This document shows positions 1-64,000 of a stretch of DNA of 64,000 nucleotides, piece by piece. The translations under genes were made by a program, and so were the position numbers. The stretch is taken from positions 1 through 64,000 of IMG/VR virus record IMGVR_UViG_3300006923_000013; one strand, written 5' to 3'. The notes below the pieces were generated by a model. The model searched no databases. It was not told where the DNA came from and saw only the letters and a list, made by a program, of their open reading frames with translations. Within the stretch, counting starts at the first letter, position 1, and each line of letters opens with the position of its first letter. Source of the stretch: a virus.

Positions 1-672
1 AAACTACAAAAGATTGCACAGGAAGTTGAACAAGAGCAAGGTTACGGAGGAACTGCATCAGGTTTGTATGCTGATATATGGATGGAAGCGTATAGACGAT
101 TAGAAGCCAACCAACCGAAGGAGGGAATGATTGAGGTTAGTTTAGACGAATACCAACAATTTGTAGATTGGAGGGGTAAGGAGATAGAACGCCTTGAAAT
201 TAAATGCGGATTTAAGGAGAAACCCCAACAGCCGAGCGTTGAGGATTGGGAAAGTTTAGACAAATACACAAGAGATTTACTGAAAGTAGCATGGTGGGTA
301 ATTGAAAAACCTTCTGAAGTTAATATTTCTAATCTGAAATTTGCAGCCAAAGAATTTGAGAAAAACACCCTCAACCAAGACAAGGTTCTGGATGTTCCTA
401 AAAGATGGACTGATGAAGCAATGTTAGCTGAATGGATGCACGATACCTACGAGGAAATTGCAGCAGGTGAAGGATGGGAAACTCAAAAGGATTGTAAGGT
501 TCTATTTGATGACCTACCTGAAAAGAATAAGGCTGTAATGTTGAAAGTTGCAGGGAAGTTATTAGACGAAGGATTTAACGACCCTGACTTACTCAACCAA
601 GACAATGATTGGAAAAGAGTAGGAGAGTTAGCAAATGAGATCACTAAAATTGTAAGAAATGAAACTAACTGA
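1..672 (+). CDS. Mosaic hypothetical protein, 5'-truncated by the window edge, with a RyR-repeat-like segment
   Basis: Frame 1 is open from base 1 (the ORF track starts at TTG 64). Segment LAEWMHDTYEE..GEGW....CKVLFDDLPEKNK resembles the phage/bacterial RyR domain. Confidence 0.65.
   Translation, partial: KLQKIAQEVEQEQGYGGTASGLYADIWMEAYRRLEANQPKEGMIEVSLDEYQQFVDWRGKEIERLEIKCGFKEKPQQPSVEDWESLDKYTRDLLKVAWWVIEKPSEVNISNLKFAAKEFEKNTLNQDKVLDVPKRWTDEAMLAEWMHDTYEEIAAGEGWETQKDCKVLFDDLPEKNKAVMLKVAGKLLDEGFNDPDLLNQDNDWKRVGELANEITKIVRNETN
370..605 (+). repeat. 14-bp direct repeat CTCAACCAAGACAA (370-383 and 592-605) flanking the RyR-like module
   Basis: Exact match read from the sequence; both copies encode LNQD in frame. 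Confidence 0.8.
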
Positions 673-707
673 AAAAATGACATTAATTATATTAACAAAA
701 TAAAGAA

Positions 708-944
708 ATGAAAGAATCAAAACTATTTATAATAATACATACATTTAAAGCAGGAAGTGAAACCTATGCCGTACACTCAACAGACGATATTGCAATAGGT
801 GTATCAGAAGTTGAAGATATGACTCCCAGTATAAAAAGATTAATAAGTCTATTAGATATAGACTTTGATGTACATAAAGAAGGAGAATGCCTGGATATAA
901 TAGAGATAGGTACAATGGAAACAATTAAAACTTTTAAATTATGA
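708..944 (+). CDS. Hypothetical protein (78 aa)
   Basis: ORF with an A-rich leader, in a tightly packed + strand run. Confidence 0.7.
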   Translation: MKESKLFIIIHTFKAGSETYAVHSTDDIAIGVSEVEDMTPSIKRLISLLDIDFDVHKEGECLDIIEIGTMETIKTFKL

Positions 945-1090
945 ATGACACAGATAAATTTCTAAATACAGTAAATAACGATTGGGGAGATAACTGGGAC
1001 GCAATAGTAGATTTTTTTGGACCAGAAACTGCAGAATTATTTGATAAGGCCATTCTTGAAATGGAAGAACGTGTAAAAGAAAAACTCTAA
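941..1090 (+). CDS. Small acidic hypothetical protein (49 aa, MNDTDKFLNTVNNDWGDNW...), not in ORF track
   Basis: Translated by hand; ATGA overlap with the upstream stop and abuts the next ATG. Confidence 0.7.
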   Translation: MNDTDKFLNTVNNDWGDNWDAIVDFFGPETAELFDKAILEMEERVKEKL

Positions 1091-1258
1091 ATGAAAGAAA
1101 TATTTGAAACAATTTGGAATACACCTCAAACTGAAATAGAAGTAGTTGTACAACAAACTACAATAATGCTTGGTGCTGGTATAATAATTACATATAGTAT
1201 TATATGTGCTCTTTTATATAAAGCTTGGTACGAAAGAAAACACAATAAATTCAAGTAA
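1091..1258 (+). CDS. Small membrane protein (55 aa), not in ORF track
   Basis: MKEIFETIWN...IMLGAGIIITYSIICALLYKAWYERKHNKFK: one hydrophobic helix followed by a basic tail. Confidence 0.7.
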   Translation: MKEIFETIWNTPQTEIEVVVQQTTIMLGAGIIITYSIICALLYKAWYERKHNKFK

Positions 1259-1270
1259 TAGAGATATACT

Positions 1271-1282
1271 TTATTACCTTTG
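1271..1282 (+). promoter_or_regulatory. Bacteroidota-type sigma70 -7 promoter element (TTATTACCTTTG)
   Basis: Matches TAnnTTTG; intergenic, upstream of the ATG at 1303. Confidence 0.6.
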
Positions 1283-1302
1283 TTAACCTTTAAAATCATA
1301 AT

Positions 1303-1572
1303 ATGACTGAAAAACAAAACAACGAGATTCTTAAGTTACTACAGAATCTGAATACACTGGTAGAAAATAATATACTACCGAAGAAAACAGTAACAGAATC
1401 TACAAAACTATTTTCAGATCTTACAACTGAGAGTTTAACACTTCTTAAACTTTTAAATAGTATGGCAACGCTACTGCGAGATCTGGTAAGCAATGATAAG
1501 ATACCTTTTAAAATAAGGCTCAAAATTGTAGATGTTATAGATGAGTTTTCAGCAGTAATAAAAACACTATAA
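1303..1572 (+). CDS. Hypothetical helical protein (89 aa)
   Basis: ORF track; follows a promoter motif. Confidence 0.7.
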   Translation: MTEKQNNEILKLLQNLNTLVENNILPKKTVTESTKLFSDLTTESLTLLKLLNSMATLLRDLVSNDKIPFKIRLKIVDVIDEFSAVIKTL

Positions 1573-1721
1573 TGGAAATAAAAAAAACAACAAGCTCTAC
1601 ACGTAGGGCAGTACGAAATACACTAAAAGCAAAAAAATACATACTTCCATTATGGATTACAATGAATATACTTTCTTTAGGGTTACTCGTAACAATGATA
1701 TTCAAATTTATCACATCTTAA
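1572..1721 (+). CDS. Small membrane protein (49 aa), not in ORF track
   Basis: TAATG overlap with the upstream gene; basic N-terminus then hydrophobic ILPLWITMNILSLGLLVTMIFKFI. Confidence 0.65.
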   Translation: MEIKKTTSSTRRAVRNTLKAKKYILPLWITMNILSLGLLVTMIFKFITS

Positions 1722-1730
1722 TTAAACATA

Positions 1731-2105
1731 ATGTTAAAACTAAATTTAGACCACACTAAACCCACACTGAGTGAAGTATTTGGACAATCTATAGATTTTA
1801 GTCAGAATACCTTACTTACTCTTATGCAGTTAACAAGAACTGCAGAAGAAAACAGTAAAAATGCAGATGAAAAAAAATTAGAAAAAAGTAATCTTTTTGA
1901 ACAGCTTTTCAATGCTATGAATATAACCACACTTGAGGCTGCAGTACTTTTAGGTATACAATTCGCAGAGATCACTATGGCAGCGTTATCAAACGCAAAC
2001 CCTAAAGATATATCAAGTATAGAACAGGAACTTCATAAAGATTCTTATGAATTAAATGAAAAGAAGGTACAAGTATATTTTAATGAACCTGGAAACGACT
2101 TTTAA
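1731..2105 (+). CDS. Hypothetical protein (124 aa)
   Basis: ORF track; gene packing. Confidence 0.7.
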   Translation: MLKLNLDHTKPTLSEVFGQSIDFSQNTLLTLMQLTRTAEENSKNADEKKLEKSNLFEQLFNAMNITTLEAAVLLGIQFAEITMAALSNANPKDISSIEQELHKDSYELNEKKVQVYFNEPGNDF

Positions 2106-2107
2106 AA

Positions 2108-2521
2108 ATGGAATCAGAGATAACAGCTTCACAACTTGCAGCTTTAAGTAAGAAACTTTACAATGTAAAACAATTAAAAGAATCTCATCAAAAACTTACA
2201 CAAATTGCAGAAAATGTAATACATAATGAATATCCATTTTCCTTAGAATTAAAGGTTAAAGTAACTATACCCTCTATAGATGAGGAATCGAGTAAACAAA
2301 AAACAGCAGAGGATCTTTTAAATATGTTAACAGATAAAGAAGGGGAAGAAGACTTTATGTCCCGTCTGAATAATATTAAAAAAGATAAACCTGAGGTTAT
2401 AAAGGAAATAGCTGTAAATCTGCAAAACATATCTGATAAAACATTTTTTGCAGTTTTAGAAAGATTAGTAAAAGATTTAAACGTTGAAATAAAAAACACA
2501 TCTAAAACAATTAAACTATGA
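2108..2521 (+). CDS. Hypothetical protein (137 aa)
   Basis: ORF track; ATGA overlap with the next gene. Confidence 0.7.
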   Translation: MESEITASQLAALSKKLYNVKQLKESHQKLTQIAENVIHNEYPFSLELKVKVTIPSIDEESSKQKTAEDLLNMLTDKEGEEDFMSRLNNIKKDKPEVIKEIAVNLQNISDKTFFAVLERLVKDLNVEIKNTSKTIKL

Positions 2522-2940
2522 AAACAATATTATTATTTACACTCGCACAAATGTGGCCTTGGGGTTGGTTAACTTTTTTATGTGTATTAGGAACTGCAGT
2601 ATGTGTAATCTTACTTGCTAAAAATGAAAATAAGAAAGCTGAACAACACATGAATAGTGCCGTAGATAAAATCAATAAACAACATGGAATATGTGAAGTT
2701 GTAGAGGATATAAGAGAGATTATATCTACAGAAAAAGCAGCCGCTTGGTATTTTACACATTTACATAATAGTCTTTCATATAGAGCACGCTATGCTCTAA
2801 GTCAGATAGCTGTAACCAATTTAGAAGAATTTATGGATCTAACCTCTGCAGATTTAGAAGGTATCTATAGATGTGGGCCAGTTACACGAAGAGAAATACT
2901 TGATATGGTAGCATGTGTATCTACAGAAGATAAACTTTAA
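2518..2940 (+). CDS. Membrane-anchored protein with a C-terminal RNA polymerase alpha-CTD-like (HhH) domain
   Basis: N-terminal hydrophobic helix WGWLTFLCVLGTAVCVILLA. C-terminal LSYRARYALSQIAVTNLEEFMDLTSADLEGIYRCGPVTRREILDMV aligns by eye with alpha-CTD [46 protein letters not shown]. Confidence 0.7.
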   Translation: MKTILLFTLAQMWPWGWLTFLCVLGTAVCVILLAKNENKKAEQHMNSAVDKINKQHGICEVVEDIREIISTEKAAAWYFTHLHNSLSYRARYALSQIAVTNLEEFMDLTSADLEGIYRCGPVTRREILDMVACVSTEDKL

Positions 2941-2962
2941 ATTTTATTTAATTTTAAATAGT

Positions 2963-3000
2963 AAGAAGTAGTTAGAGACTTTCTCTTTCTACTTCTTTTT
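2963..3000 (+). terminator. Probable intrinsic terminator
   Basis: Stem AAGAAGTAG...CTACTTCTT with an inner AGAG/CTCT pairing, followed by a T run; intergenic. Confidence 0.6.
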
Positions 3001-3023
3001 ACTTTAACTAATACTTATTATAA

Positions 3024-3554
3024 ATGGAACAAGAAAATAAAAAATTAACATATGAATCTTTTCAATTAAGATTATTCAAAAAAATATTTGAAAATATAGA
3101 AGAAAATAAATTTGTATCTTCTTTAGCTGTATTAACAGAAAAAGAAACTACAAAACTTATTCCTCTTCCTGGTAGTTTATTTGAAGATAAAGAAGATATG
3201 GATCTTACACTGCGTAAAATATCAAAACTTGGAAATGCAAAAATGTGCTGTTTTGTTAGTATGTGCGGCATATCAAAAGTAGATAAAGATGAAAATCCTG
3301 AAGCATTTGAAAAACTTAAAAATCTAAATGTAGAAAAGTTAACCTCAGAAGATATAAAACTGTTACAGGATTCAGCAACTATAGAAGAAGGATTGATTTT
3401 TAACTTTGAAAGTATAGGAGAACCAAGTAAAGTATATGCATTTGTAAGGAATAAGGAAAAAAGTACATTTGAACTTAAAGAAACCTTTTCATCTGATGAT
3501 AAGGAATTCGAGCAAGAAAGAACAGGTAGATTTATGAATATCTTAGAACAATGA
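3024..3554 (+). CDS. Hypothetical protein (176 aa), translationally coupled to the DNA polymerase gene
   Basis: ORF track; ATGA overlap with polA. Confidence 0.75.
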   Translation: MEQENKKLTYESFQLRLFKKIFENIEENKFVSSLAVLTEKETTKLIPLPGSLFEDKEDMDLTLRKISKLGNAKMCCFVSMCGISKVDKDENPEAFEKLKNLNVEKLTSEDIKLLQDSATIEEGLIFNFESIGEPSKVYAFVRNKEKSTFELKETFSSDDKEFEQERTGRFMNILEQ

Positions 3555-5482
3555 TCTATCTTGTAAGTACTACACAAGCATTATTCAGATCTCCTGCTAA
3601 CGGTGTAGATATTATACCCTGTACTATCCAAGATGTAGTAGATTACTGTAAACATAAGAAAGTACTTGGAGTAGATACTGAGACAGAAGGATTAGATTTC
3701 ACTGTACATAATATGATATTATTTCAGATCGGAGATAAGGAAAATCAATATCTTATAGACACTCGTAACACAAGTATAGAACCATTACGTGATGTATTAG
3801 AAAGTAAAAGCATACTTAAAGTACTTCAAAATGCAAAGTTTGATTATAAAATGATCCTACAAGGAGCTAATATCAAGCTGGAAAATGTATATGATACTAT
3901 GCTTGTTGAGAAAGTAATTCATTGCGGTAAATTCGGACTAAGTTATAGTTTGAAGACACTATGTAGTAAATACCTGGCATTGGATCTAAGTAAAAATGTA
4001 ACCAATTCTTTTACAGAATTATATGGCGCTCCATTTTCATACTCTCAATTAAAGTATGCTGCAGATGATATAGCTCCTCTTTTAGATATTCGAGATTTAC
4101 AACTGCCTCAACTTTCTGCAGAGGATCTGGAAACTGTAGCAGAATTAGAGAATAAGGTCATATTGGCATTTGGAGATATGGAGTATAATGGAATGCCTCT
4201 AAATACTATACTATGGAAAGTACTGGCTACTAAAGCTAAAACTGAAGCAGAGCTTTTACAAGCACGTTTAGATCTATATGTATTAAGAGCACCAATTCTT
4301 TCCAGAAGATATAAACTTAAGTATGTGCAAAGTAATCTATTTACTGATATACAACACATACGAAAGGTTAATATAAATTGGGCAAGTCCTATGCAGGTAT
4401 TAGAGGTCTTTAGAAATCTTGTGCCTAGTTTAGAAACTGTAAATGCAAAAGAGCTTATACTACACTCTAAACCTTTTATACTCATTAAAGAATATATAAA
4501 GTATAAAGAAAAAATGAAACTTGCTACAAGTTATGGAGAAAAGTTTTTAACGCATGTTAAGAATACAGGTAACATACATACACAGTTCAATACTATACTT
4601 AATACTGGTAGATCCGCATCTAAATTGCCTAATATGCAACAGATACCTTCTCCAGATGAGTATAGAAATTGCTTTCAAGATGTAAATGACCCTGAAGCTG
4701 TATTTGTATCGGGAGACTATGCATCACAAGAGTTATGTATAATTGCCTATGGTTCTAAAGATCCAGTATGGCTTGCAGCTCTTAAGAATGGAGAAGATCT
4801 ACACTCAGTATGTGCAGATCTGGTCTATGGTATAAGTTGGGGACAGGCAGCAGAAGCTAATTGTGCCTATATGGTAGATAAATCCAAATGTGATTGCCCT
4901 AAGCATAAAAAGCTCAGAACGAATGTAAAGACCATTAATTTTGGTCTGGCATACGGAATGGGCCCTAATAAGCTTGCAGAGAATTTGAATATATCCACAC
5001 AGGAAGCTAAGGATCTTATACAAGCCTATTTTAAGGCGTTTCCTGCTATTAAAGCATTTCTTGAGGCTCTTGGTAACTATGGTTTAAATAGAGGCTTTAT
5101 ACGTACATTCTTACCCTTTAAACGGATAAGACACTTTGATGGGTGGCACAACGGAATACAGAATTTAAGATATAAGGATAATAAAACGTCTGAACTACTT
5201 GGAACAATAGAACGTGCAAGTAAAAATACTCCTATTCAAGGTACTGGAGCAGATATGACCAAGCATGCAATGGTCCTCGTACGAGAAGACATCGCAAAAT
5301 TTAATAGACCTGTTAAGCTTGTAATGGCTGTACACGATCAGATTGATACTATAACTACGAGAGCCTATGCGCCAGAGTGGAAGATTAGACTACAAAAACT
5401 GATGGAAGATGCAGCTTTATTAAGTATTCCTACGGGAGAATTGAAAGTAGATGTACATATTAGTGCGAAATGGAAAAAATAA
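3551..5482 (+). CDS. polA: DNA polymerase family A with 3'-5' exonuclease, no 5' nuclease domain
   Basis: Exo motifs GVDTET, QNAKFD, YAADD; TGRSASKLPNMQQIP; motif A DYASQEL; motif B RTNVKTINFGLAYG; NTPIQGTGAD; motif C VHDQ. Confidence 0.97.
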   Translation: MIYLVSTTQALFRSPANGVDIIPCTIQDVVDYCKHKKVLGVDTETEGLDFTVHNMILFQIGDKENQYLIDTRNTSIEPLRDVLESKSILKVLQNAKFDYKMILQGANIKLENVYDTMLVEKVIHCGKFGLSYSLKTLCSKYLALDLSKNVTNSFTELYGAPFSYSQLKYAADDIAPLLDIRDLQLPQLSAEDLETVAELENKVILAFGDMEYNGMPLNTILWKVLATKAKTEAELLQARLDLYVLRAPILSRRYKLKYVQSNLFTDIQHIRKVNINWASPMQVLEVFRNLVPSLETVNAKELILHSKPFILIKEYIKYKEKMKLATSYGEKFLTHVKNTGNIHTQFNTILNTGRSASKLPNMQQIPSPDEYRNCFQDVNDPEAVFVSGDYASQELCIIAYGSKDPVWLAALKNGEDLHSVCADLVYGISWGQAAEANCAYMVDKSKCDCPKHKKLRTNVKTINFGLAYGMGPNKLAENLNISTQEAKDLIQAYFKAFPAIKAFLEALGNYGLNRGFIRTFLPFKRIRHFDGWHNGIQNLRYKDNKTSELLGTIERASKNTPIQGTGADMTKHAMVLVREDIAKFNRPVKLVMAVHDQIDTITTRAYAPEWKIRLQKLMEDAALLSIPTGELKVDVHISAKWKK

Positions 5483-5514
5483 TACTAATTTTACAAATCC
5501 AATAAATTTTATAA

Positions 5515-6723
5515 ATGCAAACAACCCTCGCCCTCAATTTAGAGAAGGACGCTGAACAACAGCTTCACCTTAAAGCGTGGAAGAAGAATAACTATAAAGG
5601 AACATCTATTGCCGCAACTGGCCTTGGAAAGACCCGTATAGGTCTTCTTGCCATAGCTGCAACACTACGATTATTCGGAAAATCCAGTAGAGCACTAGTA
5701 ATAGTGCCTACTGAGAATCTCCGTGATAACGAATGGCTCGATGAAGTAGCCAAATGGAATATGTCTGATGTTCTGGACCAGATAGAATTCGTATGCATAC
5801 AAACAGCTTATAAATTCACTGCCCAAAACTGGGATATCGTGGTTATAGACGAAGTACATACTACACTATCCCTCGAATACAGAAATTTTTATAAGAATAA
5901 TACCTGGAAGAAAATATATTGCTTTACTGCAACTATACCAGAAAATGAAGAGTATAAAGAATTCCTCACTAAGATCGCACCTATTGTGTATACTACTGAC
6001 CTGCGGAAAGCAAATCGTTTAGGACTTGTAGCAGATCATATAGTATATAACTTAGGAGTAAGCTTTTCTCCTATAGAAGCACTTCAGTACAAACATGTCG
6101 AAAAGACATATAAGCAAGCAGAAGAGGAGTTAGGAGGTAAATTCGTTGCATTTATGAATGCAACACGATGGAAGAACTCTCGGGATAGAGATAAAGCCAA
6201 ATGGGCTAATATATTTTACGGCGCAATGCAAAAACGTAAACAACTTTGCTATAATGCTGCAAATAAAATAGAAGTATCTAAGCAGATATTAGCCCGATAT
6301 CCAGATCGTAAAGCTTTAGTATTCAGTGAATCTATAGCATTCGCAGATAAATTACAGAATACTTTACAACAGGAATGCGTGACATTTCATAGTAAATTGG
6401 GCATAAAAGCAAAAAGACAGGCATTAGAATCTTTTTCAGATGATACCTCACCAATACGGGTTATAAGTTCTGTTAAAGCATTGAATGCTGGCTTTAATGT
6501 ACCTGATTGCTCTTTAGGTATATGCGCAGCAGGAAGCTCTAAAGCATTGGACAACATTCAAAGAAAAGGAAGAACATTAAGAAAAACAGAAGACGAATTT
6601 AAGACAGCAATATATATAAACATATTTGTAAAGGGATCACAGGAACTCAAATGGGTACGCAAGCGAACAGAAAAGGATCATAGTGTAAAATGGATTGCAA
6701 GCATAGATGAGATGATATATTAA
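5515..6723 (+). CDS. Superfamily 2 (DExH) helicase
   Basis: Walker A ATGLGKT, DEVH, TAT, motif VI QRKGR. Confidence 0.93.
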   Translation: MQTTLALNLEKDAEQQLHLKAWKKNNYKGTSIAATGLGKTRIGLLAIAATLRLFGKSSRALVIVPTENLRDNEWLDEVAKWNMSDVLDQIEFVCIQTAYKFTAQNWDIVVIDEVHTTLSLEYRNFYKNNTWKKIYCFTATIPENEEYKEFLTKIAPIVYTTDLRKANRLGLVADHIVYNLGVSFSPIEALQYKHVEKTYKQAEEELGGKFVAFMNATRWKNSRDRDKAKWANIFYGAMQKRKQLCYNAANKIEVSKQILARYPDRKALVFSESIAFADKLQNTLQQECVTFHSKLGIKAKRQALESFSDDTSPIRVISSVKALNAGFNVPDCSLGICAAGSSKALDNIQRKGRTLRKTEDEFKTAIYINIFVKGSQELKWVRKRTEKDHSVKWIASIDEMIY

Positions 6724-6741
6724 CCCTTTAAACCCTTAAAT

Positions 6742-7404
6742 ATGATAGCTTTTGGCGAACCTTTCATCCAAATGTTGGAAGAAATAGAATTAACACTGAC
6801 AGAGTACTTTGTTCTCTACTGTTATGTGTATGAAAAAACTGATCTTATCGATAGATACGATAAGTTAGAGAACTACAGTACAGATACTGCACTAAGTAAA
6901 TTATTAAAAAAGAAACTCCTCGTTCATTTTGAAACTGATACTCTCAGTGATTCTCGTTATCTAGCTACGGAAGCTGGAGAGATATTCATAAAAGAACATG
7001 TTACTTCGTATATGGACGCGATAACGGATAATCCCTTATTGGGCGAGGAGGATCTTAGTGCATTATCCGAGTCTTCTTACGAAAAAGATTTTCAAATACT
7101 ATTAGACACTTATCCTGTAAAGGTTACACGCTCTAGTGGTAGATCTTCATACTTAAAAGAAGGCACTAAAGAAATAAAAAGATTATATATAAAAGCACTG
7201 GAAACAAAAGAGATTACTGCTCTTGATCTACAAAAGGCTATTGAACATTATGTAGGAAGATATACACAAACAGGTAATACTGCCTATATGAAGACTTTAA
7301 AGAATTGGTTTTCTCAAGATATTTGGAAAGATGTAATGTCTAATATGAAAACAGAAAGTACAAATACCACTAAAAGAGTAGACTATGGCGGAAGGATCGA
7401 TTAA
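6742..7404 (+). CDS. Putative replication initiator / helicase loader (wHTH plus DnaD-like C-terminus)
   Basis: Lies immediately before dnaB (20-nt overlap). The FQILLDTYP...YMKTLKNWFSQDIW pattern is typical of phage replisome organisers. Confidence 0.55.
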   Translation: MIAFGEPFIQMLEEIELTLTEYFVLYCYVYEKTDLIDRYDKLENYSTDTALSKLLKKKLLVHFETDTLSDSRYLATEAGEIFIKEHVTSYMDAITDNPLLGEEDLSALSESSYEKDFQILLDTYPVKVTRSSGRSSYLKEGTKEIKRLYIKALETKEITALDLQKAIEHYVGRYTQTGNTAYMKTLKNWFSQDIWKDVMSNMKTESTNTTKRVDYGGRID

Positions 7405-8374
7405 GAAGAAAATATTAGCATATAAACATATTAAAGAGGCCAGTAAGGATGCTCTTAAATATATTGATGATAGACGTGCAGGTCGAGTTCGTTCGCTTAA
7501 AACCAAATGGAAAAAACTCAATGCTCGTACAATGAATGGTATAGAATGGAACTCTATCATGACCATTGCAGGTATGAGTGGCTCAGGTAAATCAAGTATG
7601 GCTAATGAACTTGAGACAAGCCTGTTTGATTGTAACCCGAGGGAAAACTTTTCAGTGCTTTCCTTTAATTTCGAAATGCTAGCCTTAAGGCAAGTAGGTA
7701 GAAAGATATCCTCTAAGATGAATAAGACCGTAACAGATCTTTATTCAGGTGGAGGAAAATTATCAGATGCAGATTATAATACAGCAAAGTTCCATGTCGA
7801 TTCTGATATAAAAAATTATGATGTCTATTATGTAGATATCCCTGGTACAGTACAAGAGATATTTGATACGATACTGCAATTTCATATTGAGCAGAAAAAG
7901 CTTAAAGGAGATTTTTATGGAACAGTAATAGTATTGGATCATACCTTACTTACACGAGGTGCTCAAGGTGCAGGAGAAAGAGAGATTTTATCTCGACTTT
8001 ATGGCATGTTTATGTTCATGAAGAAGAAAATAAAGTGTATCTTTGTAGCACTCAGCCAACTTAATAGAGAGATAGAAAAGTCCGAAAGACTTACGAATCC
8101 TATGCAACATTATCCGATGAAGAAAGACATCTTCGGTAGTGATGCTGTATTCCAAGCTTCTGACTATGTATTGATCTCACATAAACCTTATATGCTTCAT
8201 TTACAAACATATGGCCCAAATAATCTACCTGTCATAAATCCTATGGATGGAAGTCAGCCTATGATATATTGGCACTTAATAAAAAATAGAGATGGAGAAA
8301 GTGGATTAGTATTAAGCATGGTAGATAACCTAAAATACAATAGAATAGATGAATACAAACAACCTTTAAAATAA
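7385..8374 (+). CDS. dnaB: Replicative DnaB-like helicase (ATPase domain only)
   Basis: Walker A AGMSGSGKS, FNFEM, VLDH, LSQLNR, IKNRDG. Confidence 0.92.
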   Translation: MAEGSIKKKILAYKHIKEASKDALKYIDDRRAGRVRSLKTKWKKLNARTMNGIEWNSIMTIAGMSGSGKSSMANELETSLFDCNPRENFSVLSFNFEMLALRQVGRKISSKMNKTVTDLYSGGGKLSDADYNTAKFHVDSDIKNYDVYYVDIPGTVQEIFDTILQFHIEQKKLKGDFYGTVIVLDHTLLTRGAQGAGEREILSRLYGMFMFMKKKIKCIFVALSQLNREIEKSERLTNPMQHYPMKKDIFGSDAVFQASDYVLISHKPYMLHLQTYGPNNLPVINPMDGSQPMIYWHLIKNRDGESGLVLSMVDNLKYNRIDEYKQPLK

Positions 8375-8384
8375 TGAAAAAAAC

Positions 8385-9071
8385 ATGAGTCAAGAAATTT
8401 TAGTAATAGGAGAATCTGGTAGTGGTAAATCCGCCAGTTTAGAAAATTTAGATCCTAAATCTACGTTTCTTTTTAATGTTGTTAAAAAACCAATGCCCTT
8501 CCGAGGGTGGAAAACAAAATGGCAACCTCTTACAAAGGAAACTCCAAATGGCAATTATATGGCAACAGATAATCCTACAACTATACAGGCCACAATGCAG
8601 CATATAAATACAAATATGCCTCATATAACTACCATTGTTATTGATGATTTTCAATATATAATGGCAAATGAGTTTATGCGTAGAGCACATGAACGTGGAT
8701 TTGATAAGTTCACTGATATTGGTCTGCATGCGTGGGAAATAATCACCTTAGGTAAAAATCTTAGAGAAGATCTAACATTTGTAGTCTTAGGACATGCAGA
8801 AGTATCTACTGATCTAAGCGGTGGAAGACGCCTTAAATTTAAAACAATTGGAAAATTGGTCGATGATAAAATCAATGTAGAAGGATTGTTTACTGTGGTT
8901 CTATTTACTCACGTAGGACCCGATGAGAATAATAAAATATGCTATCGGTTTAAAACACAAACAGATGGTTCAACAACAGGGAAATCCCCAAAAGGTATGT
9001 TCAAAGAAGAAAAGATAGAGAACGACCTTGATTACGTAATTAAAACAGTAACCGAATATAATAATTCATAA
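8385..9071 (+). CDS. P-loop ATPase, AAA_24/Sak4-like ssDNA-annealing protein
   Basis: ILVIGESGSGKS, IVIDDFQY, KTIGKLVD, KSPKGMF; lies next to the SSB gene. Confidence 0.8.
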   Translation: MSQEILVIGESGSGKSASLENLDPKSTFLFNVVKKPMPFRGWKTKWQPLTKETPNGNYMATDNPTTIQATMQHINTNMPHITTIVIDDFQYIMANEFMRRAHERGFDKFTDIGLHAWEIITLGKNLREDLTFVVLGHAEVSTDLSGGRRLKFKTIGKLVDDKINVEGLFTVVLFTHVGPDENNKICYRFKTQTDGSTTGKSPKGMFKEEKIENDLDYVIKTVTEYNNS

Positions 9072-9072
9072 T

Positions 9073-9618
9073 ATGAGATTAGTAGGAAAAAAAGTAGAAC
9101 GAATGAATCGTTTTGGAGATAGTATCTGCGTAGAACTATCAGATGGAGGAAAAATGAAACTTTCTCCAGGCGCAATGTCAAGGTTAAAAATAACCCCGAC
9201 AGCTAATAGAGTAGGATTTGCATATCCAGAAAATGACACAGAAACCATTTGTATGTATGTAGCAACGGACAATGATGGTATTGCAGTTAACAAACAAGGA
9301 ATAGCAACTACTTCAGCGCATAATCGTGATGTAAGGTCTGCACTTGATCTTCCAGCAACAGGTACTACGAATGTATATCTAAACGAAACTGCTACAGAAA
9401 TGGCAGAATACCCAGGATATCATTTTTACGAACTTCGTGTAGATGAAACCCCTTGGGATGCAGCAGTAGAACAGGAAGATGTAGACGAAGAGATGGTAGA
9501 TATGACTACTCCTCCAACACATGACAATCCACAACCACCAGTAGAAGAAGTACAAGTAGAGGAAGTAGAAGTCATAGAAGACCCTATAGTATCTACGAGT
9601 TCAATAGACATTTTTTAA
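9073..9618 (+). CDS. Hypothetical protein with a long acidic C-terminal tail
   Basis: ORF track; E/D-rich tail ending in IDIF. Confidence 0.75.
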   Translation: MRLVGKKVERMNRFGDSICVELSDGGKMKLSPGAMSRLKITPTANRVGFAYPENDTETICMYVATDNDGIAVNKQGIATTSAHNRDVRSALDLPATGTTNVYLNETATEMAEYPGYHFYELRVDETPWDAAVEQEDVDEEMVDMTTPPTHDNPQPPVEEVQVEEVEVIEDPIVSTSSIDIF

Positions 9619-9645
9619 ACAGTAACAACAAAAACTAAATACAAT

Positions 9646-10224
9646 ATGTATACAATAAATCAAGAAGTAGCAGAAGGAACAGGATCAGGAGCAACTCCAA
9701 TACCTGTCGGAATCAATGAAAACGTTAAATTCTTAGGCGTTGAGCAGAAAAAAGATAAGAATCAAAAATCATATCTGAGTTTTGGATTTCAAGACGAAGA
9801 TGGAAGTGTAATTTCTCATAATGAGTTTGAAGCAAATCCAGACTATATAACTCCTAAAGAGGGAGAAACAATAGACGAGGCTGTAGCCAGAAAAGTGAAT
9901 AATATGCTTATTAGAATTAAGCATATCTGTACACAATTTGTAGATCCAGCATCATTTATAATAAACGGAGATACCTTTCCAGATTTTTGTACAAACCTTG
10001 TAACTTTTATGAGTGCCAAGAATATTTCAAAACTGGTAAGATTGAAAGTAGTGTATAATTATAAAGACTATGCATCACTACCTAATTTCACTCCTTTTGT
10101 TGAACCTATGGAAAAAACTCCATCATCACTAAAGATCAATCCTAAGTACGATAAAATGGAACAGGATTCAGCAACAGCAACTACTGAAGCAGCAGTTACT
10201 ACAGAGCCAGATCTTCCTTTCTAA
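9646..10224 (+). CDS. Putative single-stranded DNA-binding protein
   Basis: Beta-rich N-terminus, C-terminal EPDLPF tail, position between the Sak4-like gene and primase. Confidence 0.7.
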   Translation: MYTINQEVAEGTGSGATPIPVGINENVKFLGVEQKKDKNQKSYLSFGFQDEDGSVISHNEFEANPDYITPKEGETIDEAVARKVNNMLIRIKHICTQFVDPASFIINGDTFPDFCTNLVTFMSAKNISKLVRLKVVYNYKDYASLPNFTPFVEPMEKTPSSLKINPKYDKMEQDSATATTEAAVTTEPDLPF

Positions 10225-10236
10225 ACAGTAAAGAAA

Positions 10237-11265
10237 ATGTATGATGTAAAGAATATAATTATTCCTACACCTCTTACTAAAGCTAACATACTTAGAGCAG
10301 TAAGTGAATCGTACATAATAAAGCATTATTTAGGGTTTGAATTTGAATTAGGAAAGGCTTATAAAAGCCCCTTGAGGTCAGATTCGAACCCTTCTTTTGC
10401 TTTATACAAAACTAGTAATGGTAGTATTAAATTTAAAGATTTTAATGGAGCACAGGGAAGTTGTTTCGATCTTGTAATGCTATTGTTAAACTTAGACTTT
10501 CCAACATGCTTACAACGTATCAATGTAGATCTTAATTTAAAACTAGGTACAAGCAATGCATTACCTATAGGAGAAATAACTAAACAGATATATATTCCAA
10601 AAGGAGAAAATAACGGTATACCGAGGCTTATACAATTTAAACCTCAGCATTATACAGAAGCTGACTTAGCATATTGGGCTCAATATGGTATCCCAAAATG
10701 GCAATTGGAGTTATATAATGTGTTTTCTGCTAAGTATGTATTCTTAGATCATAAGTTACTATTAAGAGCTACGCTTAGAGATCCAATATACTGCTATAAA
10801 TTTCCTAAAACAAAAAGAGTAAAAGTATATAGACCTTTAGTAAAAAACAAAGCACATATAAAATGGCTAAGTAACGTTACTAGTGACGATTTACAAGGTG
10901 AAGAACAACTAATAGAAGGAGATAGACTTATCATTACCAAATCTATGAAAGATGTTATGGTTCTTGGTATGCTTAATTTTCCCGCTATAGCTCCTCAAGC
11001 AGAAGGAACCCGTAATCAATATGATAAGATATTAGAAATTGCTAACCAATTTCAACAAGTTACTATTCTATTTGATTATGATCCTACTGGTATAAAAGGT
11101 GCAGAAGACCTTCAAAATTACTTAAGAAATGCTGGAATAAGTGTTCAAGTAGTATATATAAAAGAAGAAGGCATTAAAGATATTTCTGATTTTGTAGCTG
11201 TACGAGGTACATATACAACTGAAAGATTTTTAAAAACATTAATAAATGAAACAAAAACCGCCTGA
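10237..11265 (+). CDS. DNA primase (DnaG/TOPRIM type, crAss-like)
   Basis: SPLRSDSNPSF...FKDF degenerate Zn-binding region; TOPRIM ITKSMKDVM; LFDYDPTG; KDISD. Confidence 0.88.
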   Translation: MYDVKNIIIPTPLTKANILRAVSESYIIKHYLGFEFELGKAYKSPLRSDSNPSFALYKTSNGSIKFKDFNGAQGSCFDLVMLLLNLDFPTCLQRINVDLNLKLGTSNALPIGEITKQIYIPKGENNGIPRLIQFKPQHYTEADLAYWAQYGIPKWQLELYNVFSAKYVFLDHKLLLRATLRDPIYCYKFPKTKRVKVYRPLVKNKAHIKWLSNVTSDDLQGEEQLIEGDRLIITKSMKDVMVLGMLNFPAIAPQAEGTRNQYDKILEIANQFQQVTILFDYDPTGIKGAEDLQNYLRNAGISVQVVYIKEEGIKDISDFVAVRGTYTTERFLKTLINETKTA

Positions 11266-11842
11266 TAATAAAATATGGAAATTAACTATTCCTAATTATG
11301 AAGATAAAGTACCAATAAGCCAAAAACGAAGAGCGAAGTACTTTAAACAGAATGAATCAAAGCCTAGATTACCTAAAAAACATCTATCAAAAATACAATC
11401 TGGACATTTTAAATATGATAAACTAGGTTATTTGGTAGATGAGAATAAAAATAGAGTATTAGCTAATCCTATTGTAGCAGGAACACCTCGATATTGGACT
11501 ATAAATGGTCAAAGAATCTATGATGGATCTCTACACTATACCGCACGCTCTAAAGTAGCGCGATGGATGCATGGATATCTTGGAGCATACATAAGTAAAT
11601 TACCAGCATTACACATTCCAGAAGGATGTTATTTGAGGGTATGGATAGATATGTATAAACCTGCAGATAATCAGAATTGGGACTGTGATAATCAGTGGCC
11701 CTGGACCAAGTGGTTCTTAGATACTCTAGTTGAACATAAAAAAATCCCAGAAGATAATGTACAGTATATACGAAGTTCAGGACAGATAACTTATATACCT
11801 TCAGATGAACGTAAACTTGTCTTTAATATTCAAATAATATGA
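11246..11842 (+). CDS. RusA-like Holliday junction resolvase
   Basis: WDCDN...KWFLDTL...IPEDNVQYI matches the RusA D-x-DN...K...D...DD pattern. Confidence 0.7.
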   Translation: MKQKPPDNKIWKLTIPNYEDKVPISQKRRAKYFKQNESKPRLPKKHLSKIQSGHFKYDKLGYLVDENKNRVLANPIVAGTPRYWTINGQRIYDGSLHYTARSKVARWMHGYLGAYISKLPALHIPEGCYLRVWIDMYKPADNQNWDCDNQWPWTKWFLDTLVEHKKIPEDNVQYIRSSGQITYIPSDERKLVFNIQII

Positions 11843-12891
11843 TAACAACAGAAACAATAAATAACCAAGTAACAGATGTGAATGATCATGTAATGAGTGT
11901 GTCTTCATTGAATCTTTTTAATGCATCACCACGAGATTACAAAAATCATGTACTACATCCTGTAAGTAGAAATACTACATATTTCACTAAAGGAAGTGCT
12001 GTAGATTGCCTTATAACTGAGCCTAAAAAGTTTTATGATCAGTTTGCAGTAATGAGCATCAATCGTCCATCAGGAATGTTGGGAGATATGTGTGTAGCAT
12101 TAGCAGAATTTAAAGCGTTAGATCCAGAAAATAAAGTGACTTTCGATGAAATGTTCAATCTTGCATATAAGACTGTTAATTATAAACTAACAGAAGCTTC
12201 AGTACGTAAGAAATTTGAGGATCCTAAGAACAACTTCAAAAAATATTACCAAGAACTTATAGCTGCTGGAGATAAAAAAACTATAAGTACTGTCGAGTAT
12301 GACCAGGCTGTAGAGGTAGTTCGTATGTTGCAAACTGATCCTTACACTAAAAAATACATAACCGATGCTCCTGCACACTTTATGATGGATGTCCATGATC
12401 AAATGGAGATATTCTTCTCTTATAGAGATGTAGAGTGTAAAGCATATCTTGATAGGCTCATAATAGATCATAGTACTAAAACTTTAATACCTATTGATCT
12501 TAAAACTACAGGAAAATCTGTTTTTGATTTTCCAAAAAGTTATATCAATTTTGAGTATTTCCGACAAGGTGCCTTTTATACAAAGGCTGTACATGAATAT
12601 AGAGCGGCCCATCCAGAGTTAAAAGGGTATAATATAGAACCTTTCCTATTCATAGTAGCAGAAATGGCATGCAGTAATTCGCCTATGATATACAAAATGA
12701 GTACAGAAGATCTTGCAGTTGCACTTTACGCAGGTGGAGAATTGAAATACTCAAGATACCCTGTACGATCTATTGCAGATCTTTTAGATGATGTAAAATG
12801 GCATCGTGATGCGGGTTCATGGGATATGTCCAAAGCACATTATACACGTTATGCCAATGACCATGCAATTACACTCGATAGTTTCGCTTAA
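11839..12891 (+). CDS. PD-(D/E)XK exonuclease (RecE/DUF3799-like)
   Basis: SVSSLNLF, KGSAVDCLI, CKAYLDRL...IDLKTT, YFRQGAFY. Confidence 0.85.
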   Translation: MITTETINNQVTDVNDHVMSVSSLNLFNASPRDYKNHVLHPVSRNTTYFTKGSAVDCLITEPKKFYDQFAVMSINRPSGMLGDMCVALAEFKALDPENKVTFDEMFNLAYKTVNYKLTEASVRKKFEDPKNNFKKYYQELIAAGDKKTISTVEYDQAVEVVRMLQTDPYTKKYITDAPAHFMMDVHDQMEIFFSYRDVECKAYLDRLIIDHSTKTLIPIDLKTTGKSVFDFPKSYINFEYFRQGAFYTKAVHEYRAAHPELKGYNIEPFLFIVAEMACSNSPMIYKMSTEDLAVALYAGGELKYSRYPVRSIADLLDDVKWHRDAGSWDMSKAHYTRYANDHAITLDSFA

Positions 12892-13381
12892 AAAATATGT
12901 AAGAACCTTTTCTACAACATTTCTACTGCCTATGGTGGTAGAAATGCTGGGAAAAGATTATAAACGTTTAGGGTTTTATAACATATACTTAGGAGACGCT
13001 AAACAATACCAATATCCAGAAGCAGTATACATTCTATTCAAACCACGATTCACTAAAGAATACACCGACTATGAAAAAGAATTAGCTACTCATCCTGAAT
13101 ATATAAAAAGGTATGATATTGCCTCTAAGTTTACAATGCATGTATTTCATATACCAAAAGAGTATATAGCAGACTATCATGTATTTATTAACGGAGAGTA
13201 TACAAAGTTTACACCCGAATACAAATCTAAATTCAAACAAGGCTCTAGAGTCTACGATGTTGTTCAAGGACATCTTAATTATCCTAAATGGAAAGAAAAC
13301 CTTGAAATTTTTAACTTAAAACTAATTACAAATAATACAAAAAATGGAAAAAAGAACAATAAAAACACAATTGAAAGGTAA
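12863..13381 (+). CDS. Hypothetical protein (start uncertain: 12851, 12857 or 12863)
   Basis: ORF track 12806..13381; overlaps both neighbours. Confidence 0.7.
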   Translation: MQLHSIVSLKKYVRTFSTTFLLPMVVEMLGKDYKRLGFYNIYLGDAKQYQYPEAVYILFKPRFTKEYTDYEKELATHPEYIKRYDIASKFTMHVFHIPKEYIADYHVFINGEYTKFTPEYKSKFKQGSRVYDVVQGHLNYPKWKENLEIFNLKLITNNTKNGKKNNKNTIER

Positions 13382-14420
13382 AGATGAAGTTTTCAATCTT
13401 CTTGCTCTTGGAGAGGCTGTACAATTACCAGTTTTACTACTTGGAGAACCAGGTGTAGGTAAAACTCAGGCTCTTCTCGATTATGCTGCTTCTAAATATA
13501 ACTATAGAAGAGATCTGGTACGTTCAAAAACATTCATGATAGAATTGGATGAAGGAACTAAGACCTCAGAAATTAAAGGAAGAGTAGATATGAAAGCATT
13601 GCTTGAAGAGAAAAAGTATGAAACTAAAGCACCTATTGCAGATGCAGAGTTTATTATGATAAACGAAGTTGATAAAGGTACTTCTGGAGTACGTAATACT
13701 TTACTTTCAGTAATGAGAGAAAAAGCACTGTTCTATGGAGATACTGTTAAAAAGTGTAACTGGCAAGTATTTGCTGGTTCTTGTAATATTATTCCACAAG
13801 AAGAAATAGAGAATCCTTTTTGGGATAGATTTATACTTACATTAACTGTAGAAAGAGTAGGAAGTGATGTTATGAAAGGTATATGTAACGAAGAAGCATT
13901 AAAAGTACATACTCTTGATATTAATATTCCTTCTACTGCAGATATAGAAAAAGAAAACGTAAACACTGCATTATTTAACAAATTTGTAGATACGATATAT
14001 TCAACTGCTTCAGATAGAACTATTTATGCACTTAAGGATATAATTAAAGCTGTAAAGCTTATTTATACTTATGATGATAAACAGGCAATTATCTATGTAT
14101 GTAGCCTGGTCGCACCTGCAGCACTTGCAGATATTTCATCTAAGCTTGAGACTAAGAGAGAAAATAATGTAGCTACATTACTATCTCAGTTACCTGGTAT
14201 TTTAGAAGCACATAATGATAGCTATGCTCAAATATTTCTACACTCAGTTTTAACTGAAATTACTGCATTAGCAGAAGTTAATAGTTATAAAACCAGAGCA
14301 GAACAATTTACAAAAGATGTAATTACTTGTATTGAAACTGCTGCTATTTCTACGGAGCAACAAATGCTATTTAAAGGAATAGTAGCTGAACAAAGTTTAA
14401 AAACAACATTAACAGTTTAA
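13344..14420 (+). CDS. MoxR/RavA-like AAA+ ATPase
   Basis: LLLGEPGVGKT; atypical Walker B IMINEVDK; RNTLLSVMRE; PFWDRF; adjacent vWA gene. Confidence 0.85.
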   Translation: MEKRTIKTQLKGKDEVFNLLALGEAVQLPVLLLGEPGVGKTQALLDYAASKYNYRRDLVRSKTFMIELDEGTKTSEIKGRVDMKALLEEKKYETKAPIADAEFIMINEVDKGTSGVRNTLLSVMREKALFYGDTVKKCNWQVFAGSCNIIPQEEIENPFWDRFILTLTVERVGSDVMKGICNEEALKVHTLDINIPSTADIEKENVNTALFNKFVDTIYSTASDRTIYALKDIIKAVKLIYTYDDKQAIIYVCSLVAPAALADISSKLETKRENNVATLLSQLPGILEAHNDSYAQIFLHSVLTEITALAEVNSYKTRAEQFTKDVITCIETAAISTEQQMLFKGIVAEQSLKTTLTV

Positions 14421-14422
14421 TC

Positions 14423-15814
14423 ATGAACTATAGAGGAAATTACGGAGATAGGTACTCAGTTGGTACCAAAGGCTACTACGATAAAGCATATGAACAGAAA
14501 AAGAAAAGAGCTGAAATTCTTAAAAACCTTCGACCTGAAATCGAAGCTTCTAAACCTGCACGTATAATTCAAAATCCTCTTCCTCCAGATTTGGAGGGAG
14601 AGGTAGTACGTAGTTTAAAGACATCTATGTCGAATAACTTTTTAGCTTCTTCCTTTATGCAAAAGCAAGGAGTTGAAAATCTAACTATAGATGGATTTAA
14701 CCACTGGTACTCAGAAAAAAAACAGTATAATATCAATTCTGATAAATACTGGTGGCATCATATATTAACAAAAGTTGATAATCATCTATTACAGTATGCT
14801 ACTAATCATAAAGCTGCATATAGCTACATTGCAAGTAAACATATTATTACTATGCTTGAAAAACTTCATAAAGAGTTTGGAAATGATATGGAAAAGCATA
14901 TGGATAAATTCAATGAGCAATGTGGAGACAATGGTAAAAATCCTAGCACCGAAGAAGATTCCGAAGCTTATAAAGAGTTTAAAAATAAGTTAGAAAAAGG
15001 AACAACTCGTGCTAATAATAAAATAAAGAAGGATATCAAAGAAACTGCAGCTAAAGGAAGTGATAGTTTAAATGGTGCAGGTAAAGGAGCTATAGAGCAA
15101 ATAAAACTTTTTGATTCTCCTATTATAAAAAAGTTAGATAACATTAATAAGGGATCTTTAAAGGCATTTTTCAAAACTACTATTGATAAAGCTACGCAAA
15201 ATGCAATAGGACAACAATCTTTAATAGAAGAAAGCTTTTTTGATAGTGAAGAGATAGAAGAGTTATCCAATATAGAGAATTTCGCACATATTGCATTATT
15301 TGAAGATCTTGTTACTCGTTGTATACAATATCATGTTAGTTTTGATATCTATATAGATGATTCAGGTTCTATGAGCGGCAAGAATTTTATTGATAATGTA
15401 TTGGTTTCATACAGAGATCTTGCGCATCTTGTTGCATTTAGATTAAATCAACTTAAATTATTACGAGATTGTTACCTTTTTGCAAGCCATCACCAACTTG
15501 CAAAAATTCCAATAGAAGAATTATTTAAGACTGTATATGGAGGAGGTACTAATATTGATCAATGTTTTATTAATGCAAAAAAAGTAAATCGTCCTTGTAT
15601 TATAATTACAGATGGGTCAGATACATTGAATCCGAAAAACTACTTTAGAGATGCTTTTATTCTTACATTGGAAGTTTCTTCTCTTAATAAGTCGTTTGTA
15701 CCATATGCTGAAAACGGACAACTTTTAGGATATAGACAAGGAAAGATGGAAAAATATATCGTAAACGGCGTAGATGAATATGGTAGAAAAGGTTACTTAA
15801 CCCTACCAAAATAA
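14423..15814 (+). CDS. von Willebrand factor A domain protein (ViaA-like partner)
   Basis: MIDAS YIDDSGSM, GGGTNID and IIITDG in the C-terminal third. Confidence 0.85.
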   Translation: MNYRGNYGDRYSVGTKGYYDKAYEQKKKRAEILKNLRPEIEASKPARIIQNPLPPDLEGEVVRSLKTSMSNNFLASSFMQKQGVENLTIDGFNHWYSEKKQYNINSDKYWWHHILTKVDNHLLQYATNHKAAYSYIASKHIITMLEKLHKEFGNDMEKHMDKFNEQCGDNGKNPSTEEDSEAYKEFKNKLEKGTTRANNKIKKDIKETAAKGSDSLNGAGKGAIEQIKLFDSPIIKKLDNINKGSLKAFFKTTIDKATQNAIGQQSLIEESFFDSEEIEELSNIENFAHIALFEDLVTRCIQYHVSFDIYIDDSGSMSGKNFIDNVLVSYRDLAHLVAFRLNQLKLLRDCYLFASHHQLAKIPIEELFKTVYGGGTNIDQCFINAKKVNRPCIIITDGSDTLNPKNYFRDAFILTLEVSSLNKSFVPYAENGQLLGYRQGKMEKYIVNGVDEYGRKGYLTLPK

Positions 15815-15828
15815 TTATTATAATTTTT

Positions 15829-15860
15829 AGCCCCAGGAGTAATATACTCTTGGGGCTTTT
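15829..15860 (+). terminator. Intrinsic terminator
   Basis: AGCCCCAGGAGTA-ATA-TACTCTTGGGGCT 13-bp stem (one G-U) followed by TTT. Confidence 0.85.
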
Positions 15861-15878
15861 AACTAAATCTTAACACAA

Positions 15879-16175
15879 ATGACTAAAACTATTTATGACC
15901 AAGTAAAAAAATTATTAGAAGAAGATCCTAAACTACAATCTTCAGACAAAAAATTAATCTCAAAAATCTGGAAAGATGAAATGAAAGCTATAAGGTGTCC
16001 TATGGACTTATTTTTCACTATGTTCGAGACAAATCACCTCTCATCTTATGAAAGTGTTACAAGGGCAAGACGAAAGGTACAAGAGAAGAATCCCAATCTA
16101 AGAGGAACTACTCACACACAAAGGCACAAAAAAGCTAAAAAAATATCAAAATCAGTGCACACTATGCATCTGTAA
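15879..16175 (+). CDS. Hypothetical basic protein, possibly HTH DNA-binding
   Basis: ESVTRARRKVQEKNPNLRG motif of a common phage family. Confidence 0.7.
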   Translation: MTKTIYDQVKKLLEEDPKLQSSDKKLISKIWKDEMKAIRCPMDLFFTMFETNHLSSYESVTRARRKVQEKNPNLRGTTHTQRHKKAKKISKSVHTMHL

Positions 16176-16219
16176 ATTGTATCTTTATCTTTCCTTTAAA
16201 CAATTAAATTTTACACAAA

Positions 16220-18079
16220 ATGGATAAGAGTAATCAAATACTTAGTGACATTGTTGTCTTTAATAAATACGCAAAATATAAGCCCAAAGAAAAAAGAAGA
16301 GAAACATGGGATGAGATCGTAACACGGTATCTAACTATGATGAAGAAAAAATATCCAGAATTAAAAAATGAAATTGAAACAAAAGGACAATATATAAGAG
16401 ATAAAAAAGTATTAATGTCAATGAGAGCTGCACAATTTTCAGGTGCAGCAATTGAAAAATCAGAGTCTCGTGTGTACAATTGTGCATACTTGCCAATAGA
16501 TGACTATAGAGCATTCAGTGAAACAATGTTTCTTCTTTTAGGAGGAACAGGTGTAGGATTTTCGGTACAAAGAGATCATGTGAATGCTTTACCAGAGATA
16601 CAAAAACCAAGAAAACAACAAAAATATTTAATAGGAGATTCTATAGAAGGCTGGGCAGATAGTATCAGGCATTTAATGGCAAGTTTCTTTGGATTAAGAA
16701 AAACTAAACCTGTTTTTGATTTTAGTGATATTAGAGAAAAAGGAGCACAGCTTGCAACTGCAGGCGGTAAAGCTCCTGGGCCCGATCCTCTTAAAAAATG
16801 CTTATTCAACTTAGAGCTCATGCTTGCCACAAAAGCTAACGGAAGTAAACTTACTCCTATAGAAGTGCACGACATGATCTGTCATATAGCAGATGCTGTA
16901 CTTGCTGGAGGAATTAGAAGAGCAGCTTTAATATCACTCTTTTCGGCAAATGATGAAGAAATGCTTTCAGCTAAGTCTGGAACATGGTATGAAGCTAATC
17001 CTCAACGAGGAAGAGCTAATAACTCTGCAGTACTACTAAGACATAAAGTAACAGAGAAGTTCTTTAAGGATATATGGAAGAAGATTGAACTAAGTGGAAG
17101 TGGAGAACCTGGAGTGTATTTCACAAACGACAAGGACTGGGGAACTAATCCCTGTTGTGAAATTGCATTAAGACCTTTTCAATTCTGTAATCTAACAGAG
17201 ATCAATGCTGGAGATATAGAAGATCAAGCTGATTTTATTAGACGAGCAATAGTTGCTTCATTTTTTGGAACTCTTCAGGCAGGATATAGTAATTTTCATT
17301 ATTTACGTCCTATTTGGCAAGAGACAACAGAGAAGGAGGCCCTTATAGGTGTCGGCATTACAGGTATATGTAATGGAAAGCTCTCTAGAATAGATTTAAA
17401 AAGAGGGGCTAGGGCAGTTATTCAAACAAATAAAAGAGTAGCAGAGACCATTGGAATAAACCCTGCAGCGAGAACTACAACTGTAAAACCTTCGGGAACA
17501 ACAAGTTGTGTAGTAGGAACAAGTTCAGGTATTCATGCCTGGCATTCTAAATATTATATACGTAGAATGCAATGCTCTAAAAATGAGCCTCTATATAAAT
17601 ATCTATCTGTTATGCATCCCGAACTCGTAGAAGACATGGTATTGTTACCTGGTTCTGCTGTTATAGAAATCCCTCAACGTGCTCCTAAAGGAGGAACTAC
17701 ACGAGAAGAAGAAAACATAAGTTTTATGTTAGGAAGAATAAGTCTTTATAACAATGATTGGGTAAAAACAGGACATATTACAGGTTCTAATACTCATAAT
17801 GTTTCAGCTACAGTTTCTGTAGAAGAAGATCAATGGGAATACGTAGGAGATTGGATGTGGCATAATAGAAATAACTTCAATGGTCTTTCAGTACTTCCAT
17901 ATGATGGAGGAACTTATCAGCAGGCGCCGTTTGAAGAGATCACAAAAGAAGAATTTGAAAAAAGATACGATAAATTACTAGCAATAGATTTAACTAAGGT
18001 AGTAGAAGACGAAGATAATACAGATTTAAAAGGAGAATTGGCATGTGCAGGCGGTGCGTGCGAAGTAGTGATAGCCTAA
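16220..18079 (+). CDS. nrdJ: Class II (adenosylcobalamin-dependent) ribonucleotide reductase
   Basis: RRETWDE, YNCAY, GGTGVGFS, GGIRRAA, TNPCCEI, FCNLTE, KPSGT, C-terminal ACAGGACE; no beta-subunit gene nearby. Confidence 0.93.
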   Translation: MDKSNQILSDIVVFNKYAKYKPKEKRRETWDEIVTRYLTMMKKKYPELKNEIETKGQYIRDKKVLMSMRAAQFSGAAIEKSESRVYNCAYLPIDDYRAFSETMFLLLGGTGVGFSVQRDHVNALPEIQKPRKQQKYLIGDSIEGWADSIRHLMASFFGLRKTKPVFDFSDIREKGAQLATAGGKAPGPDPLKKCLFNLELMLATKANGSKLTPIEVHDMICHIADAVLAGGIRRAALISLFSANDEEMLSAKSGTWYEANPQRGRANNSAVLLRHKVTEKFFKDIWKKIELSGSGEPGVYFTNDKDWGTNPCCEIALRPFQFCNLTEINAGDIEDQADFIRRAIVASFFGTLQAGYSNFHYLRPIWQETTEKEALIGVGITGICNGKLSRIDLKRGARAVIQTNKRVAETIGINPAARTTTVKPSGTTSCVVGTSSGIHAWHSKYYIRRMQCSKNEPLYKYLSVMHPELVEDMVLLPGSAVIEIPQRAPKGGTTREEENISFMLGRISLYNNDWVKTGHITGSNTHNVSATVSVEEDQWEYVGDWMWHNRNNFNGLSVLPYDGGTYQQAPFEEITKEEFEKRYDKLLAIDLTKVVEDEDNTDLKGELACAGGACEVVIA

Positions 18080-18085
18080 AAGAGG

Positions 18086-18508
18086 TCAGTCTACAAGAAC
18101 ACCAATACCAATACCAGCACCAAGGGCAGAGACAGCTATAATGGCTTCTTTGCCCTTTTGCCATATATTTTTCCAGAAAGCTTTACGTTTTAATGCTTTA
18201 ACTTCTTTTTCAGATAATGCTTTTTCCTCCTTTACAATAGCAATCACTTCTGTTTGTGCTGTATCTATTTCAGCAAGTATAGCAGTTTTAGCTTCAAGAG
18301 TAGTTACCTTATGTTTAAGGTCTAAAATAGTGCCTTCGTGGATAGATACTTTATCAAAAACTGATACTACAGCTCTGGCCTGTGACTCTGAAATGCAATA
18401 ACGAGTAGTATCGTTATATCTAATTACGATCTGCGAATACACGTTTGAGCTCATTGATGATGCCAATAGAATCACCAACAAGAGCAAGGCTTTGTTTATC
18501 AATTTCAT
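18086..18508 (-). CDS. Spanin-like protein: signal peptide, coiled coil and C-terminal hydrophobic helix
   Basis: MKLINKALLLLVILLASS...SQ signal; C-terminal IIAVSALGAGIGIGVLV; overlaps the upstream gene by 89 nt in another frame. Confidence 0.55.
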   Translation of the reverse strand: MKLINKALLLLVILLASSMSSNVYSQIVIRYNDTTRYCISESQARAVVSVFDKVSIHEGTILDLKHKVTTLEAKTAILAEIDTAQTEVIAIVKEEKALSEKEVKALKRKAFWKNIWQKGKEAIIAVSALGAGIGIGVLVD

Positions 18509-18791
18509 TTATTGCTTTGGTTTTATCTGTAAGTTCAGTATCTATACTATCTAGCACAATATCATACTGAGCTAGTTTACGTCTAAGTGTATTTATTTCT
18601 TTATTTTTAGAAATCCTTAGATCTGCAAGTGCATTTTTATGGTCTCTTTTGATACCATCAAGTTCATTATTTGCAGTAAATCTACAGATCTCACTATATG
18701 TAAGACTACATGCTAATAATAATATAATACCACATGCGAACACTGAAACAACTTTCATGGGCACTGGAGTGTGCGGAGGAAATAAATTCAT
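18420..18791 (-). CDS. i-spanin-like protein (N-terminal TM plus coiled coil); start 18791 or 18758
   Basis: VVSVFACGIILLLACSLTY TM helix then a heptad region; promoter motifs just upstream of 18791. Confidence 0.55.
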   Translation of the reverse strand: MNLFPPHTPVPMKVVSVFACGIILLLACSLTYSEICRFTANNELDGIKRDHKNALADLRISKNKEINTLRRKLAQYDIVLDSIDTELTDKTKAINEIDKQSLALVGDSIGIINELKRVFADRN

Positions 18792-18795
18792 ATTC

Positions 18796-18815
18796 CAAAA
18801 ATACAAAATTAATAA
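18796..18815 (-). promoter_or_regulatory. Tandem Bacteroidota -7 elements (TTATTAATTTTG and TATTTTTG)
   Basis: The reverse complements of 18804-18815 and 18796-18803 both match TAnnTTTG; divergent intergenic gap. Confidence 0.6.
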
Positions 18816-18829
18816 TGAAAAATTATAAA

Positions 18830-19372
18830 ATGAAACAAGCGTTGTTCTCTCCAAAACGACACTGGGAAGAGCCTCCCGAGCAGCAAGGACGAAAAATTGT
18901 AGAAAAAGTAAAAAAAAAACAAAGTAATGCGAGACGTATGAAACAGTTTAAGTCTGAATTTGATAAAATGACACTTGCGTTTATAGACGGACTACCACAT
19001 CCTTCCTATATAACTTTACTTATTGGATTTAATCATTCAGTTATTGATAATTTAATACAACCTGCTCTTGTGAAAAACCAAAGTATATTTAAAGCTCTTG
19101 TCAAAGCTACAATAAAAGCTGACTTTAACTACCAGGCTGTATCTACGTTATACGAAACAACTATTCGATATATAAAAACAGATATTAACCTGAAAAAGAC
19201 ATCTTCAGACCATATTGGAGACTGTGAGAAGATAGTGTCTAAATTTTTAACAGATCTTGTAATTAATAAATTTATAACTATTAGTACATCTGCGAAACTT
19301 TTTAATTACTTCATGGATATTCCTCAATTTGAACATTCGGATAAATCTATAAAAGAATACTGGAAAGTTTAG
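18830..19372 (+). CDS. Hypothetical protein (likely start ATG 18830 rather than 18734)
   Basis: A-rich leader before 18830; this start avoids an antisense overlap with the spanin-like gene. Confidence 0.65.
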   Translation: MKQALFSPKRHWEEPPEQQGRKIVEKVKKKQSNARRMKQFKSEFDKMTLAFIDGLPHPSYITLLIGFNHSVIDNLIQPALVKNQSIFKALVKATIKADFNYQAVSTLYETTIRYIKTDINLKKTSSDHIGDCEKIVSKFLTDLVINKFITISTSAKLFNYFMDIPQFEHSDKSIKEYWKV

Positions 19373-19380
19373 TATATTTG
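19369..19380 (+). promoter_or_regulatory. Bacteroidota -7 promoter element (TTAGTATATTTG), 4 nt before ATG
   Basis: TAnnTTTG match directly upstream of 19385. Confidence 0.6.
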
Positions 19381-19384
19381 TAAT

Positions 19385-19678
19385 ATGAATTACAGCAACA
19401 AACGCGGAGAAGACGAAACATTCGAACAGTATAAGGATCGTCAGAAGTTCCTTACTAAGCTTAAAAAGCGAAGTAAAAAAGGAATATCAGTTTGGGACAG
19501 CAAATCAGAATCCACATATATCAAGGATACTGCCGCTCCAGATTTACTTAAAGAAAGAGGCAAAGAAGCTAAAGAAAGGATAAATATCCAACTAAGCAAC
19601 TTTGAACAGTGGCAACAAATAGACGCAGAGAATATTGAAGACTTTTTAAAAGAGTCTGAGAACGATACAGAGCTTTAG
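19385..19678 (+). CDS. Hypothetical charged protein (97 aa)
   Basis: ORF track; has its own promoter and terminator. Confidence 0.75.
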   Translation: MNYSNKRGEDETFEQYKDRQKFLTKLKKRSKKGISVWDSKSESTYIKDTAAPDLLKERGKEAKERINIQLSNFEQWQQIDAENIEDFLKESENDTEL

Positions 19679-19728
19679 AAGCTCATGTACGCATAGTTTT
19701 TCAGTGATTGGTTTTACTATGTGTTTAT

Positions 19729-19763
19729 AAGGGTAGGAGCTATAAGCTTCTACCCTTTTTTTT
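19729..19763 (+). terminator. Intrinsic terminator at the convergent junction of the early/middle and late arms
   Basis: AAGGGTAGGAGCT-ATA-AGCTTCTACCCTT stem running into a run of 8 T. Confidence 0.9.
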
Positions 19764-19786
19764 ACTCACGCTTAATATAAGTTAGA

Positions 19787-22700
19787 TTATCTGGCCCTAC
19801 CCGTTTCAGCATAAAAGCTCACAATGTCCTTCATGTACCTATTACGAGTATAGTGTTTATAGAAAGGAACAAGATCATAGATTTTTTTACTGATCTTTCT
19901 ATCTCCTTTACGGGACCCTGATTTGTATATTTCCATTCCTTCTCCTGAGAGCGCTCTAAATGTGTCCGTTTTACCTTGACTTAAGAAGTCTATAATACGT
20001 TCAATGAACGTAATAGTAATCGCAGGGTTCTTTAGGATTCTCCCTGCTTCCATAGGGCTGATATATTGTAAAAGCTCACTATGAAGTCTATATGCCATAA
20101 AACTGCCTAAATACCAATTCACAAAATCATCATCTTCGTCTTGTCCCTTTGCAAGTGCAGCCATTGATGCCCCTGCTGCAGGTAAAACAAATAATGCAAG
20201 ACCTATCTCAGAAACAGCTTTAATAACATTACCTTTTTCATTTCGAGAAAGTTCTGCCCAATTAGCACTTACTACCTGCCATTTCATTAATTCTAGATCG
20301 CTAATAACTTTACCTATAAACTTATAAGCCGTAGAATATGTACCTAAAGACCTATATGTGCCTAACATAGGGTCATACATTCTTGTTGGAGTCGCAGTGG
20401 GTAATTCTGAAGAATGTTCTATATACTCACCATCTGTAAGAGTGCCTTTAGAGTACTTACCTACTTTAGGTGTATAATCTCGTACAGTTTGTGCTGCACC
20501 TCCAAGTCTTGCTCTGAACCCTGGAACTAGATATTTTTTAAATACAATCATAATGGATCCTAATACAAGCCTTTGAAAAGGCATAGCATTTCGTTCACTA
20601 TATGCACCATGTAACTGTTGATTAATACGTTGGATCGCAACAGTTCCACGTCTATGAAAAGCAGCACGATCATCACGGCTATAGTATGGCATTTTTTTAG
20701 TAGTTTCTCCAATCATTTTTTCTACATAACGGATAGAATGGTTATATACTACTTTACCTTCTTTTATTCTATAGCTATCCCAAAGACTTATTCCTTTGTT
20801 TCTATCTTCAGTTGGTTCATTTTTAGCATCCAGATACATATCATTTTCATCTAAGATTTTAGTAGATTTAAGATATGCGATCATAGTAAGGGATTGAACA
20901 TGGTGTTCAACACTGGCGTTCAAAAAATGTAAACTAAATCCGTGCAATAAATGTGCTGTTTTACTATTATGTGCATAATCAAATTGCCTGTGATCAAAGT
21001 TATTCGTAGGATCGTAAATTAACCCTACTACATTTACTTTAGAATGCTGATCTAATGGCTCAGTTAAGTCTGCTATCATTCTTGGCATATCTCTAGCATA
21101 AGCTTCATATGCAGCAGCTACATCTTTTTTACCAAAATGCTCTCCTGCTGCTCCTTCAATTGTAAATAATATGTTTGCTAAATTAGCATTAGCAATAGAA
21201 GAATGGACATTAAATGATAGCATTGTAGTAGACATATACGATTGTACAAGTCCTAATAACTTAGTAACACTAAGACCTCCAATTTCATACCCTGGGTCTA
21301 ATTTAGTAACTCCAAACATTCGGTGTTCTATTAAATCCTTAGCAGCATTGTAAGAATTTTTAGCTGAAACATCAATGTTTCTACCTATAGATCCTCTACC
21401 TACTGTTTTAAATCCTGCTTTTTGTGTAAAATTAAGCCTCTTCTGTAGAAAAAATACAAGCATCTCTGCATAAGGAAGAAGTTGGGTCATTTTCTGATAA
21501 GACAATGTAACCCATGTATTCTTTACAAGGGAACCGTGAAGATCCATAGTTAAATCCTCAATTTCTATTTGCCCTCTATAGTGAATAGGTACATACTGTC
21601 GTTCTCTGCCTTCCTCGTCTGTGCTTATAGAAGCGTAATCTTGTATGTTCTTCCTACGTTTACTTCGTAGGTTATCCATCTCTTCACTCTCCTCCCCCCT
21701 TTCCGAAACTTCACCTTTAACATATACAGTCCTTTCCTCTTTCCACTTTTGAAATATTTCAGAGTATAAACTGTTCTTTCCTATTAATTTTGGAAAAAAG
21801 CCCATCCATTTATGGACATCTTCAAGTCTTTCTGGTAAAGATTTACGAATTGAAGGCATTTTATACATAGTTCTAAAATTAGAAGGAAGTCCTTCGTCAT
21901 TTATTGTATTTTGATTCATATACCGTATATAATACTTCCAATATATATTATCTCCCCCTTCAAGTTTACTATAAGCTGCAAGTTTTTTATATGCAGGATT
22001 TAAGTATTTAGCGTGATCCTCTGGCTTTTTAGGAATTTCAAATTGAGTATGACTTGCTCTATGAATCATTGCAATTTTATCCTCAAAGAGTGATAACGGA
22101 CCTCTATCTCCAGATCGTGTAATATTATTAGCAGCATCACGTTTAGGTACGGATGCAGCTAAAGCCGCTTCGTGCTCCTTTTTAAGGGCTTCTACCTTAG
22201 CGTCCCTTTTGGCTGTTGCTTCTCTTATTATTTTGTCTTTTTCTTCCTTTTTAGCGCCTTTAGGAATAATGTAACGTAGTGGTAATGTATAGTTATACTT
22301 TATATTTTCTTTTTTCCACTTGATCCACTGTCTGGTTTTAGCTGCCTCTGATACTCCTTCTTGGCTATAGATCTCATCTTGCTTCTTTTTACGGTCTCTA
22401 CTCCAGTTAGAATGGTATTTAGATACGAAATATCCAGTAGGTTTGCCTATTTCATCTTTTTCAAGCATAAACGAATAGAACTCCTCACGGGTCATATTCT
22501 TATCCTTTTTCATCTGATGTTCCTGGAGCTCTTTAAAAGTACCATGTAATGCACGGACTTCATCTATCCATTTGAGACGTATTTCATCCTCTACTTTGGA
22601 GATTTCCATTTGTAGGGCCCTCAGAACATCATCGTTTACATCTTGAGCATTTAAGAACCAACGTTGGACAAATGAAATGTCCTGATTAGTTGCTTCTAAC

Positions 22701-23776
22701 ATATTACGAAATATAACAGCTCCACGTTTTTCAAGTGTAGTTTTGGCCTCATCTAGCCTCATTTGTATATATTCCTCCTTTGTTTTATCCTTTATGCCCA
22801 TCTGTTCGAGCATAACGTCATCTCCTTTATACTTCTTATTAAGCTGTGCGAACTCTTTACCATAAGAGGTTTCTGCCCACGCTTTCATCATATCTCCACC
22901 TGTAGAAAACTTATTTACTACATAGTCTTTAGCATAGCGTTCATACTTAGCAGCAATTTCCTTATGAACATCACTTGCAGTTTGTAGATGCATTCTTACT
23001 TTATCGGGTACTATTAATTTACCCTCTTGAATTTGTGCAAGAGTTGAGTCGATGTCACTAAATGCTGTGATATAATAATAAATATCCTGAGCTGCGGCTG
23101 CAGTAAGTTTTTTAGTTCCTTCATCTTCTGCTACACCCATGTTAAGAATTAGCATATCCATTTCTTCAAGAATAGCTGCAGTTTGTTCCATTGCATTTGC
23201 TGCATAGTTCAATAGCCTTTCATCTTGTACTGCCTCTCCTATTGAATCTAATTCCTTTTCTAAATCCTTTTTTTGAGCTTTTAGCTGCCCACTAAGCAGT
23301 TCCTTTGATTTTTGGCGAGAGAGTGTCTTTATTCTCTTTTCCAAAGCACTTGCTGCTTTACGTAGTATTGCAACTTTTATAGAAGATGTAGCTTTAAATT
23401 GACTGGTATTCCAAGGTTTAGTAGCAAGTATTTTACCACTGGCAAAAGACCAAACATCTGCCATATACGGCTCTCCATATATGATCTGTCCGTTCTCATC
23501 GTCTCCAAGGTTATACAATCTAGGAGATTCTTGAGGTGTATCTAATTTATTTACAAGCCTGTATTCATTAGCGGGTAAGATTTTCCAATTACCATACGTA
23601 TTCGTAAACTCTTGACTGCGTGCTAATTCCCAGAGGCTGTCTTTAATAAGTTCCCCCTGGGTTCCATCAGGCTTATCGTATCGTTGATCCCCAAACTGTT
23701 CCTCTAATTTTTCGTAGAGCTTGCTGGGAATTTCTTTACCTGCTTTGTCTACTTTAAAAACTTTACATGTGCTCAT
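19787..23776 (-). CDS. Large virion cargo/ejection protein (1329 aa)
   Basis: Last gene of the crAss-like ejection cluster after the RNAP; helical; C-terminal hydrophobic IGLALFVLPAAGASMAALA; single Cys at residue 4. Confidence 0.8.
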   Translation of the reverse strand: MSTCKVFKVDKAGKEIPSKLYEKLEEQFGDQRYDKPDGTQGELIKDSLWELARSQEFTNTYGNWKILPANEYRLVNKLDTPQESPRLYNLGDDENGQIIYGEPYMADVWSFASGKILATKPWNTSQFKATSSIKVAILRKAASALEKRIKTLSRQKSKELLSGQLKAQKKDLEKELDSIGEAVQDERLLNYAANAMEQTAAILEEMDMLILNMGVAEDEGTKKLTAAAAQDIYYYITAFSDIDSTLAQIQEGKLIVPDKVRMHLQTASDVHKEIAAKYERYAKDYVVNKFSTGGDMMKAWAETSYGKEFAQLNKKYKGDDVMLEQMGIKDKTKEEYIQMRLDEAKTTLEKRGAVIFRNMLEATNQDISFVQRWFLNAQDVNDDVLRALQMEISKVEDEIRLKWIDEVRALHGTFKELQEHQMKKDKNMTREEFYSFMLEKDEIGKPTGYFVSKYHSNWSRDRKKKQDEIYSQEGVSEAAKTRQWIKWKKENIKYNYTLPLRYIIPKGAKKEEKDKIIREATAKRDAKVEALKKEHEAALAASVPKRDAANNITRSGDRGPLSLFEDKIAMIHRASHTQFEIPKKPEDHAKYLNPAYKKLAAYSKLEGGDNIYWKYYIRYMNQNTINDEGLPSNFRTMYKMPSIRKSLPERLEDVHKWMGFFPKLIGKNSLYSEIFQKWKEERTVYVKGEVSERGEESEEMDNLRSKRRKNIQDYASISTDEEGRERQYVPIHYRGQIEIEDLTMDLHGSLVKNTWVTLSYQKMTQLLPYAEMLVFFLQKRLNFTQKAGFKTVGRGSIGRNIDVSAKNSYNAAKDLIEHRMFGVTKLDPGYEIGGLSVTKLLGLVQSYMSTTMLSFNVHSSIANANLANILFTIEGAAGEHFGKKDVAAAYEAYARDMPRMIADLTEPLDQHSKVNVVGLIYDPTNNFDHRQFDYAHNSKTAHLLHGFSLHFLNASVEHHVQSLTMIAYLKSTKILDENDMYLDAKNEPTEDRNKGISLWDSYRIKEGKVVYNHSIRYVEKMIGETTKKMPYYSRDDRAAFHRRGTVAIQRINQQLHGAYSERNAMPFQRLVLGSIMIVFKKYLVPGFRARLGGAAQTVRDYTPKVGKYSKGTLTDGEYIEHSSELPTATPTRMYDPMLGTYRSLGTYSTAYKFIGKVISDLELMKWQVVSANWAELSRNEKGNVIKAVSEIGLALFVLPAAGASMAALAKGQDEDDDFVNWYLGSFMAYRLHSELLQYISPMEAGRILKNPAITITFIERIIDFLSQGKTDTFRALSGEGMEIYKSGSRKGDRKISKKIYDLVPFYKHYTRNRYMKDIVSFYAETGRAR

Positions 23777-26700
23777 TTACAGTTATCTTTAGTATGCGGA
23801 TCGTCATTAAGGTCGTCCTTACTTATATATTTTTCAGGTCTAATTTGGGCCCTCATTCCTCTTTCTGTTCTAACGAGTTTTAACACAGGGCTCTTATTAA
23901 ATACTGTATTGTTTATATGTCCTATATAATTAGCACTTTTTGCATGGTCGTGTTTAAATCCATAAAAGTATTTACCTTTTTTTTGTAGCTTCTTATCTTT
24001 TCCTTTTCCTAATGTACCCTTGTTTAAATATTTGTTACCAATTGCAAAGATCTGAGGAACAGTGAAGTGCAAAAATACAAAATCGCTTTCTTGTGCAGGT
24101 GAAAACTCTCTGTTTTCATTATCATGAGGTATAAAGTTTCTATGGTCATAGTAATCTTTATCCCGCGATAGTGCATCTGAAAACTTTGCTTCAAATATAG
24201 ATACCCAAGAAGCATGTCCTTGTTCTGTTACCACTTCATGTTCTGTATTTAAAAAGAAATCAATTAATAACATCTGCGACTGTTCCTCTTTAGTAAATTT
24301 ATCTAAGCGTTTATTAAAGTTACCTTTTAGGCTCACAAACTTTTCTACAAGATGAGGATGAGTAGTAATAATTGCATTTACAACTATTTTTTCATCCTTT
24401 TCAGGTCTAAATACATATATAGGTATAAAATTAGGAATTTCCTTTTTAACATCGGTCTCTAACCACTGTACAACTTCTTGAATGGTATCAAAATGTCTCT
24501 TACTTTCAGGAATAACGAAATCCAGATCATGTAAGGTTTCAGCTTTATCCCTATATACATTTCCCTGACTTCTTAGAGCAAGGGATCCTACGAGTACGGC
24601 ATTTAATTTACTAATTGCCGTTTCCATCACTTCAAATGCTTTTGGAAATTTAGTGGCTCCTTCTTCAAAAGTTTTAAGTGTAAAGTTTTTATCCTTAGCC
24701 CTTCCATATGTTTCCATGAATTTTTTATCCCCAGAAAGAACTTGCTGTGCAATCTCATCTGCCATAATTTCTACTGGGATACTTGCTATGGATTTTGCTA
24801 TTTTAAGTATAGCTTCATACGCCTCATAAGCTAATTTAAGAAATTTACCTTTTGGAACTCGTTTTTCATTAGCGTAAATAATCGCCTCACCTATTATCTG
24901 CCCAATAGCTTCTTTTTTTATTTTCTCCATATTAGGAGAACCATCTATATTTTGATATAGCCTGTTTTTTGCATAAGCACGCTTAATGGCTCCAAATTTG
25001 CCCCAAGACGTTATATTCTGCATAAGAGGTTTAATCAGATCACTCTTAACGCCTACAAGGTCTACAAGCATATGACTGAACTCTTCAGGCATTACCATCT
25101 TAGTTCTATCTTCTTTAGCTATATCTATAACTTTACGAAGTGTGTGTGCTACACCTAAAACTCCTTCTCCATACCGCTCTTCCATATCCTGCATAGAACG
25201 TTCTGTAACAATTACTCCATATTCTTCTAAAAAGTCTGCTAAATAATTATCTAATTTTTTATCTGCTTTCTCTCCTAAAGTCTGCATTTTAGCAACTATA
25301 TCCTTATGTCCTTCTAATAACGAACTGAATCTATATGCCATAAGTACATTAAAAGGTTTGCCTTTGTATATAAGAGCATTACGTTGCAGCCAACGCTCAA
25401 TTATATCAATTTCATCTTGACTGAATCCATTTTCAGCTAAAAATTCCTTATCGCTGGGTTTTAATTCTTTACCATCAAATACCGATTGTAAGTCTGCAGC
25501 ATTCTCCATAAGAGTTGCAGCTCGTTCTACTTCATTAAGAAATGAGTTTTCTTCTAAATGAAAAAGTGTATTCACATCTGTAGTCTCATTTGGAGATGTA
25601 GATAACTCCACTTCTACTAATATGCCCGCTTCTTTAAGTTTTTTAGTAGCAAAGGTTGTACCTACAATAACATTTTTTTGTAGTGCTTTATCTAAAAGAA
25701 TAATATTATTAGTATTTATATTAGATCCTTTTCCCTCTCTTAAGAAAGGCTCAAATAAGGTTTTACCTCTATCGTTTTTTCCTAACTTGTTTACTACAAC
25801 ATATACAGGGAGCTGCTTTGAATTCCATCCTGCATGTCTGTATAATCTTTCATTCACTGTTACATACTTGGTAACACGAGTAACCTCTTCTCTTCCATCT
25901 ATCAATTCTGTTTTAACAAGAGACGTATCTCCTGTAGCAAATCCGTAGACCTCAAGTCCTAACTCACTAGTAACTTTTTCTGCAAATTTATCGGATATTT
26001 CAGGTACTAAATCTGTATTATGTGAATTATTTCTAAAGAAGATATCTAATTCTGCTCTTGAAAATAACCCTGGGTCAGTAGTATCTGAAACTACAGCACT
26101 ACCTCCTTTGCCGTCTGATACCTCAATTGTGTTTGCTTCTTCATTAAATCGGTCAAATAATTCATCCTCTAATGAAAGGGGCATTAGTTCATGAAAACTA
26201 AAGAGTTTATTTGTATACCCACTTACAATAAAGGAATATAGAGCTAAATCTTTAGCAAATGCTTGTACTTTTTTATCTTCATGTAAGTAGAGTTGTTCCC
26301 AAGCTTCTGTAAGAAGGTCTTTACTTACTCCGTCTTTTTCTTGTGTATTTGGAACAGTTATACTTCCTATTTCATCCTTAATATTAGAGATATTACCTTT
26401 AGATGCAAGTAAATATTTAATAAGTCTGTTTTCTTTTATAGGAGACTTACTAGAAGTCTGCCAGAATGCAAGCTGATTCACAATATTGTTATCACTTATT
26501 ACAAGTTCCTGGAATTTCTCTTGTGTAAGACTTTTTGCCTTCTTAGCAAGATACATACTGTATAAATCTCTATAGGCCCTTCTTAGCTTTTCTGGATTTT
26601 TACTGAAATACTCATTATTGGACATTTCTTCTATCTGCCATAATGCTGATCCAAATCCAGCACTTCCAATATTAAAAGAGTCTTTAAATAACGAGAGCAT

Positions 26701-29700
26701 TAAAGATGTAGAGTTATCTCTATATTTAGCAAGCATTGTGTTTTCAAATCTAGCTGCTATACCCCGTAATCCTGTATCTTGTAATGCATCACTAAGTTTA
26801 CGTTCAGAGACCAATGAGTTTACCATTCCTCCACCTGCACCCTCCACATCTTGTTTAGATGCTCCAATTGCAGAACTAAGTACTGATGCCCGTTGGCGTA
26901 AGTGAAAAAATGTTTCCACTACAGTAAGTTGATGTATAATATGCTCAATATCAGTAGCTTCTTTATTCTTGATCCCTTCTTCTAATGTAGATATATTTAA
27001 AAGGTTATCAAGTTTTAATGTGTTACTTCCAAATTTAGAATTTATATTCTTTATTTCATCTTTAAATGCTTTCTCTGCGTTTATATACGACATACCCTCT
27101 CCCTCCATTGTCTCTATATACTTCTTCTTATAATCACGAAGTACTGCTTCCTTATCTGTTAAAGTCTTTTTAGTTTTTTCATCCCATATCCGTTTAGTAT
27201 TACCCGCACGTGTGTATTGAGCATATTCTACCCATTCTTTAAGTATAGGCTGAGACATGAACATATCAGTCCATTCTGGGTTCGCCCCGAGGCGATCTAA
27301 CAGAAATACAGTATTTGCTGTGAACTCATTATTGTTTAGATAAAAGATATAAGGATCTTTTGCTATATCCACATATGCATTAAGTCTACCTGAAATGATA
27401 TTAGTGATCGTACCTTTTGCAGTATTGTAAATTTGAGAAAGATCAGAGAATCCTGATTTGGTTTTATTACCAATTCCTAAATTTTCTGAAAAATACAATG
27501 GAGATTCTTCGCTCACGTTATCTGAAAGAGAGAACTGAGAAATCGCATGGTCAACCAATTGACGTGCAGTAAGTGCTACTCCTGTTTTACCTCCTACAAA
27601 TTGCTGCTTTACATCTACTTGAAACGAAGCTGAAAACCACTCAAGATCTCCTTTGACAGACATGGCGTCTGTCACAAACTTTATAAAATCTTCAAGTTTA
27701 TCTGCAGCAATAAGCGCTTCACCCCTTGCACGCATTTTGTGATCAAAAACTGTAGTATAATTCTCAAAGAATCTAACTTTTGCAGCTCTGAATTTTACTC
27801 CAATGGAATCCAAAGGAGTAATTAGGTCTATATATGTTTTAGGATCACTTATAACAGCATCGTATATCTCAAGTTTTCTATTTTGAAGTGCTTTCTTACG
27901 AATTGCTCTTTTTTTCGAATAGTATATCTCTGTAGCCTTTTCTTTTGAAGTCGTTCCTTTTTTATTCTTTTCTTGTATCGCTTCTATTTGCTTTTCTGTT
28001 GGAGGTAATATAGGACCTTTCATAGATTCCTTATATTCTATATAATAAGGTTTACCTGAATTTTTATCCACTCCAAAATTAGGAAGCATAATGAACATCT
28101 TATCGATGTCGAAATCCGAACCTGTCTTAGCTGTGATATCATCGTATGCTACTACCGCATCTCCCATAGATTTCGGTAAAAACCCTACAACTTCAAATGC
28201 ATCGATAGAGCTCATACCTTGATTTGGTATTCTATATGCTATACCTCTAAGTAATCGCTTATCAGAGATATATTTCTGAATCTCTGCAGACGACATCTTT
28301 TCGTAATTAGGAATAAGATCTCTAAACCAAGAAGGAAGCATAATTTGGGCCCGAGAGAACTTAACAAATTCGCCGCCCTTATTAACTTCAGATATACCAG
28401 GTTTCAAATCGTTAGGATTAGTAACCATTTCTATCTCTGCCTTTTCTGCATCAGTAAGACTTGACCAGCGTTTAGTACGCTTAAATCCGAAGTTACTCAA
28501 CTGAATATACGAGCCACCTGGCATTTTAAGCTTTACAGTACGTGCTGTAATGATAGATCCAATTAATTGGTCGATCTTATCTGCATATGGATGAGAGTGA
28601 AGAGGGCGTAAGAATCCTCTCTTATCTGCTCTAAGTTCCAATGAATCTAACAGCTTTCTGGGAGTTGATTCTTTCTTACTGAACTCTTTATAGATTAACT
28701 CATGTAATTTAGTGTAATCTGTAATCTGTGGATCACCTTCATCATTAGTAGTTATACCAAATTCTTCATAAAGTTTATCCTTGCCCATATTCGACAGTTC
28801 TCTGTCTATATCATGTGCCTGTTTAATTAGATTTTGACCCGTAACTTTTTTTCCATCTAAAGTATACTGTGCATTTATCCTAATATTAGCAAGTAGATTA
28901 CGTTTAACCTGAGACCCCTCAAGAGACTCAGAAGCTGTGTGAGGACGCAAGTCCTGCTGAAGCTTCCAATACTCATTACGAAGAGTCATTACATTAAGCT
29001 TCAGTTTTCCTTCACCTGTAAAATGCTTAGGAGATTGGGCGCCGACTTTAATACCTGATTCGAAGATCACCTCATCGATAGGATTAGTTTTATCTGTCAT
29101 TGTAGCATACAGAGTTTCTAACTTATCTGTACCCTTTACAACTTGTGGAAATAATACTGCTTGGGAATACTTTATATACGTAGGAACCATAAGTCCTTTA
29201 TAAGGACGTAATTCATAATGCATACCTTTTAAAGGCATTGCAGCTATAAATTTCATATCCTTTGCTGTTCCTGCTCCTGCAAGTAATCTTTTATAGATCT
29301 CATCTATTTTACTATTGTCCCAACGGCCTAACCTTTTCATAATGAATGCCCAACGCTCAAGTGATATATAGCCCTGCCCATCAGCTTGGTTTACCTTACT
29401 ATAAGGTTTAAGAATGCGTTTAATATCTGCTTCTGAGAATCCCCATCCATGCTTTTTATTTGCGGCTTTATAGCTAGCTAAGTACTCTCCAAAATATGCA
29501 CTTGGTTCTTCTATATCCCGTAAAACTGCCATTTTGAAGAACTCTTCTCCGACAGCTAAATTTAGATCCTGACCTGGTGCAATAAGAGATGGCATTCTCT
29601 TAGAGAGCTCATCCATATTAAAATAGAAAGCAGGATTACCTGCATATACTTGCATTGCCTCTAAATTAGAAATAATGCTATTAAGACCAAATGCAGCTAT

Positions 29701-32700
29701 TGCGCGTCTGGTTCTTACATCCGCAGAGTGCACTATTTCTCCTGCTTCGTTTACTGTTTGCCCATCGAGGGTACTGAATGCACTGAATGTTTTTGTAGCT
29801 ATAGCATGATTCTTAAGTCCGCCATTCGGATTAGTTTGTATTGTAGAATACCTTAATGCTGTTCCTACTTCTGCTCTGATTCTATCATTTATGATATCTG
29901 TCATCTTAGACACGAATGCTGGCTTTTCAAGAAGATCCTTAATTACAGGATGAACTATGGTCTTTCCAACCTTAAACCCGATCTTTTGTAAAAACTCCTC
30001 ATCATTAAAAGAAGGAAATGTTACGAATTTAGTGCCGTTTGCATTTTCACGTAAAAGCTTTCCTGTCTTCTTATCCTCTCCCTTATAGTGATAATTTTCT
30101 ATAAGTTGCGAATCGGTAAGTGCGTGTTTTCCGAACAGTTGTAAATCAGCTTGATATATAGCTGCCATTTCGGTAACAGCATAGGTACTAAATATCTTAA
30201 GTATATGAGGAGGTATAATATAAGTATCTGTTTTTTTATTATACTCTATCATATTAATATCCGAAGGAGTTAAATATTCTACTCCTTTATATAGCATCCA
30301 AACTCCTTTATCTGCCATAGTTGCAGGGCTGTAAGTATGCTTTAAAGTCATATTTACTCGAAGTGTGTATTCGTCTGCGGGGTTCAAACCTTTATAGTCT
30401 GTTCCGTGATCGTTTCCTCCCTGTTTCTTGTAGGTATTGAAAGTTTTATATACTAACTTTTTACCTTTTTTCAACTGCTTCAGTAATTGCGATTGACCAT
30501 GATATGGACTTTTTAATAACTCATCTGCATAATAAGAAGACCTGTTCATTTGTAATGTACGCTTCTTGAAGAAATTATTCAGTGAGTATATCCAGTAAGT
30601 TTTACCTTCTGGACCCAGGATAGTAGTTTGACCAAAATCTTCTGTTACAACTGCCTCTCCTGCAGCAAGTTTCATTACAAAACTCTCTTTAAGCATATGA
30701 TTTTCTACGAAATCTACAGCTACATTTCCTTTATTTTTTCCCTTTCCTGCCAAAGTACCCATAGAATATGTAGAACCTGTTCCCATAAGTTTTGACATGC
30801 CACCTATAAATATCCTACGAGCAGTTTTAAATTCTGGAGAAATCAGGTTAAATGCCTGTTCTAATCCCTCTTCGCTCATTTCTATTCCTAAGTGCTCTAA
30901 AAATATACGTGTAGTATGAGAAGTAGACGCTGTAAGACCTTCATTACGTAAATCGAGCATAACTTGTAACCACATAGCACTGTTACGTGCGGCTACGTCT
31001 TTATTAGCTGTAATTACAAGATTCCCCTCTTTATCCTCTTTTTTGCTATATAAGGGCAACTCCTTATGATTCTCAAACCATCTATCTCGAATACGATATG
31101 CTTTACCTTGCTGTTGAGGGTCTATAAACTTATATAGTAAGCTCTTCTGTACCTGTCCTTTTACTTCGTAAACTAAATTCTGATACAGAACAGTTAAGAA
31201 ATTGCTATTTGATTTACTCATAGCATTAAAGAACTGTGTCCTTTCATTTATAGGTAACGCTTTTACACGAGTATATAAACTCTCAAATGTTCTATCTGAA
31301 ACCGATAAAGTCTCTAATTTGACCATCATCTGATCGTAAGAAGATATAGTTTTACCTTGTTCATTGGTATATGTAACAGTATCAGCTAATAAAGCCTCAA
31401 CTGTGTTCCACATATGCCCAGGATTAGCCATTACAGGCAATCCCGTGTCTACATTCGTAACTAGTTCACCGTTCTTATCAAATAGCGGTAAAAAGCTAAA
31501 GAATACCCTGGTAGTAGTAGTAGCATTTTGCTTACCACTGGTCTCAAACGGAGATTTAGATGCAGCCAAGACATCAGCGTTATCCTTTCTCGTTTCTTCG
31601 TTTTCTCTGATTCCTAATTGTTGTAATCTAAGTTCTGCATGTTCAACAAGGACATCTACTTCTCTTAGTAGTAGTTTTCTCGCATTCAAAAAGGGCTTTT
31701 CATTTTCTATAGTTTCTGCCCTTTTGACCTTAAATTCTAAATATGCTTTAAAGAAAGCATGTAATTTCTTACTCTCTTTCGCATTAGCTTCAAAACTCTC
31801 TATATCCTTGATATTATGAACTCCTCCTATTCCTCCTGCGTTATCTATATAGTGGTGTAAAGTAATATTAACTGTCTGCTCTACTGTACGGGGGTCTAAG
31901 GGAAGCCTCTCCATTGCTAAAGCATGTAAACCTTTTCCACTGCGCCACGCTTCTACTTTAGCCGATATAGGCTTAGTATTAGCGTAATACCCTGCAGACA
32001 TACGGTAGAACAGTAAGTCTGTGTGCATACGGGTTTTAGGATTCATCATATATCCGACTAAAGCCTTGATATACTTAAACCATCGTATTACCTTCTCTCC
32101 TACTCCTGCAGTTTCACCTGTAGTTTCCCAATATCTATACTCTTCAGCACGTATTTCAGAATAATAGATAGCCTCTGCTACTTCTTCGGTAATATCCTTA
32201 TGTTTAGATTGAATCTCTTTGATCATGGCTTTGGTAGGAACACCAAATTGCTGCCTGGTCTGAATATCTAATCCTCTACGTTGCTCTGGTGCAAGCCATA
32301 ATTCTTCAACAGCATGATAGGCTTCGTGGTACTCTGCGCCATGTACAGCCTGTTCAGATAAAGTAATCATACCCTTTCTAAATACACCGTATGCATATGC
32401 ACCTTTTCGTCCTAAGCTTATCAGGCTCTTTTGAATATTAACAGGAACAGTATCTCCAAGTACTCTCTTTAAGTATGCCCGAGCTTTAATCTCGTTGAAT
32501 TTCTCTTTAGGAGCTTTTTCCGAAGTGTCGTCCCCTACCTCTACTTCCATAGAAAGGTTTTCCATGTCATCGCCAAACTGGAAGTTATGACCCTCGTTTG
32601 TGGTTTCTTTTTTTGCTGCAGTTTTAGTATCTTCTTTCTTTTTTTCTTCCTTTTCTTCCCTACTCTTATTATGCACTTCAGTATTAAATATAAACTTACT

Positions 32701-35700
32701 TGCTGAATGTACAAGGTGTTTTGGTCTAAGTTGATCGTCTAATTTAGTGTCTGTACGCATAACATGCATATCTACATCCTCAGAATTGTTTTCTGTTAGA
32801 AAATGCTCATTATACTTATCATACTCATCTTCAAGGTATGTAACCCCTTGAAATACAATAGAACCCCGTTTCTTAAGGGACATTGTTTCCGAAGTGAATA
32901 TATCAAATATCGATTTATTTAATGCTGTTGAATGTACCTGACGTTTTTTGTTCGCTAAAGCCCACGCTATGAACTGCTCTTTGGTACTTTCCGTAAGTTG
33001 TACAAAGTCTCCAGCCTCACCGTCATAAAAATATGCTTGATTTTCTTCTATCACGAGAGCAGTATTTATGAACGGAGAAAACCCTTTTCCTGCTCCAAGA
33101 GTATAGTGCTGTTTTGCATACTCTCTAGACTCGAAAGAATATGTAAGCATTTCAAGGTATTGCAGAATTGACAACCCTGTATCTATTTCATTTCGCCAGT
33201 ACCTCGAAGACTTACTTCTTGCCTTTTTATAAAATTCAAGTATATCCAATAGATCAAAAACCTCATTCTCATTAAGCCCTCTTTGATTAAGCTTAACACT
33301 TTGCGGCTCTTCTGTAGCAGGATCAACTACCATCGCATAGACTACACCATTATTAGCCTTTGTACCTGTATCAAATCCTACAGTCGTACCTCCTCCAGTA
33401 ATTTCAAAGTCATTCTTAACTCCTAATACTACTGGACCATCTGGGAATAAAGATTTAATAGAGAAGTGCTCCCCTATATTTTCCTTTACTCCATCCCTAC
33501 TACGAAGCTCGTTCCAAAATGCCCTTACTTCTTGATATTTGGATATAGTACCAAATGCAGGTTCTCCTGCAACATACTGCTTGTATATTTTACGTCTAAG
33601 GAGCGCAGTAGCCTCTTTATTACTCTGATCTCCTGTGAGCCCGCTCTGCAAATTTACACTGTATTCAACTCCTGTTTTCGGATCCTTTATCCATACGTTT
33701 ATATGAAGCTTTGCAAGATCTCCGACTGGAGCATCTTTAGGAGGTGTAATTTTATTTCTATACTTATCTTTTATTATAGAGCTTGCGTACCAATACTTTG
33801 AATCGAAATCTATTTCGTATCTAACCTCTTTATTTTCAAAAAATATAGAGGGAAGAGAATTTATATACTTAAGAAAGAGATCCGTTATGTGTATTCCATT
33901 CCTTATAGATCCTATTAAGGATATAGGCTTTTTAGCATCTGTAAAACTTGGTTCGGGCTCAACTGCTTCTTCTTCAGTTGTATTTTCTTCTGTTTTAGGA
34001 CCTGAATTTCCATCTTGGTTATCGTGTTCTACCTTTTCTGCATTTTCAAATGAAGTGTTTACAGTTGGAACTACTTCAGGTTCTACAACTACTTCAGGCC
34101 CCACGTCTGCTTTTACTTCTCCTGTTTCTTCTGGCGCATGTTCCTCAGCAGTTTCTTCTGCGTTTTCGAATAGAGCATCATCTACTACAGGTATTACAGG
34201 TACTACAGGTTCGTCAAATTTAGAAAATAGATCATCTACATCATCGGACCCTTCCTCCTCCTCCTCCTTAGCCTTTTTAGCCTTTTCCGCTTCTTGCTCT
34301 TTCTTCTCATTTTTAGCATTCTGTTGCTTTCCATGAGAAGTAGCATTTTCAGCTTTAACTTCCTCAATTGGTACTATAAGTGTAATATTATCTCTTTCTA
34401 CTGGTACCTCTATTTCACCATTCCATACTCCATATGTAGCATTCCCTTCTTGATCTGTGGTTATTCTAAGATTTCCATGTTGTGCTTGCCCATTGGAATC
34501 TTTATATTCTACCAAAGCATTTTCTTCTAAACCTTCTTGATTTTGCTTAGCAATAGTAGGTTCTTTTTCCTTTACCTCTGGTCTCTCTAAAGTTTTACCA
34601 AAATCCTGTATAAATGGATTTGCCATGAGCGTTTCTCCATTTGACGCACTTTGTATCAACTCTCTGGTTACATCATTTTCCCGTTTAGATGCTTTGGCTG
34701 CAAATGCGGTATTATTAAGATCCTGTAGATCTTTATTTAGAGGAATACTTTTGGTCGTTGTATGTCCATGCTGTTCCAGCATAGTTTTGTACTGCTTTTC
34801 AAGTCCTGGTACAGCTTCTTTGTGCTCTGTAGCTTTTGTTCCCTTTAATATTTTTGTATAGTAATCCTCCTGTATCTTATTAATAGCAGCAAGACGCATA
34901 TCTGTAGTCCCAGGAAGAGCCTTAATACGCTTAAGCTTTGCTCTGGCTACATTCAATTCTGCCTTTAGAGCTATAAGTTCAGACATTCCCTGTTCCTTCT
35001 CCGTTGTAGGAGCTGGAAGACCTGCAATAACTTTTTGAATTTCTGACTCTGCATTGGAAATATCCTCTGCTAATCTTTCCCCTGTAGAGTAGTTACTGAT
35101 AAGGGCCCTAAATGCTGTGCTTTTATCTTCTACGCTTAACGATTTGAACTTCTCTTGATTTACATTACTATGGATTGCGGATGCAACGAGAACCATTTCT
35201 CTGGCTTTAGGCATATCCATCTTCTCTGCAATATCAGGAAAACTCTTCTCAATCTTATTGAGTAACTTATTAAGCTTTTTAGCTCCACCTTTCTCTTGAA
35301 GTTTAGTGAAAAGCCATTCAGACATTGCCTTATTATGCTCTGCATCCATATACCTATCGTATACCTGCTCTACAAAATCTTCTGCATCTGAACCATACAT
35401 TTGATTATCTACTACCTTCTGTGCAGTTCTTATGCCTAATTCTCCTACTGTTCTGGTACCTCCCATGACACCACCAAGCATTACTCCTGCATCAACAGAG
35501 GCTTTAAACTCTTTGGATTCCGTGCGTCCTCCTGCAACTCTATAGTCTAAAATCCTATTAATAGAGTTATTGACCATCCCTCCAGTAGTTTCTGCAGCCA
35601 GTCCCATACTGTTTACAATAGATTCGAGTCTTTCTAAATCATCATAGTCTCCTCTTAGATAACCATTCTTAATTAAGAACTGGTCTCCTTCTTCTCTTCC

Positions 35701-36951
35701 TTCCCAATAAGCTCCTACACCTACACCACCAGCTCCTGCACCTGCATAAGCAGCTCTTCTTCCCCATTTACCTGTAGGTAAGAAGTTTTTAAACTTACTC
35801 CAAGGTAAGAACCCTATACCTGCTTCAATCACATCTGTGGCAAATAGATTTTGATTCAGGTCATACACAGCCCCTACAGTAGACATCGTTTGTTTTTCAA
35901 GAGCAGCTAACTCTTCTTCTGGCATTTCCTTGCCATTATTAAGCAGTCTGTATTTTCTTTTCTCTCCCTCAATCTTAGATTCAAATGCTTCGTGCATTTC
36001 TGCGTAAGATTCTCTATTTCTAGAGTAAAGCTGTGCAGCAAGTGCTCCGCCGAATCCTACAGCGAATCCAATAGTACCTCCAACTGTTACTCCACCTGCA
36101 GCTCCTGGTCCTGACCATATAGTCGCACCAAGTCCTACTGTAGCCCCTACAAGTGCTGTAGCCTTTCCTGCAATATAAGGAGCAGCCATACTCGCCCCCA
36201 TTGCTTGTATTTCAGACATAGTTCCACCTAAATGGTGTGCAAGCTCCATCCAACTGTCAGGCCAAGCTCCTGGATTTGCTACATCCTGATCAATCCTATG
36301 TTGACCATATTTTCCTAAATAGTCAGATGCAGCCTTATGTTCTATTTCGTTTTCTTTTATATCTTGCTCATAATCAGCAATATCATCATCGATCTCTTGT
36401 AAAGCATCGAGCTGATCTTCAGTTGGTACTCCTCCTGAATTTTTAATATCTTCTTCGATTATGTTCTTTCTATTAGTAGCCTCAAGGATCTCTCCTTTAG
36501 TAGCACTTATCTGAATAGCATCTATATTCTGCTGAAGAGCATTCCATACATTACGTATTCCACTCTTTTCTAAGATCTCTTCTTTAGTACTTACAACCAG
36601 TGCATCCTCAGGGTTAAAACGAGGATCACTGTTTAAAAGCTTTCTATCTTCTCCTCCTTTATTTATATACTTAAGTAACTCTGATTTATAGCGTTGCTGA
36701 AGATACCCCGCTTTATCGGCTGTATAAGCATCCTGCTCTTCGAAAGAACGTGGGTCTTCTGGTCCATAAGGATTTATGGGATTCTCAAAAGGAAGCTCAG
36801 TATTTGGAGGGATTGGAGTTGTTGCTGTGCCTTGCTTATTTTGTAAAGGCTTATTCTGAAGTTCAGAGCGTAAGCTTTCGCTTTGCTCTACTTCCTTATT
36901 TTCAAACTGCTCTACATACTCTTCAATAGGCCTGTGTTGTTTAGCGCTCAT
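23773..36951 (-). CDS. Giant virion-packaged RNA polymerase polyprotein (4392 aa): N-terminal membrane segments, zincin, two-barrel RNAP, second zincin-like domain, C-terminal nucleotidyltransferase
   Basis: Catalytic KTGSDFDIDK (~28100-28130) with YRIPNQ and DGQGY motifs as in crAss-like vRNAPs; HEAYH (~32314-32328); EEFSH (~25072-25086); GSLAL...HDLDF (~24515-24590). Confidence 0.92.
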   Translation of the reverse strand: MSAKQHRPIEEYVEQFENKEVEQSESLRSELQNKPLQNKQGTATTPIPPNTELPFENPINPYGPEDPRSFEEQDAYTADKAGYLQQRYKSELLKYINKGGEDRKLLNSDPRFNPEDALVVSTKEEILEKSGIRNVWNALQQNIDAIQISATKGEILEATNRKNIIEEDIKNSGGVPTEDQLDALQEIDDDIADYEQDIKENEIEHKAASDYLGKYGQHRIDQDVANPGAWPDSWMELAHHLGGTMSEIQAMGASMAAPYIAGKATALVGATVGLGATIWSGPGAAGGVTVGGTIGFAVGFGGALAAQLYSRNRESYAEMHEAFESKIEGEKRKYRLLNNGKEMPEEELAALEKQTMSTVGAVYDLNQNLFATDVIEAGIGFLPWSKFKNFLPTGKWGRRAAYAGAGAGGVGVGAYWEGREEGDQFLIKNGYLRGDYDDLERLESIVNSMGLAAETTGGMVNNSINRILDYRVAGGRTESKEFKASVDAGVMLGGVMGGTRTVGELGIRTAQKVVDNQMYGSDAEDFVEQVYDRYMDAEHNKAMSEWLFTKLQEKGGAKKLNKLLNKIEKSFPDIAEKMDMPKAREMVLVASAIHSNVNQEKFKSLSVEDKSTAFRALISNYSTGERLAEDISNAESEIQKVIAGLPAPTTEKEQGMSELIALKAELNVARAKLKRIKALPGTTDMRLAAINKIQEDYYTKILKGTKATEHKEAVPGLEKQYKTMLEQHGHTTTKSIPLNKDLQDLNNTAFAAKASKRENDVTRELIQSASNGETLMANPFIQDFGKTLERPEVKEKEPTIAKQNQEGLEENALVEYKDSNGQAQHGNLRITTDQEGNATYGVWNGEIEVPVERDNITLIVPIEEVKAENATSHGKQQNAKNEKKEQEAEKAKKAKEEEEEGSDDVDDLFSKFDEPVVPVIPVVDDALFENAEETAEEHAPEETGEVKADVGPEVVVEPEVVPTVNTSFENAEKVEHDNQDGNSGPKTEENTTEEEAVEPEPSFTDAKKPISLIGSIRNGIHITDLFLKYINSLPSIFFENKEVRYEIDFDSKYWYASSIIKDKYRNKITPPKDAPVGDLAKLHINVWIKDPKTGVEYSVNLQSGLTGDQSNKEATALLRRKIYKQYVAGEPAFGTISKYQEVRAFWNELRSRDGVKENIGEHFSIKSLFPDGPVVLGVKNDFEITGGGTTVGFDTGTKANNGVVYAMVVDPATEEPQSVKLNQRGLNENEVFDLLDILEFYKKARSKSSRYWRNEIDTGLSILQYLEMLTYSFESREYAKQHYTLGAGKGFSPFINTALVIEENQAYFYDGEAGDFVQLTESTKEQFIAWALANKKRQVHSTALNKSIFDIFTSETMSLKKRGSIVFQGVTYLEDEYDKYNEHFLTENNSEDVDMHVMRTDTKLDDQLRPKHLVHSASKFIFNTEVHNKSREEKEEKKKEDTKTAAKKETTNEGHNFQFGDDMENLSMEVEVGDDTSEKAPKEKFNEIKARAYLKRVLGDTVPVNIQKSLISLGRKGAYAYGVFRKGMITLSEQAVHGAEYHEAYHAVEELWLAPEQRRGLDIQTRQQFGVPTKAMIKEIQSKHKDITEEVAEAIYYSEIRAEEYRYWETTGETAGVGEKVIRWFKYIKALVGYMMNPKTRMHTDLLFYRMSAGYYANTKPISAKVEAWRSGKGLHALAMERLPLDPRTVEQTVNITLHHYIDNAGGIGGVHNIKDIESFEANAKESKKLHAFFKAYLEFKVKRAETIENEKPFLNARKLLLREVDVLVEHAELRLQQLGIRENEETRKDNADVLAASKSPFETSGKQNATTTTRVFFSFLPLFDKNGELVTNVDTGLPVMANPGHMWNTVEALLADTVTYTNEQGKTISSYDQMMVKLETLSVSDRTFESLYTRVKALPINERTQFFNAMSKSNSNFLTVLYQNLVYEVKGQVQKSLLYKFIDPQQQGKAYRIRDRWFENHKELPLYSKKEDKEGNLVITANKDVAARNSAMWLQVMLDLRNEGLTASTSHTTRIFLEHLGIEMSEEGLEQAFNLISPEFKTARRIFIGGMSKLMGTGSTYSMGTLAGKGKNKGNVAVDFVENHMLKESFVMKLAAGEAVVTEDFGQTTILGPEGKTYWIYSLNNFFKKRTLQMNRSSYYADELLKSPYHGQSQLLKQLKKGKKLVYKTFNTYKKQGGNDHGTDYKGLNPADEYTLRVNMTLKHTYSPATMADKGVWMLYKGVEYLTPSDINMIEYNKKTDTYIIPPHILKIFSTYAVTEMAAIYQADLQLFGKHALTDSQLIENYHYKGEDKKTGKLLRENANGTKFVTFPSFNDEEFLQKIGFKVGKTIVHPVIKDLLEKPAFVSKMTDIINDRIRAEVGTALRYSTIQTNPNGGLKNHAIATKTFSAFSTLDGQTVNEAGEIVHSADVRTRRAIAAFGLNSIISNLEAMQVYAGNPAFYFNMDELSKRMPSLIAPGQDLNLAVGEEFFKMAVLRDIEEPSAYFGEYLASYKAANKKHGWGFSEADIKRILKPYSKVNQADGQGYISLERWAFIMKRLGRWDNSKIDEIYKRLLAGAGTAKDMKFIAAMPLKGMHYELRPYKGLMVPTYIKYSQAVLFPQVVKGTDKLETLYATMTDKTNPIDEVIFESGIKVGAQSPKHFTGEGKLKLNVMTLRNEYWKLQQDLRPHTASESLEGSQVKRNLLANIRINAQYTLDGKKVTGQNLIKQAHDIDRELSNMGKDKLYEEFGITTNDEGDPQITDYTKLHELIYKEFSKKESTPRKLLDSLELRADKRGFLRPLHSHPYADKIDQLIGSIITARTVKLKMPGGSYIQLSNFGFKRTKRWSSLTDAEKAEIEMVTNPNDLKPGISEVNKGGEFVKFSRAQIMLPSWFRDLIPNYEKMSSAEIQKYISDKRLLRGIAYRIPNQGMSSIDAFEVVGFLPKSMGDAVVAYDDITAKTGSDFDIDKMFIMLPNFGVDKNSGKPYYIEYKESMKGPILPPTEKQIEAIQEKNKKGTTSKEKATEIYYSKKRAIRKKALQNRKLEIYDAVISDPKTYIDLITPLDSIGVKFRAAKVRFFENYTTVFDHKMRARGEALIAADKLEDFIKFVTDAMSVKGDLEWFSASFQVDVKQQFVGGKTGVALTARQLVDHAISQFSLSDNVSEESPLYFSENLGIGNKTKSGFSDLSQIYNTAKGTITNIISGRLNAYVDIAKDPYIFYLNNNEFTANTVFLLDRLGANPEWTDMFMSQPILKEWVEYAQYTRAGNTKRIWDEKTKKTLTDKEAVLRDYKKKYIETMEGEGMSYINAEKAFKDEIKNINSKFGSNTLKLDNLLNISTLEEGIKNKEATDIEHIIHQLTVVETFFHLRQRASVLSSAIGASKQDVEGAGGGMVNSLVSERKLSDALQDTGLRGIAARFENTMLAKYRDNSTSLMLSLFKDSFNIGSAGFGSALWQIEEMSNNEYFSKNPEKLRRAYRDLYSMYLAKKAKSLTQEKFQELVISDNNIVNQLAFWQTSSKSPIKENRLIKYLLASKGNISNIKDEIGSITVPNTQEKDGVSKDLLTEAWEQLYLHEDKKVQAFAKDLALYSFIVSGYTNKLFSFHELMPLSLEDELFDRFNEEANTIEVSDGKGGSAVVSDTTDPGLFSRAELDIFFRNNSHNTDLVPEISDKFAEKVTSELGLEVYGFATGDTSLVKTELIDGREEVTRVTKYVTVNERLYRHAGWNSKQLPVYVVVNKLGKNDRGKTLFEPFLREGKGSNINTNNIILLDKALQKNVIVGTTFATKKLKEAGILVEVELSTSPNETTDVNTLFHLEENSFLNEVERAATLMENAADLQSVFDGKELKPSDKEFLAENGFSQDEIDIIERWLQRNALIYKGKPFNVLMAYRFSSLLEGHKDIVAKMQTLGEKADKKLDNYLADFLEEYGVIVTERSMQDMEERYGEGVLGVAHTLRKVIDIAKEDRTKMVMPEEFSHMLVDLVGVKSDLIKPLMQNITSWGKFGAIKRAYAKNRLYQNIDGSPNMEKIKKEAIGQIIGEAIIYANEKRVPKGKFLKLAYEAYEAILKIAKSIASIPVEIMADEIAQQVLSGDKKFMETYGRAKDKNFTLKTFEEGATKFPKAFEVMETAISKLNAVLVGSLALRSQGNVYRDKAETLHDLDFVIPESKRHFDTIQEVVQWLETDVKKEIPNFIPIYVFRPEKDEKIVVNAIITTHPHLVEKFVSLKGNFNKRLDKFTKEEQSQMLLIDFFLNTEHEVVTEQGHASWVSIFEAKFSDALSRDKDYYDHRNFIPHDNENREFSPAQESDFVFLHFTVPQIFAIGNKYLNKGTLGKGKDKKLQKKGKYFYGFKHDHAKSANYIGHINNTVFNKSPVLKLVRTERGMRAQIRPEKYISKDDLNDDPHTKDNCK

Positions 36952-36956
36952 ACGTA

Positions 36957-36968
36957 CAAAGATAATAA
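36957..36968 (-). promoter_or_regulatory. Bacteroidota -7 promoter element (TTATTATCTTTG), 5 nt before the RNAP ATG
   Basis: TAnnTTTG match in a 24-bp intergenic gap. Confidence 0.65.
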
Positions 36969-36975
36969 GTTAAAT

Positions 36976-39576
36976 TTAGGCAGGTTCAATATGCACATGT
37001 CCTCCATGAGATAGAACTTTATACCCTTTAGGCTCTAATTCTGCTTTAATAGATGCAATTAACGCTGGATCCTTTATATTAAAATCAATTGCTGATCCTA
37101 CTCTATGTTTGCTACTAACTGCGGCAGGACTTCCAGTATTTTTAAGAAACTTTTGAAGTGCTTCTGGCCTTCCCATAGAATTGACATTTATACTGGGAAC
37201 TCCATTTGCTTGCGCCCAACTGTCTACAGCAGTAAGTATAGCTTTTCCCTCATTTGATACATAAGGAGCACTTACCTTACCACTTTTAATATCTCCTTGA
37301 GTAGCTATGTTACTATCCCAATTAAGAGTTTTATAGGCAGAACTATCTACTTTAGTTAAATTATTAGCTTTACCCCACTTATCCATTTGTGCTGTATATG
37401 TGGCACCATCTATAGGAGTATTGTCTCCTTTACTGAGATCTAATCCAAAGTCATCGATTGCAAAAGCGTCACTTCCAAAGGAAGCAAGTCCTTGTTTTTC
37501 CATCGCCGCACTAAAATTATCATGTACTTGGGCCAAAGCTTGTTGTTTAACATCTGCAGGCCAGTCTGATTTTCTGATCTGATCGGCTCTACGTCCAAAA
37601 TGCTCTATTGCAGTAGTTAATTCACTAAATGATTTAACAAGTTGAGGATTCTTAGTTCGTGCGCTGGATGCAGTAATATTTAACTTATTTTTTATTACTT
37701 TTTCATTACCGTCTAACTCTAAATTTTTCAGTGCTAAAAGTGCAGAATTATGATAATTACTTACTGCCTCACCATTATCTCCTTTTGGCATCAGTCTATT
37801 AGCTTTCTTAAAGGCTGCATGCTCTATAGCAACACCCATTCTCTCCATTTTTGCATTGTATTCTGCCTGTTTTAAGAGCTCTGCCTGTCTTTTATCTACT
37901 GCATCTATATTACGTGCGTCTCTTTGTTTAGTGGTAGAATGTTTAAAGTCTCTGTCTTCTCTTGCTGTTCGATCACTTCCATTAGGAACTAATATTTGCA
38001 TAGAGTAAAGCTCTTCACCGTCACTTTTACCTTCAGATTTAACAAGTCCAAGAGTACTGGTAACTAGAGACCTTAGATTCCAGTCTCCTTCTAAAAATAA
38101 ATCTTCCCAATCACTGTGCTTAAGCCATGAACTGCTTCCACCAAAGAAAGCCGTAGCTTCAGTATCTGTAAAAAGAACTTTCGCCCTTGTATACAGTTTC
38201 CCATTGATCATAGTTGTATTATTTACATCTGGAATTTGAGTTTTAATGCGATGTCCTCCTAAAGAGCTTGTAAAGTTATGAATAAGTTTTGCGTGTCCGT
38301 CTGTTAAATCAGTTTCTTTTATATATGTTTCATAGAAGTCTGCTTTTCGTCCTTCTTCTATGTTTTCAAAAGGATCTATGCCAGAATCTAAATACTTTGC
38401 TTCTTCTTTTACACGAGCTATAAGTCGCTTCTCAGCAGCCGTTTTATTTCCCTTATCTGCAAGTAGTTCCATTACTGTACGAACATCTGCATCATCATAG
38501 AAATCTTCAAGCTCCATTCCAGCTAATCGTTGTGATTTTGCTTTATTAGCATCGTATCCTACATCTCCTTCATGGTAGGTTTCTCCATTTAAGGTATAAG
38601 GAAGATTATTAGCCTCTAACAAAGGTTCTATATATACCTTTGATCCTTGACCTAAATTCATAGGAGTAATTAAGATATCAGCTCCATTATGGTCTATTTT
38701 CTCAGGCTTTCCATGTACTAAAGCAAGGGACTCTGGACTCACTGTAACATGTGTTTCTCCCCCTGATATCAAAGGTTCATATATAGTTTCGTGTGTATAA
38801 CTTCTTGACGCTGCTACTGCTGCCGCCTCTTTTTCTTGTTGTTCTTCTAATGTCTCTGCTTGTGTTCCGCGATTAAGGTTCCAAACCTCTACAGCTTTGT
38901 TTTGGAGTTTATCGTGTGCAAACTTCTCCAGTGCAACGGGATCGTTTATATCTCCATCTTGATCAAAGAATGCTTGTACAACTCTAGGATCTTGAGCGAA
39001 GTTAGCTGCACCTTGAGCTGCTACCATTTGTAAGAACTTCAAATCCGTTGCAGATTCATCTGGTACATCATCGAAATACGCTTCTGCTGGATCATTTAAA
39101 GTTACTGTACCTATATTTCCTATTGAAAGTCTTCCAGTACCACCTAGATTATTAACGTCCTCTGCAAAGTTTCTATTAGTTCTAGGATCATTTTTACCAG
39201 CTAAGATATTAGCTTGTCTGGCCTTTTCTCCTGCTACTGCAAAATCAGCATTATATTGAATATCAGCAAGTCTTGGATCACTGGCTATTCGTCCTATTTC
39301 TTTTGTAAGACGTCCTGTACTTCCACTAAGATCCTGTTCAGACGCAGTTTTCATGTATTCATCGAATTCCGCCTGTTTTTGCTTTAAATATACTTCATCA
39401 TCAGAATTTGGAACGTAATCTATATCGAATAATTCGTCCTTAGCAGTCTGCAACTGTTCAACAGCTTTATCTTGTCTCCCTTGCTTATATTTCGCCGCAC
39501 TAAGTAGCTCTGCAAATGGATACTTATATGTATAATCGACAGAAGGGACCGAAGTAGTCTTATAGAATCTTCCCAT
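36976..39576 (-). CDS. Virion cargo protein (866 aa) with a C-terminal M15/LAS-type Zn peptidase (peptidoglycan hydrolase)
   Basis: SKHRVGSAIDF (H-x6-D) and GGHVHIE (HxH) in the last ~90 aa; no Cys. Confidence 0.82.
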   Translation of the reverse strand: MGRFYKTTSVPSVDYTYKYPFAELLSAAKYKQGRQDKAVEQLQTAKDELFDIDYVPNSDDEVYLKQKQAEFDEYMKTASEQDLSGSTGRLTKEIGRIASDPRLADIQYNADFAVAGEKARQANILAGKNDPRTNRNFAEDVNNLGGTGRLSIGNIGTVTLNDPAEAYFDDVPDESATDLKFLQMVAAQGAANFAQDPRVVQAFFDQDGDINDPVALEKFAHDKLQNKAVEVWNLNRGTQAETLEEQQEKEAAAVAASRSYTHETIYEPLISGGETHVTVSPESLALVHGKPEKIDHNGADILITPMNLGQGSKVYIEPLLEANNLPYTLNGETYHEGDVGYDANKAKSQRLAGMELEDFYDDADVRTVMELLADKGNKTAAEKRLIARVKEEAKYLDSGIDPFENIEEGRKADFYETYIKETDLTDGHAKLIHNFTSSLGGHRIKTQIPDVNNTTMINGKLYTRAKVLFTDTEATAFFGGSSSWLKHSDWEDLFLEGDWNLRSLVTSTLGLVKSEGKSDGEELYSMQILVPNGSDRTAREDRDFKHSTTKQRDARNIDAVDKRQAELLKQAEYNAKMERMGVAIEHAAFKKANRLMPKGDNGEAVSNYHNSALLALKNLELDGNEKVIKNKLNITASSARTKNPQLVKSFSELTTAIEHFGRRADQIRKSDWPADVKQQALAQVHDNFSAAMEKQGLASFGSDAFAIDDFGLDLSKGDNTPIDGATYTAQMDKWGKANNLTKVDSSAYKTLNWDSNIATQGDIKSGKVSAPYVSNEGKAILTAVDSWAQANGVPSINVNSMGRPEALQKFLKNTGSPAAVSSKHRVGSAIDFNIKDPALIASIKAELEPKGYKVLSHGGHVHIEPA

Positions 39577-39578
39577 AA

Positions 39579-42500
39579 TTATTGTCCTAGTAGTTTTTGA
39601 ATCATACCTCCTAAGAAGTATTCTTGTACTTGAGGATTAGGATTTTGTTGCATATTCCTCAATATCATTTGTATGTCGTTCTGTTGTCCTATTGGTTGAT
39701 TGAACCCTTGAGGCATTTGTCTTCTTTTAGCAAGTAAAGTAGCTAACGATTCTGGTTCTTGGCCACCAACTTCTCCACCGTCTTCCATAAGTCCACCTAA
39801 TAGTCCACTAAGCATACCACCTATTCCACCACCTCCACCATCTTCTTCTTTTTTATCTCCACCCCCAAGTAACCCACCAAGTAGTCCACCACCTTCTCCG
39901 CCACTAAGAGCTCCGAGTACAATAGGGGCCGCTTTAGCTAAAAGTGGCCAAAAGTACTCCTGCAATCCTGTATCGGGATTCGTAGTTCCAGAACCTCCCA
40001 TAGACTTTAGCATGTTCTTCTCTGCTTGATTAACATGAACAAGTTCAGTATCTCCAAATCTTCCTTTCTTCTTAAGATTTTCAACTGATGCTCCTCTTCT
40101 ATATCCTCGGATTGGTCCCCCATATCTTGATTTTTCCACTTCGTCTTTATTCTTAAATAGATTCATTAATGTACTTACCATATCTCCTTGTTCGCCTTTC
40201 TTAGTAAAGGTGCCGTTGGTCTCTTCGAATCCAGTTGCACTATTGGCTGCATTGGATAATTGAGTATTGGTAAAGGCTTGGTTCATAGCTTTAGCTTGGT
40301 CCAATCCTAATTTACCTGTTGTAACTGCATTTTGTCCTAAGGCAGTATAATAGTTATCGAGGTTCTGTAGTGTTCGTACAGCTTTTGTGTCCTCTCCTTG
40401 CATTTGTCTGGCTTCACTTTGATTCTGAAACTGTGCAAGTTTATTCTTTTGAGCTATACTCATTTGATCATAGCCTAACTGGGTCTTCAAGTCTGCTTTT
40501 TGTTTTTGAGTATACGCATTTTGTAATTGTGCATTACGTGTTCCTGCAGATGCACTTTGATTACCTAATATCTGTGCTTTAAGGTCAGAACCTATTGCAG
40601 ATAATGCTTGTTGCTTTTTAGCCTCTATAGTATCTAATCCTTGGTCTACAGTTCCTTCGGCTCTTTTCCCGAAGTTCCTAAAATGATTCAGTTCTGCTGG
40701 AGTAGCGGCTCTATTAGCTTCAGTTATAGCCGCAAGTTCAGGGCCTAACTTCTGTAATATATCCATACCAAATTGATCTCCTGGAGGCTGTTTACTTTGC
40801 CCTTTGCCCATCTGACCACCTATGTCTTTAAACATATCAAGTATATCCTCCTGTCTACTTCTTGTTGGAGGTTCAGATATAGTAAGCTCAGGTGGAAGTG
40901 TTTTTGGGCCTGGAGCTGATTTTGGTATACTTTTAGAGGGCACACCAGACATTCCTTTCGGAGTCATTGGTACCATATCTCGTATTTTACTTCCTTCTAA
41001 TGCAGCCGCATCTTTAAGTGTTCCTGGAATAAAACTAGGTAATGGAGCATATGGCATCTTCTCTATAGCTGGAGTGTCTACACTGGAAGTACTTCGAGGG
41101 TCTATAGGAGTAAAAGATGTTCTAGATCCTATATCCCTACCGTGTACAGCTTGCCCCGTACTCCAAGTCATTTGTTGTTCTTCCGACATAGATGCCCATA
41201 GTGCATTAGGATCTTTACCTATGGCTTCAGCATAAGAAATAAATTCTTCTGATGGATCTGTAATTACACTTGCTCCATCAGCATAGTTCATAATGCTATT
41301 TTTATGTCCTTGAGACAATGGTACTACCTTACCACCACGTTTGAATCCATTCTTAGTGATAGGCTTACCTTGCTGAAGCATCTCATCCATTTGAATCTGA
41401 TCTACTTGTTCTTGCTGCTCTTTAGCTTTCTTCTCCTCTACTATTTGATTCTTATGTGCATTTTCTTCTGTTTCCAGATCTCCAAGCCTCTTCCTAATAG
41501 TATTCATAGCAAAGAGGTCTCTCTTTACATCTGGATCTAACATCTTCTCTTCGAGCTTTGCAGCTTCTTTCTCTCGCCTTTCTTTCTGTTTAGTGTGTTT
41601 TCCTTTAGGATATATAAATGTCTCTCCTCCTTCTACCTCTATACCTTCACCACCTTCTGCTTCTATTTCCTGTTGTCCTTGTCCTTCTGCAGGTGTTACT
41701 ACAGCCATTCCACCATTATCATGTGATGGTCCCTGTAGTTTGGCATATCCTTCAAAGTTTTCGGGTATGATTAATCCACCATCAGGCCCTTGTTGCATAC
41801 CTCCTGCTGGTGCATTTGGTGCAATTTGTCGGTCTCGCATCTGAAGTGCTTCCAGATGATTGGTATTTTGGAAATCTGTTACTGGTCCCCCGTCTTCCAT
41901 GATTCCTCCTAAGAGTTCGCTTATCATGTCCATGCCAGGTATTTGCATGCCTCCACCTTTTCCGCCTTTGTCGCCTCCCATCATTCCTCCCATTCCTCCA
42001 GACAGCATTTGAGGAATCTGGGAAAGCATACCCATCATACCATTTCCTCTTCTTTCTTTTTGTTCATTATTACCTACAGATTTGAACATAGGATTAATAT
42101 CCTGACGTACAACCTGATTACTCTGAGGCCCAGAGCGTACTCCCATCTGCTGATTATTTTTTACTCCTTTTTCTATATAATGTTGAGTAAGATCTTTCTG
42201 TCGAGCTAACTCATTGGCTTTATTGTTTCTTCCTCCAAGACCTTGCATCAACTGCGGCAATTGTCCTATCATAGAATGTGGTCCTGGAACCTTATCCATC
42301 ATTCCACTACCCATACTGCCTCCTTGTCCCCCTCCCATACCAGGAAGACCCATTCCACCACTTTGTCCACCGCCTTGTCCAAGTCCACCGAGTATAGGAC
42401 CTAATATATCCATAATACCTCCCATACCACCATCTTGACCACTTACATCTGGGGGATTGTCTCCTGGAGTACCTCCTGGAGAAGTTGGAGGAAAACAACC

Positions 42501-42863
42501 TCCATACACACAGTCCACTTCTTCTCCCAGCCCATACTTAGGAATATTACCACCTTGCTCAAATGGTAGCTTAAAGTTACCAAGTCCGCCTCCACCTATT
42601 CCGCCAGGTAATTGCATACCTCCTCCTCCCATTCCTGGGAGATTCAATCCATTCATTTGTGGCATAGCACCCGCTATTCCGTTGCCACCGCCTCCTAGCA
42701 TACCCATAAGCTGCTCTAGTATTCCTCCCTTATTATCTGTATCGTCACGTACAAACTGATCAAAGCGCCCAGTTACCTGACCACCTTCATCATACTTATT
42801 TTCTTTTTTAAAGGTCTTAGCTAAGTAACTGTACTGCTTTTGACGTTTTTTTGAATGCTTCAT
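39579..42863 (-). CDS. Gly/Met/Gln-rich virion cargo/ejection protein (1094 aa)
   Basis: Follows the muzzle gene; GPSHDNGG...EAEGGE and GRFGDTELVHVN...NPDTGLQEYF motifs typical of podophage ejection proteins. Confidence 0.75.
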   Translation of the reverse strand: MKHSKKRQKQYSYLAKTFKKENKYDEGGQVTGRFDQFVRDDTDNKGGILEQLMGMLGGGGNGIAGAMPQMNGLNLPGMGGGGMQLPGGIGGGGLGNFKLPFEQGGNIPKYGLGEEVDCVYGGCFPPTSPGGTPGDNPPDVSGQDGGMGGIMDILGPILGGLGQGGGQSGGMGLPGMGGGQGGSMGSGMMDKVPGPHSMIGQLPQLMQGLGGRNNKANELARQKDLTQHYIEKGVKNNQQMGVRSGPQSNQVVRQDINPMFKSVGNNEQKERRGNGMMGMLSQIPQMLSGGMGGMMGGDKGGKGGGMQIPGMDMISELLGGIMEDGGPVTDFQNTNHLEALQMRDRQIAPNAPAGGMQQGPDGGLIIPENFEGYAKLQGPSHDNGGMAVVTPAEGQGQQEIEAEGGEGIEVEGGETFIYPKGKHTKQKERREKEAAKLEEKMLDPDVKRDLFAMNTIRKRLGDLETEENAHKNQIVEEKKAKEQQEQVDQIQMDEMLQQGKPITKNGFKRGGKVVPLSQGHKNSIMNYADGASVITDPSEEFISYAEAIGKDPNALWASMSEEQQMTWSTGQAVHGRDIGSRTSFTPIDPRSTSSVDTPAIEKMPYAPLPSFIPGTLKDAAALEGSKIRDMVPMTPKGMSGVPSKSIPKSAPGPKTLPPELTISEPPTRSRQEDILDMFKDIGGQMGKGQSKQPPGDQFGMDILQKLGPELAAITEANRAATPAELNHFRNFGKRAEGTVDQGLDTIEAKKQQALSAIGSDLKAQILGNQSASAGTRNAQLQNAYTQKQKADLKTQLGYDQMSIAQKNKLAQFQNQSEARQMQGEDTKAVRTLQNLDNYYTALGQNAVTTGKLGLDQAKAMNQAFTNTQLSNAANSATGFEETNGTFTKKGEQGDMVSTLMNLFKNKDEVEKSRYGGPIRGYRRGASVENLKKKGRFGDTELVHVNQAEKNMLKSMGGSGTTNPDTGLQEYFWPLLAKAAPIVLGALSGGEGGGLLGGLLGGGDKKEEDGGGGGIGGMLSGLLGGLMEDGGEVGGQEPESLATLLAKRRQMPQGFNQPIGQQNDIQMILRNMQQNPNPQVQEYFLGGMIQKLLGQ

Positions 42864-42864
42864 C

Positions 42865-45800
42865 TTATCTAGGACTTATCTGATTAATGCCGTATAGGAA
42901 ATTAGTTACAAGACGGTGCTTTCCAGGGGATGCTAAATTACTAAAAAACAACCTAATACCCAAATACTTATCCCTCATGCGTGCTTGCTCAAACCAGTCT
43001 TTAGTTTGAGACACTGCATTAGGGTTTATTACTTTATCTGTATAGTAACTTCCAGAGATATCTGACCATGCAGAGGTAAATAAAGAAGGAGGAGAAGCTA
43101 TATGTCTATCTATGGCAAGGTCTCTGAACCCATTCATCTTCCATGTTCTTTCCTTTCTATCTAATATGCATGAATTATAGTTCTCTGTAATAGAGGTCAC
43201 AGCCATATTTTGAATATCTGTATCTTTTACTACAAAATTCAAATAGTCTGTTATCTGATAACTGTTATATAGATACCCACTATCATGTGTGATGTATCTT
43301 GAGTCTACATATTGCTCTGTATCTACGTTGTACATAGATGCATCTGTCATAAACTGTAGATTCTCTGCTATTGTTACAGCAGAGGGCCCAAGTCCTGTTG
43401 CCATATCAATTGCGTGCGGATGAATGCATCCGTAAAATGATTGGTAATTATCATGCTTAGGAGCTATTGCGTGTTTCCAAGTAGTAAGCTGTGCACGCTC
43501 TGGTAGTACCTGATTCATTCCACTCAGGAAGAAATCCTTAGATGATACATAGTAATTAGGCATATAAGAGTGCCATGCTACCCAAGAACCTGCCATCATA
43601 GAATAACTCACTGTCCAACTCTTACACTCAAATATATCTGACATCTTCCCTGTCCATGTTGGGATAGGAGTATCATCATGGTGTAAGCGTCTAAGTTGAA
43701 GAGGTATAGTAACTTCTACATCTTCATCTATACATGATATACATGTTTGACTGTTTCCTAAGAGATTGTATTTACACTTAGTAATTACTTTATAGTCGGT
43801 ACTCATTAATTTATTACCCAGTGTACTAATGAATTCCTGAATTTCATTTAAAAATGCCCCAGTAGTAAAATCTGTAGAACTTCTTTTATCATATACTGCA
43901 CTAACTCCATAGGATCTCAACCCTGCGTCTGTATATCCTGTAGATACTGTAGCTGCAGTAAGGTCTATTATTTCTCCTGCTGGTACTCCAACTTGTGCTG
44001 AATTTCCAGCCTCATCGGGTTGGAGCGTCACAGGATGAATAGCAGAAGATAACGTTTCTGGACCATTAACTGCTGCAAATAAATGTTGAATGAATTGTTT
44101 ATTGGCTTGGGTAAGACCTGTTGTAGTCTCTGGTACAGGGTATATCAAAGCTTCAAATCTTCTGTTTGCCGAAGTATAAAAAGCATGTTTAAGCACAAAT
44201 GAATCAAAATCTGCTGTATACTCTGCAGTAGGTACTGTATTGGGGACCGATGTCCCATCATGATATCTAACACTTGCATCATTCTGCAGTACCACTGCTA
44301 AAGCTCCTGGCGATACGTAAGTTCCCCATACTTCTCCGTAATATGCTGGATCCTTCATTATAAATGAACTACCGCCTGGGACAGCTACAATATCTGCAAG
44401 TGATGTAGTAGTTCCCATAGCCAGTTTCATATATTCAAGCCATGCCTTCTCTGTAGTTATTCCTAAAGGAACGTGAAAATCTTTACCTTCCCAAAGTTCT
44501 AATACGCCTCCTACGGCTCTTTGCTCTTCTATCCATGTAAGTGCCTGTGCATTTATAGACTCTGCGGTTTCCCAGGTCATTCCCTGCATTCCATAGAAGA
44601 AGTATATGTCATCGTCTACACCAATAGGTCTCCCTTCTGTTATTGTATAGGTATGTGCACATACAGTATTACCCTCATCGTCTGTCTCCGCAGTTACTAC
44701 ATATGTAGAAGGAGATGCTGCTTTCAATTCTGCATCTTCTATACATTGACAGTCTTCACCTGCTCCGTGTAGTTCCCAACTTCCAGAGTCCTCTCCTATC
44801 TTGAGTGCCTGGTAGTACGCACTTGACGTATCTGTTGTATCAAAAGGCGCACGCAACAAATAATCACGTTTAGTGAATACCATCCTATTATGACGCCCAT
44901 CGTATGCAGCTATATATCCTGCACCTGCTGGATTTGCTGGATTATCTATTAAAGGAAAAGGAGCATCGTAAATCTCTTGATACTGGTTATATATTCCCAG
45001 TTCCATATTCTTTTGAGACCAATTCTTAATTCCCATAGCAGAGAGGTCTTTTGGAGACTTCTCTAGATTGAATATCTTCTTATGTCTAACATCAGGCCAA
45101 CTGACACCCATCGCATTGATCAATACTGCCCATTGAGATTGGGATCCTAAAAATCCCGTATCTCCTTCTACCAGCTCTTGGATCTCTTCACTAAAGAAAT
45201 CTCCCGTGCCTATATATACAGTAGAGGTATCGGTATTGAGAAGGTTACGTGCAGGTTCAACTCTCCATAATGATTCCTCTGTATTTACAAATAGACTATT
45301 TCTATATTGGAACATATTCCACACAACTCCACGGTGTGCAGGAATATCTCTATAGTTATTTGTAAGAAAATATTTATAATTATCTTTTTGCTCTTCTTGA
45401 AAAGACTGTTCCGAGTATGCTATCCTATATGGATGGGTTTCCTTACACTCGCTACAGAAGTCATACTGTATTGGAATGGCTGAGTATATATTAGAGTTAT
45501 TATACGCATTATAATCAGGATTCATTTTGAATGTCTGTGCGTCCTCTCCTTCTGATTCCGTGTCTTCGTTTAAAAAGGTAGGCCCTTCTTGTGAGCCTGA
45601 TCTAAAATAACCTGGTTCATCTACAAAACTTAGAGCTCCGTATGATGCTCCTCCTTCAAAGTGATAAGGATAGAACCATTTTCCTGGTTCTTGTGTTCCC
45701 AAGCGTAACTCTGTATTTATATAAGATTCTGTCCAGTACCAAGAGATATGATTAAATATACCGTGTCTCTTTTGGTGCCTTCCCTGTACATCTTCATAAA

Positions 45801-48800
45801 CTGTCTTATTAGGATGTGGGGGTAAATAAAGAGGAGCACTTGCGTACAGAACATTAGGATTTCCATATGAATCTCCCATTTGTGACCAGAATCGTTTCCT
45901 TTCTGTACAGTCGCTTTTTGCACCGCCGCTCTCTGCATCTTCTGCTTTTACTACTCTTCTAGCACATCTAGCATTAAATTGTGTATGCTTAAAAGCAAAT
46001 CTAGATACAAAAGAATTTCCACCAAATAAAGGACCTGTATTTATAGACTTATACGGATTATTCTGTTGTACCTTAATAACACATGTATGTGTAGGTAAAT
46101 ATACCAAACTGGATACATTACCATAGGCATTATATGCATTCTTTTTAAGTGATACATAATATGCAGTGATACGCCCTCGTTTATTTGTACCGTCATCCGA
46201 TTCGCAAAATTCCCCTGAAACGTTATCTTCCAATCTATCACATGTAGATAAAGAAAAAGAAGAGTCAAGTGGACATTGAAATTGATTAGTAGCTCCCCAT
46301 TCATTGTTTACAGTATTGCCTGCAACTGTAAAATGATTATTGAATCCTGGATTATTACCAGGATAAGGAACTCTGAACCATTCTTGTTCCCTATCAGAAT
46401 ACTCCTTAGACTTAAAGCTAATAGGCATACATTCCATAGCTGTATTGTTATCGAATGGAGCATCACCAAAAGTTTCTAAGAATACCTTCTCGAATGCCTC
46501 CACTTTAACAAAATCATCTACTCTTATATTAGATAATGGATATCCGTATATAGGATATGTTGTACTGTTCCATGCATCTCTAGGTTTAGGGCCATTACCT
46601 TCAGCAGTAGACACGATGCCTGCTGGATCGGGAGTAGCCCCCATATCGTACATAGTACGGACTCCATCATTGATATTACTGTATGGAACTACAGAATGCT
46701 GATACGATGCTCTGGAATATATATAAGTAGTTCCGTTATCGTCTCTTCCATTAATGGGATTACCGATCCCAGATCCTCCTGTATTATCATTGTGCAGATC
46801 ATAGTTACTTGGAATATCACTTGAGTCATATTCGTTTGTTTGTCCTGTAAGTCCTAATCCTACATAAGTGTCCGTAGATTGTCTATGTGCTCCCTCTATA
46901 CCATCATTATGACAGCAAGCAGTATTACATACTATATTCCAAGTGTATCCTATTAGGACACGTTCTACTTTAATATAGTCAACTCCTTCTATGGTTCCAA
47001 ATTTAGAAAGTGGACCATGATAGGACATACTTGCATTAGGATATACAATAATATCTGTATCATATCCTATATTGATTCCCTCTGGAGATTGGTCTCCGTC
47101 TGGACAACTATCGTTAGGATGAGCAGGTCTTCCCCACCCCCATGCGGCAGAAGGATATCCGTTGCCAAATTCAAACCAGTCAGAAGCAACTCTTGGTCGA
47201 GAAAGAGCATACAATGCAGAAGGAAGTGTGCCAAGTCCTAAACCAACTGTTATAAGGGGATCACGACCTTTAAACCACTTGTCCCATTGATTATTCTGAA
47301 CAAGCATATGGGTCAATGCAGATTTTTTCTTACTTTCATTTGTACAATTCAAGCAGCTTTCTGCTTCTCCTACCGTATTTCCTACTCCTCCTCCTATACC
47401 ATAAGACGCTACGAATCCTGATGAAATAGGATTACCAGATCCAAATAGACTACCAGATCCGAAAGTTATATCATATACAGAATGACCTGCAATAGAAGTT
47501 TGCCCGTCATCTCCGCCTCCAAAAAGAGATACTTCTGGAGTATCTCCAAAGCCTGCTATATTAACATCTCTATGCCCTCCATGCGCACAAGCAAAAGAAG
47601 ATATGTGTTTATTGAAATAATTACCCTGTTGCATCCAGGTACACGCACCAAAGAAAGGTCCTGAAGGTAAATTCTTACCGTGGAACATCTTAAATGCAAA
47701 ATGATTGTAATAAGCAATTCCCTTATCTATTACAGTTTTATCCTTAATCTCTTGTTTGGCCTGTACAATTTTGAATCCTTGCACAAGATGTGCGTATTCT
47801 TCTGGTGGCTTTACGTTTGTAGCTTCAAAACCCATAGATACTGTCTTGGGCCCGCTTGCTTCATAGACATATGAAGGAATATTATAAAATTCATCTATCT
47901 TTCCATTGGTTATATTCCTATCTCCGTACTGGTGGGGTTCAAGTGTGGTATCTGGAAATTTATGATGTCTGACCTTATCCATAGTAAAGGCAGCCAGTTT
48001 TAAATTTGTAACAGGCTGGAAATAAAACCCATTCCCTGTTCCATTATGCATCTGTTCCCAAGCATTGTCAATAGAGTCTTGCTCTACTGCTGTAATAGGA
48101 TCAAGTATACTGGTAGCTGGATTTCTTTTTGAGTAAGGATATACAGGAAGACCTTTACAATCTCTAGAGTCTGGGTATCTATCAGACCTACATTCGTAAT
48201 ATGCCATCTCACCTTTAGTGACATAGCTACCAGCAGCAGTGTCCGTGTACTGTTGTGTTCTAATAGCAGTATTGTATACTTCCCATCTTTCTATATCTCC
48301 AGTACCATCTATAGTATTATTAAGGTAATGGTGAGTATTTATATCTTTAGTATCTGCATAATTTGTACTTGATACTATTATACTTGTGTCCCATCCGTTC
48401 AAGGCTGGTGCTCTATTATGCTCTGCTTTAACTGCAGATACATAATTATTCGCAATAGGATTATTATAGTCTCCTTCTTGTATAAGAGCTCCGCCGTCTG
48501 CTCCTTCGTTTTTCTTTCTACCTGGTATGTGATAACCAAATGTCTCAGATCCGTCTTTAAATACCCAAACCACAGCAAGTGCTGCAATTTCATCTCGCAT
48601 ATGTGTACGATATGTAAAATAATATTCTCCAGACTGTACAGAATCTTTATTTGCATCTTCTGCTGATACCGTAGTAGTAGCGTAAGTTATTTGAATATCC
48701 TGGGCTGCCTTTTGAAATAGATCATGTTTTATCTCATTTTCAGATACGTTACCAAGTACAAGTCTGTTCTTGATCTGTGCTATTGTCTTAGCCTTTTGAT

Positions 48801-49791
48801 ATATCTTTCTAGGAATTACTATTTCATCTATAGGAACTACAACTTCGTCTTCTGTACGTATAGTAGTAACTTCTATGAACTTATCCTCGTTACTGAATAA
48901 AGGTAAAGGATCTAGCAAATAAGCACTTCCACTATTAGTTCCTGTTCCATCTATATTAGCTACAACAGCCATACGTATATAAGAGAACGAATCGTCAATA
49001 TCTGTCACACGGAATCGGATAGACTTTGCAGTTTTCTCTCCAGGGGAATTACCTTTAATACGTAATTCAGAGTTGGTCACACGGTCATCGTATACAGGTA
49101 CAGGGTGCGTAAGCGTTGTCCAATTTGTAGAGTTAAGATCCCCATCTAAGTACTGCACAGCAACTTGATAACTTCCAGGAGGTAGATCGCCTCCTTCTTG
49201 CAGACTCTCGAATTTTATACAAGGTATATTATAATCGGGCCAGAGTTTCATATTCTCACAATCCCAAACAGATGGATCCGTCCCATCACCCCTCTTCTCT
49301 CCTGGTTTTAGGTAATCTTCCAGTGAAGCTGTATTCAGATGTCGTATATCATTATAATTATCTGTAAAATATATATTTACTTCGCAGCCATTACGTGTAC
49401 GTTGAATAGCTTGTATCTGCTTATGAATTCTAAAATCAAGACAGTTTGAATATACTAATACTTCTGTTTTACAATCTGTTACTCGAAGGATCTTACCTTG
49501 TCCTTCTAATGTAGGGTCAGTAGGTGCTAAGAATAATACAAAATCATTGTCTTTTATATACACACTACCTATAACTGCAAATCTAGGATCTCCCAGATCC
49601 GCGCACGCATAGTTACCCACTTCATTGACAATAGTACCCATGTCTCCATCTTCACTCTCATTTATGGCATTCAATGCCCAACGATAAGTTCCTTCTGGCT
49701 GGTTGCTAGGTACTCCATCTAAAAAAAGCCCCTTGCTGAATGAAGCAGGAGCCTTAGGGGTAGATTTTTTATTTTTACCTTCCTCTGCCAT
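42865..49791 (-). CDS. Tail stabilization / muzzle protein (P22 gp10-like, crAss Tstab), 2308 aa with large insertions
   Basis: FSKGLFLD...QPEGTYRWALNA N-terminus, NRLVLGN, VRHHKFPD, RIAYS, SWTVSYS...WVAWHSYMP, RMRDKY; lies after the ring/tubular gene. Confidence 0.85.
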   Translation of the reverse strand: MAEEGKNKKSTPKAPASFSKGLFLDGVPSNQPEGTYRWALNAINESEDGDMGTIVNEVGNYACADLGDPRFAVIGSVYIKDNDFVLFLAPTDPTLEGQGKILRVTDCKTEVLVYSNCLDFRIHKQIQAIQRTRNGCEVNIYFTDNYNDIRHLNTASLEDYLKPGEKRGDGTDPSVWDCENMKLWPDYNIPCIKFESLQEGGDLPPGSYQVAVQYLDGDLNSTNWTTLTHPVPVYDDRVTNSELRIKGNSPGEKTAKSIRFRVTDIDDSFSYIRMAVVANIDGTGTNSGSAYLLDPLPLFSNEDKFIEVTTIRTEDEVVVPIDEIVIPRKIYQKAKTIAQIKNRLVLGNVSENEIKHDLFQKAAQDIQITYATTTVSAEDANKDSVQSGEYYFTYRTHMRDEIAALAVVWVFKDGSETFGYHIPGRKKNEGADGGALIQEGDYNNPIANNYVSAVKAEHNRAPALNGWDTSIIVSSTNYADTKDINTHHYLNNTIDGTGDIERWEVYNTAIRTQQYTDTAAGSYVTKGEMAYYECRSDRYPDSRDCKGLPVYPYSKRNPATSILDPITAVEQDSIDNAWEQMHNGTGNGFYFQPVTNLKLAAFTMDKVRHHKFPDTTLEPHQYGDRNITNGKIDEFYNIPSYVYEASGPKTVSMGFEATNVKPPEEYAHLVQGFKIVQAKQEIKDKTVIDKGIAYYNHFAFKMFHGKNLPSGPFFGACTWMQQGNYFNKHISSFACAHGGHRDVNIAGFGDTPEVSLFGGGDDGQTSIAGHSVYDITFGSGSLFGSGNPISSGFVASYGIGGGVGNTVGEAESCLNCTNESKKKSALTHMLVQNNQWDKWFKGRDPLITVGLGLGTLPSALYALSRPRVASDWFEFGNGYPSAAWGWGRPAHPNDSCPDGDQSPEGINIGYDTDIIVYPNASMSYHGPLSKFGTIEGVDYIKVERVLIGYTWNIVCNTACCHNDGIEGAHRQSTDTYVGLGLTGQTNEYDSSDIPSNYDLHNDNTGGSGIGNPINGRDDNGTTYIYSRASYQHSVVPYSNINDGVRTMYDMGATPDPAGIVSTAEGNGPKPRDAWNSTTYPIYGYPLSNIRVDDFVKVEAFEKVFLETFGDAPFDNNTAMECMPISFKSKEYSDREQEWFRVPYPGNNPGFNNHFTVAGNTVNNEWGATNQFQCPLDSSFSLSTCDRLEDNVSGEFCESDDGTNKRGRITAYYVSLKKNAYNAYGNVSSLVYLPTHTCVIKVQQNNPYKSINTGPLFGGNSFVSRFAFKHTQFNARCARRVVKAEDAESGGAKSDCTERKRFWSQMGDSYGNPNVLYASAPLYLPPHPNKTVYEDVQGRHQKRHGIFNHISWYWTESYINTELRLGTQEPGKWFYPYHFEGGASYGALSFVDEPGYFRSGSQEGPTFLNEDTESEGEDAQTFKMNPDYNAYNNSNIYSAIPIQYDFCSECKETHPYRIAYSEQSFQEEQKDNYKYFLTNNYRDIPAHRGVVWNMFQYRNSLFVNTEESLWRVEPARNLLNTDTSTVYIGTGDFFSEEIQELVEGDTGFLGSQSQWAVLINAMGVSWPDVRHKKIFNLEKSPKDLSAMGIKNWSQKNMELGIYNQYQEIYDAPFPLIDNPANPAGAGYIAAYDGRHNRMVFTKRDYLLRAPFDTTDTSSAYYQALKIGEDSGSWELHGAGEDCQCIEDAELKAASPSTYVVTAETDDEGNTVCAHTYTITEGRPIGVDDDIYFFYGMQGMTWETAESINAQALTWIEEQRAVGGVLELWEGKDFHVPLGITTEKAWLEYMKLAMGTTTSLADIVAVPGGSSFIMKDPAYYGEVWGTYVSPGALAVVLQNDASVRYHDGTSVPNTVPTAEYTADFDSFVLKHAFYTSANRRFEALIYPVPETTTGLTQANKQFIQHLFAAVNGPETLSSAIHPVTLQPDEAGNSAQVGVPAGEIIDLTAATVSTGYTDAGLRSYGVSAVYDKRSSTDFTTGAFLNEIQEFISTLGNKLMSTDYKVITKCKYNLLGNSQTCISCIDEDVEVTIPLQLRRLHHDDTPIPTWTGKMSDIFECKSWTVSYSMMAGSWVAWHSYMPNYYVSSKDFFLSGMNQVLPERAQLTTWKHAIAPKHDNYQSFYGCIHPHAIDMATGLGPSAVTIAENLQFMTDASMYNVDTEQYVDSRYITHDSGYLYNSYQITDYLNFVVKDTDIQNMAVTSITENYNSCILDRKERTWKMNGFRDLAIDRHIASPPSLFTSAWSDISGSYYTDKVINPNAVSQTKDWFEQARMRDKYLGIRLFFSNLASPGKHRLVTNFLYGINQISPR

Positions 49792-50723
49792 TATATAATG
49801 GAATTACTAAAGTTAAGATGTTCACTGGAACTCATGTTCCCGAAGAAACCGTAGTAGCTATTCTGCTGAGGTATCAGCCTAACTCTTTGCTGTTTAAGGT
49901 TCTCAAGTTCATCTATAGTTTTAGGCATATTAGCTTTACCTCTTGCCTGTTGACAGTACCAATGCCAGTCATCTTCTAGCTTGGCAAATATAGTAGGATT
50001 AAGTAATCCTTGAAGAAATTCTGCATATTTTACCTTATAGATTATATACTTCTTAATAGCTTCAATATAACTGACCTCATCAGGTATCATAGGATACCCG
50101 CGCTCATCTAGAGCCTGCCCTACAAAAGCAAGACATATATACCCACTTTTAAAGTCTGTACGTAAATATGGATGATCTACTGAATATTCGTGCTCACATG
50201 TAGAAGATAAATTAACACAATTTTCACAGTGCATCCCTTTAGCTTGGGAAAAGTGACTTCCTGCTAGGCGTAAAGGTCTAAAATTATTATAGTAGTACGG
50301 AGTCTGAGAAAATGCACCTGGTTTGTAGTATTCTAAAAACAATGAAGCATTAGATATAAGTTGCGAAGTATGCGTACATAGATCAGTACATGTTTCAGTA
50401 TCACAGCTTACGCATGCACCTGTAGTACAGGTAGTAGCAGTCGAATCGCAGGTAGTAAGAGCAGAAGTAGTAGAAGGGGCGCCTTCTGTAAATTTATATG
50501 CTATTTGTACTATTCTATGCAATCCACAAGGAATAAGAGCTCTATAATCGTCTACACGTATGTATTCGACCTTCTCGTCCATTTGTGTGTATGCGCCTAT
50601 AAACTCTAGAGCTTCCCCAGCCCATTCAACCATGTCAGACTCATTGAGTTCAATAGAAGGACTAAGATCTCTATAAAGACCTGCTAAAACTCTTTCTATA
50701 CTTGTAAGCTTTACCTGACTCAT
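49791..50723 (-). CDS. Tail tubular / ring protein (crAss Ttub-like)
   Basis: EWAGEALEFIG, YLRTDFKSGYICLAF, GYPMIPD, WHWYCQQA; conserved position before the muzzle gene. Confidence 0.8.
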   Translation of the reverse strand: MSQVKLTSIERVLAGLYRDLSPSIELNESDMVEWAGEALEFIGAYTQMDEKVEYIRVDDYRALIPCGLHRIVQIAYKFTEGAPSTTSALTTCDSTATTCTTGACVSCDTETCTDLCTHTSQLISNASLFLEYYKPGAFSQTPYYYNNFRPLRLAGSHFSQAKGMHCENCVNLSSTCEHEYSVDHPYLRTDFKSGYICLAFVGQALDERGYPMIPDEVSYIEAIKKYIIYKVKYAEFLQGLLNPTIFAKLEDDWHWYCQQARGKANMPKTIDELENLKQQRVRLIPQQNSYYGFFGNMSSSEHLNFSNSII

Positions 50724-50725
50724 TT

Positions 50726-51130
50726 TTATTCATGTATTAGTGCCCACTCAATGATAACATCAACATTATTTACCGCTACATTAATATCTTCCGTTCCATT
50801 CCAAGGAATAAATGCCCACTCTCCATCATATACTCGTGCAAGTACAATAGAGCTGCCTGCTATAGTTCCTATTGTAATCTCTACATAGCGTGTAGCGGTT
50901 GTAGATGTATTATGAAAGAAAAGCCAATTAGACGTATCGGAAGTATAATCCGCTCCATCTATAAGGAGAGTCTCTGCAGTACTTGCCATTGTTTGCCGTC
51001 TCAGTCCTGTAGTGTGTGTTACTCCTGTAGTTGATGCTGCAGCGTTAAGTTCGAATGTCTTTGATATAGACATTACATCAGAGACAAGATCTGAACTTGA
51101 TAGTGTGATTCGTGCGTTAGTAGTTGCCAT
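50726..51130 (-). CDS. Small beta-rich structural protein, paralogue 1 of 4
   Basis: LSSSDLV...ISKT, FFHNT and DGEWAFIPW motifs shared with 53367, 53796 and 58407. Confidence 0.75.
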   Translation of the reverse strand: MATTNARITLSSSDLVSDVMSISKTFELNAAASTTGVTHTTGLRRQTMASTAETLLIDGADYTSDTSNWLFFHNTSTTATRYVEITIGTIAGSSIVLARVYDGEWAFIPWNGTEDINVAVNNVDVIIEWALIHE

Positions 51131-51136
51131 AATGTT

Positions 51137-51571
51137 TTATCTAAAATATTCTACTGCATTGTCTTTCAACAATTTAGCCAGCGTTCTTTTATTTTTTCGT
51201 ATCGGTGTGAATGAGTAGGCGCTCTTGTTTTTAAATCTAGCTTTATGTTTATGCCAAAACCATTTGTAATAAAACTCGTCTGTGTGGAAGTTTAGATGGT
51301 AGACCTTTACATTACTTTTCTTAGTAGTAGCCCAGTCAACCCTTCGTTGCTTACTCGCAGGTATTTTCTTTATGCGTATCGAACCTAGCCCACCGAATAA
51401 GTTAAATTCATAGGTGGTATTAAGTATTTTATCAGATATATATTCATTGAATCCTAAACATATCTGTCTGTATAGTTTATAGTCTATACTAAAATCTATA
51501 TCCTTCTTATTCTCTTTAGCATACTCTTTGTATGCATCCTTAATAGTCTTACTGTTCTTTTTTACAGCCAT
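51137..51571 (-). CDS. IHF/HU-like basic DNA-binding protein of the crAss tail module
   Basis: Basic; helix-helix then EFNLFGGLGSIRIKK, matching the HU/IHF 'L.GFG.F' strand; conserved position. Confidence 0.7.
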   Translation of the reverse strand: MAVKKNSKTIKDAYKEYAKENKKDIDFSIDYKLYRQICLGFNEYISDKILNTTYEFNLFGGLGSIRIKKIPASKQRRVDWATTKKSNVKVYHLNFHTDEFYYKWFWHKHKARFKNKSAYSFTPIRKNKRTLAKLLKDNAVEYFR

Positions 51572-52272
51572 TATTGTTTTCTTTGTGCTGGTGCTCGTTG
51601 CTTATCTTCCCTAGCGTCATTTTCATCATCGCCAGGCATTACTTTAAAAATCTGTATTAATTCTTGAGAGGCCATCTGAACCATAGCATCTACTAAGTGT
51701 TGATCTATTTTGAACTCTACTTCGTAAGGCTCTATACAATCTCCAGAACCACATCCTTCTATTAGTTTAACTGCGAGCGGGTCTTCAAAGACACCACCTA
51801 CAGTTACGAATTTAAGAAGTGTTCCTGCTTGCACAAGATACAAGTATTCGTTCTTAATTAAGTAATCAGGTACATCTGCAGTATACTTATTACCAGATTT
51901 ATATCGCCTTTTAACGACATTGGTTTTAGAATACACTGTATCACCGTCTAAATTTGTCACAAACTCCAATTCAGGGCCTATGAACGATTGTATTGGTTTT
52001 GGTAGCTTTTCCTTTGATCGAAGTGCCCTACATCCAGGAGGAACAGGACAAGGGCATTCTCGTGAACCTATTGGTATAAGTTCTAAACATCCTATAGTCT
52101 GAACTATCCAATCAGATACCTGACGTTTCTTATCTATCTCACGCTTTGCAAGCAGTGTACGTACAGATACCATTTTAGCATAAATATGACGATCAGAGAG
52201 ATCACTGTCATCTGAGGCTACACCTTTGTTGTACAAAGCTCGTATACGTGCTATACCTTCTCCTATCAGCAT
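51571..52272 (-). CDS. Putative tail ring/adaptor protein
   Basis: SDDSDLSDRHI...QTIGCLEL...RSKEKLPKPI...GVFEDP pattern of crAss ring proteins. Confidence 0.7.
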   Translation of the reverse strand: MLIGEGIARIRALYNKGVASDDSDLSDRHIYAKMVSVRTLLAKREIDKKRQVSDWIVQTIGCLELIPIGSRECPCPVPPGCRALRSKEKLPKPIQSFIGPELEFVTNLDGDTVYSKTNVVKRRYKSGNKYTADVPDYLIKNEYLYLVQAGTLLKFVTVGGVFEDPLAVKLIEGCGSGDCIEPYEVEFKIDQHLVDAMVQMASQELIQIFKVMPGDDENDAREDKQRAPAQRKQ

Positions 52273-53108
52273 TATCCTTTCTTTTTATAATTATGGAGCT
52301 GTCCTCTACCTTCTAACCTTTTTTCTCCTGCTTCGCTTTCTTTATCTGTCTCTCTTTTTCGCCTCGGTCTATACTCGTAGTTATAGTTTTCATAAATTTC
52401 TGTAGTACTGGCTACAAGTTTCGGATCTTCGTAATCGAACAGTATCCTATCGGTCTCTATTACTGTATGCGGTTGAAGTATAAAATTCAAATAATCAAAA
52501 CAGTTATGTACAACTAATGTAGTAGCCGTAGTGTTTCCTGAATTTAGAAGCAAGTCCATATTCTGAGCGCACTCAGAATTAATTTGGAAGTACTTAATAT
52601 CATCTATATTAACTACATAATCACTAGTAATAGAATTTACTAAAGCTTTCTTGTATACAGTAGTAAAACTTACAGAAGTATATACATCTTCTGTCTTTTC
52701 TACTCCTGATACATAACTTTCTGCTATACGATCCACTATTGCATCAAATGCCTCGTCATAAGGAGTATACGGTTTAACAGTCATAGAAGTATCAGAAGCT
52801 CGATCTATTACCTCCAATTCTTCAAGAACTACCTCGTATTGAGCACTATGCTTCATTGGCGCAGGTGGATCTACTTTTATACTCGAATATACATCATATA
52901 GAGTAGAATCTGTACACAATTGAATAACATCTCCGTTAGCAAGTTCTGTAGTAAAAGAAGTATCTATTCCCGTTATAGTAACTACGCCATATGTAGTTGA
53001 AGTAATTCCTGTTTCTGGAGCTATTTCCCTATCATCAATAGAAGTTATTGAAAACGAACTACCTGACAATTTAGTCTTTGAAGCTTCAAAACGTACGAAT
53101 CTAGACAT
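52272..53108 (-). CDS. Hypothetical structural protein (278 aa)
   Basis: ORF track; VTITGIDTSFTTELANGDVI resembles a tail-fibre segment. Confidence 0.65.
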   Translation of the reverse strand: MSRFVRFEASKTKLSGSSFSITSIDDREIAPETGITSTTYGVVTITGIDTSFTTELANGDVIQLCTDSTLYDVYSSIKVDPPAPMKHSAQYEVVLEELEVIDRASDTSMTVKPYTPYDEAFDAIVDRIAESYVSGVEKTEDVYTSVSFTTVYKKALVNSITSDYVVNIDDIKYFQINSECAQNMDLLLNSGNTTATTLVVHNCFDYLNFILQPHTVIETDRILFDYEDPKLVASTTEIYENYNYEYRPRRKRETDKESEAGEKRLEGRGQLHNYKKKG

Positions 53109-53367
53109 CTTTTTTCTTTACTGTTTTTGCTATGTCGTCTTTAAGCTCCTTGTAGCTTGCGTCTACATACTTTCTTACTTTCTCCTCCCCCTTAGCAGCA
53201 AGTTCCAATTTTTCATCTGCGTCCATATTAATATGAACGCGCTTAACACCTTTCATAGTCACTGCTACCTCTCCGCTATATGTTTTACCAAATTGCGCAT
53301 CAGTACGTGCTTTCTCACATAACATACATCTATGCGAAGGTTCAAACCCGTGTTCGCAGCTCGCCAT
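53101..53367 (-). CDS. Small protein with an N-terminal C-x-H...C-x2-C possible Zn finger
   Basis: MASCEHGFEPSHRCMLCEK. Confidence 0.65.
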   Translation of the reverse strand: MASCEHGFEPSHRCMLCEKARTDAQFGKTYSGEVAVTMKGVKRVHINMDADEKLELAAKGEEKVRKYVDASYKELKDDIAKTVKKKDV

Positions 53368-53771
53368 TATGTTAACTCTGCTATGAAGAAGTTACAATAG
53401 CCTGTTCCCGATGCAGTAGATACTGTCAACGTGGAATTGGCGCCTCCATTGTAGGGCATAAAACAGAACTCACCAGGAGCAATATCAAGTATCGCTGTAC
53501 CTTCATCGCTTACGATTATGTTCGCATCTGCAGCAGCCGCTCCCGCGATAGCTCCAGTGTTTTTTACGTATACAAGGGCTCTATCGTCTATACCTCCATC
53601 GATCTCTGTATTGATTGTAATCGCAGTAGTACTAACAGCAAGTTGACCAGACTGAGCTACGTTAGCGTTTGCATCGCTAGCTGTGCTTATATCCTTGGTT
53701 TCACTTATTTTTAGTATATACGGTAGTACATCAGTACTATCGACAGTAAGCTTTACTTTTATAGTTGCCAT
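53367..53771 (-). CDS. Small beta-rich structural protein, paralogue 2 of 4
   Basis: VDSTDVL, YVKNT, APGEFCFMPY. Confidence 0.75.
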   Translation of the reverse strand: MATIKVKLTVDSTDVLPYILKISETKDISTASDANANVAQSGQLAVSTTAITINTEIDGGIDDRALVYVKNTGAIAGAAAADANIIVSDEGTAILDIAPGEFCFMPYNGGANSTLTVSTASGTGYCNFFIAELT

Positions 53772-53795
53772 CTCTATCTATTTATATTATTAGTA

Positions 53796-54272
53796 TTATG
53801 CGTCCATCAACCAGAAGAAGACCGAAGCAGTTGTTGTTTGTGCTGCTGTTGCGCAGCTTAATTCTAATCTCAAGTGATCCCGAGTAGCATCTGAATCCAT
53901 AACTCCATCATCGAAGTTATAGAGAGCAAATTCTCCTGGTTTCAGTGTTCCCAACGGTTCTGGAGTTAATCCGCCGCCTGTAGCAGTAAAATCATCCAAA
54001 TGTCGTACAGTAAGATCATACGTAGCTCCAGTGTTCTGCACAAAGTAGAATACTCTACCTACGAGATCATTAGGCTCCAGATTGGGTGGTACAAAAACAC
54101 CACTGCCTGCTGCAGCTTGAGGAACTGTGTAATTCTGTAACTGCGCTACGTCTCCTGCAGTAGTACCAGGCACACTAAGTGTCATGGTCTTACTCATAGA
54201 GAGATTCGAAGGAAGCACGTCAGTACTTGAAAAAGAAATCGTACATTTTAATGTATTATCACCTTTTGCCAT
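53796..54272 (-). CDS. Small beta-rich structural protein, paralogue 3 of 4
   Basis: FSSTDVL, FVQNT, KPGEFALYNF. Confidence 0.75.
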   Translation of the reverse strand: MAKGDNTLKCTISFSSTDVLPSNLSMSKTMTLSVPGTTAGDVAQLQNYTVPQAAAGSGVFVPPNLEPNDLVGRVFYFVQNTGATYDLTVRHLDDFTATGGGLTPEPLGTLKPGEFALYNFDDGVMDSDATRDHLRLELSCATAAQTTTASVFFWLMDA

Positions 54273-54273
54273 T

Positions 54274-55548
54274 TTATTTTTCTTTTATTATTTCGTTTAA
54301 ATTTACTTGAAAGTGTCCTTTATAACCACTTTCTTTTCCCCAAAAATATCCCTGTCCTGCACGTATGTTTCCTACATACCCTTTTGAGTGGTGCCAAGAA
54401 TCTGTTCCGCATAGAGAAGGAAGTACCCTTACTACTGTTCCGAAATTTTCATCTATATCCACCCAAGACATTGATTTACGTTTGTGGAAGTGTCCAACAT
54501 GCCATTCTGTAAACTTAGCTTCCGCCCAGTCCTCAGATCGTTCTCTTGCCATAATTAATGGAAGATCAGCATGTTTTTCTTGATTGCCATGAGTGAATCC
54601 TAATAGATTCGTACCATAGCGGTAATACTTACGTGGAGACATTGAGTTGTCTACTGTAACTTCTTTGCAGTTGTTATACCAACATTGAAGAGCGTCTCCT
54701 AAGTAGAACGTGCGTTCATAATCATGATTTCCTGGTATTACCAGAACATCAACTGGTGCTACAAGTCTTAGCCTATCTATTACCTTAACAAGCATTTCTC
54801 TGCACTTTATAAACGATTGTTGCCATACTACATCATCCTGCTGGGGTGTCCCTTTGGTTGTTGTCATGGCAAGTCCATCTGTATTCAGCATATCGTTTCC
54901 TATCGGTACTAATATCCTATCTATTGCAAATAATTGCGAATAGATCAATAATTTCTCAATAGCCTTTTCAAATAACATAACTGCTACATCTGTACTGTAA
55001 GGTTCTCCAACCTCTTGTTTCATTGCTAGTTTCCCTATATGAAGATCAGGTAAACATAATTCATATACTACTGGTTCTGTATCCTTACTTTGCTTTGGAT
55101 ACTTTACAGGTTTATATTCAGGCGAATGTTTAAGTGCCTCTTCAATGAACTCCTCCCGTATTTTCTGTCGAACTTCTGCAGATTGATCAAAAACAGCTCT
55201 TACAGCATATTTCGTATCATCCTTGAAATCCTGCCAAGAAGAAACCCTGAATGATTTTACGTCCCAATAATCAATATTGATTCCTGCTACATCAATCAGG
55301 TCTTCTATACTTGTAATCGAAGCAGCCGAGTAATCAATGACACTATTGCCATTTTCATCCTTGGTTACTTTCGGTAACGTAGAAGGGATTCTGGCGACTT
55401 TTAACTTCCGCCAGATCCTTCTAACTTTTTCTGGGCACGTTTGCCCGTTTATATCTACTATGCCAAACTGGTTGGCCAGATCTTTATAAGAAAGGTCTTT
55501 ACCATTCTTAATCAAGTAATCTTTTAGTGATCTTATATTTACTTCCAT
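54274..55548 (-). CDS. Calcineurin-like metallophosphoesterase with an N-terminal HTH-like region
   Basis: PDLHIG, GNDMLNTD, PGNHD, FTHG and GHFH motifs. Confidence 0.88.
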   Translation of the reverse strand: MEVNIRSLKDYLIKNGKDLSYKDLANQFGIVDINGQTCPEKVRRIWRKLKVARIPSTLPKVTKDENGNSVIDYSAASITSIEDLIDVAGINIDYWDVKSFRVSSWQDFKDDTKYAVRAVFDQSAEVRQKIREEFIEEALKHSPEYKPVKYPKQSKDTEPVVYELCLPDLHIGKLAMKQEVGEPYSTDVAVMLFEKAIEKLLIYSQLFAIDRILVPIGNDMLNTDGLAMTTTKGTPQQDDVVWQQSFIKCREMLVKVIDRLRLVAPVDVLVIPGNHDYERTFYLGDALQCWYNNCKEVTVDNSMSPRKYYRYGTNLLGFTHGNQEKHADLPLIMARERSEDWAEAKFTEWHVGHFHKRKSMSWVDIDENFGTVVRVLPSLCGTDSWHHSKGYVGNIRAGQGYFWGKESGYKGHFQVNLNEIIKEK

Positions 55549-55600
55549 ACTTTATAAATTAATTAAACTTCTGCGTTATGCGATTGGTTTAATTAATCCA

Positions 55601-56152
55601 TTATGCGAATGGTGTAGCTAATACTCCGTCTCCTTGAAGCGTTCCTGAAATATGTATCCTATTTGCTGCAGTTATCTTAATATCTAAGAATCCCCCAACA
55701 AGTCGCCCTTTAGTATCAGCATCTGCGACCAATTGATCATCATCTGAAATATCAGGTGCAAACCACTCTACCACGTCCGCAGTATCAGTATCAAGAATTG
55801 TAACTCCGCCCTCAAAGAGATCGGCAGTACGTCCTGCTGCAAGTGTGAATGTGCCTGTAAAGGTTGTCTTAATAGCAATACGACAATTGAAACCTACATT
55901 AGCTGCAGTTGCTTCTGGTAATGTTACCGTCATACCTGCTGCCAGGTTCAAATTGAAGAATGCCCCGTCTTTATTGGAATCGATAATATACGTAGCTGCA
56001 GTTACCTCGATAACTTCATCTGTATCGTCTCCGCAACAAAATACCTGGTGCTCTAACTTATCTAATCTGTTTAGAAGAACATTTATTCCTGAGCTGTAAA
56101 AGCCGCCCTTCTTCTTACTTGGGTTTCCATTATATGGTGATCTCTGTGACAT
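55601..56152 (-). CDS. Putative fibre/decoration protein (183 aa)
   Basis: GAFFNLNLAAGMTVTLPEATAANVG motif typical of phage fibre beta domains. Confidence 0.65.
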   Translation of the reverse strand: MSQRSPYNGNPSKKKGGFYSSGINVLLNRLDKLEHQVFCCGDDTDEVIEVTAATYIIDSNKDGAFFNLNLAAGMTVTLPEATAANVGFNCRIAIKTTFTGTFTLAAGRTADLFEGGVTILDTDTADVVEWFAPDISDDDQLVADADTKGRLVGGFLDIKITAANRIHISGTLQGDGVLATPFA

Positions 56153-56222
56153 AATTTTATTATTTTTAGTTATTAATTATTTTTATAAAGCTACTAATTA
56201 TTTAGTTACTTTTTATATTCTT

Positions 56223-56849
56223 TTATTTAAACCTCTCAAATCCGTACGCTATCATATTAAACGAGTCTGCATTGGTTGCATCATCGCGTACTCTGAGAAT
56301 CACTTTCTGGTCTGTTCCTTCATCTACTTTTACTCCATATGGAAGACCTAATTTGGTCATGTCCATTGACATAATATACCCATAATCGTTATTTGCATTC
56401 ACATGGCGTACTTCCCAAGCTGTAGGAATTATCTGAAAAGATAATCTGAACATATCTTGATTGGTCTTTATTGCATCATGTATATCAACTTCTCCTTTTA
56501 TAGACTCGTAAAATAGTCTACACCCATTCGCCAGTGCTGCTCCATCTGCAAACAAGTATGGTTTGGCTGTTCCTCCGTACCCTACAAGTATGTTTATCGT
56601 AGTTATATACCTATCGTAATTCTCAACTGCTGGGATATAAAAGTCTACATTCGTAGAACTCCCATCAACTCCCATATCATTAGAACCCGAAGCTGTACCA
56701 TCAGTAGTAAGATACTGTCTGAAGGGTCTTACCTTTTGAGGTTTGAATGGAGGCCAAGGAGAAGCAATTACAGTGTCTTCACCGTCTTTGGTGATTTCTG
56801 ACTTGTAGTCTCCTCCTTTACCATTCTTTATTGTAACCTCTAAACCCAT
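56223..56849 (-). CDS. Hypothetical beta-rich structural protein (208 aa)
   Basis: ORF track; N-terminal IKNGKG motif shared with the next gene. Confidence 0.7.
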   Translation of the reverse strand: MGLEVTIKNGKGGDYKSEITKDGEDTVIASPWPPFKPQKVRPFRQYLTTDGTASGSNDMGVDGSSTNVDFYIPAVENYDRYITTINILVGYGGTAKPYLFADGAALANGCRLFYESIKGEVDIHDAIKTNQDMFRLSFQIIPTAWEVRHVNANNDYGYIMSMDMTKLGLPYGVKVDEGTDQKVILRVRDDATNADSFNMIAYGFERFK

Positions 56850-57406
56850 TAGCTAAAGCCTACTTCCTCATAATGAAACACCATATCGATCTCGCATAAT
56901 CCAGTTGTACCTGTATCGTATTCAAGCATAATGGCTTTATTCGGCGGGATAATTAAACCTCCCCCAAAATCCATCATCGCTGCACCTAAGGCCTGAGTTC
57001 TATGACTCCCAAGTTGTTCGTGAACTGTAAGCCCTGTAATGGTAGCTCCACCACCCATGCAAGTTGCTTCTGCTTGCCTCCCTGAGCCAAGATTTAGATT
57101 TGAAGGAGTGATAACTGTTCCTCCTGCCGCAGTTCCTTCAACTCTCCACGCCTTCCAATGTACAGCTTCAACTGAATGAAATTCTACATGGTTGACCATT
57201 AAATTCTTATCTGCTGATGTATTCTTGAGGTACAGCACATATTCTCCTGCTGCTGCACTAAATGATGGCATAATAGCATTGAAGGCCAATCCGTTATCTC
57301 TACTTACGTAGAATAATCTGTTTTTCGTTTTAGAAGATACATTGCCTCGTTGTGCAGCAGAGACTGACATATCACCATTTTTACCTTTACCGTCTTCTAT
57401 TTTCAT
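56849..57406 (-). CDS. Hypothetical beta-rich structural protein (185 aa)
   Basis: ORF track; N-terminal IEDGKG; TAATG coupling. Confidence 0.7.
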   Translation of the reverse strand: MKIEDGKGKNGDMSVSAAQRGNVSSKTKNRLFYVSRDNGLAFNAIMPSFSAAAGEYVLYLKNTSADKNLMVNHVEFHSVEAVHWKAWRVEGTAAGGTVITPSNLNLGSGRQAEATCMGGGATITGLTVHEQLGSHRTQALGAAMMDFGGGLIIPPNKAIMLEYDTGTTGLCEIDMVFHYEEVGFS

Positions 57407-57418
57407 TGTATTTTGTAT

Positions 57419-57844
57419 TTACTGTTCAATGTCAGATTCTATTATTTCATCTCCTAATATGTTACGTAGATATTTATTGTTTATTCTAAGTAACATGTTT
57501 TGTTCTTTTGCCAAACCTACAAGGGTTAACGTTGCAAGTAATGTTGGATCTAAAGCGTTACTTACTGTTGGTACATAAGGTTCTGCTGGATTATTACCAT
57601 TATAAATGTATGTATAGATCTGATCTACAAGATCTTTAGCATCTGTATAGGTAGGAACAGTTACACATGTATAATCTGTACATAATATCTGTTGTCCCTC
57701 ACTTTCAATATAAAGAATGCCATCTTTAGCGTATACCTTCATAGTGTCATTATAAGAATAGGTATTCACTATATTATCCGTTGCATTATTTATAAGCAAG
57801 TAGGATACACCGTCCTCTATTCTATAATCTTTACAAGTAGCCAT
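57419..57844 (-). CDS. Hypothetical protein (141 aa), paralogue of 57831..58064 with a C-terminal extension
   Basis: Shares KV...G...VTVP...D.K.LV..I..Y. Confidence 0.7.
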   Translation of the reverse strand: MATCKDYRIEDGVSYLLINNATDNIVNTYSYNDTMKVYAKDGILYIESEGQQILCTDYTCVTVPTYTDAKDLVDQIYTYIYNGNNPAEPYVPTVSNALDPTLLATLTLVGLAKEQNMLLRINNKYLRNILGDEIIESDIEQ

Positions 57845-58064
57845 GTATAGTTTCTACTAGTTCTTTTAAATCTGCTGAACCTGCTGGAACAGTTACTTCA
57901 GTATTCCATACCGCATCTACCACTGTTGCGCCTTTATATTGTAATATCACTCTTCCCTCGAAGCCTTTTACTTTAGTATTGACTTTAGGGTAATAGCAAA
58001 CATCATTGTTTACATTATCGTAAGCAAGAATATCATCAGGCTTATTGTATATTTCCCATGCCAT
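57831..58064 (-). CDS. Hypothetical protein (77 aa)
   Basis: ORF track; paralogous to the downstream gene. Confidence 0.7.
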   Translation of the reverse strand: MAWEIYNKPDDILAYDNVNNDVCYYPKVNTKVKGFEGRVILQYKGATVVDAVWNTEVTVPAGSADLKELVETIHGYL

Positions 58065-58070
58065 ACTGTT

Positions 58071-58394
58071 TTATCCCGCTTTATACGCTAAAACTGCCCC
58101 ACTTACCAATGCTATGTTTATAAACTTTCCGTATATAATACTTCCTTTAGGAATTGTTATATCTACATCGAAATCTTCGTATACTACATCTCCATTTGTA
58201 GGAGACATAGCAGATACATCTAAAACTGCATCCGCAGTTCCAATAACTTGAACTGCAGTATATGGACCAGCATGTACGCTGGTATCATCTATATATATAG
58301 CACCACAACATCCGAGTGTTCCAGAATGAAGTTTTTTAATAGCTTTCTCTACTCTATTATCTTTTCCTGCAGAACTTGTTTTAGTATCGCTCAT
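58071..58394 (-). CDS. Small structural protein (107 aa)
   Basis: ITIPKGSIIYGKFINIALVSGAVLAY is typical of small phage virion beta proteins. Confidence 0.7.
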   Translation of the reverse strand: MSDTKTSSAGKDNRVEKAIKKLHSGTLGCCGAIYIDDTSVHAGPYTAVQVIGTADAVLDVSAMSPTNGDVVYEDFDVDITIPKGSIIYGKFINIALVSGAVLAYKAG

Positions 58395-58406
58395 TTTTCT
58401 TTATTT

Positions 58407-58769
58407 TTAAGATCGTGTCCAGTAACCATATTCGACTATACATGTAGCTGTGTCTGCTTGTATTTCTAATCCTGTACTGGCAGATAATGGAAAATATGCA
58501 AACTCTCCTGGATATAAAGCTGCAAAATCTACTCCCGCATCTGTTTTAATTTCTATAAAATTAGTAGCATCTACATTACGTAAATACACAAAATTCACAT
58601 CCGCTATGGTAGAAGCTATAAGTGTAGTTACAGTCGTATGCAATACAGCCACTTTAGCTGTAGATATCAGAGGATTTCCTATTGTAAGGTTATCTGTGTG
58701 ATTTATAAGCATATTTTCAGATGTAGCATCTGTGCTTACAAGATTTAAAGTTACAGTTAAAGTTGACAT
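58407..58769 (-). CDS. Small beta-rich structural protein, paralogue 4 of 4
   Basis: LVSTDAT, YLRNV, YPGEFAYFPL. Confidence 0.75.
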   Translation of the reverse strand: MSTLTVTLNLVSTDATSENMLINHTDNLTIGNPLISTAKVAVLHTTVTTLIASTIADVNFVYLRNVDATNFIEIKTDAGVDFAALYPGEFAYFPLSASTGLEIQADTATCIVEYGYWTRS

Positions 58770-58790
58770 TGTTCTTCTATAGTTAGATTA

Positions 58791-58802
58791 CAAATTTACT
58801 AA
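58791..58802 (-). promoter_or_regulatory. Bacteroidota -7 promoter element (TTAGTAAATTTG)
   Basis: TAnnTTTG match, intergenic, upstream of the ATG at 58769. Confidence 0.6.
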
Positions 58803-58860
58803 ATAGTTTTATATCGCTTTTATAGCTATAAACATATAAAGCTATACAGTCTTTTAATTT

Positions 58861-59037
58861 TCATTGTTTGAACTTCCTGGATAGTCTATCATTTACGTAT
58901 TCAATTCTCTTTTCTAATTGATCTATCTGATATGTCACACCTGTAACAAATACTGTAGATGTTACAGCAAGAGATATCATTGCCACAACTAACCAGTTTG
59001 GAAATGTTCTCTGTTTAGATATATCCGCCTCGGTCAT
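58861..59037 (-). CDS. Small membrane protein (58 aa, MTEADISKQRTFPNWLVVAMISLAVTSTVFVTGVTYQIDQLEKR...), not in ORF track
   Basis: Translated by hand; TAATG coupling to the upstream gene; one TM helix plus a coiled coil. Confidence 0.7.
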   Translation of the reverse strand: MTEADISKQRTFPNWLVVAMISLAVTSTVFVTGVTYQIDQLEKRIEYVNDRLSRKFKQ

Positions 59038-59282
59038 TATGATTTAATCTTTAAAAAAGCTAAAAGTGCTCCTACTGCAATTTGAATCCCTGCAATGATA
59101 CCTATCGCTTTCTGCTTGAATTGCTTATCATCTGCGATATATTTCGCATGATGCTCCACTCTCTGAACAAGCCCCCGATGTCCTAACTCTTCATTCCCTG
59201 TTAGAGCATTCATTATCTCTTTTTGTCCTTCGCGTATTTCACGGACATCTACCTTTAAATCATTCAGTTGTTCTTCCATCAC
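59037..59282 (-). CDS. Coiled-coil protein with a C-terminal TM helix (holin/haemolysin XhlA-like)
   Basis: AIGIIAGIQIAVGALLAFLKI C-terminus. Confidence 0.65.
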   Translation of the reverse strand: MMEEQLNDLKVDVREIREGQKEIMNALTGNEELGHRGLVQRVEHHAKYIADDKQFKQKAIGIIAGIQIAVGALLAFLKIKS

Positions 59283-59283
59283 A

Positions 59284-59487
59284 TTATTCCTGTTTATCTG
59301 TTTTTATATGTTTCCACGTGTCAAGCCCTAAAAGAGTAGCACTATATCCAAATACCACAAAAATAATAGTCGGTTCTACATTATAAAAGTCAAGACCTGA
59401 GATAACTGCCATAATTAATCCTATTGTAAAACTTATAAAACCAAGTATTCTTTTACTTATTTGCTCCTTTGACATTACTTTATTCAT
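59284..59487 (-). CDS. Two-TM holin-like protein (67 aa)
   Basis: SKRILGFISFTIGLIMAVI and IIFVVFGYSATLLGL helices. Confidence 0.65.
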   Translation of the reverse strand: MNKVMSKEQISKRILGFISFTIGLIMAVISGLDFYNVEPTIIFVVFGYSATLLGLDTWKHIKTDKQE

Positions 59488-59497
59488 TAGTAGTCTT

Positions 59498-59887
59498 TTA
59501 AACTAAAAGTGCCATTGCAATCTCTCTTGGAGTGTAACCATCAGGCTGCACGTTATCCAACCATGCTTGAGGAGATGTTTCAAAAGAAGTCCTTAGTTCC
59601 GAACTCTCTATGTTTATATAATCCGCCACCTCATCACTCCTTGTTCTTAGGAAAGCGGGCATTGCGGGGTTCTCCTCCAATGTAAGCTCTTGAAGAGTGG
59701 ACACATTATCCAACCTATCGTTCCACCCTACATTTATCCCTGAGATACCGTGAATGTCTATGTTCTGATGTTTGGTCTCATGGAGTTGCCCGATGTTCAC
59801 AATAGACAATTGATATATCTCGTTCTGTTGGTCTGCTATCCAAAAACCATCTACTCCTGCTCTATTATCAAATTCTTTATTTGTCAT
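59498..59887 (-). CDS. Hypothetical protein (likely start ATG 59887, MTNKEFDNR)
   Basis: TAATG coupling with the DUF285 gene stop. Confidence 0.65.
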   Translation of the reverse strand: MTNKEFDNRAGVDGFWIADQQNEIYQLSIVNIGQLHETKHQNIDIHGISGINVGWNDRLDNVSTLQELTLEENPAMPAFLRTRSDEVADYINIESSELRTSFETSPQAWLDNVQPDGYTPREIAMALLV

Positions 59888-61050
59888 TATGCTGCTCCTC
59901 CATCGGTTATCCCACCCCACTTCGAGATGAGACTTGTTCTTGCTGCTTCCGCAGCTCCTCCGCTTGTGTATTTACTTCCTCCAAAGTTAACTGTTCCTGA
60001 ATATGCCATTGCTCCCTGAGCATCATAAGCTATCAGTAGTGCATCGTAATTCGCTGTTGACAGTCCTGTGGCATTTTGCATGAACCCTAAAAAGGCAGAA
60101 ACCTGATTAACATCCCAAGCACTGATGTCCTGATCGAAAGCATCCGCATCGAAGAACATATACACCATTCCATTGACAACAAGACTCGTATCCCAAGATC
60201 CTATAGGCTGATTGAAGGCTTTCGCAAGTTGGAACATTCTTGTCATTGTAGTTGCCGCTCCTGTTCCCCATCCACTTATATTCTGATTGAAGAGTGTTGC
60301 GCCTCTGAACATCTCCTGAAAATTTGAAACACTTGTGACCACCCAAGATGATATGTCCTGATTGAACGTGGATGCCGATATGAACATCTGCTTCATACTC
60401 GTTGCTGATGATGTATCCCAAGTGGACAGATCCCCATCGAAGACAGTGCAACTTGTGAACATCGCTTCAAACTTCAGGACAGACCCTACATCCCAAGTGT
60501 CTATGCTTCCATTGAAACTTGTACAGTTTCCAAACATGTTAAGCATGCTTGTAACGCTACTGACATCCCAAGTAGAAAAGTCAGGGGTTGTCAGTGATGT
60601 GCAATTAAGGAAGGTGTAGTCCAGATTTGTAGCAGATATTGTAGGCGCATCCGTAGCGGAGATATCTAAAGCTGAACAACCGTTGAATGCACGGTTAGTT
60701 GAAATATCCAGAGTTCCAAAATTTGAAATGTCAGTTATCTTATCGTCATCTCCTCCATTGTTGAAGTAGACACCTTGCACATCACCTGTTATAGTAATGG
60801 TATATGTTCCTTCTCCGCTACCAAAGGTTATAAGGAGATCTGAATCCGTATTATGCGAACCTGACCCTCCATCTGAATCTTCCCAAGTAAAGTTGTTCGT
60901 AGACCCTGTATCGAAAGGAAGGGCAAACTGGTCGCTATTGGACGTTCCTGCGTTATTGGATTTGACCTGAAATACAAAATCAGTATTTACAGGCGCTCCT
61001 TCCCCAGTTGAGTAGTTTGTTGATATCCCTATTCCTAATCCTAATCTCAT
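59887..61050 (-). CDS. BspA/DUF285-type leucine-rich surface-repeat protein (putative receptor-binding protein)
   Basis: About seven 25-aa repeats of the form (W)DVSSVTSMxxMFxxCTSFNxxIxxW; N-terminal MRLGLGIGI attachment-like motif. Confidence 0.88.
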   Translation of the reverse strand: MRLGLGIGISTNYSTGEGAPVNTDFVFQVKSNNAGTSNSDQFALPFDTGSTNNFTWEDSDGGSGSHNTDSDLLITFGSGEGTYTITITGDVQGVYFNNGGDDDKITDISNFGTLDISTNRAFNGCSALDISATDAPTISATNLDYTFLNCTSLTTPDFSTWDVSSVTSMLNMFGNCTSFNGSIDTWDVGSVLKFEAMFTSCTVFDGDLSTWDTSSATSMKQMFISASTFNQDISSWVVTSVSNFQEMFRGATLFNQNISGWGTGAATTMTRMFQLAKAFNQPIGSWDTSLVVNGMVYMFFDADAFDQDISAWDVNQVSAFLGFMQNATGLSTANYDALLIAYDAQGAMAYSGTVNFGGSKYTSGGAAEAARTSLISKWGGITDGGAA

Positions 61051-61059
61051 TTTATTTAT

Positions 61060-61926
61060 TTAGCTACCACCTTCTACTTCTGGGTCTGGCCCAGCACTGG
61101 GTGCAGATGTCTCGCCCTCGTCTACTCCGCTTGAGGTTTTACCTCCTCCTGTAATAGAAGAAGACGAAGAAGTATTACTTGAAGTAGATACTTCTGAAGT
61201 TCCACTTTTAGGAGAACCTGTCATATCTATACACGGTTCCCATCCACTAATTCTAGGATTGTTTGTAGGAGGCATTACATTGTTTGCCATTGTATTACTC
61301 CAATACAACTCTCCGTAAGAAACTATATCTCCTATATTATATCCAAGTCCATTATTATAGGATATACTCCACGCTCCAGTGCTGGATAATTGACAATAAC
61401 CAAAAGTTTCACCCTGCTGCAGCTCGCAACAAGATCCTATCATATCATCAAATTTCTGTATAAGCTCACATGTAACCTCTGTACATAATGTATGTGCAAA
61501 CGTATCGTTCAATGTAGTTGTACAGGTCTCAGAATTATACTTATTAAGTGTATATTCTGGTGCATTATTAGTTTGAAACAGCCAAAACATAGCATTCCAA
61601 GTATGCAGTTTATCTATTGTGTCCTCTAAGCACTTTTCCCCATAATAAGAATTAGTTAGGAATGTTTGAGCCACTTTAAGGTATTTACAATCCCACATAT
61701 GTGTGAGTAATATCTCATCCACCCCGCATCCACAACAATCGTTACATGCTACATGATTGAAATAATCTCCAACAACAGTTGTATACTCAGTAAAATCTGC
61801 ACAAGGCATATAATAAGTAACACCCTCTATAACTTGTGTATGATAAAATTCCTCACAGCCAAACTCAGCCGATATTGCTCTCGCTTCCCAGGGTGTTGTA
61901 TATATATGATGAGCTACTTCTGACAT
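61060..61926 (-). CDS. Cys-rich virion protein with a CBM5/12 (chitin-binding type 3)-like module
   Basis: WSISYNNGLGYNIGDIVSYGELYW...PP...GWEPC (~61230-61375); Ser/Gly/Thr tail. Confidence 0.65.
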   Translation of the reverse strand: MSEVAHHIYTTPWEARAISAEFGCEEFYHTQVIEGVTYYMPCADFTEYTTVVGDYFNHVACNDCCGCGVDEILLTHMWDCKYLKVAQTFLTNSYYGEKCLEDTIDKLHTWNAMFWLFQTNNAPEYTLNKYNSETCTTTLNDTFAHTLCTEVTCELIQKFDDMIGSCCELQQGETFGYCQLSSTGAWSISYNNGLGYNIGDIVSYGELYWSNTMANNVMPPTNNPRISGWEPCIDMTGSPKSGTSEVSTSSNTSSSSSITGGGKTSSGVDEGETSAPSAGPDPEVEGGS

Positions 61927-61927
61927 C

Positions 61928-63613
61928 TTAACAGTTATTACATATTTTATTATCCATTATAGAACAAAGCTCTTCTAATCTTTTTATTGATTTTTCTATA
62001 TGTCCTTTAGTTACACAAGTTTCAGCAATTTTAAGTGCTCTATAAATTGAGAAGGCTTTCATATATGTTTCTTTTAAAGCATCACAATCGCAGCACTTGT
62101 TGGATAGCATTATATTTTTCATATGTTTTTGCAAGCATTGTTCTATATTACATAAAACTATCTTACATATAGATATCCTTTTCTTAGTTAATAACTCAAC
62201 TCCTTCTAAAGTAATTGTTACGCTGTATAAAGTATATGTGTATATACCATCTACTAGATTACTGCCAGCCGTTCCCATAACTGCGCTACCATACCTATAA
62301 TAGTTACCATTTGAATTTATACCATTTCCAGTATAGGGTAACTCACTAGCTATTAACTCTGTTACATCTGGTGCTATTGTTGTAGCAACAGAATTAAACA
62401 CAAATTCTTCACCAGACCCGATAGTTATTGTACCTATAACATCTGTAGATGTAGATTCTACATCTTCTGAAGTATATGTGGTTATCTCTCCACCTTCAGG
62501 CATAAACAGATATCCCGTTATAGAAGGAACAGTTGTAGCTGTATCGCAAGTGCAATCTGCTTTAAAATCAAATTTTATACAGCACTCTTCACATCCTAAT
62601 ACTCCATCAGGATCGTAATTAAGCGCACAAGGATCGAGGCATGCTGCACATCCTGTATTCCACAGGTCTCCATCAGGCTCATTACAATCTCCACAAGCAT
62701 CTATAAATTTTGTACCATTTGCAATACCACTGCAATCTTCGCACCCTTCGTTGAAAGTTGGATCTAAAGGTTCCTTACATTCATCACATTTGTCGAGCAT
62801 AGCTAAACCTCCCCACACACCTGCACAATCCTGTTCACATGGAACAGTCACACACTCTCCAGTTAAAGGGTAGCCTTCCTCACATATTCCACCTACAGGG
62901 ACCACACAGTCTCCGCAATTATCAAGCACTGCGGTACCACCACATATTCCAGCACAATCTGTATACAAACAAGAACCGTCATCTTGTGTTGCCTTAGGAT
63001 CGTAATATGCACAAGAGTTTGGATCGGTACATCCGAATACTGGTTCCTCTCCCTCTAGAGCTACCTCTACTACAGCTTGTATAGACACAGAGCAATCATT
63101 TAAAGATATTACTGCTCCATTGAAGTCATACGTAATTGAAGTAGCGGGCCCTATACTGTACTCGCCGCTTGCTAGCCCCGAGAATGTAAATACTTCTGGA
63201 GGACTTACAAGTATTGTCTGTATAATGTTTCCTCCTGAATCGTATAGATTTATAGGAACATTTTGTATCTGTGATTGCCCTTGAGTGTATATCCAAGACA
63301 TGGACACTGTTAAAGAGCCTGAAGATGTATTATTTAAGTCTGGTACAGATTCAAGTACTGTAAGAGTCATATAATCACATGGATGCTGCGAACACTGAGA
63401 CTGACATTGCAGTAGGGTTGCGTATCCAAAACCACTTACTACGTTAGAATACCAAAAATCATTAACTTCCTGCCAAGTCCCTGTAAATACAGTGCCAGAG
63501 CATGAATTATTCAGACAGAAATATACTGTAGTTGTGTATATATCTGGATTCGGGTCATCCGAAATCGGTGGTGGAAGTGATCCTGGTGTGTATTCTATAG
63601 TTGGCATTAGCAA
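61928..63613 (-). CDS. Cys-rich repeat virion protein (561 aa)
   Basis: GCTDP..YDPKATQDDGSC and DCAGxxGGxAxLDxCxxC repeats; Cys-rich helical C-terminus. Confidence 0.75.
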   Translation of the reverse strand: MLMPTIEYTPGSLPPPISDDPNPDIYTTTVYFCLNNSCSGTVFTGTWQEVNDFWYSNVVSGFGYATLLQCQSQCSQHPCDYMTLTVLESVPDLNNTSSGSLTVSMSWIYTQGQSQIQNVPINLYDSGGNIIQTILVSPPEVFTFSGLASGEYSIGPATSITYDFNGAVISLNDCSVSIQAVVEVALEGEEPVFGCTDPNSCAYYDPKATQDDGSCLYTDCAGICGGTAVLDNCGDCVVPVGGICEEGYPLTGECVTVPCEQDCAGVWGGLAMLDKCDECKEPLDPTFNEGCEDCSGIANGTKFIDACGDCNEPDGDLWNTGCAACLDPCALNYDPDGVLGCEECCIKFDFKADCTCDTATTVPSITGYLFMPEGGEITTYTSEDVESTSTDVIGTITIGSGEEFVFNSVATTIAPDVTELIASELPYTGNGINSNGNYYRYGSAVMGTAGSNLVDGIYTYTLYSVTITLEGVELLTKKRISICKIVLCNIEQCLQKHMKNIMLSNKCCDCDALKETYMKAFSIYRALKIAETCVTKGHIEKSIKRLEELCSIMDNKICNNC

Positions 63614-63999
63614 TCTTTACATGTTGAACATTCCCATCCTTCTACCAATAATGGTAAGGCATCTAAAATTTCTCTAATTGTATCTTCAGAACCTTCGGCG
63701 CAATTGGTTGCGTTATAAGCTTTTAAAGCTGTAAGCAAACTATCCAATGTTCTGAAATTCTTATACAGTACATCTGTAGGGTTATCACAATTGACTCCAT
63801 AGCATTCATCTGTACAATCTAATACTATACGTTTAGCCATTTCCTTTAATATGCACTCGTAGTATTGTACTGTACATTCACACGATCCATTGTCCACAGT
63901 AGCGGTTGGATCATAATTAGATGCTGTAGGATCTGTACATCCAGAACAACCAGTGGCGTCTCCGTAGCAGTCTCCACATATATCCTTAGATAGATTATT
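63607..63999 (-). CDS. Cys-rich repeat protein, 5'-truncated by the window edge
   Basis: The frame stays open to the window end: ...KDICGDCYGDATGCSGCTDPTASNYDPTATVDNGSCEC... Confidence 0.75.
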   Translation of the reverse strand, partial: NNLSKDICGDCYGDATGCSGCTDPTASNYDPTATVDNGSCECTVQYYECILKEMAKRIVLDCTDECYGVNCDNPTDVLYKNFRTLDSLLTALKAYNATNCAEGSEDTIREILDALPLLVEGWECSTCKDC

Positions 64000-64000
64000 C

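Follow-up and report, generated by a model that had tools for sequence, protein, structure and literature searches.

A predicted membrane-anchored protein of the alpha-CTD family encoded beside the replication genes of a marine crAss-like phage

Bacterial RNA polymerase docks on upstream DNA and on activators mainly through the C-terminal domain of its alpha subunit (alpha-CTD). R265 is the residue that the alpha-CTD inserts into the minor groove, and in E. coli N268 and the hairpin lysines K297 and K298 are needed for UP-element binding. In RpoA, the 265-determinant face additionally serves for the docking of proteins. Modification of the domain by phages is known, an example being the ADP-ribosylation of R265 in T4 infection. 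A phage protein that holds a C-terminal DNA-binding domain at the membrane is p16.7 of phi29, which is built of an N-terminal anchor, a coiled coil and a DNA-binding domain whose fold differs from the helix-hairpin-helix (HhH) domain described below. This small early membrane protein organizes the membrane-associated replication of phage DNA (PMC4974454, PMC11476376). In the model crAss-like phage phi14:2, an injected virion RNA polymerase transcribes the entire rightward replicative module, which is early, and host RNA polymerase is required for the middle and late genes; the virion RNA polymerase of crAss-like phages bears the motif DFDxD (10.1101/2020.03.07.982082). As for copies of the alpha-CTD encoded by phages themselves, PHROGs v4 holds no family matching the domain, and the literature searched describes no function for any of them.

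The window analyzed here is the whole stretch of 64,000 nucleotides at positions 1 to 64,000 of IMG/VR virus record IMGVR_UViG_3300006923_000013. The record is 85.8 kb long, is estimated to be 92% complete and has 36% G+C. A preliminary description, made from the sequence without database searches, had read the open reading frame at 2518-2940 as a membrane-tethered mimic of the alpha-CTD, and this frame, here called P0001, exists as described. Two genes downstream of it lies a DNA polymerase whose best matches are those of the crAss-like phages cr111_1, cr108_1 and IAS virus, at 27-29% identity, and a minus-strand protein of 4392 aa carries DFDID at residue 2946. Based on the polymerase matches and this motif, the phage is assigned to the crAss-like phages, as a marine member. 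The plus strand from 3.5 to 18 kb encodes the DNA polymerase, helicases, a primase and ribonucleotide reductase, and the P0001 gene lies on the same strand, just upstream of these replication genes. By analogy with phi14:2, it would be expressed early.

The gene is the last of a cluster of small ORFans, three of which encode membrane proteins; for the ORFs upstream of it, searches pointed to no family or fold. The start codon ATG of the gene overlaps the TGA stop of the preceding ORF, which itself begins 3 nt past the stop of ORF 1731-2105, so that the three genes form a tight unit. This small-gene transcription unit is probably ended by the hairpin downstream of P0001, with an RNA fold of -18.6 kcal/mol (z -3.6) that none of 200 shuffles equaled. 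A consensus scan for terminators did not pick up this hairpin because its stem is A+T-rich, and a consensus scan for promoters gave matches at chance level. The next gene starts at 3024. The features are collected in Table 1.

Table 1. Features of the P0001 gene, its product and its surroundings; positions are those of the window.
Feature	Residues	Position	Strand	Basis or remark
Upstream ORF, 137 aa		2108..2521	+	no recognisable family; translationally coupled to P0001 gene via ATGA overlap
CDS of P0001, 140 aa		2518..2940	+	ORF list; end coordinate takes in stop codon
N-terminal segment, MK.I.LFTLA.MWPWGW	first 17	2518..2568	+	15/17 identical between P0001 and P0002
Core transmembrane helix	~15-34	2560..2619	+	hydrophobicity; helical in both AlphaFold models
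Charged helical stalk, beginning K-N-E-N-K-K	35-85	2620..2772	+	AlphaFold model; P0001/P0002 alignment
alpha-CTD-family helix-hairpin-helix domain	86-133	2773..2916	+	profile, phmmer, alignment, fold
Codon AGA of R89 (= E. coli alpha R265)	89	2782..2784	+	invariant in nine aligned proteins
Hairpin C119-G120-P121-V122-T123 (= L295-G296-K297-K298-S299)	119-123	2872..2886	+	both lysines replaced
Terminator-like hairpin, then T run		2963..2997	+	23 nt past P0001 stop; A+T-rich

The family of P0001 is tiny, with two known members. The identical protein is found on seven contigs, the longest of 90.6 kb, and the DNA of its gene is present in marine metagenome runs of several studies; no RNA run is among the sequencing runs listed for this DNA. 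An exhaustive phmmer search of 1.84 billion representatives found one full-length homologue, P0002, a protein of 162 aa from a JGI metagenome contig of 25.8 kb, with 42-43% identity to P0001. Since P0002 starts with the same residues, the start codon of P0001 is supported. No loci of relatives were found in viral and metagenome contigs with P0001, the P0001/P0002 alignment or P0002 as queries, and word-indexed protein searches with P0001 and two alignments gave no further family members. A degenerate DNA pattern for E-G-I..C-G-P-V-T had no match in viral contigs, megablast of the first 12 kb against phages had none either, tblastn of P0001 against phages gave chance-level matches only, and a PHROG search with P0001 gave no match.

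Membership of the C-terminal domain in the PF03118 helix-hairpin-helix family is established by homology via intermediate sequences. The Pfam model RNA_pol_A_CTD (PF03118) aligns residues 86-130 of P0001 to profile positions 20-64 of 67 with 13.2 bits and E 0.078, which falls below the gathering cut-off of 23.8 bits. The same match has E 0.004 in a six-frame scan of the genome, the NCBIfam rpoA model weakly matches residues 86-132, and P0002 has no match to PF03118 at E 0.01 or better. In the exhaustive phmmer search, seven bacterial proteins match residues ~72-132 of P0001 with E values from 3.6e-10 to 4.5e-4, and each of the seven has between two and five PF03118 domains that pass the cut-off, several of them together with a sigma-70 region 4; the direct Pfam match is therefore more than chance. 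P0003 and P0007 in the same list are repeat proteins without PF03118 and were treated as spurious. A profile built of the two phage C-termini matches 23 repeats of those bacterial proteins, with per-repeat E up to ~3e-3, and hhalign aligns it with six RpoA alpha-CTDs over 50 columns in the same register (E 1.4e-4, probability 53%). The six comprise E. coli and five sequences from MAGs, one of which is labelled Bacteroides, a label in doubt; the match statistics of L004 and L007 are identical, which bears on it. Pfam or a comparable profile search had been proposed as a check of the alpha-CTD assignment, and the link to PF03118 is given by hhalign and phmmer, the direct Pfam score being too low for it. 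The segment originally delimited, 2773-2910 or residues 86-131, agrees with phmmer, the gap-free alignment and the fold. No domain of the alpha N terminus (RNA_pol_L, RNA_pol_A_bac) was found by Pfam in P0001, in which only the transmembrane helix and the stalk precede the domain.

The compact four-helix HhH fold of the alpha-CTD is confirmed in the predicted structures. AlphaFold2 supplied with a nine-row alignment models residues 70-135 at pLDDT 85-97, with helices of the domain at 88-97, 102-106, 110-113 and 121-139. The structural likeness on which the preliminary description depended is borne out by Foldseek against the PDB, in which the top match is 1lb2_B, the E. coli alpha-CTD with CAP and DNA, at an rmsd of 1.2 A over 51 residues (probability 1.0, E 0.13); alpha-CTDs make up most of the top rows, and after them come SAM domains and the N-terminal HhH domain of Rad51. 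Among 48,161 chains, VIA-align places the B. subtilis alpha-CTD 1z3e_B first, at Z 6.7, with SAM domains tied within 1 Z (6.0-6.5). Since the alignment given to AlphaFold consists of PF03118 relatives, this model and the sequence result are not independent lines of evidence. The ESM Atlas model of P0001 was made without that alignment, and its nearest structural neighbours are PF03118 clusters; a single-sequence AlphaFold model, at pLDDT 54, is too poor to use.

Within the alpha-CTD family, the phage domain is placed by its profile scores as a diverged member of a non-RpoA branch, not as a recent copy of host rpoA. On repeats of multi-alpha-CTD proteins other than RpoA, the P0001/P0002 profile reaches 15-33 bits, compared with at most 13.5 bits on the six RpoA alpha-CTDs and at most 8.7 bits on the alpha-CTD domains of cultured phages. 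This placement is based on these scores and on the exhaustive phmmer search, in which no RpoA reached E 0.001.

When the bacterial repeats were aligned by MAFFT with both phage proteins and with residues 250-320 of E. coli alpha, no internal gaps arose, and the residues can be mapped directly. In this alignment L86, R89, Y92, C119 and G120 of P0001 correspond to L262, R265, N268, L295 and G296 of E. coli alpha, and P121, V122, T123, E126 and I127 to K297, K298, S299, E302 and I303; none of L86, R89, C119, G120, T123 and I127 varies among the nine proteins aligned. The domain is thus like the RpoA alpha-CTD (1lb2_B, 1z3e_B) in its HhH fold, its gap-free alignment, the retention of R265, G296, S299 (as Thr) and I303, and, in P0001, E302. 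It is unlike the RpoA domain in that it is joined to a membrane anchor instead of the alpha N-terminal domain, and in that N268, K297 and K298 are replaced: the two lysines are Pro-Val in both phage proteins, and the N268 position is Tyr in P0001 and Asn in P0002. Of the residues that had been read from the sequence at first, the R265 equivalent and the G..T..EI motif therefore stand, whereas the contact set is partly missing at Y92 and P121-V122. The core domain has a net charge of -2 in P0001 and -1 in P0002, the lowest in the family alignment, in which most relatives range from 0 to +6. On or near the 265-determinant face lie residues that P0001 and P0002 alone have in common (Y88, R91, E114-G115-I116 and P121-V122).

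These residues bear on the proposal that P0001 is a mimic of RNA polymerase alpha. As a true decoy, the membrane-held domain would bind host factors that dock on the RpoA alpha-CTD, such as class I activators, sigma region 4 or Spx- or NusA-like partners, and remove them from host promoters around the switch from virion to host RNA polymerase. Such a role would suit the alpha-CTD fold, the phage-specific conservation on or near the 265-determinant face, and the need of crAss-like phages to use and redirect host RNA polymerase for their middle and late genes. It is nevertheless unlikely, since the domain is nearest to non-RpoA paralogues and has ~22% identity to the E. coli alpha-CTD, the 261-determinant positions are not kept in P0001, as K297, K298 and N268 are not, and stoichiometric titration by a small membrane protein would be inefficient. 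The words mimic and decoy, as used in the preliminary description, are accordingly unsupported.

The same substitutions can be read in another way, namely that the HhH/SAM-like domain no longer binds DNA and serves as a protein-protein adaptor that brings a phage or host protein to the membrane. The partner could for example be a replication protein, a virion protein that is ejected, or the protein encoded by the coupled ORF 2108-2521. The loss of K297, K298 and N268, the slight acidity of the domain, its tie in VIA-align with SAM domains, which are protein-interaction modules, and the translational coupling of the gene to an upstream ORFan all speak for an adaptor. The invariance of R89 and of the G..T hairpin, as in the DNA-binding relatives, argues against it, and this reading is held to be doubtful.

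The N-terminal part of P0001 is a membrane anchor. A transmembrane helix had been proposed at 2554-2619, which corresponds to residues 13-34, and this is upheld by a best 19-residue window at 16-34 with a Kyte-Doolittle value of 2.34 and a summed Hessa scale of -1.8 kcal/mol. Residues 3-34 as a whole are hydrophobic, a run of ~31 residues, and P0002 is alike; in both AlphaFold models the anchor forms a helix that is broken at M12-P14. Conservation is far higher in the first 17 residues than in the rest of the anchor, and higher than a plain anchor needs. The topology was read by hand rules, namely the positive-inside rule and the length of the run. P0001 has one Lys before the hydrophobic run and K35, K39 and K40, three within 15 residues, after it, while in P0002 the run is followed by R, R and K, and in both proteins Lys or Arg occupies the first position after the run. 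Because the basic residues follow the run, the positive-inside rule favours an N-out/C-in orientation, in which the C-terminal domain would face the cytoplasm.

An exported HhH domain would follow if the N terminus were a signal peptide or an N-in signal anchor. In ComEA an HhH domain is coupled to an anchor or signal, and a ComEA-like P0001 would bind incoming DNA in the periplasm, for superinfection exclusion, or else the protein would be part of a spanin-like lysis device. P0002 offers two points in this direction, a possible A-L-A cleavage motif at the end of its hydrophobic run and a weak match to an Rz-like spanin (phrog_1403, E 0.0034) over the transmembrane and charged-helix part; P0001 itself has no spanin match. 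The ~31-residue run, however, is far longer than the core of a signal peptide, and together with the Lys or Arg directly after it in both proteins it disfavours Sec export, so that a cleaved signal peptide, which had been named at the outset as an outcome adverse to the original proposal, is unlikely. Pfam gives no HHH_3/ComEA or other HhH match besides RNA_pol_A_CTD, the gene lies in the early replication module rather than in a lysis module, no ORF for a lipoprotein lies within it or after it, and the invariant Cys119 is shared with cytoplasmic relatives. Export of the domain in either form is accordingly considered very improbable.

The anchor is connected to the domain by a charged stalk, in which P0002 has a charged insertion of 27 residues relative to P0001. 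The model made with the alignment shows a continuous helix from 13 to 85, at pLDDT ~50-60 for residues 45-69 and at least 85 from residue 70. A complex prediction with two copies of residues 35-140 scored 0.00, which is not evidence either way. The transmembrane and stalk part attracts weak PADLOC matches to LeoBC (E 0.017 and 4.8e-4), which were taken as compositional, as were matches to Tim54, MAP17, SepX and nagA, and phmmer against the PDB gave a single transmembrane-driven match at E 1.8.

Based on this anatomy, a role of P0001 as a cytoplasm-facing membrane tether for DNA, analogous to phi29 p16.7, is tentatively preferred. The single N-terminal helix would anchor the protein in the inner membrane early in infection, and the charged stalk, of variable length, would project into the cytoplasm with the HhH domain at its tip. 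There the domain may hold DNA at the membrane, be it the phage genome as it enters or replicates or, possibly, the host nucleoid, through the putative minor-groove arginine R89 and the backbone of the hairpin. Tethering of DNA in the manner of p16.7 would then organize membrane-associated replication. The tether is preferred because R89 and the G..T hairpin are invariant, because the best structural match, 1lb2_B, is an alpha-CTD bound to DNA, because in the relatives the domain is accompanied by another module that binds DNA, sigma region 4, because the gene lies in the early replication strand, and because there are a conjugative analogue beside a DNA-translocating ATPase and the precedent of p16.7. 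Counting against it are the loss of K297/K298, that of N268 in P0001 and the net negative charge of the domain. Among the three functions offered in the preliminary description, the one that agrees best with the anatomy and the precedents is the tethering of DNA to the membrane; sequestration of activators is a bare possibility; and a bait for a defence sensor is unsupported, PADLOC giving no more than the weak compositional matches.

A further view, quite unlikely, treats P0001 as a surrogate of the alpha-CTD at the membrane, which early in infection would capture host factors that dock on the alpha-CTD or drag A/T-rich DNA to the membrane and so help to shut off host transcription. The DNA could in this case be the host nucleoid, as in T4 nuclear disruption, with the shut-off preceding the re-use of host RNA polymerase. 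If true, an alpha-CTD paralogue encoded by a phage would for the first time be given a functional role.

By sequence, the P0001 domain is closest to the multi-alpha-CTD proteins P0004, P0006, P0009 and P0010, which have two to five tandem alpha-CTDs, a sigma-70 region 4 and a long C-terminal region. These proteins are large, soluble and uncharacterised, and their family occurs in MAGs of Thermodesulfobacteriota, Desulfobacteraceae, Victivallales, Verrucomicrobiae, Planctomycetota and others. They share with the phage domain a Cys-Gly hairpin, which reads N-C-G-x-K-T in the multi-alpha-CTD proteins, with the Lys kept, compared with R-C-G-P-V-T in the phage proteins. Unlike P0001, they show no evident membrane anchor.

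Other phages also encode single domains of the family. Bacillus phage vB_BmeM-Goe8 gp005 matches PF03118 with 78 bits, Microbacterium phage Mazun gp26, a protein of 141 aa with the domain at its C terminus, with 50.5 bits, and Ruegeria phage vB_RpoS-V16 gp23, a fusion protein, with 41 bits. These three are like P0001 in being small phage-encoded proteins with one alpha-CTD-family domain and unlike it in scoring above the Pfam cut-off and in having no hydrophobic anchor (maximum Kyte-Doolittle value at most 1.1). BFVD and the ESM Atlas hold several viral PF03118 clusters, some of them fused to sigma region 4; L035 (MT835508.1), filed as a phage, is a bacterial rpoA-rplQ fragment. Thus alpha-CTD domains are already present in several phage lineages, and what is new is the membrane-anchored form in a crAss-like phage.

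The combination of a transmembrane helix with an alpha-CTD, for which a search in other phages had been suggested, is absent from these cultured-phage proteins and recurs instead in conjugative elements of Bacteroidales. MT835483.1 encodes a protein of 242 aa (L034:3509-4237) with an N-terminal transmembrane helix, a coiled coil of ~130 residues and a C-terminal PF03118 domain (25.0 bits, above the cut-off). It is acidic before the helix and reads R-C-A-R-R-R-N-P-R-R-K after it, a clear N-out/C-in pattern, and the gene immediately downstream encodes a type IV secretion coupling protein. Records of Phocaeicola and Parabacteroides contain homologues with 54% identity, and in Parabacteroides distasonis NZ_OY725768.1 (WP_217778581.1) the gene lies between traK-traM-traN and the coupling protein. 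The protein was not found among 151 genomes of the order of the MAG labelled Bacteroides, a label that is possibly wrong. It is like P0001 in the order of transmembrane helix, stalk and alpha-CTD, in the G-P-V-T of the hairpin and in its presence on a mobile element of the phylum that crAss-like phages infect; it is unlike P0001 in having Ser at the R265 position, in its length of 242 aa and in lying beside a coupling protein and not a replication module. No pairwise similarity to P0001 is detectable, so that the two proteins resemble each other in architecture, by analogy rather than by common descent. The preliminary description was right about the architecture, in which a phage of Bacteroidota type joins a transmembrane helix through a linker to a domain of the alpha-CTD family, and together with the conjugative proteins it points to an unstudied class of membrane-tethered HhH proteins in Bacteroidota mobile elements, probably handling DNA at the membrane. 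If confirmed, this would bear on the organization of early replication or on host takeover in crAss-like phages, both poorly understood; with a two-member family of unproven function, its present value is that of a testable lead and not of a discovery.

Finally, the comparison with phi29 p16.7 is one of function only, as the hosts differ and so does the mode of replication, p16.7 belonging to a phage with protein-primed replication, and p16.7 structures are absent among the fold matches listed by Foldseek and VIA-align. Like p16.7, P0001 has an N-terminal anchor and adjoins the replication genes, and its early timing, as judged from phi14:2, would be the same.

The first 17 residues of P0001, the membrane-anchored alpha-CTD protein, and of its homologue P0002 (MK.I.LFTLA.MWPWGW; window 2518-2568 in P0001) are identical at 15 of 17 positions between these only two family members; outside this stretch the two proteins share ~40% identity. 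The segment carries a Trp-Pro-Trp-Gly-Trp motif preceding the TM core, which suggests a specific role, interfacial or partner-binding. Upstream of the DNA polymerase lie ten small plus-strand ORFs, of which three, P0001 among them, encode a strong hydrophobic helix. These three, which have no family match, make up a cluster of small, probably early membrane proteins.

Coordinates of the small membrane-protein ORFs and other features discussed
Feature	Location	Strand	KD
Small ORF with strong hydrophobic helix	window 1091-1258	+	within 1.9-2.3
Small ORF with strong hydrophobic helix	window 1572-1721	+	within 1.9-2.3
Small ORF with strong hydrophobic helix (P0001)	window 2518-2940	+	within 1.9-2.3
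4392-aa ORF	window 23773-36951	-	
TM + ~130-residue coiled-coil + PF03118 alpha-CTD protein gene	L034:3509-4237	+	
TM + ~130-residue coiled-coil + PF03118 alpha-CTD protein gene	L036:5995-6732	+	
vB_RpoS-V16 gp23	L015:1432-2298	+	

In Bacteroidales conjugative elements, the gene for the TM, coiled-coil and PF03118 protein follows traK-traM-traN and directly precedes that for the type IV coupling protein, and PGAP labels its product merely 'RNA polymerase subunit alpha C-terminal domain-containing protein'. One host record, MT835483.1, is filed as 'Bacteriophage sp.', and around this gene it resembles a conjugative element. L035 (MT835508.1) and several short INPHARED 'phage' records contain bacterial rpoA-rplQ operon fragments, likely through contamination or misclassification. 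Ruegeria phage vB_RpoS-V16 gp23 bears an N-terminal alpha-CTD domain (41 bits) fused to a C-terminal part of ~200 residues, annotated in RefSeq as pyrophosphatase, and is a further unexplained phage use of the domain. GTDB MAG loci L003-L013 encode an uncharacterised bacterial family of ~860-1000 aa, whose members combine 2-5 tandem alpha-CTD domains, a helix-turn-helix of sigma-70 region 4 and a long conserved C-terminal region; the family occurs in Thermodesulfobacteriota, Desulfobacteraceae, Victivallales, Verrucomicrobiae, Planctomycetota, Omnitrophota and Acidobacteria.

At residue 2946 the large minus-strand ORF contains DFDID, which is the catalytic motif in the virion RNA polymerases of crAss-like phages (10.1101/2020.03.07.982082). 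It is about twice as long as phi14:2 gp66, whose length is estimated here from the 4,388 residues quoted for two molecules (10.1101/2020.03.07.982082).

Follow-up and report, generated by a model that had tools for sequence, protein, structure and literature searches.

Facing terminal cysteines at the split points of the virion RNA polymerase module suggest an end-to-end protein link in crAss-like phages

In the DNA of a crAss-like phage analysed here (the window, meaning the whole stretch of 64,000 nucleotides), two consecutive genes encode very large proteins with one cysteine each, placed at the two chain ends that face each other across the gene junction. By comparison of sequences, this pattern is conserved among relatives, is strictly tied to the points at which the module is split at the protein level, and is absent from outer chain ends, fused forms and intron-type splits. 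The explanation that fits best, and that is considered probable, is that the two cysteines are the halves of a covalent link between the C-terminal end of the 4392-aa protein and the N-terminal end of the 1329-aa protein. This link would most likely be a disulfide that forms within the completed particle, and it would make the split module resemble the single polyprotein of some of its relatives. The features concerned are the following:

19787..23776, minus strand: gene of the 1329-aa g065-like 'RNA polymerase associated' protein (ORF translation; tblastn)
23765..23767, minus strand: TGT codon of Cys4 of the 1329-aa protein (aca on the plus strand)
23773..23776, minus strand: ATGA stop/start overlap of the 4392-aa and 1329-aa genes
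23773..36951, minus strand: gene of the 4392-aa protein (ORF translation), a g067-like part fused to a g066-like virion RNA polymerase
23779..23781, minus strand: TGT codon of Cys4391 of the 4392-aa protein (aca on the plus strand)
36976..39576, minus strand: 866-aa protein located where cargo proteins are encoded, without cysteine on translation (context only)
39579..42863, minus strand: 1094-aa cysteine-poor protein occupying the cargo protein 1 position (context)

By homology, the gene pair is the virion RNA polymerase module of Cellulophaga phage phi14:2, with g067 and g066 fused and followed by g065. Specifically, the chain of PDB 6VR4 (phi14:2 gp66) matches the 4392-aa protein over chain residues 672-2104 (E 1.5e-117), phi14:2 g066 is 33.5% identical to it in tblastn, and the DFDxD catalytic motif is present as DFDID at residue 2946. 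Its N-terminal half is bridged to crAss001 gp47 through giant proteins that are complete fusions; a motif scan places HEAYH at residue 1542, in this g067-like part, and about 660 extra C-terminal residues extend beyond the polymerase part. The g065-like protein adjoins the polymerase gene and has 1562 relatives; in tblastn its C-terminal half matches both phi14:2 g065 (E 3e-41) and crAss001 gp49. Searches of Pfam and PHROGs gave no match for the 4392-, 1329-, 866- or 1094-aa proteins, single-protein searches for related loci found none in viral contigs or metagenome contigs, and a search for homologous proteins gave only four matches. The closest relative of the window is P0002. The homologous modules gp67-gp66-gp65 of phi14:2 and gp47-gp50-gp49 of crAss001 have been found in virions by mass spectrometry, and the two window proteins are probably injected by the phage.

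A recount of the translations uncovered no further cysteines, leaving, as a sequence-only reading had proposed, the penultimate residue 4391 (...KDNCK*) in the 4392-aa protein and residue 4 (MSTCK...) in the 1329-aa protein. The codon positions and the ATGA overlap given in that reading agree with the plus strand, and the overlap suggests coupled translation of the two genes. Two cysteines in 5721 residues amount to 0.035%, against a background of 1.18% in other ORFs of these phages. The reading was also right that the 866-aa protein is cysteine-free and that nearby tail genes are cysteine-rich (1.5-7.3%), with 34 cysteines in 2308 aa, 12 in 310 aa, 15 in 288 aa and 41 in 561 aa. The general statement that ejected proteins such as the N4 virion RNA polymerase lack cysteine is documented for N4 gp50 and for DEV gp71-gp73, where the depletion is explained by passage through the periplasm (PMC11445570). 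In both the N4-like phages and the window, a giant virion RNA polymerase and its companions are depleted of cysteine; however, the N4-like proteins have essentially none, show no terminal pairs and include a polymerase of another type.

The earlier proposal that cysteines link all cargo proteins into one thread stands in part, as a possibility for the 4392-aa/1329-aa pair. Here a link can join only these two proteins, because the 866-aa protein has no cysteine and the 4392-aa protein has none at its N-terminus. The 866-aa protein, which is not part of the cysteine-linked chain, matched no family, BLAST against the cargo proteins included in the comparison gave it no relative, and its label as cargo comes only from gene position. 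The adjoining 1094-aa protein has just two cysteines, both internal (118 and 123), and is weakly matched by a 628-aa protein at the same position in Fpv1.

The comparison with relatives covered 14 tabulated genomes with three architectures and 18 junctions:

g067, g066 and g065 separate: phi14:2, crAss001, cr85_1, DAC17
g067 and g066 fused, g065 separate: the window, Fpv1, cr1_1, cr118_1, cr53_1, cr6_1
g067 separate, g066 and g065 fused: p-crAssphage, Rudgehvirus, cr11_1, cr271_1

All 18 of these junctions have cysteine on both sides. Bajarodcaudo virus 1 and cr116_1 add four further junctions once the start codon and an intron are read correctly, so that the count becomes 22/22 protein-level split points in 16 genomes, with the cysteine 3-6 residues from the N end and 0-8 from the C end; Bohxovirus (L017), unreadable with a single stop-codon reassignment, was excluded. 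In each of the 16 genomes the number of C-terminal cysteines equals the number of N-terminal ones. The predicted enrichment of terminal cysteines at the facing ends of adjacent genes thus holds at every protein-level split of g067-g066-g065. In phi14:2 and crAss001 the same terminal-only cysteines occur over three genes as two pairs, whereas the fusion of g067 and g066 in the window leaves one. A larger sample, 132 representatives of separate g065-like proteins (clusters at 50% identity or less), has cysteine at residue 3-7 in 121 cases, in 104 of them as the sole cysteine, while internal cysteines make up 0.017% of residues. The cysteine appears to track the chain end rather than an alignment column, because longer g065-like proteins with a moved split point (P0150, P0126, P0066, P0070 and P0152) still carry it at residue 3-6; the N-terminal part of P0150 matches part of the C-terminal extension of the window's 4392-aa protein.

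Fused forms give the converse result. As had been anticipated, fusion removes both terminal cysteines of a pair: among six complete fusions, five (P0043, P0055, P0089, P0139 and P0141; 4432-5860 aa) contain no cysteine at all, and P0139 adjoins crAss001 and cr85_1 in the tree, two phages that carry four terminal cysteines. The facing pair is likewise absent from two polymerase genes that a homing-endonuclease ORF interrupts within the catalytic DFDVD motif; these inserts are apparently introns, and such splits serve as a natural control for the rule. Exceptions do occur, namely the complete fusion P0106 with 10 cysteines, Intestiviridae proteins fusing g066 and g065 with 3-14 internal cysteines, and 11 long g065-like representatives without an N-terminal cysteine, 10 of which have no cysteine anywhere. 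Some g065-like representatives without the N-terminal cysteine are clearly cut gene calls. Fusions or fissions that arose independently are few: at the junction between g066 and g065 the tree needs at least three changes, of which the starred branches force only two, and the raw counts therefore overstate the independent support.

One could attribute the pair to chance, to tolerance of cysteine at loose chain ends or to a nucleotide-level feature of the junction, given that in the window the two codons lie no more than 17 bases apart and TGTAAA stands twice around the ATGA. This is highly improbable and, as far as sequence comparison goes, refuted. Outer ends of module proteins carry cysteine in 0/28 cases (0/14 N-termini and 0/14 C-termini in 14 genomes), the background frequency among 224 other ORFs of 12 loci is only 3.1% for residues 2-8 and 7.6% for the last 10 residues, and the pair is conserved between proteins of 20-30% identity. 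Moreover, the g067-like gene of crAss001, cr85_1, DAC17 and bajarodcaudo virus 1 is encoded on the opposite strand and apart from the polymerase gene, and it still keeps its C-terminal cysteine, which therefore is not a DNA-level signal. Three further candidates were rejected. A trans-splicing split intein needs halves of tens of residues, and there is no room for them because the cysteines lie 0-8 residues from the ends; most C-termini read C*, CK*, CM* or CS*, unlike CaaX-type lipidation signals; and fused forms have no cysteine at the place where the relic of a polyprotein cleavage site would be.

A structural precedent comes from another phage family. In the pre-ejectosome of cyanopodophage A4 (Anabaena phage A-4L), a cryo-EM map at 3.4-3.6 Å contains a disulfide between Cys1715 of gp27 and Cys5 of gp26 (PNAS 2025, PMC12002296). 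Each is the sole cysteine of its protein, gp27 being 1717 aa long, and as in the window the two proteins are large, nearly cysteine-free products of consecutive genes with facing terminal cysteines; the window's Cys4391, in a chain of 4392 residues, and Cys4 reproduce the A4 placement. The A4 proteins are packed in the capsid, as those of the window would be. The precedent is an analogy, because A4 gp27 and gp26 have no sequence relation to the module: blastp gave no match with module proteins at E 0.01, and a profile of g065 relatives scored 0.9 bits on A4 gp26. At most, the window would work like A4, of whose family it is not a member. A4 also differs in being a 42-kb phage without an RNA polymerase. 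In the authors' description the bond stabilises a folded ring of five subunits, with no rule given for gene splits (PMC12002296), and to hold a thread together would be another role than to staple such a ring within the capsid. The papers looked at on phi14:2 (preprint version) and crAss001 leave the terminal cysteines unmentioned, and the literature looked at holds no report of a terminal-cysteine rule for Crassvirales.

The available data are compatible with a model in which the 4392-aa and 1329-aa genes would be translated together through the ATGA overlap, the ends of the two proteins would dock, both would be packed in the capsid, and the thiols would oxidise within the virion. The resulting link could staple the packed assembly, as in A4, or it could hold the pieces together and in order through tail and periplasm; in the reducing cytoplasm it would be opened or no longer matter. 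Cysteines so near the chain ends leave almost no side branch, which fits passage through a narrow channel. Structural disulfides are many in crAss001 virions, and internal and tail proteins carry them; reduced and unreduced crAss001 samples are described in PMC10172136. The low-oxygen habitat of gut phages, on the other hand, counts against assuming that the thiols are oxidised in nature. A complex prediction that paired the C-terminal 400 residues of the 4392-aa protein with residues 1-590 of the 1329-aa protein scored 0.00 and weighs neither way.

Three other readings accept that the cysteines have a function and assign them a different one. It is unlikely, though the pairing evidence is silent on the type of bond, that the same chain ends meet to hold a metal ion or to engage in other thiol chemistry: a histidine does precede the C-terminal cysteine in cr1_1 and cr118_1, but one cysteine per end supplies two ligands only, no histidine, cysteine or aspartate partner is conserved across families, and the sole solved case of such geometry is a disulfide (PMC12002296). 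Very unlikely is a bond from each terminal cysteine to a third partner, such as the portal, a protein of the capsid interior or a second copy of the protein itself. The disulfide-bonded proteins of crAss001 would agree with it, as would the smaller cargo-position protein of Intestiviridae, whose sole cysteine lies near the C-terminus (Cys856 of 857 in p-crAssphage gp47, Cys747 of 757 in Rudgehvirus) while the next protein offers no N-terminal partner. Independent bonds, however, predict neither the equal numbers of C- and N-terminal cysteines in each genome nor their joint loss on fusion together with cysteine-free outer ends. Hardly credible, finally, is a 'cysteine switch', in which the N-terminal cysteine would keep the zincin protease domain of g065-like proteins blocked up to their delivery. 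HExxH occurs in phi14:2 g065 and many relatives, yet by motif scan it is missing from the window's 1329-aa protein, so that cysteine and motif do not share that chain, and from crAss001 gp49, both of which keep the cysteine; the cysteine-free complete fusions retain both HExxH motifs, and the C-terminal cysteine and the N-terminal cysteine of the polymerase would be left unexplained.

Beyond the end-to-end disulfide preferred for the window, a broader model is possible but decidedly tentative. Across crAss-like phages, terminal disulfides might rejoin the split module into one chain of 5000-7000 residues that passes through the tail N-terminus first, with cytoplasmic reduction freeing the parts and switching the polymerase on. 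If true, redox-timed delivery would take the place of the route by polyprotein and protease in fused relatives.

Crassviruses are the most abundant human gut phages, and according to a 2026 paper the structures of their ejection proteins are still to be resolved. The terminal-cysteine rule would mark the chain ends that meet and thereby show how the cargo proteins are ordered and which way they point in the particle, and it makes bench tests possible on the cultured phages phi14:2, crAss001 and DAC17. It also provides a sequence mark that distinguishes protein-level gene splits from intron splits and annotation errors. Taken together with the A4 structure, these findings suggest more than one origin for disulfides that join ejected proteins end to end.

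The two adjoining genes belong to a virion RNA polymerase module. Specifically, g066, the catalytic virion RNA polymerase of Cellulophaga phage phi14:2, aligns with the second half of the 4392-aa protein at 33.5% identity (tblastn against phage records), and the g066 crystal structure, PDB 6VR4, is matched at E 1.5e-117. The 4392-aa protein also has the catalytic motif DFDID (residue 2946) and an HEAYH (residue 1542). The HEAYH region can be linked to crAss001 gp47, the counterpart of g067, by way of giant fused relatives alignable with the two. For the 1329-aa protein, tblastn against phage records pairs the C-terminal half with phi14:2 g065 ('RNA polymerase associated protein') and crAss001 gp49, and a phage of the cyanobacterium Leptolyngbya is also among its matches. 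These matches thereby identify a crAss-like phage with g067 and g066 fused, followed by g065; the module proteins are present in virions of phi14:2 and crAss001. No Pfam or PHROGs family was found for the 4392-aa, 1329-aa, 866-aa or 1094-aa proteins, with Pfam run on the whole 4392-aa protein at E 0.01. The features of the window's module are:

19787-23776, minus strand: 1329-aa ORF, sole Cys at residue 4 (MSTCK...)
23773-36951, minus strand: 4392-aa ORF, sole Cys at residue 4391 (...KDNCK, then stop)
23776-25770, minus strand: C-terminal extension of the 4392-aa protein (about residues 3730-4392), some 660 residues past the 6VR4 match
36976-39576, minus strand: 866-aa ORF, no Cys
39579-42863, minus strand: 1094-aa protein at the cargo-1 position, two Cys (residues 118 and 123, five residues apart)

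The sequence-only reading had noted a single Cys at the facing ends of the two adjoining proteins, and translation and recounting, in a tally of the 30 larger ORFs (each >150 aa), confirmed this in every detail. The ORFs overlap by ATGA, with the TGT codons of Cys4391 and Cys4 at 23779-23781 and 23765-23767 (read on the plus strand); the 866-aa protein is Cys-free, and tail genes close by are rich in Cys (1.5% for a 2308-aa protein; 3.9%, 5.2% and 7.3% in others). Very Cys-rich are a 561-aa protein (61928-63613, minus strand; 41 Cys, 7.3%) and a 288-aa protein (61060-61926, minus strand; 15 Cys, 5.2%).

Comparison with relatives indicates that such a pair, one Cys near the C-terminus of the upstream chain and one near the N-terminus of the downstream chain, accompanies the split points of the module. 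In phi14:2, where the module is three separate genes, the sole Cys of g067 (1797 aa) is its final residue, g066 (2180 aa) has Cys at residues 3 and 2179 only, and g065 (1421 aa) at residue 3 only; crAss001, cr85_1 and DAC17 follow the same pattern. Phages with fused g067 and g066 (Flavobacterium phage Fpv1, cr1_1, cr118_1, cr53_1 and cr6_1) carry one pair, at the 66/65 junction, as in the window. In the Intestiviridae (p-crAssphage, Rudgehvirus, cr11_1, cr271_1), a g067-like gene is followed by fused g066 and g065, and the pair lies at that junction instead: p-crAssphage gp45 ends in FSCM, gp44 starts with MSCGN, and the gp44 C-terminus lacks Cys. Across 14 tabulated genomes, Cys occurs on both sides of 18/18 junctions (N-terminal residue 3-5; 0-8 residues from the C-terminus) and at none of the 14 outer N-termini or 14 outer C-termini, with internal Cys at 0.085% of residues. 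Among 224 further ORFs from these loci, 3.1% have Cys in residues 2-8 and 7.6% in the last ten. The count rises to 22/22 junctions in 16 genomes when bajarodcaudo virus 1 and cr116_1 are included with an intron-type reading (splicing inferred) and a corrected start, MAKSCAII, for the g065-like protein of the former.

A wider sample agrees. A HMMER search seeded with the conserved C-terminal region of the 1329-aa protein retrieved 1562 relatives, of which the best 150 cluster representatives, plus two further homologue matches, were analysed. Of the 132 separate proteins of at least 950 aa in this set, 121 have Cys at residue 3-7, and in 104 of these it is the only one; elsewhere, Cys accounts for 29 of 174,370 residues (0.017%). 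Ten of the remaining 11 are Cys-free and look like cut gene calls, because at least one begins inside the protease motif; the other has Cys at residue 20 (context ICPN), which suggests a start called too early. BLAST mapping identified six complete g067+g066+g065 fusions among the representatives, five of them Cys-free (4432-5860 aa); the sixth, P0106 (5265 aa), has 10 internal Cys. Facing cysteines at the split points of the genomes compared, gone in all but one of the complete fusions, agree with what the sequence-only reading had predicted. Residues 3904-4279, within the extension of the 4392-aa protein, match the N-terminal part of P0150, a long g065-like protein, which means that the split point has shifted from one lineage to another. 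Longer g065-like proteins, split further upstream, keep Cys at residue 3-6, so the Cys goes with the end of the chain rather than with a place in the fold.

In a FastTree tree built from 143 rows of the conserved g065 domain, a minimum of three switches between the 'fused to g066' and 'separate' states is needed. Fused forms fall into three groups: the Intestiviridae, seven giants that make up one clade, and the representative P0139, which adjoins crAss001 and cr85_1. On this tree, independent events are few; the stronger argument is that proteins sharing 20-30% identity, and otherwise purged of Cys, have kept one at the chain terminus.

Simpler readings can be set against these data. A feature of the gene junction could account for two codons lying so close, but the g067-like gene is encoded on the other strand from the polymerase gene, and apart from it, in crAss001, cr85_1, DAC17 and bajarodcaudo virus 1, where it keeps its C-terminal Cys; the pair therefore belongs to the proteins and not to a gene junction. 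An endonuclease ORF, HNH or LAGLIDADG, cuts the polymerase gene of both bajarodcaudo virus 1 and cr116_1 at a shared site within the catalytic DFDVD motif (14224-15119 of locus L003 and 21563-22404 of locus L016, respectively): crAss001 gp50 reads GSDFDVDKLYIMLPEF, versus GSDFD/K...stop and then M/VDKMYIMLPEF in the interrupted form. No facing pair was found at these two splits, which resemble a homing intron placed within the active site, with splicing inferred. A protease 'cysteine switch' is likewise unlikely: HExxH is missing from the 1329-aa protein, and the Cys-free giants retain both of theirs. Phi14:2 g065 has HEIMH and many relatives an HExxH; the site seems to have been lost in the 1329-aa protein and crAss001 gp49.

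Other cargo-position proteins have cysteines of their own. At or near the position of the 1094-aa protein, proteins of relatives too have closely spaced Cys pairs that are their sole or principal cysteines: crAss001 gp45 (390/398), bajarodcaudo (351/359), phi14:2 g069 (369/378), cr271_1 (337/347) and DAC17 (211/219 and 273/281). Two smaller proteins, p-crAssphage gp47 (857 aa; L008 6209-8782) and a Rudgehvirus 757-aa protein (L011 6088-8361), have a sole Cys at residues 856 and 747, respectively, each unpaired under the rule since the following protein lacks an N-terminal Cys.

In N4-like phages, Cys suppression in ejected proteins has been tied to passage through the periplasm (PMC11445570). 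The crAss001 structure paper lists gp45, gp46, gp47, gp49 and gp50 as cargo and describes disulfides in the tail and portal vertex, without mention of cargo cysteines; the phi14:2 preprint reports that the three module proteins are fused in some phages and does not mention cysteine. A full-text literature search found no paper reporting a terminal-Cys rule for Crassvirales, and a single precedent for disulfides between ejection proteins. In cyanopodophage A4, a Cys1715-Cys5 disulfide fastens gp27 to gp26, with the C-terminal gp27 helix lodged in a gp26 cleft (PMC12002296), and in the A-4L record the bonded residue is the sole Cys of each protein (1717 and 1114 aa). The terminal-most position is common to A4 and the crAss module, although no sequence relation between their proteins was found.

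The pair probably ties the C-terminal end of the 4392-aa protein covalently, most likely through a disulfide, to the N-terminal end of the 1329-aa protein. Such a link would restore the continuity that fused relatives obtain by translation. It might staple a folded capsid assembly, as in A4, or, as the sequence-only reading proposed, keep an unfolded chain in order during ejection; the terminal position fits the latter but also occurs in the folded A4 assembly. The proposed threading of all cargo proteins fails in the window, as the Cys-free 866-aa protein and the lack of Cys near the N-terminus of the 4392-aa protein leave only two joinable proteins. Taken together, terminal Cys pairing seems to hold as a rule throughout the order Crassvirales, one absent from the literature searched. 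The Leptolyngbya phage match could bear on a connection of crAss cargo proteins with the ejection proteins of cyanophages. The putative link is, by analogy, a variant of an arrangement for which a single structure has been solved, in an unrelated phage.

Follow-up and report, generated by a model that had tools for sequence, protein, structure and literature searches.

The giant virion RNA polymerase (vRNAP) polyprotein encoded in the window, the 64,000-nucleotide stretch of DNA from a marine crAss-like phage that was analyzed in the present study, carries near its C terminus a helical domain, designated U, followed by a domain that very likely adopts an active fold of the Pol-beta nucleotidyltransferase (NTase) superfamily. 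Our overall reading, to which we assign a probability of roughly 55%, is that the latter is a competent NTase, which acts within a U-NTase cassette, is delivered by the virion, and transfers nucleoside monophosphates to a 3'-OH, most likely that of RNA. Virion-delivered enzymes act before phage gene expression and, thus, set the terms of infection; few are known, such as Alt of T4 and the vRNAPs of N4 and crAss-like phages. The AbiEii/MenT fold is best known from anti-phage toxins of the host, whereas here it is the phage that encodes it, as a member of an unnamed family comprising 511 or more sequence clusters. The coordinates of the features are summarized in Table 1.

Table 1. Features of the vRNAP polyprotein, the U-NTase cassette, and the adjacent gene (positions in the window)
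Feature	Residues	Nucleotides	Strand	Basis or remark
Giant vRNAP polyprotein ORF	4392 aa	23773..36951	minus	open frame without stops
crAss-type vRNAP core	1800-3246	27214..31554	minus	phmmer against PDB sequences
Catalytic DFDID of the vRNAP	2946-2950	28102-28116	minus	motif location
Helical partner domain U (~215 aa)	3837-4059	24775..25443	minus	iterated HMM
Relic motif of U, E3956-E-F-S-H3960, plus E4014		25072-25086	minus	
N-terminal helices with the 'IAxxVL' helix	4060-4096	24664..24774	minus	conserved in profile; pLDDT 66-72
Pol-beta-fold NTase core	4097-4281	24109..24663	minus	
Motif I in GSLALRSQG	G4122-S4123	24583..24588	minus	directly after strand beta1
H4141-D4142-L-D4144-F, putative metal-binding carboxylate pair	D4142/D4144	24520..24531	minus	on beta strand
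Third carboxylate, LLIDFF	D4231	24259..24261	minus	on later beta strand
C-terminal helices with K4256 and R4263-x-K4265-D4266-x-x-D4269		24145..24186	minus	
Lysine in IFEAK	K4256	24184-24186	minus	
R4263-D-K4265-D4266-Y-Y-D4269		24145-24165	minus	
C-terminal tail (111 aa), penultimate Cys4391	4282-4392	23776..24108	minus	
Downstream gene	1329 aa	19787..23776	minus	ATGA overlap with the vRNAP ORF

Regarding the carrier, the initial annotation proposed an NTase fused to the C terminus of the vRNAP. The fusion was confirmed, with all of the motif strings quoted there being located in one uninterrupted frame, the core of which matched 6vr4_A, gp66 of phage phi14:2, at an E-value of 5.5e-119 in phmmer against PDB sequences; the extreme C-terminal position was not, since a conserved 111-aa tail comes after the NTase. 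The product of the whole ORF gave no match in Pfam or PHROG. The gp66 protein is packaged in the virion, translocated into the host, and transcribes early genes (bioRxiv 10.1101/2020.03.07.982082). The carrier is homologous to gp66 (PDB 6VR4) and has the DFDID catalytic motif; however, gp66 comprises only ~2180-2194 residues. The gp66 PDB sequence was unmatched by the NTase profile, and the cassette is, thus, an accessory confined to certain lineages: among the nearest 120 vRNAP homologues, it was detected in 13. The vRNAPs as a whole fall into 1482 clusters. Marine Bacteroidota are a conceivable guess for the host, given that the homologues come from marine sources and that phi14:2 infects Cellulophaga. 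The vRNAP gene is situated on the minus strand within a virion gene block; this position and the homology to gp66 suggest, by analogy, that the cassette is packaged and ejected, and we consider its delivery together with the vRNAP to be probable. No tRNA genes were found in the window.

The predicted structure of the NTase, the overall alpha/beta fold of which resembles those of solved NTases, was consistent with the Pol-beta assignment made from the sequence. The span originally given, 24050-24700, covers the catalytic core, the limits of which were redrawn to 24109-24663, with the N-terminal helices extending to 24774. In the model, G4122-S4123 follow V-L-V, the preceding strand (beta1) being formed by residues 60-62; D4142-L-D4144-F lies on a strand at 83-89 and D4231 on a later strand at 169-177, and the lysine and the RxKDxxD motif are carried by two C-terminal helices at 190-199 and 205-213 (all model numbering).

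The G-S and DxD residues, the conservation of which in homologues the initial annotation had singled out as decisive, were nearly invariant among 148 near-complete domains collected by a pattern-free profile search: G in 147, S in 148, and the H and both Asp residues of HDxD in all 148. The third Asp, D4231, was retained in 147/148 and F4233 in 148/148. In the C-terminal helices, K4256 was conserved in 147 domains, R4263 and K4265 in 146 each, and D4266 and D4269 in 145 each. D4231 and these five residues lie outside every search pattern used; regarding loci L001-L016, the degenerate DNA pattern required G-S-L-A-x-R-x-Q-G and H-D-x-D-F, and invariance there is partly by construction. An inactive, relic state of the domain was rejected in view of the invariance of its catalytic residues and of the contrast with a copy, described below, that has visibly decayed.

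When a profile derived from 11 homologous domains was searched against a library of representatives clustered at 50% identity, 511 clusters were matched at E<=1e-3, and 343 were still matched when the limit was set at E<=1e-10. This signal is far above chance. Libraries of known families and structures did not name this domain. The C-terminal 475 aa gave no match in Pfam, PADLOC, PHROGs, or PDB sequences. Pfam searches with 11 family members yielded chance-level matches only, and those with 15 other carrier proteins yielded nothing except one sub-threshold COR-A match. The profile detected no NTase among PDB sequences (chance matches only), and BFVD viral structures gave no match at E<=1e-3. 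No match was obtained by tblastn of three divergent members against 50,697 GenBank phage records or in a related-locus search with the single NTase domain as the query, and a word-based search found no stand-alone homologues of 173-553 aa. In the Protein Atlas, only unnamed viral clusters were retrieved. The NTase thus appears to belong to an undescribed family that is confined to phage metagenomes and named by no family library.

Foldseek matches of the model were weak (best E-value, 5e-3). Model residues 41-222 were aligned to residues 2-165 of the MenT1 chain, an alignment that extends across the two C-terminal helices, and the nearest solved relatives on the basis of the model are the DUF1814 toxins MenT1, MenT3, and JHP933. 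The system most suitable for comparison is MenT1 (Rv0078A, PDB 8AN4) within the DUF1814/AbiEii group (MenT3/TglT, MenT4, and JHP933; PF08843). The phage domain shares with this group a compact Pol-beta core with helices on its C-terminal side, the motif order of G-[SG], DxD, and a third acid, probably continued by a Lys plus Asp on those helices, and an involvement in phage-host conflict. Motifs III and IV of DUF1814 are the catalytic Lys and Asp, namely, K137/D152 in MenT1 and K189/D211 in MenT3, to which we assume that K4256 and D4266/D4269 correspond. The active-site residues of MenT1 are T39, D41, D43, K137, and D152, and T39, like S78 in MenT3, is the regulatory Ser/Thr at position -2 relative to the first Asp of the catalytic pair (PMC10435456). 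In contrast, the phage domain has L4140 at this auto-phosphorylation/regulation site, with L, V, or I in homologues, and an invariant His at -1. It also differs in its 18-residue spacing from G-S to DxD and in the invariant R4127 and R4134. Furthermore, it is encoded by a phage rather than by a host defense system, within a virion polyprotein of 4392 aa and not as a free toxin, and its sole adjacent gene specifies the 1329-aa cargo-like protein instead of an AbiEi/MenA antitoxin.

PF08843 (AbiEii) did not match the protein at E<=10, 11 family members at E<=1, or the genome searched in all six frames, and PDB sequence profiles also failed to detect the domain. The 'MenT-like' label consequently rests on the fold and motif pattern, with neither a PF08843 sequence match nor the regulatory Ser/Thr being found. 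No particular substrate follows from the fold because structural neighbors of equal rank act on other substrates: antibiotics in the case of LnuA and ANT(2''), and RNA tails in that of TUTases. TM1012 (2EWR), LnuA (4WH5), and ANT(2'')-Ia (4XJE, 5KQJ) are likewise compact NTases, with 8-16% identity to the phage domain, but are stand-alone bacterial enzymes that have small-molecule substrates where these are known.

Domain U was located directly upstream of the NTase, within less than 60 aa, in 148 of 149 proteins by an iterated HMM search, and the two form a fixed two-domain cassette. The gluzincin-type zincin ligand set, HExxH with a downstream Glu, is absent from U of the window, which has EEFSH and E4014. 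None of the 149 upstream copies has a complete HExxH, the first His being absent in all; 78 have EExxH..E and the others mostly xExxY..L. Among 35 paralogues of U that, in other proteins, come after the NTase, the first His was present in 18 and the full HExxH...E in 17. The model of U was weak (pLDDT 68.9), and fold searches gave no usable match. The complex model of U with the NTase scored 0.75, against 0.00 for the best of three controls, which supports binding between the two, but the score may reflect intradomain contact because the pieces are consecutive in one chain and the interface is partly the first helix beside the cut. Of 80 solved complexes, 58 attained the mark applied to such scores, as did 2 out of 110 pairs that were mismatched. 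At least 97% of contacts were shared between runs, with a partner pLDDT of at least 82. Residues 1-22 of the NTase chain touch U in this model, and the N-terminal helices (aa 4060-4096) probably pack on it.

In two contigs (G000 and G004), the cassette is contained within the vRNAP ORF, and in three others (G001, G002, and G003), the ORF directly downstream of the vRNAP begins with it. It is linked to the junction between the vRNAP and the next cargo gene and not to the polymerase itself, and the view of it as an obligatory component of the polymerase was rejected because of the separate ORF in the latter three contigs. Relatives have moved the cassette between ORFs, dropped it, or left it to decay. 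An NTase acting in cis with the vRNAP may add untemplated 3' nucleotides to early transcripts in order to stabilize or mark them; however, besides the location in another ORF, a vRNAP core was detectable by phmmer in only 23 of 157 family representatives, TUTase matches were limited to the catalytic core without the nucleotide-recognition domain, and the helices at the C-terminal end are like those of compact NTases of the MenT/TM1012/ANT type. We regard this tailing of transcripts as unlikely.

The same low standing is given to the modification of proteins, in which the domain would AMPylate or otherwise NMPylate either a host protein that serves in defense or translation or a phage protein injected alongside it. 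Such an action has been proposed for the Pol-beta NTases found in polyvalent proteins, which were classed with protein-modifying domains (Iyer et al., 2017, PMC5512222), and related vRNAP giants have other Pfam domains of a protein-modifying or toxin-like kind, namely, ART-PolyVal, GNAT, and Zeta toxin. The polyvalent NTases resemble the phage domain as effectors inside giant multidomain proteins that are delivered with the DNA of an invader, but constitute a different family in a different context: they are minimal, with four strands and three helices, related to NTox45, and joined to ArdC-N in conjugative elements of Firmicutes (PMC5512222). The phage domain exceeds them in size, bears the K...RxKDxxD helices, always has U as its partner, and occurs in crAss-like vRNAP/cargo proteins outside the coverage of that paper; neither ArdC nor any other Pfam domain was found in the vRNAP ORF, the context of which is a crAss-like virion gene block. 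Moreover, its best structural neighbors are nucleic-acid or small-molecule NTases, and no minimal MNT-type antitoxin NTase was present among the best 50 structural matches.

Regarding the fate of the cassette, it may act late in the cell or only in assembly, being cleaved off before packaging, or it may be a structural spacer. Processing is conceivable given the canonical zincin motif HEAYH at aa 1542 of the polyprotein, and the need for proteolysis in the activation of gp66 was left open by the phi14:2 authors (bioRxiv 10.1101/2020.03.07.982082). A catalytically dead copy is also tolerated in one sister lineage, the vRNAP relatives P0164-P0166, in which the scaffold is kept, G-S, the first and third Asp, the Lys, and RxKDxxD are jointly lost, and an HExxH insert is present instead; another relative, P0167, is devoid of the NTase domain. 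On the other hand, the 98-100% invariance of the catalytic residues elsewhere is contrary to a purely structural role, and the cassette is always inside the vRNAP/cargo gene array in the five contigs G000-G004. The tail is conserved behind intact (P0003-P0007), decayed (P0164-P0166), and absent (P0167) NTases, ending in all of these proteins in C-x or C, which argues that the C terminus is functionally retained whether or not the NTase is present. We consider a cassette that is not injected to be improbable. A small-molecule or signaling enzyme, modifying a metabolite or antibiotic-like compound or making or capping a second messenger against host immune signaling, appears slightly more remote still, because MenT1 outranks all structural matches of this type, the phage domain is devoid of extra elements that CD-NTases and RelA/SpoT enzymes possess, and the gene context provides no hint of such a role.

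According to the preferred reading, that of a virion-delivered RNA 3'-end NTase, the cassette would be translated as part of the vRNAP polyprotein with the conserved Cys-ended tail behind it, packaged in the virion together with the polymerase, and brought into the cell with the DNA ahead of any phage gene expression. The NTase would then move nucleoside monophosphates from NTPs onto a 3'-OH. MenT toxins extend the 3' ends of tRNA (PMC10435456, PMC7450476), and the likeliest targets would be the ends of host RNA, in particular the acceptor stems of tRNA by analogy with these toxins; the effect would be altered host translation or a countered tRNA-directed defense. We infer the catalytic activity and substrate, and an RNA or tRNA 3' end as the latter is a tentative assignment that we place somewhat below even odds. 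The blocking of tRNA would also hurt the translation of the phage, which is a point against the overall reading. A more specific and rather doubtful version is that an AbiEii/MenT toxin fold has been turned offensive, with the virion-delivered cassette rewriting the 3' ends of host tRNA or other RNA within seconds, thereby halting host translation selectively or pre-empting tRNA-targeting defenses, and U serving as a zincin-derived regulator or substrate adaptor in place of the antitoxin. The identity of the substrate would reveal how crAss-like phages act on the host in the first moments of infection and may expose a new chemistry of counter-defense or takeover; the invariant residues of the NTase offer ready-made mutants for a substrate test.

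The 1329-aa cargo-like protein encoded downstream had no Pfam match. In phmmer searches, it matched P0039, P0040, and P0074 in the C-terminal portion that comes after U-NTase, as well as the C-terminal portion of the vRNAP giants P0186, P0188, P0196, and P0199; homologues of this gene are, thus, fused behind U or behind U-NTase in other phages.

The nucleotidyltransferase (NTase) core lies in one uninterrupted 4392-aa frame with the virion RNA polymerase (vRNAP), the core of which (aa 1800-3246) matched the sequence of phi14:2 gp66 (6VR4) with an E-value of 5.5e-119, and this bears out the fusion of the two proposed in the initial annotation. Every motif string quoted there was found in this frame, and the codon coordinates were verified. 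The virus record (G000) is 85.8 kb long and 92% complete according to CheckV, and its gene layout, with a plus-strand left arm and a minus-strand block of giant genes, fits a crAss-like organisation. Upstream of the polymerase core, the same polyprotein also has a canonical zincin motif, HEAYH, a segment that may play a role in processing this polyprotein.

Features of the vRNAP ORF and the adjoining gene in the window
Feature	Window position	Residues of vRNAP ORF	Strand	Remark
vRNAP ORF	23773-36951	1-4392	minus	uninterrupted frame, 4392 aa
Segment to which part of the tail aligns	32710-32874	1360-1414		phmmer
HEAYH	32314-32328	1542-1546		canonical zincin motif
DFDID		2946-2950	minus	catalytic motif, located in frame
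E-E-F-S-H of U		3956-3960, plus E4014
Motif I in GSLALRSQG		G4122-S4123	minus	located in frame
H-D-L-D-F		H4141, D4142, D4144	minus	located in frame
LLIDFF		D4231	minus	third Asp, located in frame
IFEAK		K4256	minus	located in frame
R-D-K-D-Y-Y-D		R4263, D4266, D4269	minus	located in frame
Tail	23776-24108	4282-4392		111 aa
Downstream gene	19787-23776		minus	1329 aa; overlaps vRNAP stop codon (ATGA)

Regarding the fold, an AlphaFold2 model was built from an alignment of eleven homologous domain segments (A1; pLDDT 85.7, pTM 0.82), and in an exhaustive VIA-align comparison with 48,161 PDB representatives, all of the best 50 rows were Pol-beta NTases. MenT1 (8an4_A) ranked first with a score of 9.1 (rmsd 3.4 A, 144/195 residues), and TUT1 (7.9), LnuA (7.7), TM1012 (7.7), JHP933 (7.4), TglT/MenT3 (7.1), ANT(2'') (6.9), and MenT4 (5.1) were also recovered. 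MenT1 was again the best when the top 1000 Foldseek chains were re-aligned; the E-values of Foldseek itself were weak (5e-3), with probabilities of 0.97-0.99 for JHP933 and MenT1, and no significant match to the model was found among BFVD viral structures. According to DSSP, G-S comes after the first core strand, both HDxD and D4231 are on strands, and K4256 and RxKDxxD are on two C-terminal helices, a predicted arrangement that agrees with the canonical Pol-beta topology and, together with the VIA-align rows, upholds the Pol-beta fold suggested at the outset. The AbiEii/MenT-like label was retained in part: the nearest known family by fold is DUF1814, but the NTase did not match PF08843, the Pfam model of this family. 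MenT toxins have a regulatory Ser/Thr two residues before the first Asp (T39 in MenT1 and S78 in MenT3; PMC10435456), whereas the window NTase has a hydrophobic residue there.

The C-terminal 475 aa had no match in Pfam, PADLOC, PHROGs, or PDB sequences, nor did the whole vRNAP ORF and the neighbouring gene in Pfam or PHROG, or three NTase family members in 50,697 GenBank phage records (tblastn). A word-indexed search with the C-terminal region returned nine other giant proteins (3419-4849 aa, E 7.6e-55 to 3.6e-13) and no stand-alone NTase homologue of 173-553 aa, and degenerate DNA-pattern scans of viral and metagenome collections yielded 12 loci. Against 1.84 billion representative proteins, the A1 profile matched 511 clusters with E<=1e-3, of which 343 reached E<=1e-10 and 71 reached E<=1e-30; among the matches listed, NTase carriers had a median length of 2109 aa (longest 6022 aa), and the position of the NTase within the protein varied. 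The G-S, R4134, H-D-x-D, D4231, F4233, K4256, and R-x-K-D-x-x-D residues were 98-100% invariant in 148 near-complete domains, in which R4127 (141/148) and G4130 (142/148) were 95-96% conserved. The expected conservation of G-S and DxD in homologues thus holds, since the third Asp, the Lys, and RxKDxxD were absent from the DNA search pattern and the 511 clusters were matched by a pattern-free profile. A DNA-pattern scan of 185,579 species genomes matched only two MAG contigs, both of which look phage-derived. One has the same sequence as the marine loci L006/L008; the other, L015 (JANWZV010000004.1, 44.5 kb, Candidatus Dojkabacteria MAG), carries the NTase together with the helical domain directly before it (U), with the pattern match at 3023-3094 in a frame of more than 2666 aa that runs off both ends of the 8-kb locus, and is probably a phage contig in a CPR bin or a phage of that lineage.

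Of the 120 closest vRNAP homologues, 13 have the NTase and 21 have U. In three relatives (P0164-P0166), the polymerase core is 42-44% identical and the scaffold after U is retained; G-S has been lost, HDLDF has become [AS]NLDF, IDFF V[ST]FNF, and the Lys Gln, RxKDxxD is gone, and the former DxD strand is followed by an inserted zincin-like segment with HExxH (HEALH or HEYQH). They represent a natural pseudo-enzyme form of the cassette, and the retention or loss of the catalytic residues as a complete set is what one would expect if the enzyme is active. In P0167, U is directly followed by the tail, without the NTase.

An HMM of U, iterated from aa 3830-4059, defined a domain of approximately 215 aa, the end of which was less than 60 aa upstream of the NTase in 148/149 proteins. 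A second copy follows the NTase in 35 proteins (e.g. P0132, P0156, and P0045; also loci L003 and L007). The first His of HExxH was found in none of the 149 upstream copies and in 18/35 downstream copies, 17 of which have the full HExxH...E. When U and the NTase chain were modelled as a complex, the prediction supported binding with a score of 0.75 (best of three controls, 0.00), the mark being reached by 58/80 solved complexes and 2/110 mismatched pairs; contact agreement between runs was at least 97% and partner pLDDT at least 82. In the predicted interface, the U motif helix and the helices following it meet the NTase chain at residues 1-22 and at its C-terminal helices (191-222), and part of this interface may be an intradomain contact made by the cut because both chains are consecutive pieces of one polypeptide.

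One cassette was present in each of the five viral records examined, within the vRNAP ORF in the window genome and G004, and at the start of the ORF directly downstream of the vRNAP gene in G001 (96.3 kb, 100% complete; vRNAP of 2019 aa), G002 (82.9 kb, 99% complete; vRNAP of 2070 aa), and G003 (vRNAP of 854 aa). The 1329-aa gene is homologous to C-terminal parts of U-NTase proteins, including P0039, P0040, and P0074; its homologues are fused to the vRNAP C-terminus in P0186, P0188, P0196, P0199, and P0201, directly after U in P0186, P0188, and P0199. These placements and fusions give a conserved order of vRNAP, U, an optional NTase, and a downstream cargo region, within which ORF boundaries are fluid, with stop and start codons differing in place between phages. 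The NTase is fused near the C-terminal end of the vRNAP as initially described, but not at the terminus itself, as a conserved 111-aa tail comes after the cassette. In the window lineage, this tail is kept whether the NTase is intact, decayed, or missing, and in every relative its last or last but one residue is Cys (NCK, KCD, NCN, KC, and TCR). Part of the tail aligns both internally, to aa 1360-1414 of the vRNAP ORF, and to P0005, a homologous protein, in its N-terminal part; the tail could represent a module for packaging or ejection that is repeated.

The present study demonstrates the NTase fold, strong selection on its catalytic residues, the fixed pairing of U and NTase in a cassette, and the location of this cassette in the vRNAP/cargo array. 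The phi14:2 gp66 protein is packaged in the virion, translocated into the host, and transcribes early genes (bioRxiv 10.1101/2020.03.07.982082); since the cassette is made as a segment of a gp66 homologue, it would probably enter the cell together with the DNA. Among solved relatives, MenT1 is the closest, and it extends tRNAs at their 3' ends by adding nucleotides (PMC10435456, PMC7450476); we therefore favour RNA or tRNA 3'-end modification as the putative activity, with a probability of roughly 0.4. The modelled fold alone would fit this and three other substrate readings and discriminates none. Tailing of transcripts in cis is unlikely in our estimate, as is, to the same degree, NMPylation of proteins, which Iyer et al. 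2017 proposed for other polyvalent-protein NTases (PMC5512222). Small-molecule or signalling chemistry is quite improbable.

Enzymatic effector domains, including Pol-beta NTases, are already known in giant injected 'polyvalent' proteins. A literature search found no paper tying crAss-like vRNAPs to a MenT/AbiEii-like NTase, and by this search the NTase family, its partner U, and the vRNAP carrier have not been described. The crAss-like vRNAP emerges as a general carrier of swappable effectors from the many different precomputed Pfam effector domains in related giant vRNAPs (P0164-P0270), which include a RecD-like helicase (PF13604, PF13245), AlkB-type dioxygenase (PF13532), NADAR (PF08719), ART-PolyVal (PF18760), Zeta toxin/AAA_33 (PF06414, PF13671), GNAT (PF00583), PD-(D/E)xK (PF12705), and SAP (PF02037).
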